Source of the DNA: Eledone cirrhosa
Taxonomy: Eukaryota
Reading direction: 5' to 3'
DNA: 64,000 bases
Assembly (NCBI GenBank): GCA_964016885.1
Contig: OZ024741.1
Span: 266,972,001 to 267,036,000, forward strand
This document shows positions 1 through 64,000 of this stretch, one piece after another (position 1 is the stretch's first letter; each line of letters starts with the position of its first letter). Both the position numbers and the translations under genes were made by a program. The notes under the pieces are model-generated. The model searched no databases. It was given only the letters and a program-made list of their open reading frames with translations, and was not told the origin of the DNA.

Positions 1-88
1 TTAGTGGGCTAGAGAGTTAGCAGAGCGTAAGCACGTCGGAAAGTAAGAAATCGGAGAATAGACCGTTAAAACATGTTTATTTAAAACA

Positions 89-128
89 GCACCTACGTAC
101 GTTTCGCCCAGTTGGGCTTCTCAAGGAC
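89..128 (-). ncRNA. Inverted copy of the family A hammerhead
   Basis: Reverse complement reads cc-TTGAGAA-gcccaactgggc-GAAA-cgtacg-TA-gg. Confidence 0.6.
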
Positions 129-277
129 ATAAATAATCAAAAGTGTTCCTTACATTGCTCGGAAAGAGTTTTTGGGGTTAAATCCACGTCAAGGTTCATT
201 GCTAGCAAAAATAGCTTGTTTTGATTTTGCAGCAGGTCAAGGGAGGTAACTCTGGCCGGTGTTAAGGCAGTCTTTCC

Positions 278-822
278 GCAGACGCAACCAGCATAATCGC
301 GAAATGACTGGGGAACATGCAGGACATGACATGCGAAATAACAATCGCACCACCCCGCGTGCTGTGGGTTGTAATGGTGCGAACGACAGCTGCGGTAGCG
401 TAGGTAACAACGTAGGCAGCAACAATGATAGCCTTACCGTGGGAAATAGACGGAACCGCGACAGAAATTGCAACTGCCGCGAGAGAGGACGCTGCCCCCT
501 TAGAGGATACTGCTTGACTGATAGGGTTATGTATAGATGCACTATAACTAGCCACAATAGCGTTAAACATTATATAGGGGCTACCTCCGGCCCGTTCAAA
601 ATTAGGTTTCGAACACATCTCCACTCTTTCACAAATAAAAAACTAAGACACTCCACTTCGCTCGCGGACTACATCACATCACTAAAGGACTTAAACATCA
701 GCTTCTCCACGCACTGGGATATTGTCGGCAGGGCTGCACCGTACAACTTCAAGAGGAAATGCGATCATGGAGCTCTAGCACATCATAAGTGCACCCCACG
801 AGCTCATCAACAGCAGAGCTGA
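278..822 (+). pseudogene. PLE linker and GIY-YIG endonuclease remnant
   Basis: ORF 259..822 contains CNCRERGRCPLRGYC (CxCx5Cx5C), then VMYRC...YIGATSGPFKIRFRTH...STSLADYI...W. It is homologous to the other PLE endonucleases in the window. Confidence 0.85.
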
Positions 823-1257
823 AACAGCGATAGGTTGTTCACATCGCTTAAAAATATCCTTCTTCAGATGGGTTAAGGATGAGGAGTGAAACTGTGCACC
901 GGATTTCCTGCAACAAGTCTTAACACCCGGCGGGCAGGCGCTGCAAAATAACACCCAGGAAACTATCCTTGCATACCAGACCCAACCTCAAACGACTCAA
1001 ACAAACAGATGCGGCAAAAAAAAACTCTCAAAATAAGCGTTGATTACATGCGTATCGACAATGGTAAGGTTGTAACCTCATCTCGTAGCGGATAAAAAAT
1101 TTTTTCCGGGAAAGACTGCCCTAACACCGGCCAGAGTTACCTCTCTTGACCTGCTGCAAAATCAAAACAAGCTATTTTTGCGAGCAATGAACCTTGACGT
1201 GGATTTAACCCCCAAAACTCTTTCCGAGCAATGTAAGGAACACTTTTGATTATTTAT

Positions 1258-1297
1258 GCCCTTGAGAAGCCCAACTGGGCGAAACGTACGTAGGTGC
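1258..1297 (+). ncRNA. Minimal type I hammerhead ribozyme, U3:A8 core variant
   Basis: cc-TTGAGAA-gccc aact gggc-GAAA-cgtacg-TA-gg. Stem III is palindromic and stem I is only 2 bp. Confidence 0.6.
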
Positions 1298-1352
1298 TGT
1301 TTTAAATAAACATGTTTTAACGGTCTATTCTCCGATTTCTTACTTTCCCACG

Positions 1353-1353
<1 letters not shown>

Positions 1354-1417
<64 letters not shown>

Positions 1418-1437
1418 ATATATAATATATAATATAT

Positions 1438-1494
<57 letters not shown>

Positions 1495-1808
1495 TATATA
1501 TATATAATATATATATATATATAATATATAATATATATATAATATATATATATATATAATATATATATATATATAATATATATATATATAATATATATAT
1601 ATATATAATATATATATATATATATAATATATATATATAATATATATATATATATAATATATATATATATATAATATATATATATAATATATATATATAA
1701 TATATATATATAATATATATATATATAATATATATATAATATATATATATATAATATATATATATAATATATATATATATAATATATATATAATATATAT
1801 ATCTATAT
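1354..1808. repeat. (TA)n microsatellite with TAA interruptions
   Basis: Directly visible. Confidence 0.98.
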
Positions 1809-1842
1809 AAGGATTACCATAAAACTAATCGGTGCGTCATCA

Positions 1843-3485
1843 ATGAAATCAACGATGCTGGGTTTAAAATCACATCTGATCTCAACATCCTGGACAGGAC
1901 CGAAACTCTGGACCCTATTTCTCCCCCACTTTACCCTGAAGGATCACAAATCCAATTTTCCGAACAACCCCTCTATTCGGCTCATTAACCCTACGAAGTC
2001 CGATTTAGGTAGACTTAGTAAAACGATTCTTGATAGAATTATACCTGAAATTAGAAGTTTGGCCCCTCTCGCACTGTGGAACAATTCTTTCGCGGTGATT
2101 GATTGGTTCAACGGCATATGTAACAAGGAGCATTGTCGTTTTATCCAATTCGACATCAACAATTACTACTCCTTCATCACTTTACCACTTCTCCTTAGAG
2201 CTATCAATTTCGCTAAAACACTCACAGTGGTTAAGGATTTCGAAGTTGATGTCATCCTCAATGCCCGTAAGTCGGTGATTAATTTCGACGACTCTATTTG
2301 GATTAAAAAATCCAATAGTACCCCCATTCGACGTGAGTATGGGCGCCAGTGTTTCTGCGGAGGTTACTGATCTTATCGGCCTTTTCCTTCTTTTCTCTAT
2401 CAAGGACGAATTCCCCAACGCGGGCGGTGGTTTGTACCGTGATGATGGTCTTTTGACCATGACTAAGTGCGGAACTCGTGCTTGCGACAGATTCAGAAAA
2501 GAACTCACAGCGTTCTTTAAAGGCTTCAACCTCTCTATACAGGTTGAGGCCAATCTCTTGGTCGTTAATTACCTCGACGTTACCCTCAATTTATCGAATG
2601 GGTTGTATAACCCGTTTAGAAAGCCGAATGATACGCTTAATTACATAAGTAAGCATTCCAACCATCCTACCAGCATAACCAAGAACCTGGTAAGAAACGT
2701 TTCGTTGAGGCTTTCTCGTCTATCTACTAACGAGCATATTTTCAACGACCATTCCACTTATTACAATGAAGCTCCTGCTCGGAGTGGATTTGTCGATAAG
2801 GTAGCAATAGACCTAGAAGAAATAGATCCCGTCGCTTTTGTTGGTATAACCCACCGTATAATATGGAGGTGGCCACACCATTAGCTAATATCTTTCTTTC
2901 CCTTATTACGAAGCATTTTCCCCCTACACATAAATATAGTAAAATTTTTAAATTTCTTACTCTACGACTCCTAACCTTGCACATAACATCACAGCTTCAA
3001 ATTTAGCTAAACTACCTAGCCGTAGGAACACGTGCAACCCTGTAGTTAGTACTAACTGTAATTGTACGAATCGGTTTGATTGCCCCTTATCCGGGAAATG
3101 CCTCTCTAGTAACATTGTCTACAAATGTAAGGTTGAAACACCCACGTCCCGTAGGGCCTACATAGGGTTAACCGCCAATAGATTCAAGCAGCGTCTTTAC
3201 ATGCACACCCTTTCTTTTCGTTACCCTCTAAGAAGGAATATGACGTCACTTTCAGCTTATATCTGGAGTCTCTAAGACAACCACACCCAATATAACTTAC
3301 ACTGGGAGATCCTAGCTAGGGCTAGATCGTATAACGGAAATAAAAGACCATGTGACCTCTGCGCCGCTGAGGCCCTGGAAATACTCTACGCCACAGACCA
3401 CATCTTAAACAAAAAATCTGAGGGAATTTCGGCTTGTAAACATAAATTGCACAAAACTTTCCTGTATTACAGCCCACGTTATACC
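1843..3485 (+). pseudogene. PLE reverse transcriptase and GIY-YIG, with frameshifts and stops
   Basis: ORFs 1843..2370 (IRLINPTKSDLGRLSK, FIQFDINNYY) and 2333..2884 (MGAS, GLYRDDGL, NYLDVTLNL, SNHP). From about 3057 the frame reads CNCTNRFDCPLSGKC...IVYKC...YIGLTANRFKQR...CDLC...LNKK...CKH. Confidence 0.9.
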
Positions 3486-4428
3486 CTAACGGATAGTACG
3501 ATCTATACGTGGATATTTTACGTCTTGATGTGGGAGCTAAGTATATATTTTGTTTATACCATTATTTATTTGCATAGGTAAGTATATATTACCTGTATGT
3601 TTTGTGAAGGTACGTATACTTTCTCGTACGTATATTTGATTGTATATGTTATGGCGTATAATTTTATATATTCTGGTACATATGGTTTGGTTATGTGTAT
3701 ACGGGAGTTTTGCGTCTGTGTGAGTATACAGGTTCGTACGTATGTAGGGTGTGTGTATATGTGTACTACATGTTTTGGTTGACTTACGTCTCCGAACATT
3801 TGTGTATTTACATGTAGGTATGTGTGTGCGCTTGTTATATATGTATTTATTTATTTATATACGTTTATTTAATTATTTATTTATTTGTATACACGCGCAC
3901 ACACACACATATTTATATGTGCGTGGTTTTGTATACCTAAAATAAGTGTTTTCGCGTATGCTTGTATATGTACGTATTTGTATGCGTGTATGTATTTATT
4001 TAATTTCTATTATCTCTGTATTTATTTACTTTGTTCTTAACTCTGAAGCGGAGATTCATTCGGACTCCTAGTTAGAATTTTAGTCTACGACTTCAACTTT
4101 ACCATTCACGTGGTTTTGTCTTTGTGTGCAATTGTTCTCCACGCTCCACATATGACGTATTATCTTCGTATTTTTCGTTCATTGCCAGAGAACGTCTCTA
4201 TGAACCACCTAAGAGAACATTAGTCTACGACCTCTTTTATACCATAAACGTGGTTCTGTCTTTGCGCGTAATTGTTTTTCACCGCTCCTGTTAATGACGT
4301 ATTATATTCGTTATTTCCCGTTCTTTGCCAGGGAACGTTTCCACGAACCAAAGTATCGTCTTCCTGTCTTCCTCCGGTTGCAACGTTTTTTTAAATATCC
4401 GCTTCTGCGTTTACACATTGACTTTGTT

Positions 4429-4479
4429 AGTTTCAGAAGATCCCGTTAAGGGTGAAAGCAGCGATTCTTTGCTTAAACT
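4429..4479 (+). ncRNA. Hammerhead-like motif with CAGAAGA core (U4A)
   Basis: agttt-CAGAAGA-t ccc gttaa ggg t-GAAA-gca gcgattctt tgc-TT-aaact. All three stems form, and it lies about 20 nt from the element 3' end. Confidence 0.55.
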
Positions 4480-4599
4480 TTAATCTGTTATTTTAATAAA
4501 TATATATATATATATAATATATATATATATATATAATATATATATATATATAATATATATATATATATAATATATATATATATATAATATAATAAATAA

Positions 4600-5055
4600 A
4601 TACAATATCGGAGAAAGCTTTTTAGCGATACTCCGGCCAAATTCCAACTCACTCAACAAACATTAGGAAATAAGTGATTATATTCCCAATTATGTGTTCG
4701 GGGTGCTAACTAAAAGTATTGCGTGGAAAATTGGCTGTATTATTTCAAATGAGACATATCTAATATATCTCTTCCCAGACGGACGTCTCGTTTCATTATA
4801 GGACTCCTACAATTTGAGTGAAATTATACCAATTTATGTAGGAGCTTGTATACCATCAATAGATATATATTCAAGTGGGCTCCTATAATTCATCAGTGGG
4901 TGCCCCAATAATACTAATATTGATAATCTAACCAACATCAGCATTTAGCGATAATCACTTTCTGTGCCTGAGGTATCTGTCAGGTAGCCAGTCCAGCAGT
5001 TCTGAAAGAAGTGTTCGAACTGATTCAAAAAATGAGGAAGTGAATTACCGCCAAA
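4600..5055 (-). mobile_element. HHR-bearing non-coding repeat fragment, diverged relative of 61878-63246
   Basis: Shares blocks with the 62-63 kb repeat (ctcaacaaacattagg, ggggtgctaact, gtggaaa...tgtattattt). Flanked by (TA)n. Confidence 0.7.
4774..4900 (-). ncRNA. Type I hammerhead ribozyme with long branched stem II
   Basis: ccca-CTGATGA-attatagg...(ctcctaca/tgtaggag hairpin)...cctataat-GAAA-cg agacgtc cg-TC-tggg. GUC cleavage triplet. Confidence 0.85.
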
Positions 5056-5219
5056 AAAAATATAATATATATATATATAATATATATATGCAAAAGTTTT
5101 ATTTAAAATTGTTGGGTTACAACGAGTAAATATTTTATAACTGATATAAAGCACTCAACAAGTTTTGGAGTAGATATACGATATTAAACAAATGGAAACT
5201 ATATTTATAAAACCATATT

Positions 5220-5285
5220 TATTTCATTATACATATTTCAGGGATACCATATTAAAAATATGGCATGCCTTCTTCAGATAAAATA
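5220..5285 (-). ncRNA. Hammerhead, family C/G (copy in inverted head)
   Basis: Reverse complement of the motif at 8571-8636. Confidence 0.75.
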
Positions 5286-6070
5286 CAATATATAAGCAGT
5301 TTTATAAATAAATTTGACGTACCATAAATATTGTTCAACTTCCATTTAAAAAAGTTGGTTTGGTAGTGAAATGTTTGTAAATATTTAGTGTTAAGCACAG
5401 TTAAAAAGAAAGACGGAGAGAAGGAATAAATGTATGTAAAGAGAAACAGAGAGAGATAGAGAGAGATATGGGAGAGAGAGATAGTGAGGGGGTGAAAAAT
5501 GAGAGGCAGCTGAGGCAACAGATGAATAATAATAATAATTCATCATACAAATTGAGAGATTTAGGAGGGAGGGAGTACTGTAATTATTTATTTATTTATT
5601 TATTTAGTGATAGTGTTAAGGAGACGGAGAGAAATAAAAAATAAATAAAGAGAAAACAGCGATACTTAAATTTCATCATGTATAGAGGGTGGAGAAGAAA
5701 GAGTTATATCTAGAGAGAAGGATGACAGATTTATAACTTTACGTTATGTCCTATCAGTTTGAATTATCAATTCATATGAATTGGGTATTATAATGTAAAT
5801 ATCAATATTCATGAATGAGACATAGATATATAATGTGTGAAAAATAATGACCATATGTTTAGTTTAAAAATTCTTAGGTCGATATATCAAAAACTGAGAT
5901 AAAACTTCAAAAATACATAAGTATATATGTACTTTCCGGAAAAAAAAAAGAAAGAAAGAGAAAAAGAAAAAGAGAAGGTCATCTCAAGTTCTAGTTGACA
6001 CTATAGATATACACGTGAACTTACGTGATCAGCTCTGTAATTTCTTATTTCACATGAAAAAATTTTTTTA

Positions 6071-7247
6071 TATCGTGATGACATGCTTTTACTTATTGAA
6101 AATAATAACTCTGAACTAAATAGAAAAAGAAAACAAATTATACAATTTTTTAATTACCTTAATCTAAAAATAGAAATAGAGAATAACCATAGAATAGTCA
6201 ATTTCCTAGATGTAACACTAAATCTCAACACATGTCTTCACTATCCATTTCACAAACTAAATGAAAACTTGAATTATGTCAGTTTTAACTCTAATCACCC
6301 CAGATCTGTTAAAAATACTATAGTGAACTCTGTTCAAGAACGTATCTCAAGAATTTCATCTAATAAAAATATTTTCGACGAAAAAGCGCAGTATTACAAT
6401 GAAGCGTTAGCTAGAGCAGGATATAGTGATAAAATTATGTACATTGATAATAATAGGCAAACTAACCAAAATAACAACAATTTTAATTACGGTAACAACT
6501 TTAACAACTATAATAGAAAGCATTACAATAATTTCAAAAGCCAGAAAAGAAATAGAACTAGAAATATAATATGGTTTGCCCCCCCCCCCCCCCTTCTCAC
6601 TAAATATTAAAACCCACATTGCTAAACTATTTTTTAATGCTCTTGACAAACGCTTCCCTAGAACACATAAATATCACTCAATTTTTAATAGACATACTAT
6701 AAAATTAACTTACTCGTCCACCAAAAATTTAGCACAAAATATTAACAGAATAAATAATAGGAATCTAAAACCTAGCCAAAATACCGATAATAGCCTAAAC
6801 AATATTCAATTAAACAACTGTAACTGTAGAAATAAATCTAAATGTCCGTTAAATAACAATTGCTTAGTTAAAAATATAATATACAATTGTAATGTTAAAA
6901 CTGACTTAAATTCTTTTAACTATGTTGGTTCCACCTCGACAGAATTTAAACTTCGCTATAATAATCATAAGAATTCTTTCACAGATCCAGGCAAAAAATC
7001 TTCAACTTCACTATCGGGCTTACTCTGGCAACTTAAACATGATAACGTTGGATATTCGTTGTTTTGGAATATAGTCTCAAGAGGGATTCCTTTTAATTCC
7101 TCATCTGAGACATGTGACCTCTGCGTGGAGGAGATATTCTTTATATTAAAATGTAAAAATTCCCTTAATCTAAGGAGCAATTTATTCAGTTGCTCCAGAC
7201 ATAGATTGAACTCAACGTTTAAATATAAATATAAATTTAAAATGTAG
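6071..7247 (+). pseudogene. PLE RT C-terminus and GIY-YIG, frameshifted at a poly-C run (about 6578-6593)
   Basis: YRDDML...NFLDVTLNL...SNHP, then IIWFAPP/PFS, then CNCRNKSKCPLNNNC, IIYNC...YVGSTSTEFKLRY, CDLC...LNLR...CSRH. Confidence 0.92.
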
Positions 7248-8570
7248 TATATTTAGTTAAGATATTTAATTAATTATGAAACCTGACGATAAATCTTTCG
7301 ATTCCTTCAACTTTTTCTTTTTAAACCTTCTTCATAAATATATACTAATGATGTAATTAAACTACTCTAAAATGTTGATGCTCCCAATCTATTAAATAAA
7401 TTTTACGCTAGATAAACTTCTATACTAAATATAAGAGCATCTGTAGAACAACAGGGTCTCCTAAATCTTTTCAATGATTTCTGCTAAATAAGTCTTGTTG
7501 AATAATTTTGGTTTTTTGTTTGTTTTTTATTCTGATTGCTTCTAATGAACTTGGCAATATATTGTCAGATAAATTGGAAGGGTTGATTTCTGTGGTTGAT
7601 ATGGTGCGCATACTGTATTTTTTTAAGGCCCTAGATACTCTAGGGAGTGATGAAAGTATTCTTAGCGTTTTGATATATTGATATCTGTTGTCTATTCTAT
7701 ACATGAACGATAATCATGTATGTGAGTGCAGGAATATTGATGTTAATATATATTTTTATGTATGTGTATATATGTATATATATATATATAGTAAAATCTT
7801 TTATAACGCAAGGGAAAATTTTTCCATGTGAAATAAGAAATTAGAGAGCTGATCACGTAAGTTCACGTGTATATCTATAGTGTCAACTAGAACTTGAGAT
7901 GACCTTCTCTTTTTCTTTTTCTCTTTCTTTCTTTTTTTTTCCGGAAAGTACATATATACTTATGTATTTTTGAAGTTTTATCTCAGTTTTTTGATATATC
8001 GACCTAAGAATTTTTAAACTAAACATATGGTCATTATTTTTCACACATTATATATCTATGTCTCATTCATGAATATTGATATTTACATTATAATACCCAA
8101 TTCATATGAATTGATAATTCAAACTGATAGGACATAACGTAAAGTTATAAATCTGTCATCCTTCTCTCTAGATATAACTCTTTCTTCTCCACCCTCTATA
8201 CATGATGAAATTTAAGTATCGCTGTTTTCTCTTTATTTATTTTTTATTTCTCTCCGTCTCCTTAACACTATAACTAAATAAATAAATAAATAAATAATTA
8301 CAGTACCCCCTCCCTCCTAAATCTCTCAATTTGTATGATGAATTATTATTATTATTCATCTGTTGCCTCAGCTGCCTCTCATTTTTCACCCCCTCACTAT
8401 CTCTCTCTGTTTCTCTTTACATACATTTATTCCTTCTCTCCGTCTTTCTTTTTAACTGTGCTTAACACTAAATATTTACAAACATTTCACTACCAAACCA
8501 ACTTTTTTAAATGGAAGTTGAACAATATTTATGGTACGTCAAATTTATTTATAAAACTGCTAATATATTG

Positions 8571-8636
8571 TATTTTATCTGAAGAAGGCATGCCATATTT
8601 TTAATATGGTATCCCTGAAATATGTATAATGAAATA
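8571..8636 (+). ncRNA. Type I hammerhead, family C/G
   Basis: tattttat-CTGAAGA-agg cat gccatatt ttt aatatggt atc cct-GAAA-tatgta-TA-atgaaata. Confidence 0.78.
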
Positions 8637-8743
8637 AATATGGTTTTATCAATATAGTTTCCATTTGTTTAATATCGTATAATATATATATATATAATAT
8701 ATATATAATATATAAATATATAATATATATATATATATATAAT

Positions 8744-8775
<32 letters not shown>

Positions 8776-8821
8776 CATTATATATATATAATATATATAA
8801 ATATATATATATATATACATA

Positions 8822-8854
<33 letters not shown>

Positions 8855-8901
8855 CATTATATATATATAATATATATATAATATATATATATATATAATA
8901 T

Positions 8902-9020
8902 GAAGGCGTGTGCCTGATTGGTTAGAGAATTGGATTCGCAATCGTAAGGTTGTAAGTTCGATTCCTGGACAGGGCGATGCGTTATGTCCTTGAGCAAGAC
9001 ACTTTATTTCACGTTGCTCC
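8902..9020 (+). mobile_element. tRNA-derived SINE fragment with CORE-like segment
   Basis: A-box-like tggttagag and B-box gttcgattcc (8956-8965), followed by tgtccttgagcaagacact, which resembles the CORE domain. Confidence 0.65.
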
Positions 9021-9277
9021 TTCTACCTGGAGTTGCGACCGATAGATAGTATTAGCAATTTGAAAGACCAACGGAAACATTGTTTCGTCGGTCCGATTTG
9101 ACGAAAGTCGATCGTTCCTTTATATATATATAATATATATATAAATATATATATAAATATATATATATAATATATATATAAATATATATATAAATATATA
9201 TATATGATATATATATAATATATATATATATAATATATATATATATACTATATCTATATAAATAATATATATATATA

Positions 9278-9347
<70 letters not shown>

Positions 9348-9393
9348 GTATGTAATATATATGTATATATATAATATATATATATATATATAA

Positions 9394-9425
<32 letters not shown>

Positions 9426-9457
9426 AATATATATATATAATATATATATATATATAA

Positions 9458-9688
9458 TAAAATAACAGATTAAAGTTTAAGCAAAGAATCGCTGCTTTCA
9501 CCCTTAACGGGATCTTCTGAAATTGAGTTTCAGAAGATCCCGTTAAGGGTGAAAGCAGCGATTCTTTGCTTAAACTTTAATCTGTTATTTTAATAAATAT
9601 TTGCTCTACGGTTTTTATATATTTGATATATATTTTCCTTATCGAGCCCTCTTTGGATTTTAGTCTTCAATTTTATTATTATTACTAT
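9458..9688. repeat. Palindromic pair of family B 3' ends (two divergently oriented HHR-like motifs)
   Basis: Arms meet at tcttctgaaa-ttgag-tttcagaaga (centre about 9525). The sequence matches 4429-4500. Confidence 0.85.
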
Positions 9689-9712
9689 ATATATAATATA
9701 TATATATATATA

Positions 9713-9746
<34 letters not shown>

Positions 9747-9752
9747 ATATAT

Positions 9753-9815
<63 letters not shown>

Positions 9816-9935
9816 AATATATATATAAATATATATATATAATATATTATATATATATATATATAAATATATATATATACATAATATATAATATATATAT
9901 ATAATATATATATAAATATATATATATATATAAAT

Positions 9936-9966
<31 letters not shown>

Positions 9967-10110
9967 ATATATATATATATATATAATATAATATATATAT
10001 ATATAATATAAATATATATATAATATATAATATATATATATAATATATATATAATATATATATATTAGATATATATATAATATATATATATATAATATAT
10101 ATATATATAT

Positions 10111-10141
<31 letters not shown>

Positions 10142-10460
10142 ATATATATATATATAATATATATATATATATAATATATATATATATATAATATTTATAT
10201 ATATATATATAATATATATATATATATATTATATATATATATTATATATATATAATATATATTATATATACATATATAATATATATATATATATTATATA
10301 TATATATATTATATATATATATATAATATATATATATATATAATATTTATGTATATTATATATATATATAATATATATATATATATTATATATATATATA
10401 ATATATATATATATATATAATATATATTATATATATAATATATATATATATAATATATAA

Positions 10461-10903
10461 TACGATATTAAATAAATGGAAACTATATTTATAAAACCAT
10501 ATTTATTTCATTATATATATTTCAGGGATATCATATTAACAATATGTTATGCCTTCTTCAGACAAAATACAATATAGACAGTTTTATAGATAAATAGATT
10601 TGACATGCCGTTCAACATCGACTTGTATTTGAAAAAGTTGATTTTTCAAATACAAGTCGATGTTGAACGGTATGTCAAATCTATTTATCTATAAAACTGT
10701 CAATATTGTATTTTGTCTGAAGAAGGCATAACATATTGTTAATATGATATCCCTGAAATATATATAATGAAATAAATATGGTTTTATAAATATAGTTTCC
10801 ATTTATTTAATATCGTAAATATACTCCAAATACTTGTTGAGTGCTTTTATATCAGTTATAAATATTTACTAGTTGTAACCCAACAATTTAAATATAACTT
10901 TCC
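10461..10903. repeat. Palindromic pair of family C/G 3' ends, with HHRs at 10504-10569 (-) and 10709-10774 (+)
   Basis: ~175-bp arms around gaaaaa-gttga-tttttc (about 10640). HHR reads tattttgt-CTGAAGA-agg...cct-GAAA-tatata-TA-atgaaata. Confidence 0.85.
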
Positions 10904-10936
10904 ATATAATATATAATATATATAATATATATATAA

Positions 10937-11025
10937 TTTGCCTTTCATCCTTACGGGGTCGATGAAATAAAGTACCAGTAATTTACTGAGTAATTGCTGG
11001 CCTTGTGCCTAAAGTAGAAACAATT
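10937..11025 (+). mobile_element. SINE body fragment (octopus-type)
   Basis: ctttcatccttacggggtcgatgaaataaagtaccagt...gctggccttgtgcctaaa. The same motif follows a tRNA-like head at 17885-18008. Confidence 0.6.
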
Positions 11026-11086
11026 ATATATATATATATATATATATATAAATATATATATATAATATATATATATATATATAATA

Positions 11087-11313
11087 AAATAACAGATTAA
11101 AGTTTAAGCAAAAAATCGCTGCTTTCACTTTTAACGGGATCTTCTGAAATTGAGTTTCAGAAGATCCCGTTAAGGGTGAAAACAGCGATTCTTTGCTTAA
11201 ACTTTAATCTGTTATTTTAATAAATATTTGCTCTACGGTTTTTATATATTTGATATATATTTTCCTTATCGAGCCCTCTTTGGATTTTAGTCTTCAATTT
11301 TATTATTATTACT
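11087..11313. repeat. Second copy of the family B palindrome
   Basis: Near-identical to 9458-9688. Confidence 0.85.
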
Positions 11314-11339
11314 ATATATATAATATATATATATATATA

Positions 11340-11486
<147 letters not shown>

Positions 11487-11568
11487 ATATATTATATATA
11501 TATATATATAAATATATATATATATACATAATATATAATATATATATATATAATATATATATAAATAT

Positions 11569-11603
<35 letters not shown>

Positions 11604-11878
11604 AATATATATATATAAATATATATATATAATATATATATATATATAATATAATATATATATATATAATATAAATATATATATAATATATAATATATAT
11701 ATAATATATATATATAAGATATATATATAATATATATATATATAATATATATATATATATAATATATATATAATATATATATATATAATATATATATATA
11801 TATAATATTATATATATATATATATAATATATATTATATATATATATATAATATATATATAATATATATTATATATAT

Positions 11879-11914
<36 letters not shown>

Positions 11915-11931
11915 ATATTTATATATATTAT

Positions 11932-11980
<49 letters not shown>

Positions 11981-12057
11981 TATATATATAATATATATTA
12001 TATATTATATATATAATATATATATATATAATATATAATATATATAATATATATATA

Positions 12058-12253
<196 letters not shown>

Positions 12254-12279
12254 TATATATATAATATATATATATATTT

Positions 12280-12504
12280 ATTAAAATAACAGATTAAAGT
12301 TTAAGCAAAGAATCGCTGCTTTCACCCTTAACGGGATCCTCTGAGTTTCACAAGATCCCGTTAAGGGTGAAAGCAGCGATTCTTTGCTTAAACTTTAATC
12401 TGTTATTTTAATAAATATTTGCTCTACGGTTCTTATATATTTGATATATATTTATCCTTATCGAGCCCTCTTTGGATTTTAGTCTTCAAATTTATTATTA
12501 TTAC

Positions 12505-12506
<2 letters not shown>
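12280..12506. repeat. Third copy of the family B palindrome, with an altered centre
   Basis: Centre reads gggatcctctgagtttcacaagatccc. The arms match 9458-9688. Confidence 0.82.
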
Positions 12507-12535
<29 letters not shown>

Positions 12536-12620
12536 TATAAATATATATATATAATATATAATATATATAAATATATATAATATATATATAAATATATATA
12601 TATAATATATATATAAATAT

Positions 12621-14470
12621 ATAAATTAATAAAAATAATGAATAAACAAAGAAACAGTTCCTTATATTAAAAAATTCATCATTTTACGATCGTTTCTAGG
12701 ATATATATGTTAGTGTTGGTATGCATATCATATAGATCTATGTAAAATTTTTACAAACTATCAGAACGAATATACATACCTACACATATATATGCTGTCT
12801 TCAGAAATAATGATATTTGTTTATTGAAAAAAACCAACAAAGATTTAATACAATAGGTCTGTTTGGGAACAGGTTTTGAATCGACCAATAGAAAGATAGT
12901 GAAGGTCAAGATGGTAAAATAGTAGTAATAGAACCTTAATTTAGGGGTAGAGGAAGGTAGATTTCAGTTTTGGATGGAAAGAATATTATGAATGAAATAT
13001 TATTTTAGGGATGAAATGGAGTGTGCTCAAAAGGGCCACCCCTTATCAAAATAATAGATATGAATGTAAATTGTATTCCCAAGAACTTTTTGAAATAATG
13101 AAATCTAAGGATATCCTATTAAATAAGCGACAGGAATTAATAATATCGTGTAATCATAAACTGAGAAAAACCTTTAAATATTATAAACCTAATTAATATA
13201 CACTTTAGAAATTATTATAATAACATTTTTTAAAATTTAGTTAACCTATAATTAATATTCTACTACTAATGAACTACATAATTTTATTTCCCTTTTACAA
13301 CTATCTTTTCCTAAAATTGATACCATTAAGTATACATATATACTGTTTTAATTTCAGGTTATGATTCTATGTTCCTTGTAATCTATATATATTTGTTATT
13401 TCTCACTAATAAATTTAACCCCCCCCCCCCAATAATTGTTTTTATTTTTTTTATTTCCCCTCGTTTTTAACAGCACTCTTCAATTACATCTAACTCTTAT
13501 TTATCATATCTATATGCATTAATATAATTTTATCAATATAAATATACCTATCAATTTAATTAACTTATTTTCTTTTCATAGATGTAAATTCCATATATAT
13601 TTTTTTCACTAACACTTTTATCGTAAGATTTTAGTATCCTTAGATATTTACACTGGCATTATTCTTTTATAACAGCAATTTTTCGTGTACCTTTTACCGA
13701 CCTGACCTATTTTCACCCCTAAAATAACCTTTTCATTCATCATACTCCTTCCATTCAAAACTGTAATCTGCCTTCTTCTACCCCTAAATTAAAGTTCCAT
13801 TACTACTATTTTACCATTTAGCCAGTTATTACCTTTCTATTGGTCAATTCAAAACCTGTTCCCATACAGACCTATTATATTAAATCTTTGTTGGTTTTAT
13901 TCAATGAACAAATATAATTATTTCTGAAGACAGCATATGACCTATTTTTATCCCTAAAATAATCTTTCATTCATAATATTCTTTCCATCCAAAACTGAAA
14001 TCTACCTTCCTCTACCCCTAAATTAAGGTTCTATTACTACTATTTTACCATCTTGACCTTCACTATCTTTCTATTGGTCAATTCAAAACCTGTTCCCAAA
14101 CAGACCTATTGTATTAAATCTTTGTTGGTTTTTTTCAATAAACAAATATTATTTCTGAAGACAGCATATATATGTGTAGGTATGTATATTCCTTCTGATA
14201 GTTTGTAAACATTTTACATAGATCTATATGATATGCATACCAACACTAACATATATATCCTAGAAACGATCGTAAAATGATGAATTTTTTAATATAAGGA
14301 ACTGTTTCTTTGTTTATTCATTATTTTTATTAATTTATCTTGACTCTGTTTTCCTGTATTTTTCATCTAAAAAAATTTGTGAATACATCTTCTCTTTTCA
14401 TGATATTCGGATTACATTGAGTTCTTCATACGGATTGGACACTACCGTACATTTTGGTAGATTTATCTAC
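12621..14470 (+). mobile_element. Penelope-like element, family D: 3' fragment with inverted head
   Basis: 12621-13012 is the reverse complement of about 13950-14338. 13011..13196 encodes the endonuclease C-terminus (WSVLKRATPY...CKL...LLNKRQE...CNH). There is an internal tandem duplication (about 13705-13940 and 13940-14165). Confidence 0.85.
14147..14282 (+). ncRNA. Type I hammerhead with ~100-nt stem II domain (family D); inverted copy at 12677-12812
   Basis: tattattt-CTGAAGA-c ag c atatatatgt...acatatatat c ct a-GAAA-cgatcg-TA-aaatgatg. Confidence 0.72.
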
Positions 14471-14547
14471 ATATATAAATATATATATATAGTATATATA
14501 TATACTATATATATATATAATATATATATAATATATATATATATAAT

Positions 14548-16280
14548 ATATTCATTAGTTAAGCAAAGCAAGACCACAAATTTCACTAGAAAGATATTAT
14601 TAAAATATTGTCAACATATTTTAGTTTGATGTAAGCAATGTAGAGAATAATAATAATAATATTAATAATAATAATGTCCGATTACAATTGTTTCGCTACT
14701 CCATATAATATTTCTGGATCAGATGACTATATATCATAATTGATCTGGTTCAGTTGAAAATATCCACAAACGCTTCTTCTCTATCCTATCTAACCCCCCC
14801 CCCCCAACCATAGATATTACAAACTCTTTAATAAAAATCACATTAAAATCTCATTCTCCACAACACCTAACCTAGCTAGCCACATCTCATTCAATAACCA
14901 TCATAAGCTAAGACAATATAACTCCCACACCGCGGTACCACCACAGCTATCAAATACACCACGCCACTACACCAATAATTACTCTAGTAGCACACCTCCC
15001 CCATCTAATCCTTCTAGCACGGACCTACCACTTAGGTTAAACTACCCTACTCTCACTAACCGCAGAAGCAACTGCAACTGCCGTTACCCCAATGCATGCT
15101 CATTAAATGGACACTGCCTGACACCCAACATAGTCTATAGGTGCACGGTTAAAACTGCTTCGAATACCAGCTCTTATATCCGGTCTACCTCTAACCCTTT
15201 TAAGGTACGCTATAACGCGCACTCTTTTTCTCTCCGAGACCCTAGCAACAGATGTTCGACTTCGCTAGCTAGGCTCATTAAAAACCTTAAATTAAACAAC
15301 GTTCAACACTCACTAAAATGAGATATCGTGGCTAGGCCCAACCGTTCAATGGACGATGAAAACCTTGTGATCTCTGTATTACGGAAGCATATTACATAAC
15401 TCTATCACGACCTCTACCGATTAACGATAGAACGGAGGTAACTATTAGCTGTCAACATCGAAGGGCCAATTCCTTAGCCAATAGAATATTTGACCCAACT
15501 TAGTCATGTAGCCACATTTTTACTTGTAGCTAATAAGTTAAATTGCTATGAACAACTTGGATAATTATAAGTTACCTCCCCTACATTGTCTAAAATTAGC
15601 ACTTAAATATAAACACCCACAATTTCTAATCTCTCGAGGAGTTACTTCCCCTGAAACCACCCTCGAATTAGTAAGGTAAATATGCCCTTTGGCAGCCATC
15701 TTGTTACCCATAGGCAGATCTCACACAATGCAGCCTCGACAGATGAATACTGCTGGATTATGGCTGACAACGGATGCCATCAAGACACCATAGTAAAAAC
15801 AAATATATAGAACATTATATTATGTAACATTCTCTCATTATTTTAATTTATATTCCTTTGAAGTTCCGATGAGCCGCTCTGTCTTTTAAATATGTTAATT
15901 ATTTTCATCTGAACCAGATCAATTATAATATATTCATCTGATCCAGAAATATCATATGGAGTAGCGAAACAATTGTAAACGGACATTATTATTATTAATA
16001 TTATTATTATTATTCTCTATATTCCTTACATCAAACTAAAATATGTTGACAATCTTTTAATAATATCTTCCTTGTGAAATTTGTGGTCTTGCTTTGCTTA
16101 ACTAATGAATATTTCCAGCTCTGCGCACCCAACTTCTGCATGAACCCAGCCACCTAGCTGCTTTCTACTGCATATTGCACATTGAGCACATGCCTTCACG
16201 CTTTAGCTTCTAACTAATTCACCAATCTCTCCTCTCCTATCTCCATCTCTCTCTTTAAGATTGGTTACTCTTGAACTGTG
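14548..16280 (+). mobile_element. Penelope-like element, family E: 3' fragment with inverted head
   Basis: 14548-14762 is the reverse complement of 15900-16112. About 15070-15500 reads CNCRYPNACSLNGHC...IVYRC...SYI..TSNPFKVRY...STSLA (degraded GIY-YIG). Confidence 0.85.
15863..15980 (+). ncRNA. Type I hammerhead with long stem II and CCGATGA core (family E)
   Basis: gtt-CCGATGA-gccgctc...gagtagc-GAAA-caattg-TA-aac. It may be a decayed copy. Confidence 0.6.
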
Positions 16281-16331
16281 TATATATATAATATATATAT
16301 ATAAATATATATATATATAATATATATATAT

Positions 16332-17288
16332 ACTAGACATGAAAAATGCGCAAGCTCAAAAGTGCCACAGAATGTTATAATAAACCTTCAAAAGTGTGGG
16401 ACTAGAGTTGTTGCTAAAAAATATTGTAATCATTATATATCGTACATTCTGTGGCATCCTTTATAAAAATAGCTTAAACCAACGAAGCCTTTATTTTTAC
16501 GCTATTTCACTTAGTTAATTCTTAGAGTGTAACATATAAAAATATCATTTACAACTATAAAATAAATTAATTAATATAATAACAGAGCTGCGGAGCTGAA
16601 ATTTAGGAAATAATGGAGTATCGGATCCTGAGTTGGAGCCAGTCAATTTTTGGCCGACTCCGCAGCCCTGTATAATACATTTCATATTAAAGTTATTAAT
16701 AAACCTATTTTACACTTCATGCAAATTACCACGAGATATTGATATTAGATATAAGATACAGCGCAATATCTACAGCTGTAAAAGTACGAAAGCGAAGTAA
16801 TAATAAGTGGCTTAAGGTAATTCCAATATGAAAGTTTGTAGTGATAAAAATTTGATAATGCAATACGATTGTTAATATTATAGTTCTATGAAAATGTAAC
16901 AATAGATAACTAAATTATTTTAATATTAGTATATTTAAGAAATTATCATTATAGATTTGATCGTTCATATAAGCATCATATTAAGTTTCAACACAATTAT
17001 TTTGTTACTATGAGTATATGATAATAATATTACGTAATTATTTATAGCTGTTATTACATTAAACATAGATGTATTTATTTTTATATGTTACACTCTAAGA
17101 ATTAACTAAGTGAAATAGCGTAAAAATAAAGGCTTCGTTGGTTTAAGCTATTTTTATAAAGGATGCCACAGAATGTACGATATATAATGATTACAATATT
17201 TTTTAGCAACAACTCTAGTCCCACACTTTTGAAGGTTTATTATAACATTCTGTGGCACTTTTGAGCTTGCGCATTTTTCATGTCTAGT
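16332..17288. repeat. 213-bp inverted repeat pair around a ~530-bp AT-rich spacer (unclassified element)
   Basis: 16332-16544 appears to be the exact reverse complement of 17076-17288. The termini are actag...ctagt. Confidence 0.85.
16583..16670. mobile_element. hAT-type MITE remnant
   Basis: TIRs cagagctgcggag / ctccgcagccctg. The 8-bp flanks tataataa / tataatac match at 7 of 8 positions, as expected for a hAT target-site duplication. Confidence 0.7.
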
Positions 17289-17884
17289 TTAATATTTTTT
17301 TAAGGCAACGCTTGTAATAACTCTAGTTAAACAGGATATATATTAATAATAAATTATCGTTGTAATGTAATTAGATTATGTAATTGTTATTATAAATTAT
17401 CTTATAAATATTAGTGTAAGATGTATACAAATATTTTCAGACTTTTAATATAAACAACTACAAAAAACAATCAATATTAAATCAATATATTATACATAAT
17501 AGAAAACATAAAATATACAATACAAAAACAAAATATTTACATACAATTGCAATTATCAGTGTATATACATTTTCTTTATATTCCCTGAGCAAATTAATAA
17601 GATTTGTTTTTATTGTACATAATTTGATGACTTGTTGGAGTGTATTAAAAGATAGCAACAATTTGTGATTAAATTGTTATCTTAAGCAACTCACTTTTTA
17701 ATAGTTGTTGGCTGAGCGAAATTGTAAAAGCCTATGAGCAAATATAAAAAAAAATACACAAACAACATTTCCTTGTGTTATTACAACATTAGATAAAATA
17801 ATTGAGCAATGTCGTTATATTTTGCTCTTATTGCACATTAATAGTGTTTCTATTTTTCGGCACAAATCCATTACGGCAGTCCAT

Positions 17885-18008
17885 TACTGGTACTTTATTT
17901 TATCGAATTAGTAAGTATGAAAGTCGAAGTTAACCTCGGCAGGATTTGAACTTAGAATGCAAAGGACCATAACAATACTGCAAAGCATGGTGTCTGACGC
18001 TCTACCAA
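17885..18008 (-). mobile_element. Degraded tRNA-derived SINE
   Basis: Minus strand reads tggtagagcg (A box), gttcaaatcct (B box), then ctttcat...cgataaaataaagtaccagt. Confidence 0.6.
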
Positions 18009-18405
18009 TACTTGTGTTGAGCTGGTCATTAATTTATGGTGGTCGTGCGTGGAGTAGAGCAATCGCTAGTTGAAATATTATGAACAAAACATTTTTATTT
18101 GCCGAAGAACATATTTTCAATACTGTTTGTGAATGTGACGAAGGAAATACATTCTGATATGGAACAGTGTACAAAGTGTGTCTGTGAATAACATAATGTT
18201 ACCTCATGTTGTTGTCAAGACATAATGGATTTCGTATATCCAGTTAGAAGATGAAACCTAGCCATCTCGGATTAGTTATATTTCATGCCATGTGTAAACG
18301 TGTTTGAGGATAGCAAAATATGCGCGTTAATTATAATAATTAGTTAATAATATTACAAAATATACCTAATTAAACTCTTTGCTTGAAATTTTATCATTCT
18401 TCGTT

Positions 18406-18440
<35 letters not shown>

Positions 18441-18817
18441 GGAGAGAGATTTATCTAGTCCTTCGCTCAAGATTAATCTATAAGTTTAGATGTTTGCCTT
18501 CGTTTAAGTAAATATTACAGTAAGATTTTTAATATAAACAACTACAAAAAACAATTAATATTAAAACGAAAAAATTATCAATGATAAAAGAAGCGGATGC
18601 AACTTTTTTTTTTATAAAGTTATATTCCTGTTTCTTTAAAGAACATTTCATTTTTGTTCTATTGTAGGCGAAATAATGCAATGGTTTAATAGGGAAGATA
18701 TAACTTACGAATTATGTCTCTAACCGTGTAACGCTTTTTAAGTAGATAACTACAATTGAAAATACTAAAGAAATGGAACCAACAATTCAATTTGAAAGTC
18801 GTCTAGTGACAGTGTAT

Positions 18818-18862
18818 TACTGGTACTTTATTTTATCGACCCCGTAACGATGAAAGGCAAAA
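18818..18862 (-). mobile_element. SINE body fragment
   Basis: Reverse complement reads ttgcctttcatcgttacggggtcgataaaataaagtaccagt. Confidence 0.55.
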
Positions 18863-19978
18863 ATGCAAATGCTTAAAATTTAAATTGCCTTAATTCTATC
18901 GTCTGCTGTTTCATTAAAGGGAGATTCTCGTCTGTATTTAATTCTATCGTCTACTGTTCCACTAAACAGATATACCTCCACTATCGTCTCTATTTATACA
19001 TTTTAACTTATAACTTATACACATTTGATTTGAAATATTTTATCTAGTCCCCCCTCTCAATATTATGATGATTTCTTTCGAATGAAACATTTCTAGTCCT
19101 GTAGAAACCATTTATATATATAATTGAACTGAGTTAAAAATTCACAATATTTATAATTAAATAAGCTCATATATATATGTGTGTATTTATCTGTTTATTG
19201 TATTATATATAATGTGTGTATATACAGGATGTCCCCCAAAAATATATACACACTTCAACAGCATTCTAATAACTATTGCCTGTACAGGTAATCAAAGTGT
19301 CAATCGAATGTTAGTTTCGTGTTTTAACAGTACAAATTTACAATACACACATAAAACCAGTGTATATACATACATGAGTGTGTATACACATACATGAATG
19401 TGTATATACAATATATATGTATATAGACATATATATTCACGGTGCAACGGTACATTAAAATATAGATGCGGGAGAGGGGGGGGTGTATATATAGGGGCGC
19501 TGGGGATAAAGGAGTGTAAAGCGTGTGTAATTGATATATTGAAGGAGAGGAGCGTGCAGCGATAGAGTAACAAATATATAGAGAGGGGGAGAGATGGTAT
19601 TGAAGGGGAGGAGTGCAAAGCGAAAGAGTAAGAGATATATATAGAGACGGAACAGATAGAGAGAAACAGGCGTAAGTAACAGTGGAAGAGATATAGAGAG
19701 AGGTACTCTGATTGGTTGAAAATTAGCCAATGACATACGATCACCACCACCACGGCTATCCCCGAAAAATTTTTTAAGAAGCTACGCATATATGTTAGAA
19801 CACGAAAAGTGAACATTCTGTTGTTTCACACTTTTCGTGTTCTAACAGATAATATATTTATATAAATATATATAATATATATATATATAATATATATATA
19901 TATAATATGTATATATAATATATATATATATATATAAATATATATATATAATATATATATATATATATAAATATATAT

Positions 19979-20009
<31 letters not shown>

Positions 20010-20107
20010 ATATATATATATATAATATATATATATAATATATATATATAATATATATATATATAATATATATATAATATATATATAAATATATATATAA
20101 TATATAT

Positions 20108-20878
20108 TTCAATATTCCTTGTCTGGCTTTCTGGAGAATAGAGGAAAGGTGTTTCCTCGAAAACCAGTATGACTCTAAAAACCGGTTTGTCTGTGTGTTT
20201 ACATACAGAATAGCTGGGTTACTCACAGTAAAGTAACCAGTGAAAGACTTGTTACATCTACATATGTATACGTGTGTGTATTCATATGCACACTAGTATT
20301 TCAGTATGCATATGTAGATGAACATTTTTAACTTAATTGTTTAAGCGTCAGTCATACAAAAGTGAGTTACAAACGAAACGAAATTTAATTTCGTTTCGTT
20401 ATTTGTTTTTATCGTCTCCGCTGAACCGGTGCGTACTCACACTCTATGCAAATTAGTCTGCCCACTACTAATTTTCATAGAAAAAGCATATAACGATATG
20501 TGCTTTTACGATTCTCCAGAAAGGCCGGTAGATAGGTAAATATTGCTGATGAGTTGTAACAACAACGAAACTAGTTCAATATTCCTTGTCTGGCTTTCTG
20601 GAGAATAGAGGAAAGGTGTTTCCTCGAAAACCAGTATGACTCTAAAAACCGGTTTGTCTGTGTGTTTACATACAGAATAGCTGGGTTACTCACAGTAAAG
20701 TAACCAGTGAAAGACTTGTTACATCTACATATGTATACGTGTGTGTATTCATATGCACACTAGTATTTCAGTATGCATATGTAGATGTACATTTTTAACT
20801 TAATTGTTTAAGCGTCAGTCATACAAAAGTGAGTTACAAACGAAACGAAATTTAATTTCGTTTCGTTATTTGTTTTTA
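20108..20878 (+). mobile_element. Diverged 1.6-unit copy of the 467-bp HHR repeat (retrozyme-like); HHR at 20539-20583
   Basis: Same unit as 25733-30910 with scattered substitutions. HHR reads aatattg-CTGATGA-gttg taacaa caac-GAAA-ctag-TT-caatatt. Flanked by (TA)n. Confidence 0.9.
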
Positions 20879-20888
20879 TATATATAAT

Positions 20889-20950
<62 letters not shown>

Positions 20951-21074
20951 AATATATATATATAATATATATATTAATATACATATAAATATATATATAT
21001 ATATATATAATATATATATATAATATATATATAATATATATATTAATATATATATAAATATATATATATAAATA

Positions 21075-21300
21075 TACGATATTAACAAATGGAAACTATA
21101 TTTATAAAACCATATTTATTTCATTATATATATTTCAAGGACACCAAGTTAAATTATGGTGTGCTTTCATCAGATAAAATATAATATAGAGCAGTTTTAT
21201 AAATAAATATTGACATACCCTTAAAGAATGCAACCATTACTGTTGGAAGCTCCCGGATAGTGGAGTTATAACTTTATTAATACTATTATGTAAATTTGTA
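21075..21300 (-). mobile_element. PLE family C/G 3' end with HHR at 21117-21181, cut by the assembly gap
   Basis: tattttat-CTGATGA-aag c acacca...tggtgt c ctt-GAAA-tatata-TA-atgaaata. Confidence 0.8.
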
Positions 21301-21500
21301 NNNNNNNNNNNNNNNNNNNNNNNNNNNNNNNNNNNNNNNNNNNNNNNNNNNNNNNNNNNNNNNNNNNNNNNNNNNNNNNNNNNNNNNNNNNNNNNNNNNN
21401 NNNNNNNNNNNNNNNNNNNNNNNNNNNNNNNNNNNNNNNNNNNNNNNNNNNNNNNNNNNNNNNNNNNNNNNNNNNNNNNNNNNNNNNNNNNNNNNNNNNN
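21301..21500. other. Assembly gap (200 N)
   Basis: Run of N. Confidence 1.
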
Positions 21501-25732
<4,232 letters not shown>

Positions 25733-25734
<2 letters not shown>

Positions 25735-28700
25735 GTAGATGTACCAAGTTTTTTCACTGGTCACTTTACTGTGAGTGGCCAGCTATTCTGTATGTAAACA
25801 CACAGACAAACCGGTTTTTAGAGTCATACTGGTTTTTGAGGAAACACCTTTCCTCTATTCTCCAGAAAGCCAGACAAGGAATATTGAACTAGTTTCGTTG
25901 TTGTTACAACTCATCAGCAACATTTACCTATCTTCCGGCCTCTCTAGAGAATCGTAAAAGCACATAGCGTTATATGCTTTTTCTATGAAAATTAGTAGTG
26001 GGCAGACTAATTTGCATAGAGTGTGAGTAAGTACCGGTTCAACGGAGACGATAAAAAAAAATAACGAAACGAAATTAAATTTTGTTTCGTTTGTAACTCA
26101 CTTTTGTATGACTGACGCTTAAACAATTAAGTTAAAGATGTACATCCATATATGTATACTGAAATACTAGTATGTATATGAATACACACACGTATACATA
26201 TGTAGATGTACCAAGTTTTTTCACTGGTCACTTTACTGTGAGTGGCCAGCTATTCTGTATGTAAACACACAGACAAACCGGTTTTTAGAGTCATACTGGT
26301 TTTTGAGGAAACACCTTTCCTCTATTCTCCAGAAAGCCAGACAAGGAATATTGAACTAGTTTCGTTGTTGTTACAACTCATCAGCAACATTTACCTATCT
26401 TCCGGCCTCTCTAGAGAATCGTAAAAGCACATAGCGTTATATGCTTTTTCTATGAAAATTAGTAGTGGGCAGACTAATTTGCATAGAGTGTGAGTAAGTA
26501 CCGGTTCAACGGAGACGATAAAAACAAATAACGAAACGAAATTAAATTTTGTTTCGTTTGTAACTCACTTTTGTATGACTGACGCTTAAACAATTAAGTT
26601 AAAGATGTACATCCATATATGTATACTGAAATACTAGTATGTATATGAATACACACACGTATACATATGTAGATGTACCAAGTTTTTTCACTGGTCACTT
26701 TACTGTGAGTGGCCAGCTATTCTGTATGTAAACACACAGACAAACCGGTTTTTAGAGTCATACTGGTTTTTGAGGAAACACCTTTCCTCTATTCTCCAGA
26801 AAGCCAGACAAGGAATATTGAACTAGTTTCGTTGTTGTTACAACTCATCAGCAACATTTACCTATCTTCCGGCCTCTCTAGAGAATCGTAAAAGCACATA
26901 GCGTTATATGCTTTTTCTATGAAAATTAGTAGTGGGCAGACTAATTTGCATAGAGTGTGAGTAAGTACCGGTTCAACGGAGACGATAAAAACAAATAACG
27001 AAACGAAATTAAATTTTGTTTCGTTTGTAACTCACTTTTGTATGACTGACGCTTAAACAATTAAGTTAAAGATGTACATCCATATATGTATACTGAAATA
27101 CTAGTATGTATATGAATACACACACGTATACATATGTAGATGTACCAAGTTTTTTCACTGGTCACTTTACTGTGAGTGGCCAGCTATTCTGTATGTAAAC
27201 ACACAGACAAACCGGTTTTTAGAGTCATACTGGTTTTTGAGGAAACACCTTTCCTCTATTCTCCAGAAAGCCAGACAAGGAATATTGAACTAGTTTCGTT
27301 GTTGTTACAACTCATCAGCAACATTTACCTATCTTCCGGCCTCTCTAGAGAATCGTAAAAGCACATAGCGTTATATGCTTTTTCTATGAAAATTAGTAGT
27401 GGGCAGACTAATTTGCATAGAGTGTGAGTAAGTACCGGTTCAACGGAGACGATAAAAACAAATAACGAAACGAAATTAAATTTTGTTTCGTTTGTAACTC
27501 ACTTTTGTATGACTGACGCTTAAACAATTAAGTTAAAGATGTACATCCATATATGTATACTGAAATACTAGTATGTATATGAATACACACACGTATACAT
27601 ATGTAGATGTACCAAGTTTTTTCACTGGTCACTTTACTGTGAGTGGCCAGCTATTCTGTATGTAAACACACAGACAAACCGGTTTTTAGAGTCATACTGG
27701 TTTTTGAGGAAACACCTTTCCTCTATTCTCCAGAAAGCCAGACAAGGAATATTGAACTAGTTTCGTTGTTGTTACAACTCATCAGCAACATTTACCTATC
27801 TTCCGGCCTCTCTAGAGAATCGTAAAAGCACATAGCGTTATATGCTTTTTCTATGAAAATTAGTAGTGGGCAGACTAATTTGCATAGAGTGTGAGTAAGT
27901 ACCGGTTCAACGGAGACGATAAAAACAAATAACGAAACGAAATTAAATTTTGTTTCGTTTGTAACTCACTTTTGTATGACTGACGCTTAAACAATTAAGT
28001 TAAAGATGTACATCCATATATGTATACTGAAATACTAGTATGTATATGAATACACACACGTATACATATGTAGATGTACCAAGTTTTTTCACTGGTCACT
28101 TTACTGTGAGTGGCCAGCTATTCTGTATGTAAACACACAGACAAACCGGTTTTTAGAGTCATACTGGTTTTTGAGGAAACACCTTTCCTCTATTCTCCAG
28201 AAAGCCAGACAAGGAATATTGAACTAGTTTCGTTGTTGTTACAACTCATCAGCAACATTTACCTATCTTCCGGCCTCTCTAGAGAATCGTAAAAGCACAT
28301 AGCGTTATATGCTTTTTCTATGAAAATTAGTAGTGGGCAGACTAATTTGCATAGAGTGTGAGTAAGTACCGGTTCAACGGAGACGATAAAAACAAATAAC
28401 GAAACGAAATTAAATTTTGTTTCGTTTGTAACTCACTTTTGTATGACTGACGCTTAAACAATTAAGTTAAAGATGTACATCCATATATGTATACTGAAAT
28501 ACTAGTATGTATATGAATACACACACGTATACATATGTAGATGTACCAAGTTTTTTCACTGGTCACTTTACTGTGAGTGGCCAGCTATTCTGTATGTAAA
28601 CACACAGACAAACCGGTTTTTAGAGTCATACTGGTTTTTGAGGAAACACCTTTCCTCTATTCTCCAGAAAGCCAGACAAGGAATATTGAACTAGTTTCGT

Positions 28701-28944
28701 TGTTGTTACAACTCATCAGCAACATTTACCTATCTTCCGGCCTCTCTAGAGAATCGTAAAAGCACATAGCGTTATATGCTTTTTCTATGAAAATTAGTAG
28801 TGGGCAGACTAATTTGCATAGAGTGTGAGTAAGTACCGGTTCAACGGAGACGATAAAAACAAATAACGAAACGAAATTAAATTTTGTTTCGTTTGTAACT
28901 CACTTTTGTATGACTGACGCTTAAACAATTAAGTTAAAGATGTA
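25733..28944 (-). repeat. 467-bp tandem array, left arm (about 6.9 units); HHRs on the - strand at 25880-25924 plus n x 467 (7 copies)
   Basis: Exact 467-bp period (ORF track repeats at 25775, 26242, 26709 and onward). Each unit carries a minimal type I hammerhead. Confidence 0.95.
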
Positions 28945-28952
28945 CATCCATA

Positions 28953-30910
28953 TACATCTTTAACTTAATTGTTTAAGCGTCAGTCATACAAAAGTGAGTT
29001 ACAAACGAAACAAAATTTAATTTCGTTTCGTTATTTGTTTTTATCGTCTCCGTTGAACCGGTACTTACTCACACTCTATGCAAATTAGTCTGCCCACTAC
29101 TAATTTTCATAGAAAAAGCATATAACGCTATGTGCTTTTACGATTCTCTAGAGAGGCCGGAAGATAGGTAAATGTTGCTGATGAGTTGTAACAACAACGA
29201 AACTAGTTCAATATTCCTTGTCTGGCTTTCTGGAGAATAGAGGAAAGGTGTTTCCTCAAAAACCAGTATGACTCTAAAAACCGGTTTGTCTGTGTGTTTA
29301 CATACAGAATAGCTGGCCACTCACAGTAAAGTGACCAGTGAAAAAACTTGGTACATCTACATATGTATACGTGTGTGTATTCATATACATACTAGTATTT
29401 CAGTATACATATATGGATGTACATCTTTAACTTAATTGTTTAAGCGTCAGTCATACAAAAGTGAGTTACAAACGAAACAAAATTTAATTTCGTTTCGTTA
29501 TTTGTTTTTATCGTCTCCGTTGAACCGGTACTTACTCACACTCTATGCAAATTAGTCTGCCCACTACTAATTTTCATAGAAAAAGCATATAACGCTATGT
29601 GCTTTTACGATTCTCTAGAGAGGCCGGAAGATAGGTAAATGTTGCTGATGAGTTGTAACAACAACGAAACTAGTTCAATATTCCTTGTCTGGCTTTCTGG
29701 AGAATAGAGGAAAGGTGTTTCCTCAAAAACCAGTATGACTCTAAAAACCGGTTTGTCTGTGTGTTTACATACAGAATAGCTGGCCACTCACAGTAAAGTG
29801 ACCAGTGAAAAAACTTGGTACATCTACATATGTATACGTGTGTGTATTCATATACATACTAGTATTTCAGTATACATATATGGATGTACATCTTTAACTT
29901 AATTGTTTAAGCGTCAGTCATACAAAAGTGAGTTACAAACGAAACAAAATTTAATTTCGTTTCGTTATTTGTTTTTATCGTCTCCGTTGAACCGGTACTT
30001 ACTCACACTCTATGCAAATTAGTCTGCCCACTACTAATTTTCATAGAAAAAGCATATAACGCTATGTGCTTTTACGATTCTCTAGAGAGGCCGGAAGATA
30101 GGTAAATGTTGCTGATGAGTTGTAACAACAACGAAACTAGTTCAATATTCCTTGTCTGGCTTTCTGGAGAATAGAGGAAAGGTGTTTCCTCAAAAACCAG
30201 TATGACTCTAAAAACCGGTTTGTCTGTGTGTTTACATACAGAATAGCTGGCCACTCACAGTAAAGTGACCAGTGAAAAAACTTGGTACATCTACATATGT
30301 ATACGTGTGTGTATTCATATACATACTAGTATTTCAGTATACATATATGGATGTACATCTTTAACTTAATTGTTTAAGCGTCAGTCATACAAAAGTGAGT
30401 TACAAACGAAACAAAATTTAATTTCGTTTCGTTATTTGTTTTTATCGTCTCCGTTGAACCGGTACTTACTCACACTCTATGCAAATTAGTCTGCCCACTA
30501 CTAATTTTCATAGAAAAAGCATATAACGCTATGTGCTTTTACGATTCTCTAGAGAGGCCGGAAGATAGGTAAATGTTGCTGATGAGTTGTAACAACAACG
30601 AAACTAGTTCAATATTCCTTGTCTGGCTTTCTGGAGAATAGAGGAAAGGTGTTTTCTCAAAAACCAGTATGACTCTAAAAACCGGTTTGTCTGTGTGTTT
30701 ACATACAGAATAGCTGGCCACTCACAGTAAAGTGACCAGTGAAAAAACTTGGTACATCTACATATGTATACGTGTGTGTATTCATATACATACTAGTATT
30801 TCAGTATACATATATGGATGTACATCTTTAACTTAATTGTTTAAGCGTCAGTCATACAAAAGTGAGTTACAAACGAAACAAAATTTAATTTCGTTTCGTT
30901 ATTTGTTTTT
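28953..30910 (+). repeat. 467-bp tandem array, right arm (about 4.2 units); HHRs at 29171-29215, 29638-29682, 30105-30149 and 30572-30616
   Basis: Reverse complement of the left arm. HHR reads aatgttg-CTGATGA-gttg taacaa caac-GAAA-ctag-TT-caatatt. Confidence 0.95.
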
Positions 30911-30921
30911 ATATATATATG

Positions 30922-30972
<51 letters not shown>

Positions 30973-30995
30973 GTATATATATGTATATATATATG

Positions 30996-31042
<47 letters not shown>

Positions 31043-31071
31043 GTATATATATATATGTATATATATATATG

Positions 31072-31136
<65 letters not shown>

Positions 31137-31137
31137 G

Positions 31138-31202
<65 letters not shown>

Positions 31203-31210
31203 GTATATAT

Positions 31211-32770
31211 GTAAAGTTATATTTAAAATTGTTGGGTTACAACTAGTAAATATTTATAACTGATATAAAAGCACTCGACAAATATTTGGAGTATATTTAC
31301 AATATTAAATAAATGGAAAACTATATTTATAAAACCATATTTATTTCATTATATATATTTCGGGGATATCATATTAACAATATGCTATGCCTTCATCAGA
31401 CAAAATACAATATAAACAGTTTTATAGATAAATATATTCGACATACCGTAATAAACATCAACTTCATTTGAAGAGGTTTACTCTAGCAGTGAAAATACAG
31501 AGAGAAAGAAAGAGAGAAAGAAAAGAGGGAAAAACGAAAGAAAGAAAGACAAAACGAAGAGAAGGAAGAAAAAGAAGAAAAAGAAAAAGAAGAAATGCAT
31601 GGAACAAAATAGAGAGATGGAAAAATAGATAAAGTGAAGAGCTTCATGTAAAGAGACAGAAAGATATATATATATAGAGAGAGAGGAAATAGAGATAGAT
31701 ACATATATATATATAGAAAATTAGGTAGTGGGAGGTCATTTTGAGTAAGTGTATCAATGATACATTTATTTATTTATTTATTTATTTAGCTCAAGTATTA
31801 ATGTAAGGGAGATATATAGAGAGATATAGAGAGATATAGAGAGAGAAAAAAATTTTAAAATATCCAGACATATTCGAGGCGTAGAAAACCCTATGTTTTA
31901 ATGTATTAGTATTTATATATTTATAAAACTTACACTACACTGTAAATATCAGTATTCCTGAATGAAACAAGTATTCACAATGTGTGAAAATTCATTATCT
32001 TATGTTTAGTTTTAAAAATTCATATGTCTATGTGACAGCTACAAATCTCAATTTGAATCCAACTGATTCACTCCGCAAACTCTAAGTTATCGGAAAACAT
32101 TCTCAACGTGGTATAAAAATTTGAGCGTATTATTATTCTTGCGATTACTCTACAAGATTATCTATCAAGCAGAAATAGAGAGCAGATTTCAATATACTAA
32201 TCGAAAATATATATTATTAAACATAATAATAAGTAAAAATATAGAATAGAAAACTAAAAAAATATTACGAAAGAATATTACATAATAAAAATATTGCATA
32301 TTAAAAATACTACGTATTAAAAAATATTACGTATTAAAGATTTACATATAAAAATTTACATATAAAAATATACATATAAAAATTTACATATAAAAATTTA
32401 CATATAAAAATATATAAAAATATTAAAAAAATAAATAAAATAAAAATAAAAATATTATAGAATACTACAATACTAAAAGAATAAAAGTAAAAATAAAAAT
32501 AAAAATAAAAATAAAAATGAAAATAAAAATAAACCACAAAAAAACAACCCTTCAAAGTTAATTGACAATATATTGCCACGTTCACTACAAGACAAAGCCA
32601 AAAATTATCTATCAAATCACATCTAGCAAAGAATATCGTAAAAAAGATTATGATGTCCAATTATGTCTACATATGTTCCTATGTTTAATATAGAAGTTTA
32701 TCTAGTGTAAGGTTAATTCAAAAAATTTGGAGCATCGGCTTTTAGGGTAGCTTAATTTTTCATGAGGAAT
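31211..32770 (-). mobile_element. PLE family C/G-related 3' UTR fragment with HHR at 31342-31407
   Basis: The terminal block matches 10461-10903 and 60700-60900. About 32670-32760 (minus strand) resembles the 3' UTR at 7360-7440. Confidence 0.78.
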
Positions 32771-32824
32771 GTTTAGATAAAAATAAAAATAAATAAAATA
32801 AAATAAACAATAAAAAGAATAAAA

Positions 32825-38164
<5,340 letters not shown>

Positions 38165-41005
38165 ATCATCATCATCATCATCATCATTTTACGTCCGCTT
38201 TTCCCTGCTTGCAAGGGTGGGACGGGTCTTATTCAGCACAGCATCTCTCCACTCGTCACGGTCCCTCGTCATCTCCACCGTGAGCTTCAATGATCTGAGG
38301 TCTGTTCTCACCACCTCCGCCCATGTTTTTCGTGGTCTACCTCTACCACGTCTTCCTTCAACTGGCATTTCCTGGCACTTCTTCACCCATCGGTCATCCT
38401 CCATGCGCATCACATGTCCATACCACCTCAGTCTCCTCTCCCGTACACTACATTCTATCCCTCTCAGACACAGTTTCTCTCTCAACACATTTATGCTGGG
38501 TCGTTCACGCACATTTACACTGCACATCCAACGGAGCATGCTTGCCTCATTTCTCTCCAGCCGTCGCATATCTTCTGCGGTAGCTGCCCATGTCTCACTA
38601 CCATGCAGCATCGCGCTCCTCACACAGGCATCATACAACCGGCCTTTCGTACGCAGGGAGAAACCCTTCTTCGTCAACAGAGGAAGCAGCTCCCTAAACT
38701 TCTTCCAACCCGTCCTTATTCTAGATACTATGGCCTCGGAACACCCTCCTCCCATGCTAATCTGATCTCCTAGGTACCGGAAGCTATCCACCACTTCTAT
38801 AGCGCCCTCTCGCATTTGAAAAATGTGTCTATCAGTGCGACTTCTACTGTCTAATTTCCCTGTACATCTACTGCATACATATTTCTCCCTACCTGTTAGT
38901 TTGCCTGCTATCCCGCTACATCTCTTGTGTACCCAGGACCTACATTGTGTGCATTTTATAGAATTTATGCCAGTTCCTTTTCTGCATATCGAACATGGCC
39001 ATTTCCCTGACGGAATCAGGGTTTTGTCCTCTTTTCTACTCATCAACACTTTTGTCTTAGCTAGATTTACTCTCCGTCCTCTTGCTTCCAACTGCTGTTT
39101 CCATACCCAGAATTTATTCTCTAGCTCCTCTACTGATTCTGCCATAAGAGCCAGATCGTCAGCATAGAGAAGTTCCCATGGACAGCCAGTCTTAAACTCC
39201 TCTGTTATGGCTTGGAGGACTATAATGAACAAGAGCGGGCTGAGGACCGAACCCTGATGTACTCCTACTTGTATCTGGAATTCCTCACTAAACTCCATTC
39301 CTACCCTGACTTTACTGAGAGTACCTCTGTACAAAGTTTGCACTGTCCTTACAAGCCATTCCTCAACACCCAGCTTCCTTAGGGACCACCAGATGACAGA
39401 TCGGGGTACCCTATCAAAGGCCTTCTCTAGGTCAACAAAGGCTAAGTATAGTGGCTTATTCTTCTCTAAGAACCTCTCTTGCATTTGTCTCACCAAGAAG
39501 AGGGCATCTGTTGTACTCTTCCCAGGCACAAAACCAAACTGCATCTCATCTAGTTTGACCCTTTCTCTAATTAGTTGTGCTAAAATCCTTTCTGCCACTT
39601 TCATAACCTGATCTATCAGTTTTATACCCCTATAATTGCTCCTCTCCAAAGCATCCCCTTTACCTTTGTAGCAATTTATGAGAATACTGCTGCACCAGTC
39701 TTTGGGTATGACACCACCATATATAGCCTGATTGATTATGCGTGCAACCAGTTTAGTGCCTACGTCCCCTGATGCCTTCAGCATCTCAGCAACTATTCCC
39801 GATGGTCCGGCCGCCTTACCATTTTTCATTTCCCTAATCGCCTCTTGGACCCTATATTCGTCAATCTCAATAGCTGGTCCCTCTGTCGGATCTACCAATG
39901 GTAATTTCTCTCTCTCCCATTCGTTCTCCACATTCATCAGTCTCTCATAATGACATTTCCAGGCCTCCTTTTTCTGGTCATTCGTGACACTAAGTACACC
40001 GGCATCATCCCGGACACATTTATCACCAACAACATCCTGATTTGCATTGACACACTGCCTTGCAATGTGGAACGCCGCACGCCTCTGATCTTCCCGTCGC
40101 AGAACATTGGCAAACCTCCTACTCTCTGCCTCCCTGCGTGCTAAGTACACCTGACGTCTAGCTTCTCTCTTAGTGGCTGTATATTCTTCCCTACTCCCAC
40201 CCTTATTCCAAGCCTTCCATGCTAGTCTTTTGTCTCTAATAGCCTTATCTACACTGCTGTTCCACCACCAGGTCACTCTCTGTCTGGTTGGAGCTCTGCT
40301 CCAGCCACAGGTTTCATCAGTAGCCTTCAGCAAGTTGTCACGTAAGAACTTCCAGTTATTATCTATGTCATACGTCACTAAATCGTCTTCTTTTTCGTCA
40401 TATAGATCTTGAAGGGCTTTCCTAAATTTGAATTTTAGTGAAAGGTCTTTTAGCTTCCAGACCTTTCTTCTCCACACCTTCCTATATGTCTCATTCCATC
40501 TCTTGCTTACTGAGATATCACTAACAACTAACCTATGCTGTGGGGTACATTCTTCCCCAGGGTATGCCTTGGTATTAGACACTATCTGCCTGTCCCGCTG
40601 CCTAACTAGCAGGAAGTCAATCTGGCTTATGTGCTCACCAGATTTGTAGGTTATTAGGTGATTGGCAGGTTTCTGGAAATTTGTGTTGCAAATAGTCAAT
40701 GTACTTGCATCACAAAATTCAAGAAGTCTCACTCCTTCTTCATTTCTTGAACCGTACCCGTGCCCACCATGTACCCCAGTGTAACCATCCTGGAGCTGTC
40801 CAACATGACCATTGAAGTCTCCTGCTAGCATAACGATGTCTCCGTCCTCTGTCATTGTGGTTGTTTGCAAAAGTTGCTCATAAAAGCAGTCTTTCTCATC
40901 TTTGCCTAGGCCTGCTTGGGGAGCATAGACCGAGATGATTGTCAGTAGTCTCCTACCTACAACTAATCTAAGCTTAATTATTCGATTACTAACTCGAACA
41001 ACCTC
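38165..41005 (-). mobile_element. RTE-clade non-LTR retrotransposon, 5'-truncated, with (ATG)n tail
   Basis: Single APE-RT ORF. The (atg)n tail at 38165-38187 follows the stop almost directly. Inserted in (TA)n. Confidence 0.93.
38189..41005 (-). CDS. RTE ORF (partial): AP endonuclease, reverse transcriptase and PHD-like finger
   Basis: The frame is open upstream of the listed TTG ([14 protein letters not shown]...ISVYAPQAG). Motifs: [76 protein letters not shown]. Confidence 0.93.
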
Positions 41006-41049
41006 TATATATATATATACATATATATATGTATATATATATATATGTA

Positions 41050-41132
<83 letters not shown>

Positions 41133-41201
41133 GTATATATGTATATATATATGTATATATATATATATGTATATATGTATATATATATATATGTATATAT
41201 G

Positions 41202-41232
<31 letters not shown>

Positions 41233-41269
41233 GTATATATGTATATATATATATATGTATATATATATG

Positions 41270-41370
<101 letters not shown>

Positions 41371-41393
41371 GTATATGTATATATATGTATATG

Positions 41394-41426
<33 letters not shown>

Positions 41427-41487
41427 GTATATATGTATATATATATATGTATATATATATATATGTATATGTATATATATGTATATG

Positions 41488-41520
<33 letters not shown>

Positions 41521-41543
41521 GTATATATGTATATATATATATG

Positions 41544-41606
<63 letters not shown>

Positions 41607-41651
41607 GTATATATATATGTATATATATATATATGTACATATATATATATG

Positions 41652-41714
<63 letters not shown>

Positions 41715-41822
41715 GTATATATATGTATATATATATAACTTTCAATAACTTTGAATAACTTTGAAATGTTTTGGCCCAGGCCATGTCTAACTTAATAGCA
41801 CCACCTGGCGAAGTCTTTCAAT

Positions 41823-44800
41823 TCAGGATTTGGGCACCATGGCCCATTCGAGAAGAGAATTACTGTTTGCGGAGACATATCCGGGTGTGGGTGGTTTGTC
41901 CGGGATTACTTGGAGGAATTTGTCCAAAGACTTCTTGAATTTTGTGTGGTCAGTTTCTGTTTTGACGTGACCTGGTGTGATGTTGAAGAGAGCAGGGCCG
42001 ATTGAGGTGAAATAATTGTGCCGTATTGTTGTTATGAGTTGCGATTTAGATTTTTGAATGGGACGGATAGCACGGGGCCCAAGCCTTGGGTGTATCTTGA
42101 AGGCGATGCCAACATCATTTGGGCAGTGATGATGGAACATTTTCCACATCATGCAGATAATATAACGCTCACGGCGACGTTGGAGTGAGTAAAGTTTCAG
42201 GTTTTCTAATCGACCCCAGTAGTCAAGGTCTGACATGCATTCTATCTTTTTCGTGATTGCCCTTTGAGGAGCTTCAAGTTTCATGATACTTTGTTTCGTG
42301 TGGGGAGACCACAGTGGACAACAGTATTCAAGGTGTGGTCGGGCAAAAGTAGAGAAGAGAAGGATAATGGTGCGGGAATCTCTCGACTGGAAGGTTCTGA
42401 GGATCCAGGAACACATTCTGCGGGCCATGTCAACTTTGCTGCTTATATGCGTGGTCCAGCTTATGTTGCTGTCCACGGTTACTCCCAAGTCTCTGATGTT
42501 GTTAGATGCCACGAGAGTTTCCCCGGAGGGAAGGGAGTACGGGAGTTTCAGAGCATCCTCTTTTCCAAAGTGGATCAGTTCGAATTTGTCTTCGTTCAGT
42601 AACATGTTGTTCTTTTCCGCCCATTGGGTAACAGCCAGTAGGTCTGACTGAAGGCTTATCCGGTCATCCACGCCATTGATGACCTTTTGGAGCTTGGAAT
42701 CATCAGCGAAAATTTTAATGTTGCTGTGTTTGATGATGTCAGTGATGTCATTAATATAGATGATGAAGAGAAGTGGGCCCAACACAGTGCCTTGTGGGAC
42801 CCCACTACTGACTTTGGCTGGGCTTGATTTGACTCCCTCAACTACAACATTTTGGGTTCTGTTTGACAGGAAGCTCTTGATCCACTGCAGCAGCTTTCCA
42901 GTGACACCAATATTGGACAGCTTTCTCAGTAGAATGTTATGATCAACCCTGTCAAAGGCCTTGCTGAAATCAAGGTAGATAACATCAGTGTTGGAACCCT
43001 CTCCCAAGGCTCTCAAAATGTCATCAAAGTGATGCAGTAGCTGCGTCAGGCAATCCCTTCCATTACGGAATCCATGCTGGTTGGAGTTCAGCATATTGTT
43101 ACTCTCAAGGAAGTGGGTCATTCGCGATCTCACCACTCGCTCAAATACCTTAATGATATGAGAGGTGAGTGAGATTGGACGGTAATTCACGGCAAGGGAT
43201 TTGTTTCCCTTTTTGAAAACTGGGACAACAGACTGGGATAGAAGGTTTTCTGGCACATATCCAGCATCCAGTGAGTTCCGCCACAGATTGGCAAGAGGAG
43301 ATGCAAGTTGGTGTTGACACGCCTTCAAGACACAAGCAGGGAACCTATCGGGACCTACTGCTGAATTATGCTTGATTTCCTTTATTGCCGCCAAGACATC
43401 AGGGGCGCCAAACGTTATGTCCGATAAGGTGTAATGGGGAGTAACATCGCCGATACAGCCCAGATCGGCCATATCAGGATTGCTGAAAACAGAGCAGTAT
43501 TGTTTCTGCAGTATCTCACCCATGGTTTTAGCATTGTCTTGAAGAGTGCCATTTTCATCAATTAGAGGGCCAACAGTAGAGCCAGTGATTTTGTGTTTTT
43601 TTGCAAATGAAAAGAACACTTTGGGATTGAGTTTGATCTTCTCAATGGCCCAGGCCTCTTCAGCTCTTCTCTGATTGTTGATGAGGGACATTATGTTGTT
43701 TTGGAGGTTATGTTTTTTAATCTCTAGTGATGAAATGGCAGTCAAGTTGATGTGTTGCTGCTGACAGTATTTCAGCTTGTTGATTTTTTTGTTCGTTCTC
43801 TTAATTTTTCTGATGAGCGTTTTTCTATTTCTAGGGATTCTGCTCTTAGATTTGTTTATAGTTCTTAATGGGGTGTGTTTAGCACATATGTTTGTAACAG
43901 TGTCCACAAATGTCTGCCAGGACTTTTTGATGTTAGTGGGTGTATGAGTGTGCGTGAAGGACCAGTCGACATGTGCAAGATCATGACTGATCGCTTCCCA
44001 GTTTGCATTGTGGAAATCCATAGCGTCAAACGGATGGACAGGAGAGATGACATTGGGTTTGTATATTGGACGGTGGAATCTCAGATCACAGAGAACCATG
44101 TCATGATCAGAGAGTAGAGTTTTCTCCACTGCAATATTGTGGATATTGTCAGTGTGATTGCTGAAAATTAAGTCTAGGACGTTTTTGTGGCACCTCGTTG
44201 GTTCGAGCACCAGTTGGGATAGGAAGAAATCATCCATGAAGTCAAGAAGCGATTCCACAGCTTCCCTGTCAGAGGTTGAGGCAGAAGAACCTGGTGGCAG
44301 GCTGTTTGTGGACCAGTCAACTCCGGGGAGGTTGAAGTGCCCCATCATTAAGATGTTGTCAGGGTGACACTCTTGGATGAAACACTTTATGCTGTTGAGG
44401 CATTCCTTGAAGCATGGTACAGGCGTTTGGGGTGGCCTATAGAGCCCAACTACTAATAGGTTGTTGGTTTGACTGAATACAGTGACTGCTTCACAATATC
44501 CATTAGTGAATATGTTCATAGCCTCTGTTGAGAAAGAATTATGGACATAAATGGCAGTTCCGCCCTTTCTTCTGCCAGCGCGATCAGCACGGATGGCTTT
44601 GAAATTTTTCACTTTCACCTCGGCTTCCAAGTGGAGGTTACTGAGATGGGTTTCAGTGAGGACGAAGAAAGGGATGTGGTTTGGATGGACATCAATCCAG
44701 TCCTCCAGGAATTTGATCTTCCATTTTTGAGTATTGGTGGAAGGGCTGATGCCTTGGGCGTTAAGCAAAAATGTAGAGGCGAGAGTGGATGGTTTTAATT

Positions 44801-44843
44801 GTTTTGGTGTGTCGTTAATTTGTTTGTTTGTTAATGGCAGCAA
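41823..44843 (-). CDS. LINE ORF2: AP endonuclease and reverse transcriptase (start codon uncertain)
   Basis: LNAQG, LTETH, YRPP, GHFN (usually GDFN), LDL, SDH, NYRPISLT, QHGF, YLDFSKAFD, SGVPQGTVLGPLLF, FADD, DLGV, RPHLEYC..WSP, LYSLQRRRER. Confidence 0.95.
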   Translation of the reverse strand: MLPLTNKQINDTPKQLKPSTLASTFLLNAQGISPSTNTQKWKIKFLEDWIDVHPNHIPFFVLTETHLSNLHLEAEVKVKNFKAIRADRAGRRKGGTAIYVHNSFSTEAMNIFTNGYCEAVTVFSQTNNLLVVGLYRPPQTPVPCFKECLNSIKCFIQECHPDNILMMGHFNLPGVDWSTNSLPPGSSASTSDREAVESLLDFMDDFFLSQLVLEPTRCHKNVLDLIFSNHTDNIHNIAVEKTLLSDHDMVLCDLRFHRPIYKPNVISPVHPFDAMDFHNANWEAISHDLAHVDWSFTHTHTPTNIKKSWQTFVDTVTNICAKHTPLRTINKSKSRIPRNRKTLIRKIKRTNKKINKLKYCQQQHINLTAISSLEIKKHNLQNNIMSLINNQRRAEEAWAIEKIKLNPKVFFSFAKKHKITGSTVGPLIDENGTLQDNAKTMGEILQKQYCSVFSNPDMADLGCIGDVTPHYTLSDITFGAPDVLAAIKEIKHNSAVGPDRFPACVLKACQHQLASPLANLWRNSLDAGYVPENLLSQSVVPVFKKGNKSLAVNYRPISLTSHIIKVFERVVRSRMTHFLESNNMLNSNQHGFRNGRDCLTQLLHHFDDILRALGEGSNTDVIYLDFSKAFDRVDHNILLRKLSNIGVTGKLLQWIKSFLSNRTQNVVVEGVKSSPAKVSSGVPQGTVLGPLLFIIYINDITDIIKHSNIKIFADDSKLQKVINGVDDRISLQSDLLAVTQWAEKNNMLLNEDKFELIHFGKEDALKLPYSLPSGETLVASNNIRDLGVTVDSNISWTTHISSKVDMARRMCSWILRTFQSRDSRTIILLFSTFARPHLEYCCPLWSPHTKQSIMKLEAPQRAITKKIECMSDLDYWGRLENLKLYSLQRRRERYIICMMWKMFHHHCPNDVGIAFKIHPRLGPRAIRPIQKSKSQLITTIRHNYFTSIGPALFNITPGHVKTETDHTKFKKSLDKFLQVIPDKPPTPGYVSANSNSLLEWAMVPKS

Positions 44844-45455
44844 TGGGAGTTTGTGCAGTGGGGTGATAGTGGAGGGTGGTGCTGGGTGATAGCTCGAATG
44901 TTTTTTTCCAGTTCTTTTGCCAGATTCATTATGGCTAAAAAAGAGGAAGAAGTTTCCTGTTTAGAAGACTGTTGGTGACTGTGGTAGTGGTTATTTTTAT
45001 GTAGGTTATGGTTTTTGTTTTTGCTTTTATTTTTAATTTTATTTTCATTTGTCCGACGGGTCTCCGGGAGATGGGTAAAGGGACAATCCCGGTCTAAACA
45101 CAATCTGTCTCGCAGGGAAAAGCGGCAGATTTGTGGATTCCTTGTTTGAGTTATTGGTGGTTGTGTTGGTGTTAAATTAGAGTATGTATTATGGTGGTGG
45201 CTGTTTGTGGGGATAGATCGTTTTGTCCTACGTAAATGGGTGAATTTGCAGCCACTATCCGTACATATTCTATAGCGTAGAGAGTAGCGGCAAATGATGG
45301 GGTTTCGAGTGGGTGGGTATGTGGGTGTGTGTGTTGTGAGAGGTGTAGATGATGGTTTGGGTAGGATTTGACGACCTTTGTGGACTGTGGGAGGGAGAGT
45401 TCTTGTTCTGGTATTAGAAGGTAAATTCCTTGACATAGCAGTAGACAAAAATGTT

Positions 45456-45486
<31 letters not shown>

Positions 45487-45991
45487 GCAGAGATGTTGGC
45501 AGTGGTGATGATTGGACTGCTGGGCCAGAGAAAGGATGTGGCGTTTCATGCTGTGAGACAGAGGCTACTGGGGGGTCAATAGTTTCATTTAGTAGATCGG
45601 CCATTGTTGATGAATCAAGGAGTGGTTCACACTGTTGTTGTCGTTGTTGTTGTTGTTGCTGTTGTTGATGTTGTTGTTGTAGCTGTTGTTGTTGTTGCCG
45701 TTGTAGCTGCTGTTGTTGTTGTTGCTGCTGCTGGACAGCATTCGAAGAAAAAACACACCGTAGTTTATCCAAATGTTTATTGATTAATTTAAAAGCAATT
45801 TCGATTTGCTTTAATTTATTTTGAATCTGTTGTTCAGATCGAGTTTTCAAAAATTGAACTGTACGTTTAGCAATGTCGTTCAGAGATGAAGCATCTATGT
45901 CTTCTGTTTGGGAAAGGCAATGCCATGTGTTTATTAGAATGTCGATTTCATTATCAGACCAGTTCTGTTTGGATTTTTGCTGGTTAGCCAT
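44831..45991 (-). CDS. LINE ORF1: Myb/SANT-like N-terminus, polyQ/polyT, two CCCH fingers
   Basis: ATG-initiated, 386 aa. WSDNEIDILINTW...RSEQQIQNKLKQI, then CRYSLRYRICTDSGCKFTH and CRFSLRDRLCLDRDCPFTH (Cx8Cx4Cx3H). The N-terminus is conserved in the second copy at 63834. Confidence 0.82.
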
Positions 45992-46523
45992 TCTAGTTTT
46001 GAGTGTGTGTGTGTTTTAGTTAAGTATTTCAATATATATATATTTTTTTTAAAATTTATTTTTGATTTATTTTTGTTTTTTGTTTTTCTTGTGTGTGAGT
46101 GAGAAGAGTATATATATAAAAATATGAGTATATATATATATATATATGTATATTCTGGTTATTTGAAATTAATTAAGTTAATGAAAAGACGAAAGTATAT
46201 AATAATAATTTGTAGTTAAAGGAAAATGTACTCACAAGTTCGAAAACACGTGGTTTCAAATATATAATAATATAGATGTATGTAAATGTATGTGTATTAA
46301 CCGGTCAATTTTCAAATATATAATAATATAGATGTATGTAAATGTATTAACCGGTCAATTTTTTGTTTGTTTGGTTTTGTCTTGTGGTTTTGTTTTGTGG
46401 CTGTGTGACTTGCTGCTTACTCGGGGAGAGAAGTATTATATGTATTATATGTATTATATGTATTATATGTATTATATGTATATGTATTATATGTATATAT
46501 ATATATATGTATATATATATATG

Positions 46524-46590
<67 letters not shown>

Positions 46591-46591
46591 G

Positions 46592-46661
<70 letters not shown>

Positions 46662-46847
46662 TATATGTATATGTATATATATGTATATATATATATGTAT
46701 ATGTATATATATGTATACGTATATGTATATGTATATATATGTATATATATGTATATATATGTATATGTATATGTATATATATGTATATGTATATATATAT
46801 ATATGTATATATATATGTATATATATGTTTATGTATATATATATATG

Positions 46848-46881
<34 letters not shown>

Positions 46882-46907
46882 TGTATATGTATATATATAT
46901 GTATATG

Positions 46908-46938
<31 letters not shown>

Positions 46939-47101
46939 GTATATGTATATGTATATATATATATGTATGTATATATATATGTATGTATATATATGTGTAT
47001 ATATATATGTATATATATATATGTATATGTATATATGTATATATATATATGTATGTATGTATATATGTATGTATGTATATATGTATATATATATATATAT
47101 A

Positions 47102-47531
47102 GGGCAAAGGAGCTCTTAAGAGTCAATGGCCATCCAAAATCACCGGGAGAGATGACCCCTTAGCCTTTGTCAAGGCAGAATTCTAGGAGAAGGAAAACTC
47201 TGATATAACACCTGCAACCCTGATGGTATCCAATGATGTTGACTTGTTCTTCTTTTTGGTAAATATCATCTTGGTTAAGAGAGTGGGACTGGCTTTGTGC
47301 AGTGCTTTGCTCACTATAAAAGCTTCACGGCACAGGCATTGCTTTATATCTGGAGATCTCTCTGCACTTGTCGTCACATGGTACCATGGGCCCAGCACTG
47401 TGTGTCAATAATTGTCACAGGTGTATGTTTGTACCAGAGTTTTCAAGTCGCTGGCTGAACTCCCATCGGTAGGGGTTCTCCTACATGGATATAAAGTAGT
47501 GGCCGTACTCGAAAACGAGTTGGCAGCCACC
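47102..47531 (+). mobile_element. GC-richer insert, possibly an RTE-type 5' UTR fragment
   Basis: Contains ctaggagaaggaaaactctga (47183-47203), a motif I recall from RTE 5' regions. It has several hairpins and is flanked by (TA)n. Confidence 0.4.
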
Positions 47532-51785
<4,254 letters not shown>

Positions 51786-52582
51786 TAAATAACAAAGAAC
51801 GCCTATAGCATATGCATATCTTTACTTGCTAACATTGTTTCATCCGCACTATAAGTGGGACTCATCAGAGCATAAAGGTTAATTACATACCACACAAGCA
51901 ATAACAAATCCAAGACATTGAAGAATGAAAAATAATAGAAGATAAAGGATATTAAGGAAGTAAAAGTAGAAATAAAAATAAAAATAAAAATAAAAATAAA
52001 AATAAAAATAAAAATAAAAATAAAAATAAAAATAAAAATAAAAATAAAAATAAAAATAAAAATAAAAATAAAAATAAAAATAAAAATAAAAATAAAAATA
52101 AAAATAATAAAATAAACAATGAAAAATAAGGGGTGCTATCAGTCACAGTTGGGCGGGGTGCTGTCAACATATAGTTACATACAAGCATACACATGGATAA
52201 GAGAACAGACAAGAGTAGATAAGATAGATAGGATTAGGTAAGAGTAGGTGAAAAATAGGTGAAAAATAGGTAAAAAATAGACTTATAATATATATAAGAA
52301 AATATAAAAAAATATAACAAACATACATATAAAATATAAAATATACAGATAATAGTGATACAGGGTAAGGAATGAAATAAAATAATATAAAATTAAAATT
52401 AAAATTATATAAAATATAACATAATATAATATAATCATAAAATAAGATAAAATAAGGTAAACTAAAATAAAATAAAATAGACTAAAGTAAAATAATATAA
52501 TATAAGATATAATTAAATGTAATTAAATAAATAAATAAATAAATAAATAAAATTAAATAAATAAATAAAATTAAAATTAAAA

Positions 52583-52634
<52 letters not shown>

Positions 52635-53298
52635 GTAAATAAATAAATAAATGAAATTAAATAAATAAATAAATAAAATTAAATAAAATGAAATGAAATA
52701 AAATAAAATAAAATAAAGTAAATTGAGATAAGATATATATTTTTTTAGAATATATCTCTTGAATATATCAGGGGCCCACGAAGGCACTAAGTGTCACAGT
52801 TATCTGTATCACTTGACCATTTTTTTAGAATATATTTCTTGAAAATATCAGGGGCCCACGAAGGCACTAAGTGTCACAGTCACCAGTATCACTTGACCAT
52901 TGCAAGGCAATGGAGGCGTCCCAGGTTGGGCAGTCTCAAAAGTTCACTCGAAAGTCACGGGTGTGCATTCACACAGTTGAGCGGTGGGGTAATCACAAAC
53001 CGGTTCACACCCGGGCAGGAGTCCAATGGTCAAACAGAGGTACATCGAAGGAAGGTAGGAGAATTCACGTGCAGTAGCAAGAGGCTGAAAGCAAGGTGCA
53101 GGCGGGTTAGCCAAAGCAAGCAGACACAGTTGGAGCGCATACAAAAGATATATAAAAAGACAAAAGATATATAAAAGATATATAAAAAATAGCTTCAAGA
53201 GCCATGAAGTCACCGCATTGGGACATCACAAGATTATACACACCAATATGTTCAGCACGTATATGCACATATACACACCACATGCATATGCAGAGCCA
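51786..53298 (-). mobile_element. Probable PLE-type 3' UTR fragment with terminal HHR
   Basis: Pyrimidine/T-rich UTR-like sequence on the - strand, with an HHR about 35 nt from the (TA)n junction. No coding remnant recognised. Confidence 0.55.
51820..51877 (-). ncRNA. Type I hammerhead ribozyme
   Basis: ctttat gct-CTGATGA-gtcc cac ttata gtg c ggat-GAAA-caatg-TT-agca a gtaaag. Confidence 0.78.
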
Positions 53299-53957
<659 letters not shown>

Positions 53958-53977
53958 ACGTATTTTTTCCGACGTCG

Positions 53978-55336
53978 GAAAATTCCTCAACTTCGCGGTG
54001 GAATTTATCGTGACGATGGACTCTTTACTATCTTAAATTGCAACATAGTTAACCTTAATATTATTAAGAACAATATACGTAATCTCTTTAACCAACATAA
54101 CCTAAAAATTGATTTTGATAACAGCATCAAACTAGCTAATTTCTTGGATGTATCTCTTAATCTTGACAATGGCCTATATTACCCTTACCATAAAAACAAT
54201 GAGAACCTAAATTATGTTAACTTTAAATCTAACCATCCTACTAATATCAAGAATGCTATAGTTAGTAATATTGGAAAAAGAATATCTAACCTATCTTCTA
54301 ATAAAAACTTCTTTGATGTTAACGCCAATTACTATAATAACGCGCTTTCTAAAGCCGGCTATCCTGATAAAATCAAATATAGTAAAGAAACAAATTCTAG
54401 AAGAACTTACAGTAGAATAATTAATCATGATCATTCCCATAACTTTAATAAAAGACCTAGATACAAAAACATAATCTGGTATAATGCTCCTTTCTCCATC
54501 TCTATTAATAATAATATTCCTAAATTATTCTTTAGTGCCTTAAATAAATGCTTCCCTCCCTCACATATCTATAGTAAAATATTTAACAAACACACTATAA
54601 AATTTTCCTATTCTACATCCTCCAACATTTCCAACATTATCTCTAAACACAACAATAAAATACTAAATACTAAATCTCTTCCTTCCAACACTGAATATCA
54701 TAATAATAGTAATAGTACTCCCGACGTCATTGTAAGCCCTAGGCTAATTCTGCAAACCCAAATACAACATCAAACACAACTTCGCTAAATGTTCTTAATC
54801 CCATTCTAAATCAAGAAACTATTATTCCTATCGCAAATAACTTCTCCAATCCAATTCCTTCTATAGATAACACTAGGTCACTCGTTAATAATCTCTCTAA
54901 TCGCAATTGCAATTGCCCAGTTAAAAATAAATGTCCTCTCAACAACCATTGTCTTGATAAAAACTTAATTTACGAATGTAAAGTTATAACTGACACCAAT
55001 TCCTTCACCTATTTTGGCTCCACTTCCACCTCTTTTAAAGCTCGTCTTTATAACCATCATTCGTCTTTTAAATACAAACTTAAAAGAACCAACACGGCTC
55101 TCTCAGAACTCATATGGTCCTTGAAAGACAAAAATATTAAATATAGCATCTTTTGGAAGAAGGTTTCTTCTGCGTCTTCATACTTGAACAGTTCTCTATC
55201 CAAGATTTGCAATCTCTGTCTAAATGAAAAATTTACCATTATATCTAATTTAGATTCTATAATAAATAGACGCACTGACTTGTTTTCTATCTGCTTGCAT
55301 AAATTTCACAAAACATTCCACAAAGTATACAGCTAA
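53978..55336 (+). pseudogene. PLE RT C-terminus and GIY-YIG, with a frameshift in the linker
   Basis: [31 protein letters not shown], then CNCPVKNKCPLNNHC...IYEC...YFGSTSTSFKARL...CNLC...INRR...CLH. Confidence 0.9.
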
Positions 55337-56296
55337 TATCCAAATCTTTATCAATTTAGAATCTTTTTCTCAAAGGCACACATATATATATATACACTTC
55401 TTTAAAAATATACCCATCTTTCTACCTTATTTCAAAGGTTTTATTATACATTGTATAATACTTGTTACTCATTCTATAATACTTGTTACTCATTCTATAT
55501 CGCTCCTATTTATCACTTCCCTTTCTTCTCGTTTTCTTTTAATGTCTAACCCCTAATCTGTACCTTTTCTCACTGTTGCCTAACATAGAATCAATTATTA
55601 CATAATACAATACATTCTTACTCTATATCACCTTGTAAAAATCCTTCGTAAACATAAATATTTTTTTGACGTTAGATTATTCATCCTCAAATCATTATTC
55701 TCTTCTCCCTTTCATCTAACTCATTCATGCTCATCTCACAATATATCCTTACTTAAATTACCTGTTGTTCTTTTTAATAATACATATCAACATTTTCTTT
55801 CCATCGCACATATTATTAAACCCTTAAATATCATTATTAATACATATTAACTTTTTCTTTCCATCGCACATGTTATTAAACCCTTAAATATTATTCTTAA
55901 TACATATTAACATTTTCTTTTCATCGCACATATTATTAAACCCCTCACTATACAAACCTTAACTTTACATTATTTTTCTCTTCGTTAATTTTCAAATTCT
56001 TTTAATTTATACATTATCTTCCAACTGTTTTTCAACCTCTCTATGTAAAACAATATATTTTTCTCAGTTATAAAAGCTATCTCTCTCTCTCTATCACCCA
56101 CCTCTCCTCCTATCTCATCCTTCCTCATTATACTCCTCCCCTCCACTTTTTACTCTCATCTCCTCCTCTTTTTCACCCCCCCCCCAAAAAAAAATATTTT
56201 TCCCAATATCACACATCAATCTAAAACTACTTTTCATATGTTGATTCAAAACTGCACTATTCACAAGTGTTTTTTAACCTTCATATCATGTCTTCC

Positions 56297-56367
56297 TATT
56301 TTATCTGATGAAAACACAAATATTATTGCATGATGATATTTGATTTTGAAATGCGCATAATAAAATA
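56297..56367 (+). ncRNA. Type I hammerhead ribozyme (family F)
   Basis: tattttat-CTGATGA-aaa ca caaatatta...tgatatttg a ttt t-GAAA-tgcgca-TA-ataaaata. Stem I is a perfect 8 bp and stem III is palindromic. Confidence 0.85.
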
Positions 56368-56488
56368 CATGGAACTCTTTTAACCATCTTTTGATCTTAT
56401 ATATTATGTATACTCCAGTCCTACAAACTGTAGAGTGCTTCTTATCCGATATCTGCATTGCTTTATTGTACTACAATAAAACTCACCT

Positions 56489-56526
<38 letters not shown>

Positions 56527-56529
<3 letters not shown>

Positions 56530-59500
56530 GATATTAATAAATGGAAACTATATTTATAAAACCATATTTATTTCATTATATATATTTCAAGGATACCAAG
56601 TTACATTATGGTATGCCTTCATCAGACAAAATACAATATATAACAGTTTTATAAATAGACATTGACGTACCCCTTTAAAAATTGACCGTTGCTTTTGGAG
56701 GCCATCAGGATAGTGATTTGTTTACTTTAGTAAGTCGTAGTGTTAAGAGTAAGTAAAACGATGGAGAGAGAGAGAGAAACGTGGAGAAAAGAAAGGGAGA
56801 GATAGATAAAGAAAAAGAAGAAAGCAAAAAGAAAAGAGAACAGAGGAAAAATAACGGGGAGATATCAAACCATCAGACAGAGAAAAAATCCAGAGAGAGA
56901 TATATAGAGATAGAGAGAGGGGGGAGAGAACGAAAACCTTAAGTTATGTCATATTAAGTTGAGTTAACAGTTGGGATGAAAATCATAAATAAAATTAGAA
57001 ATATTAATATTCATGAATGGAATATAGATATATAATATGAGAAATTACACATTGTTTAATTATGATTAGATATTTAGTTTAAAATTGAGATCAATATATT
57101 AAAAATTAGAATTTAAACATTATAAAATATATATATTGCTAGAGAGATTATCTATCGCATATTACATACACATAGGCAAAGGTACATAAATATATATATA
57201 TACACACACTCACTCAGAAAATACACATTATATCTACTCACCCATTTAATATGTATATACAAAGCATAAGTGATTTTTTATTTATTGCCATACATTCCCT
57301 GTGTTATTAATGGAAAATATAAAGTTTTTAGTATATATATAAATATATAGGATTAACTTTCATGCATTTATGGCTGTTAAGTTATGCATATCTGCAATGA
57401 AAAACTGCATGTGTAAGACTGTACATTCACATCCATAATTCTTAGCTATACATGAATAGATATGTGTGTGCATCTTCAATTGGTATACACGCGTCACTCA
57501 TGCATATATACAGACAGACATATAATCATAAAAAAGCATATAACACATGTATATGTATGTCAACATACACATACAGATACATTAGCCGTACATAGATATA
57601 CGTATACATCAACATATAACATAGTACAATTGAGTATATAAAATACAAAAGGATTATAATTTGGAAATATAATTATATCAATATAACTTAAAAGGCAAAC
57701 GAATTCTACAAATATCAAAATACTAAAATATCCCAAAATATTATAGAATATTTTAAGTTAAAATAATATGTTTAATATATTTAGTATAGAAATTAATCTT
57801 ACGTATATTTTAATCAAGATATTGAAAGGACAAACTTTTGAAAATTATGAGAAGCTATCAGAATAAAAAATCAAAAAAAAATCTAAAAAAATTATGAGAA
57901 GCTATCAGAATAAAAACAAATCTAATAAAAAAAATAAAATAAAATAAATCTAATAAAAAAATAAAAAGAATCTAATAAAAAATAAAATATTATATCAATA
58001 TAACTTAAAAACAAGGATTCTACAGATTTAAAAATATTAAAAAGTTTAAAAATAAAAATTAAAAATTTTTTTTTAAATTTCAAAAAAATTTTTTAAAATC
58101 TCAAAAAAAATTTTAAAAATTAAAAAAATTTTTTTTAAAAATTAAAAAAAAATTTTTAAATTTCAAAAAAATTTTAAAAACTATTAAAATATTATAGAAT
58201 ATTTTAAGCTAAAATAATATGTTTAGTATAGAAATTTATCTTACGTCTATTTTATTCAAGATATTGAAAGGATAAACTTTTCTAGAATAGTTTATTATAT
58301 TTATAATTATATTTATGAAGAAAATTTATACTTGGGTACTTAACTAAAGAAAATGAAAAGGTGAAGGAATCTAATGATTTATCGACAGGTTACATGTATT
58401 AACTAAATTACTTAATTAATTAAAATACATTTTAAATTTATATTTATATTTAAACGTTGATTTCAATCTATGTCTGCAGCAACTGAATAAATTATTCCTT
58501 AAATTAAGGGAATTTTTGGTCTTTAATATAAAAAATATTTCCTCTATACAAAGGTCACAATTTTCTGAAGAGGACTTAAAAGGAGTAGCTTTTGAAATAA
58601 TATTCCAAATCAGCGAATATTCAACATTATCTCGTTTTAGGTCCCATAATAGGCTAGATAGCGAAGTTGAAGATTTTTTGTTTGGATCTGTAAAAGAATT
58701 TTTATGATTATTGAAGCGGGATTTAAATTATGTAGAGGTAGAACCGACATAGTTAAGTGAATTTAAATTAGTTTTAACATTACAATTATAAACTACATTT
58801 TTAGCTAAGCAGTTGTTATTTAACGGACAGTTGGATTTATTTCTACAGTTACAGTTATTCGGTTGAATATTGCTTGGGTTATTATTAGTATTTTGGTTAG
58901 GTTTTAAATTTCTATTATTAATTCTATTAATATTTTGCGCTAAATTTTTGGTGGAAGAGTAGGTTAATTTTATAGTATGTCTATTAAAAATTGAGTAATA
59001 TTTATGTGTTCTAGGGAATCGTTTGTCAAGAGCTTTAAAGAATAGTTTAGCAATAGGGGTTTTAATATTTAGTGAGAAAGGGGGAGCGAACCATAATATA
59101 TTCCTAGTTCTATTTCTTTTCTGGCTTTCGGAGTTATAGTAATATTTTCTATTATGGTTGTTGAAATTGTTACCATAATTAAAGTTGTTATTATTTTGGT
59201 TATTTTGTATATTATTATTATTATCGATGTATTTAATTTTATTTCTATACCCAGCTCTACCTAACGCTTCATTGTAATAATGCGCTTTTTCATCAAATAT
59301 ATTCTTATTAGATGAAATTCTTGAAATTCGTTTTTGAACAGAGTTCACTATAGTATTGTTAACGGATCTGGGGTGATTAGAGTTAAAATTGACATAATTT
59401 AAGTTCTCATTTAGTTTGTGAAATGGATAATGAAGATATGTGTTGAGATTTAGTGTTACATCTAGAAAATTGACTATTTTATGGTTATTCTCTATTTCTA

Positions 59501-60970
59501 CTTTTAGATTAAGGTAATTAAAAAATTGTATAATTTGTTTTCTTTTTCTATTTAGTTCACAGCTATTATTTTCTATAAATAAAAGCATGTCATCACGATA
59601 TAAGCCTCCGGTTACATCTGGTATTTTTCTATGTAGAAAATTAATTATAAATAGGCCCACAAGGTCCGTTACCTGAGCTGAGTCTGAAGATCCCATAGCT
59701 CTGTCGAAATTATTATTTCTATCTGCCTTAGTCCAGAGTTGGTTATTAAATTCTATTAATGTTTTCCGTGCCGATAATATAATGTGCATTTTATTGCTAG
59801 TTAGGTCTGTATGTTTAAATGCGTAAGTTAGTGCCTTATTCAGTAGATTAGGAGTGATAGATGAGTAGTAGTTAGCAATATCCAACTGAATAAACTTATT
59901 ATTATAGTTATATTTAATTTCTTTAAACCAATCGATAACCTCACTAGTCCCTTTCCATAATTTTAAGTAAGATAAATTAGGTAAATTCTTAATTTGTTGT
60001 ATTACTCTGTCTAGAATATTTTTGCTAAGTCTGCCCAGGTCAGATTTAGATGGTGCAATTAATCTGGCTGGTAAATCATTTTCAAAGTTTCTTTTATGAT
60101 CCTTCATATTGATCTTAGGTTTCCTTGGCATGAAGGGTTGTGTTTTATTTTCAATGTCTAGTTCATGCATTATACAAGAGGCATCTGTATTCAGTTTTTC
60201 AAGTTCGTCCTTATTTGCTACATTATATTTCTTCCTTAGTTCCTTCAATATAAGGTCGTTATAAATGTCCTTTTGTATTCCGTAAAGATTATTAGTTTTG
60301 TCCGACTTAACTAGAATTTTCTCCGTTTTCTCCAAGTTTTCAATCTTATCCTTAATATCTCTTAAGTAATCTTGGCCTTTGAAGTTGTTTTTGAATTTGA
60401 CGCTTTGGATGATAGATATGATATCATTTTCAAAATCCATTAGTAGTTTGTTGGGGGGTGGATTTTTTTTAGATTTGAAGATTCTATCCAGATTTGAATC
60501 ATTTTCATTTAGATTAGATTTATCGAAGTGGAAAGCACGCCACCTGATTCTTCTTATAAAAGAGTCTGATTTTTCTATTAATTGCTTAATAAAATCTTTA
60601 TTCCTAGGTAGAGGTATGTCTTTTAGAGAAGAAGAGATCTTAAAGAATTCCATTTTTCAGTTATAATGTAAAGCGCTCAACAATACAGGAGCAGAGTATA
60701 TGCAAAAGTTTTATTTAAATTGTTGGGATACAACAAGCAAATATTTTTATAACTGATATAAAGCACTCGACAAATATTTGGAGTAGATATACGATATTAA
60801 TAAATGGAAACTATATTTATAAAACCATATTTATTTCATTATATATATTTCAAGGATACCAAGTTACATTATGGTATGCCTTCATCAGACAAAATACAAT
60901 ATATAACAGTTTTATAAATAGACATTGACGTACCCCTTTAAAAATTGACCGTTCTTTTGGAGGCCATCAG
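56527..60970 (-). mobile_element. Full-length Penelope-like element (family G) with ~180-bp direct terminal repeats (pLTRs), each carrying an HHR
   Basis: Direct repeats at 56527-56708 and 60790-60970, with HHRs at 56569-56633 and 60832-60896. Single RT-GIY-YIG ORF. (TA)n on both sides. Confidence 0.95.
58416..60653 (-). pseudogene. PLE polyprotein (RT plus C-terminal GIY-YIG), about 745 codons with one in-frame TAA at 58728-58730
   Basis: The 641-aa ORF has KSDKT, ARLI, QLDIANYY, MGS, GLYRDD, FLDV, SNHP, CNCRNKSNCPLNNNC and VVY...YVG. It continues in frame after the TAA (FKSRFNNHKNSF...CDLC...LNLR...CCRH) to a stop at 58416. The copy at about 6941 has GAA at this codon. Confidence 0.93.
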
Positions 60971-61100
60971 TATATATGTATATATATATATATATATATA
61001 TGTATACATGTATATATGTATATATGTATATATATATATATATATACATATATATGTATATATATATATATGTATATATATATACATATATATGTATATA

Positions 61101-61145
<45 letters not shown>

Positions 61146-61192
61146 GTATATATATATATGTATGTATATATATATATATGTATGTATATGTA

Positions 61193-61249
<57 letters not shown>

Positions 61250-61877
61250 AACAAATAACACTTCCTTCTCCAAGCCTAGATTCGAAACCGAATCTAAGAA
61301 TTCTCGCTGTTCAAAATCACGACGACAGGCGTCAAAGAAAGGTTTTTTCTTTGTCCTGTCAAAAAGTGATTGATCGCCTCCCTTTGACCTACGACCTCAG
61401 CTAGGTCAAGCCAAAGTCAAATTGACCGAAGGACGTAGAAACCCTGTTGCGGTATGTCTATCATTCTAGCCACCGCAACATTATATATATGAGAGTCAAG
61501 GGAAACCCAGGGACAGAAAGCTGGTCTGAAACCACACAGAGAGACCTACTGTGTCAGATGAACTACACACACACACTCACACAAACATATTCATTCTAAC
61601 ACACCAGTTCCATAAATGTATCCTGGTTCTATTTTCTAACAGCTCGTAGCAGTTGTCAACATTAACATTTTTGTATGTAGTAAAGCATGATGTGTACATA
61701 ACCACAAATTAAGTTCCAGTGAAATAAACTATTTTTATAATGAATCCATTCACCTACTTGTTCATTTTTAGACATGCCTTATCAATATTTCACCATTATA
61801 CACACACAACCACTACATATGTATATATATATATATGTATATATCTATATGTAAATGTATATATATGTATATAATTA

Positions 61878-63246
61878 ATACAATAACAGGGATAGCTTAA
61901 CGCTAAACTCCGACTGGTAACCATCTTACTCAACAAACATTAGGTTATATGTTAGTATAACCCAATTTAAGTGTTTGGGGTGCTAACTATATGTATTTTG
62001 TGGAAAGCCAGTTGTATTATTTTATGAGATATAATTAAAGTTAAAATATATCTCTCTTTCCAAACAATTGTTTCATTATAAGTTTTCTACAAATTGGGAG
62101 AATGTTTCCAGTTTATGTAGAAGCCTAACATATATTCATGTAAGAATATATTTAGGTGGGCACTTATAAATCTTCAGTGGAAGCCCATTAAACTTTGATA
62201 TAAGAAAAAATTTCTTACCGCAGTTAAAAATCGTGTCTGCTAAGCTGCTCCCTCACGCATCGAATGACCGCCAAATTTGAAATTCCAGCAGTTTTTTGAC
62301 TGAGGAAGTTTCATAGCGTCACGAAGCGGGAAGGGGAGACAATCACAATACACGAGAATAGAAAAAAATAATATACACTCGGGTTAATTAGTTTTTTCAA
62401 AAACATTATCAACGCAACGTGTTAAGAACTCAATTGAAATTAAAAAAATAAATGTATGCGTGTATTAATTACACACGCATATAGATATTTTCTTAGGCTA
62501 AAAATAGAAGTGATAGCAAAATAAGAGACCGCATTCCATCACCGCAGCAAATACGGAAGTTTACGCTTTAAAGGCAATTGGGAATGTAAATCTCTGGCCA
62601 AATTAAGAGTAAAATATTTAATACACGCGGGTTAATTAGTTATTTAAAACCATTATCAATTCCACGTGTTAAGAACTCAATTAATTAAAAAAAATAAATG
62701 TATGCGTGTAATTATTTACACACGCATATATATATTTTCTTAGGCTAAAAACAGAGAAGTGACAACCAAAAAACCTCCATATCACACAACAGTAACAAAT
62801 ACGGAAAGTCACCTTTATAAGGTACCTGGAAATAAATACCTCTGGCCAAATCAAGAGTAACATATTTAATACAATAACAGAGATAGCTTAACGCTAAACT
62901 CCGACTGGTAACCATCTCACTCAACAAACATTAGGTTATATGTTAGTATAACCCAATTTAAGTGTTTGGGGTGCTAACTATATGTATTTTGTGGAAAGCC
63001 AGTTGTATTATTTTATGAGATATAATTAAAGTTAAAATATCTCTCTCTTTCCAAACAATTGTTTCATTATAAGTTTTCTACAAATTGGGAGAATGTTTTC
63101 AGTTTATGTAGAAGCGTAACATATATTCATGTAAGAATATATTTAGGTGGGCACTTATAAATCTTCAGTGGAAGCCCATTAAACTTTGATATAAGAAAAA
63201 ATTTCTTACCGCAGTTAGAAATCGTGTCTGCTAAGCTGCTCCCTCC
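61878..63246 (-). mobile_element. Non-coding element with ~375-bp direct repeats (period 991 bp), each with an HHR (62058-62182 and 63049-63173)
   Basis: 61878-62252 is near-identical to 62869-63244. HHR reads ttcca-CTGAAGA-t ttataag...cttataa t-GAAA-caattg-TT-tggaa. There is an internal ~250-bp duplication and (TA)n flanks. Confidence 0.85.
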
Positions 63247-63270
63247 TATATGAAAATGTATATATATATG

Positions 63271-63317
<47 letters not shown>

Positions 63318-63318
63318 G

Positions 63319-63386
<68 letters not shown>

Positions 63387-63408
63387 AATATATATATATA
63401 TATGTATA

Positions 63409-63440
<32 letters not shown>

Positions 63441-63507
63441 TATATGATATATATGTATATATATGTATATATGATATACGAGTGTTGAAGTATAAAGACG
63501 TGTTTTC

Positions 63508-64000
63508 ACTTCTCTCCCCGAGTAAGCAGCAAGTCACACAGCTACAAAACAAAACCAAACAAACCAAACCAAATTGACCGGTCATTTACATTTACATACA
63601 TCTATATTTTTATATATTTGAAACCACGTGTTTACCAACTTGTGAGTACATTTTCCTTTAACTACAAATTATTATATACTTTCGTCCTTTCATTAATTTC
63701 AAACAACCAAATAACCAGAATATATTTATATATATATACTCATATTTATATATACACTTCTCACTTACACACAAGAAAAACAAATATATTGAAATACTTA
63801 ACTAAAACACACACACACACACTCAATACTAGAATGGCTTACCAGCAAAAATCCAAACAGGACTGGTCTGATAATGAAATCGACATTCTAATAAACACAT
63901 GGCATTGCCTTACCCAAACAGAAGACATAGATGCTTCATGTCTGAACGACATTGCTAAACGTACAGTTCACCTTTTGAAAACCCGATCTGAACAACAGAT
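63508..64000 (+). mobile_element. Second copy of the CR1-group LINE: 5' UTR and start of ORF1 (ATG at 63834), running off the window
   Basis: Matches the reverse complement of 45825-46434. Translates as MAYQQKSKQDWSDNEIDILINTWHCLTQTEDIDAS. Confidence 0.9.

What the first reader, a model, noticed from the sequence alone, without database searches (positions are those of the whole stretch)
20108..20878. Independent retrozyme copy starts at the predicted cleavage site and ends at the same 3' point as the big array
Seen: after (TA)n this copy begins tt-caatattccttg at 20108-20110, within 0-2 nt of the predicted GUU^CAAUAUU cut. It runs 1.6 units and stops at ttatttgttttt|atata (about 20876). The right arm of the main array stops at the same position (about 30910), although the two loci differ in sequence. 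About 10 nt upstream of this endpoint is a hairpin (aacgaaacgaaat...atttcgtttcgtt). Inference: the inserted cDNA was copied from a ribozyme-cleaved RNA. Reverse transcription appears to be primed at a fixed hairpin plus U-rich site, using TA microhomology with the target.
Basis: partly seen in the sequence, partly recalled or inferred. Interest (0 to 1): 0.8.

Follow-up and report, generated by a model that had tools for sequence, protein, structure and literature searches.

The report
Two-armed retrozyme with Penelope-style ends
A small ribozyme-carrying repeat, present at over two thousand sites in this animal genome, usually sits as two back-to-back arms that stop at two different fixed points about 70 bases apart, the footprint left by Penelope-type jumping genes, whose enzyme likely copies it; that this one copy starts at the predicted ribozyme cut is likely chance.

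Summary
The copy is real: a non-LTR retrozyme, 467-nt unit, type I hammerhead. Half of the reading holds.

Fixed 3' end, confirmed: 2,210 exact unit-299/301-to-(TA)n junctions genome-wide.

5' end at the cut, not supported: 0 of 168 mapped 5' ends lie within 0-2 nt of it (1.1 expected), arms pass it 289 times, and this copy is the only (TA)n-flanked start there (control position: 2 loci).

Most insertions are head-to-head pairs with one arm ending at each site: 24 of 28 two-arm loci, none far/far or near/near. A diverged second retrozyme family (9 of 9) and a resident Hydra-type Penelope-like element (8 of 9) follow the same rule. This is the Penelope 'tail' signature, so a PLE enzyme likely primes both nicked strands at two RNA sites on a circular or multimeric template. 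The exact partner and RNA expression are unshown. The scan earlier noted palindromic PLE stumps with tails in another genome.

The parts
20110..20877 (+). Single-arm retrozyme insertion, 1.64 units of 467 nt, ending at the far site (unit 301)
20108..20109 (+). Two T equal to the last two unit bases before the cut; element-derived or untemplated, cannot be told
20528..20599 (+). Type I hammerhead (CUGAUGA core, 5-bp stem II, palindromic minimal stem III); predicted cut 20576^20577
   Evidence: HH9 38.6 bits, E 4.3e-8; stem II shows a two-sided change between subfamilies and the triplet is GUU in 111 and GUC in 68 of 179 units
20799..20812 (+). Predicted small hairpin (unit 223-236; also at 20332-20345) that holds the near 3' site (unit 229-234), used by the other arm at other loci
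20806..20877 (+). About 70-nt 'tail' between the near and far 3' sites
20839..20867 (+). 13-bp hairpin (unit 263-291; also 20372-20400), 10 nt before the far site
19852..20107 (.). (TA)n target, left part
20878..21076 (.). (TA)n target, right part
28953..30910 (+). Main array, right arm, 4.2 units, ends at the far site (unit 301)
25726..28957 (-). Main array, inverted left arm, 6.9 units, head-to-head with the right arm; ends atypically at unit about 161 in a TA-like stretch
21069..21250 (-). pLTR end of a Hydra-type Penelope-like element (own hammerhead), ending at its near site in the same (TA)n run; separate insertion
31206..31430 (-). pLTR end of the same PLE family ending at its far site, about 88 nt further on
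56521..60975 (-). Near full-length Hydra-type PLE: pLTR with hammerhead (60600-60975), RT/GIY-YIG frame 58728-60656, 3' pLTR ending at the near site (56521-56712); candidate class of mobilising enzyme

Best explanation
This is a non-coding hammerhead retrozyme whose insertions into (TA)n mostly consist of two head-to-head arms ending at two fixed sites about 70 nt apart, and it is likely copied in trans by a Penelope-like (probably Hydra-clade) reverse transcriptase-endonuclease. Inferred steps: the enzyme, probably a dimer, nicks both strands of (TA)n; one 3' end primes at unit 299-301 (U-rich linker after the long hairpin), the other at unit 229-233 (loop and 3' side of a small hairpin) on the same circular or uncleaved multimeric RNA; each cDNA runs through the hammerhead junction for a variable number of turns, stops at a largely random point, and the two cDNA ends are joined with short overlaps or fillers. 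Single-arm copies such as this one would be events in which the second cDNA was not made or was lost. The ribozyme would act earlier (making the monomer or circle), not in setting the insertion's 5' end.
For: Shown: 2,210 exact far junctions, 1,092 forward and 1,118 reverse, reversed-pattern control 0. In 38 loci picked by whole-unit match, 62 of 66 outer ends sit at the two sites; of 28 two-arm loci 24 are near+far, 4 far+other, none far/far or near/near (P about 4e-8 if arms chose sites independently). In 95 loci anchored on the far end, 73 have a long and 7 a tiny inverted arm; 66 of 71 mapped inverted ends are at 224-234, 0 at 296-306; 67 of 71 run into (TA)n. Second retrozyme family: 9 of 9 loci with both junctions are near+far, at aligned positions and with the same predicted fold. 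Resident PLE family with Hydra-clade motifs (DKT, CxCX5C, GIY-YIG-like, hammerhead): 8 of 9 inverted pairs near+far; 55 of 58 listed frames are stop-free. The partner arm is the nearest or tied-nearest of 35 arms in 27 of 35 loci. Neither arm is systematically longer (34 vs 32) and 19 of 66 pairs fit neither simple fold-back geometry. Published: the PLE tail lies on one end only (10.1101/2021.04.23.441226; PMC3846280) and equals the stretch between two internal RT start sites; the PLE protein nicks and extends both strands, is predicted to be a dimer and does not need hammerhead cleavage (PMC11167929).
Against: No sequence similarity between either retrozyme and the pLTR of the PLE family examined (30 loci; five further upstream regions, two of which score above shuffles against family 2, likely through TA runs), so the actual partner is not identified. 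The 70-nt tail is longer than the 30-40 bp published. PMC11167929 saw no difference in start site between top and bottom strand in vitro (compatible with, but no proof of, one site per subunit). 4 of 28 and 5 of 71 inverted arms end elsewhere, including the window's own main array. In 8 of 35 loci another locus's arm is closer than the partner. 47 of 66 pairs would also fit a fold-back geometry. Several arrays have heterogeneous or periodic units, which one monomeric circle does not explain without later DNA-level change. Folds are predictions; the small hairpin is nearly invariant, so there is little covariation within family 1.
Confidence: 0.75

Rival explanations
1. Same enzyme, but the template is an uncleaved linear multimeric transcript of an existing array rather than a circle (a sub-rival about the template only).
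For: Arrays of 18 or more units exist as possible sources; units within some arrays differ, with period-2 (L039, L043) and period-4 (L049) patterns; hammerheads with a minimal stem III cleave poorly as monomers (PMC7229834 passages); uncleaved RNA was the main substrate for a PLE in vitro.
Against: Long runs of identical units across both arms (L199 18 of 18, L066 17 of 18, window array 8 of 9) are what rolling on one circle gives; retrozymes of other animals accumulate as circles.
Confidence: 0.35
2. One priming event makes the first arm; the cDNA folds back on itself (or an antisense RNA self-primes) to make the inverted arm, and the endonuclease trims the product, which gives the second fixed end.
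For: Proposed for PLEs (self-priming, PMC3846280; endonuclease resolution of the intermediate). 47 of 66 pairs fit one of the two fold-back geometries; three junctions sit at the long hairpin with 20-nt overlap or filler.
Against: 19 of 66 pairs fit neither geometry, and either arm can be many times longer than the other; two RT start sites were mapped directly for a PLE. Later loss of sequence at the centre could hide fold-back, so this is not excluded.
Confidence: 0.12
3. One reading: the cDNA is copied from a ribozyme-cleaved linear RNA, primed at one fixed site by TA microhomology, and runs off at the cut.
For: This copy starts within 2 nt of the cut; one more arm (L050) does so in the set searched with a query that starts at the cut. 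Inverted arms show a weak after-the-fact excess of 5' ends at +1..+21 (8 of 73, 3.3 expected; P 0.017 uncorrected, 0.77 as a scan).
Against: 0 of 168 5' ends at -1..+1; 289 passages of the cut without a stop there, 95% upper bound about 1% per passage; the only (TA)n-flanked start at the cut genome-wide is this copy, against 2 loci at a control position; there are two 3' sites.
Confidence: 0.04
4. A LINE (RTE or CR1-like, both seen nearby) mobilises it like a SINE, with L1-type twin priming making the inversions.
For: LINE frames lie in the window; short overlaps at the central junction in 40 of 73 pairs recall twin priming (recalled from memory).
Against: In L1 twin priming the second primer lands at variable internal sites (recalled); here it is fixed. 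There is no poly(A) or LINE-like 3' end, and the resident PLE shows the identical near/far anatomy and target.
Confidence: 0.05
5. DNA-level satellite spread, segmental duplication or palindromic assembly artefact.
For: One duplicated locus pair (L132/L133) and one locus with mirrored flanks (L038) were seen; a 200-N gap separates the two window loci.
Against: Arms are asymmetric by a fixed offset, central junctions differ at each locus, flanks beyond (TA)n differ, three unrelated or diverged families obey the same rule, and contigs of a public run show the far junction as loose (TA)n ends.
Confidence: 0.02

Closest known systems
Metazoan non-LTR retrozymes (Cervera and de la Pena 2020, PMC7229834; Li, Clavereau and Pollet 2026, 10.64898/2026.07.22.740005)
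   Same: Tandem low-GC unit with one type I hammerhead, no coding frame, dispersed monomer-to-multimer copies, strongly self-paired RNA (z -11.3), PLEs in the same genome.
   Different: In the parts read these are described as direct tandem repeats, with no breakpoint map, no inverted two-arm anatomy and no fixed ends. The 2026 preprint links them to PLEs by co-occurrence and pLTR similarity; here no pLTR similarity was found and the link is insertion anatomy. Circular RNA was not tested here.
Penelope-like element insertions with inverted pLTR and 'tail' (PMC3846280; 10.1101/2021.04.23.441226); Anolis Poseidon in vitro (PMC11167929)
   Same: Head-to-head 5'-truncated inverted copy, extension on one end only, two internal start sites near stem-loops, AT-rich target, no requirement for hammerhead cleavage.
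   Different: No RT or endonuclease of its own; tail about 70 nt (family 2 about 60, resident PLE about 88) rather than 30-40; both arms can be multi-unit arrays; the one-near-one-far rule is counted here over about 100 loci.
Hydra-clade PLEs (10.1101/2021.04.23.441226, passages)
   Same: (TA)n target and hammerhead; the resident family has DKT, CxCX5C and the same near/far ends.
   Different: The retrozyme shares no alignable sequence with the examined family's pLTR; clade assignment rests on motifs, no tree was built.
5'-ribozyme-processed retrotransposons (R2, L1Tc with HDV-like ribozymes; partly recalled, partly PMC7761336 passage)
   Same: A self-cleaving ribozyme in a retroelement.
   Different: There the cut sets the 5' end of full-length copies; here 5' ends show no peak at the cut.

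Membership tests
Non-LTR retrozyme | Type I hammerhead in each repeat unit | tested here: met
   HH9 match E 4.3e-8; core and cut context in 179 natural units
Non-LTR retrozyme | Tandem unit of a few hundred bp, GC below 50%, dispersed copies | tested here: met
   467 nt, GC about 35%; at least 2,210 loci
Non-LTR retrozyme | No protein frame, no LTR pair | tested here: met
   Frames of 120 aa or more over the unit are only (TA)n read-throughs; no terminal direct repeats beyond the tandem unit. PBS and PPT were not searched
Non-LTR retrozyme | Expressed as circular and linear RNA; self-cleaves | not testable with these tools
   No RNA holder listed
PLE-type insertion (works like) | Inverted 5'-truncated copy, head-to-head | tested here: met
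   80 of 95 far-anchored loci; 28 of 38
PLE-type insertion (works like) | Tail on one end only (two internal start sites) | tested here: met
   24 of 28 near+far, none same-site; 66 of 71; family 2, 9 of 9
PLE-type insertion (works like) | Microsatellite target | tested here: met
   67 of 71 inverted arms run into (TA)n
Autonomous PLE | Own RT plus GIY-YIG frame | tested here: not met
   None in the unit, none attached to retrozyme arms in fetched loci
Derivative of a resident PLE pLTR | Sequence similarity to the pLTR of a PLE in the same genome | tested here: inconclusive
   None to one family (30 loci) or five other upstream regions; the genome gave about 101,000 first-look PLE candidates, 58 scored
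Retroelement with ribozyme-defined 5' end | 5' ends of copies peak at the cut | tested here: not met
   0 of 168; 1 hit genome-wide, itself
LINE-mobilised SINE with twin priming | One fixed 3' end; variable outer end of the inverted part | tested here: not met
   The outer end of the inverted arm is fixed at 224-234 in 66 of 71; the defining feature is recalled from memory

The most novel reading that the evidence does not exclude
Penelope-type integration is an obligatory two-primer reaction: one enzyme dimer holds one RNA at two cis-elements, each subunit starts at its own site on its own nicked strand, and on a retrozyme circle both roll, so every insertion is born as a head-to-head pair with the tail on exactly one arm. 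The retrozyme recruits a Hydra-clade enzyme by RNA shape rather than sequence, and the duplicated motif after both start sites of the resident PLE marks the two binding sites.
Probability: 0.35. Interest if true: 0.8.

Novelty: new member of a known kind. Interest (0 to 1): 0.58.

Why it matters
Which enzyme moves animal retrozymes, and how PLEs build their inverted, tailed insertions, are both stated as open in the papers read (PMC7761336 passage: no conserved motif points to the partner; PMC11167929: later steps unvalidated). Here thousands of young insertions of a 467-nt non-coding RNA carry the PLE end signature with a near-strict one-near-one-far rule, repeated in a second retrozyme family and in a PLE with many stop-free frames in the same genome. 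That gives breakpoint-level support for PLE mobilisation and a small substrate with predicted start positions for an in vitro test. It also removes a tempting false lead: the ribozyme cut does not set the insertion boundary.

Tried and rejected
5' end at the cut: tested three ways and rejected (58/72). The first genome search used a query starting at the cut and favours arms with a whole unit, so its 5' ends were not used for the test. Rows dropped from the 100 far-anchored loci: L133 (duplicate of L132), L136 and L180 (array runs off the fetched DNA), L150 and L155 (internal deletions); L071 and L161 have no mapped inverted 3' end. All 100 come from the first 122 Mb of contig C1 and need an exact far junction. 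One search's pattern covers only (TA)n-flanked starts of the main subfamilies, not the 88% subfamily. The near-junction count (727 forward, 1,370 reverse) is inflated on the reverse strand by repeated hits and is not a locus count. Segmental duplication of the two window loci: rejected. Rfam at gathering threshold: no match. A 101-nt genome query found nothing and was uninformative. Expression: no RNA holder listed; laid contigs of four runs of unknown kind only show presence, in two further coded organisms partially. Pfam did not recognise the PLE frames; assignment rests on motifs and unnamed homologues. Partner search by pLTR similarity failed. Excess of long far-arm 5' ends at unit 200-275 (21 of 71, 11.6 expected; P 0.004 uncorrected, 0.135 as a scan) is not claimed. 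Automatic arm merging for family 2 was confused by its internal TA-like stretch and was replaced by junction patterns. Target-site duplications cannot be read in (TA)n.

Full report
Observation. The copy occupies 20110-20877 between (TA)n runs and is 1.64 copies of a 467-nt unit. Rfam gives no gathering-level hit in the window but a hammerhead HH9 match at 20528-20599 (38.6 bits, E 4.3e-8), with the predicted cut at 20576^20577. The unit folds far better than shuffles (z -11.3). Among 179 natural units the triplet is GUU in 111 and GUC in 68, and stem II changes on both sides between subfamilies. The copy begins at the C after the cut, preceded by two T that also match the unit, so it starts 0-2 nt from the cut. 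It ends at unit 301, 10 nt after a 13-bp hairpin, as does the right arm of the main array (30910). The array is itself head-to-head: a minus arm 28957-25726 and a plus arm 28953-30910.

The 3' end. A search of the 3.0-Gb own genome gave 36 further loci. In these and the two window loci, 62 of 66 outer 3' ends fall at unit 296-306 (far, 35) or 224-234 (near, 27). An exact far-junction pattern occurs 2,210 times, with 0 for the reversed control. Of 28 two-arm loci, 24 are near+far and 4 far+other; none uses one site twice (P about 4e-8 under independent choice). I then took the first 100 listed far junctions and kept 95. Of these 73 have a long inverted arm, 7 a tiny one and 15 none; 66 of 71 mapped inverted ends are near (229: 22, 231: 21, 233-234: 17) and 0 are far. 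Among 22 distinct loci anchored on the near end, every partner end visible in the fetched DNA was far (15 long arms, 2 tiny ones); 5 ran off the fetched DNA. Many of these overlap the first set.

The 5' end. Of 168 mapped 5' ends, 0 lie at -1..+1 (1.08 expected) and 5 at -4..+5 (3.6 expected). These arms pass the cut 289 times, so the stop rate there is below about 1%. Genome-wide, (TA)4 followed within 3 nt by the post-cut sequence occurs once, at this copy; a control position gives 2 loci. A weak excess of inverted-arm ends at +1..+21 (8 of 73) does not survive a scan correction. A cleaved linear monomer could yield at most 301 or 233 nt, yet 73 of 95 far arms and 56 of 73 inverted arms are longer, so the template is inferred to be circular or uncleaved multimeric.

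Independence. The two window loci share a right-flank repeat (83%), but it occurs 8 times in the window and the left flanks are unrelated. It carries its own hammerhead and flanks a reverse-transcriptase frame at 58728-60656: it is a PLE pLTR that targets the same microsatellite.

Replicates. A diverged second retrozyme family (466-nt unit, GUA triplet) turned up beside some loci. Of 27 junctions found, 18 form 9 two-ended loci, all near+far, at positions that align with family 1. Both families fold alike in prediction: near sites at a small hairpin, far sites in an unpaired U-rich linker after a longer hairpin inside an enclosing helix. The resident PLE has DKT, CxCX5C and a GIY-YIG-like motif, the features given for the Hydra clade, which inserts into (TA)n; no tree was built. 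Its best named homologues are octopod proteins. It too shows near and far ends about 88 nt apart, one per arm in 8 of 9 inverted pairs; the ninth (L034, 79-80% identical) could not be mapped. 55 of 58 listed frames are stop-free. In 21 of 30 such loci a similar short motif follows both of its start sites, in 7 only the second copy was matched and in 2 neither. No sequence similarity to the retrozymes was found.

Same template, two primers. In 27 of 35 loci the partner arm is the nearest (21) or tied-nearest (6) among all inverted arms. Some arrays are identical across both arms (18 of 18, 17 of 18, 8 of 9), others heterogeneous or periodic. Arm lengths are balanced (34 vs 32) and 19 of 66 pairs cannot be made by simple fold-back of one cDNA unless sequence was later lost at the centre. 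Central junctions show overlaps in 40, blunt joins in 9 and fillers in 24 of 73.

Mechanism. Shown: the anatomy, the counts, the lack of a 5' peak. From published work: PLE insertions carry an inverted 5'-truncated copy and a tail on one end (10.1101/2021.04.23.441226, passages; PMC3846280, passages); a PLE protein nicks and extends both strands, starts at two internal RNA sites that bound the tail, needs no homology and no hammerhead cleavage, and is predicted to be a dimer (PMC11167929, parts 1-2 of 4). Inferred: a PLE enzyme in trans, one start site per nicked strand, one circular or multimeric RNA, joining of the two cDNA ends. Untested: expression, cleavage, circle, identity of the partner.

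Prior art. PMC7229834 (passages) and PMC7761336 (passages) propose PLEs as likely movers and rolling-circle cDNA. 10.64898/2026.07.22.740005 (parts 1-3 of 5; supplements not seen and could bear on this) supports it by co-occurrence and pLTR similarity. In what I read and in five searches I found no breakpoint map or two-ended anatomy for retrozymes; subscription papers are not covered. An earlier scan note (e1-7858806) describes palindromic PLE stumps with tails in another genome and pointed me to PMC3846280; the look-up for this genome was empty.

Verdict. Observation confirmed; interpretation half right. A new member of a known kind with a mechanistically informative, PLE-type two-ended insertion rule. 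Interest 0.58.

Noticed in passing
L242 and 29 other PLE loci (L238-L267); window 60680-60800 minus strand: In the resident Hydra-type PLE a similar motif of about 25 nt follows each of the two start sites by 6-9 nt (both copies matched in 21 of 30 loci). Related double motifs seem present before the frame of another PLE family (L172). Candidate twin binding sites for the enzyme.
   Followed up: partly
L045:3810-4500 (minus), L046, L081, L188, L208-L237: Second retrozyme family, 466-nt unit, GUA triplet, about 60-nt tail, alignable to family 1 over the start sites and hammerhead; some arrays fill whole 3.7-kb loci (L208, L210).
   Followed up: yes
window 5085-8681 and 10460-10908: Two head-to-head PLE insertions with one near and one far end; the second is a stump of about 450 nt made of pLTR ends only.
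   Followed up: partly
G000:C7:78452867-78463066 (L247-L249): Three stop-free PLE frames in tandem at a 4,011-nt period, as rolling or tandem copying of a whole PLE would give.
   Followed up: no
L051, L152, L172, L196: A third hammerhead-bearing repeat, inverted pair in L051; in L172 a similar motif lies upstream of a PLE frame, so probably another pLTR family.
   Followed up: no
L039, L043, L049, L190, L197-L198: Higher-order periodicity (2, 3 or 4 units) of variants within arrays: multimeric circles as template, or later tandem duplication.
   Followed up: partly
window 25726-25740: The main array's inverted arm ends at unit about 161, inside a TA-like stretch, not at the near site; possibly a later deletion into the flanking (TA)n.
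   Followed up: partly
window 38189-41000 and 41823-44960 (minus): Long LINE frames: one RTE-like by eye, and one of 1,045 aa with endonuclease and RT domains by Pfam.
   Followed up: no
window 21509-25734, 32826-38166, 46437-51784: Multi-kilobase (TA)n arrays with regularly spaced G on one strand only (GC skew near +1).
   Followed up: no
L038:1960-2880: Both outer flanks read alike for about 30 nt beyond the (TA)n run, in mirror orientation.
   Followed up: no
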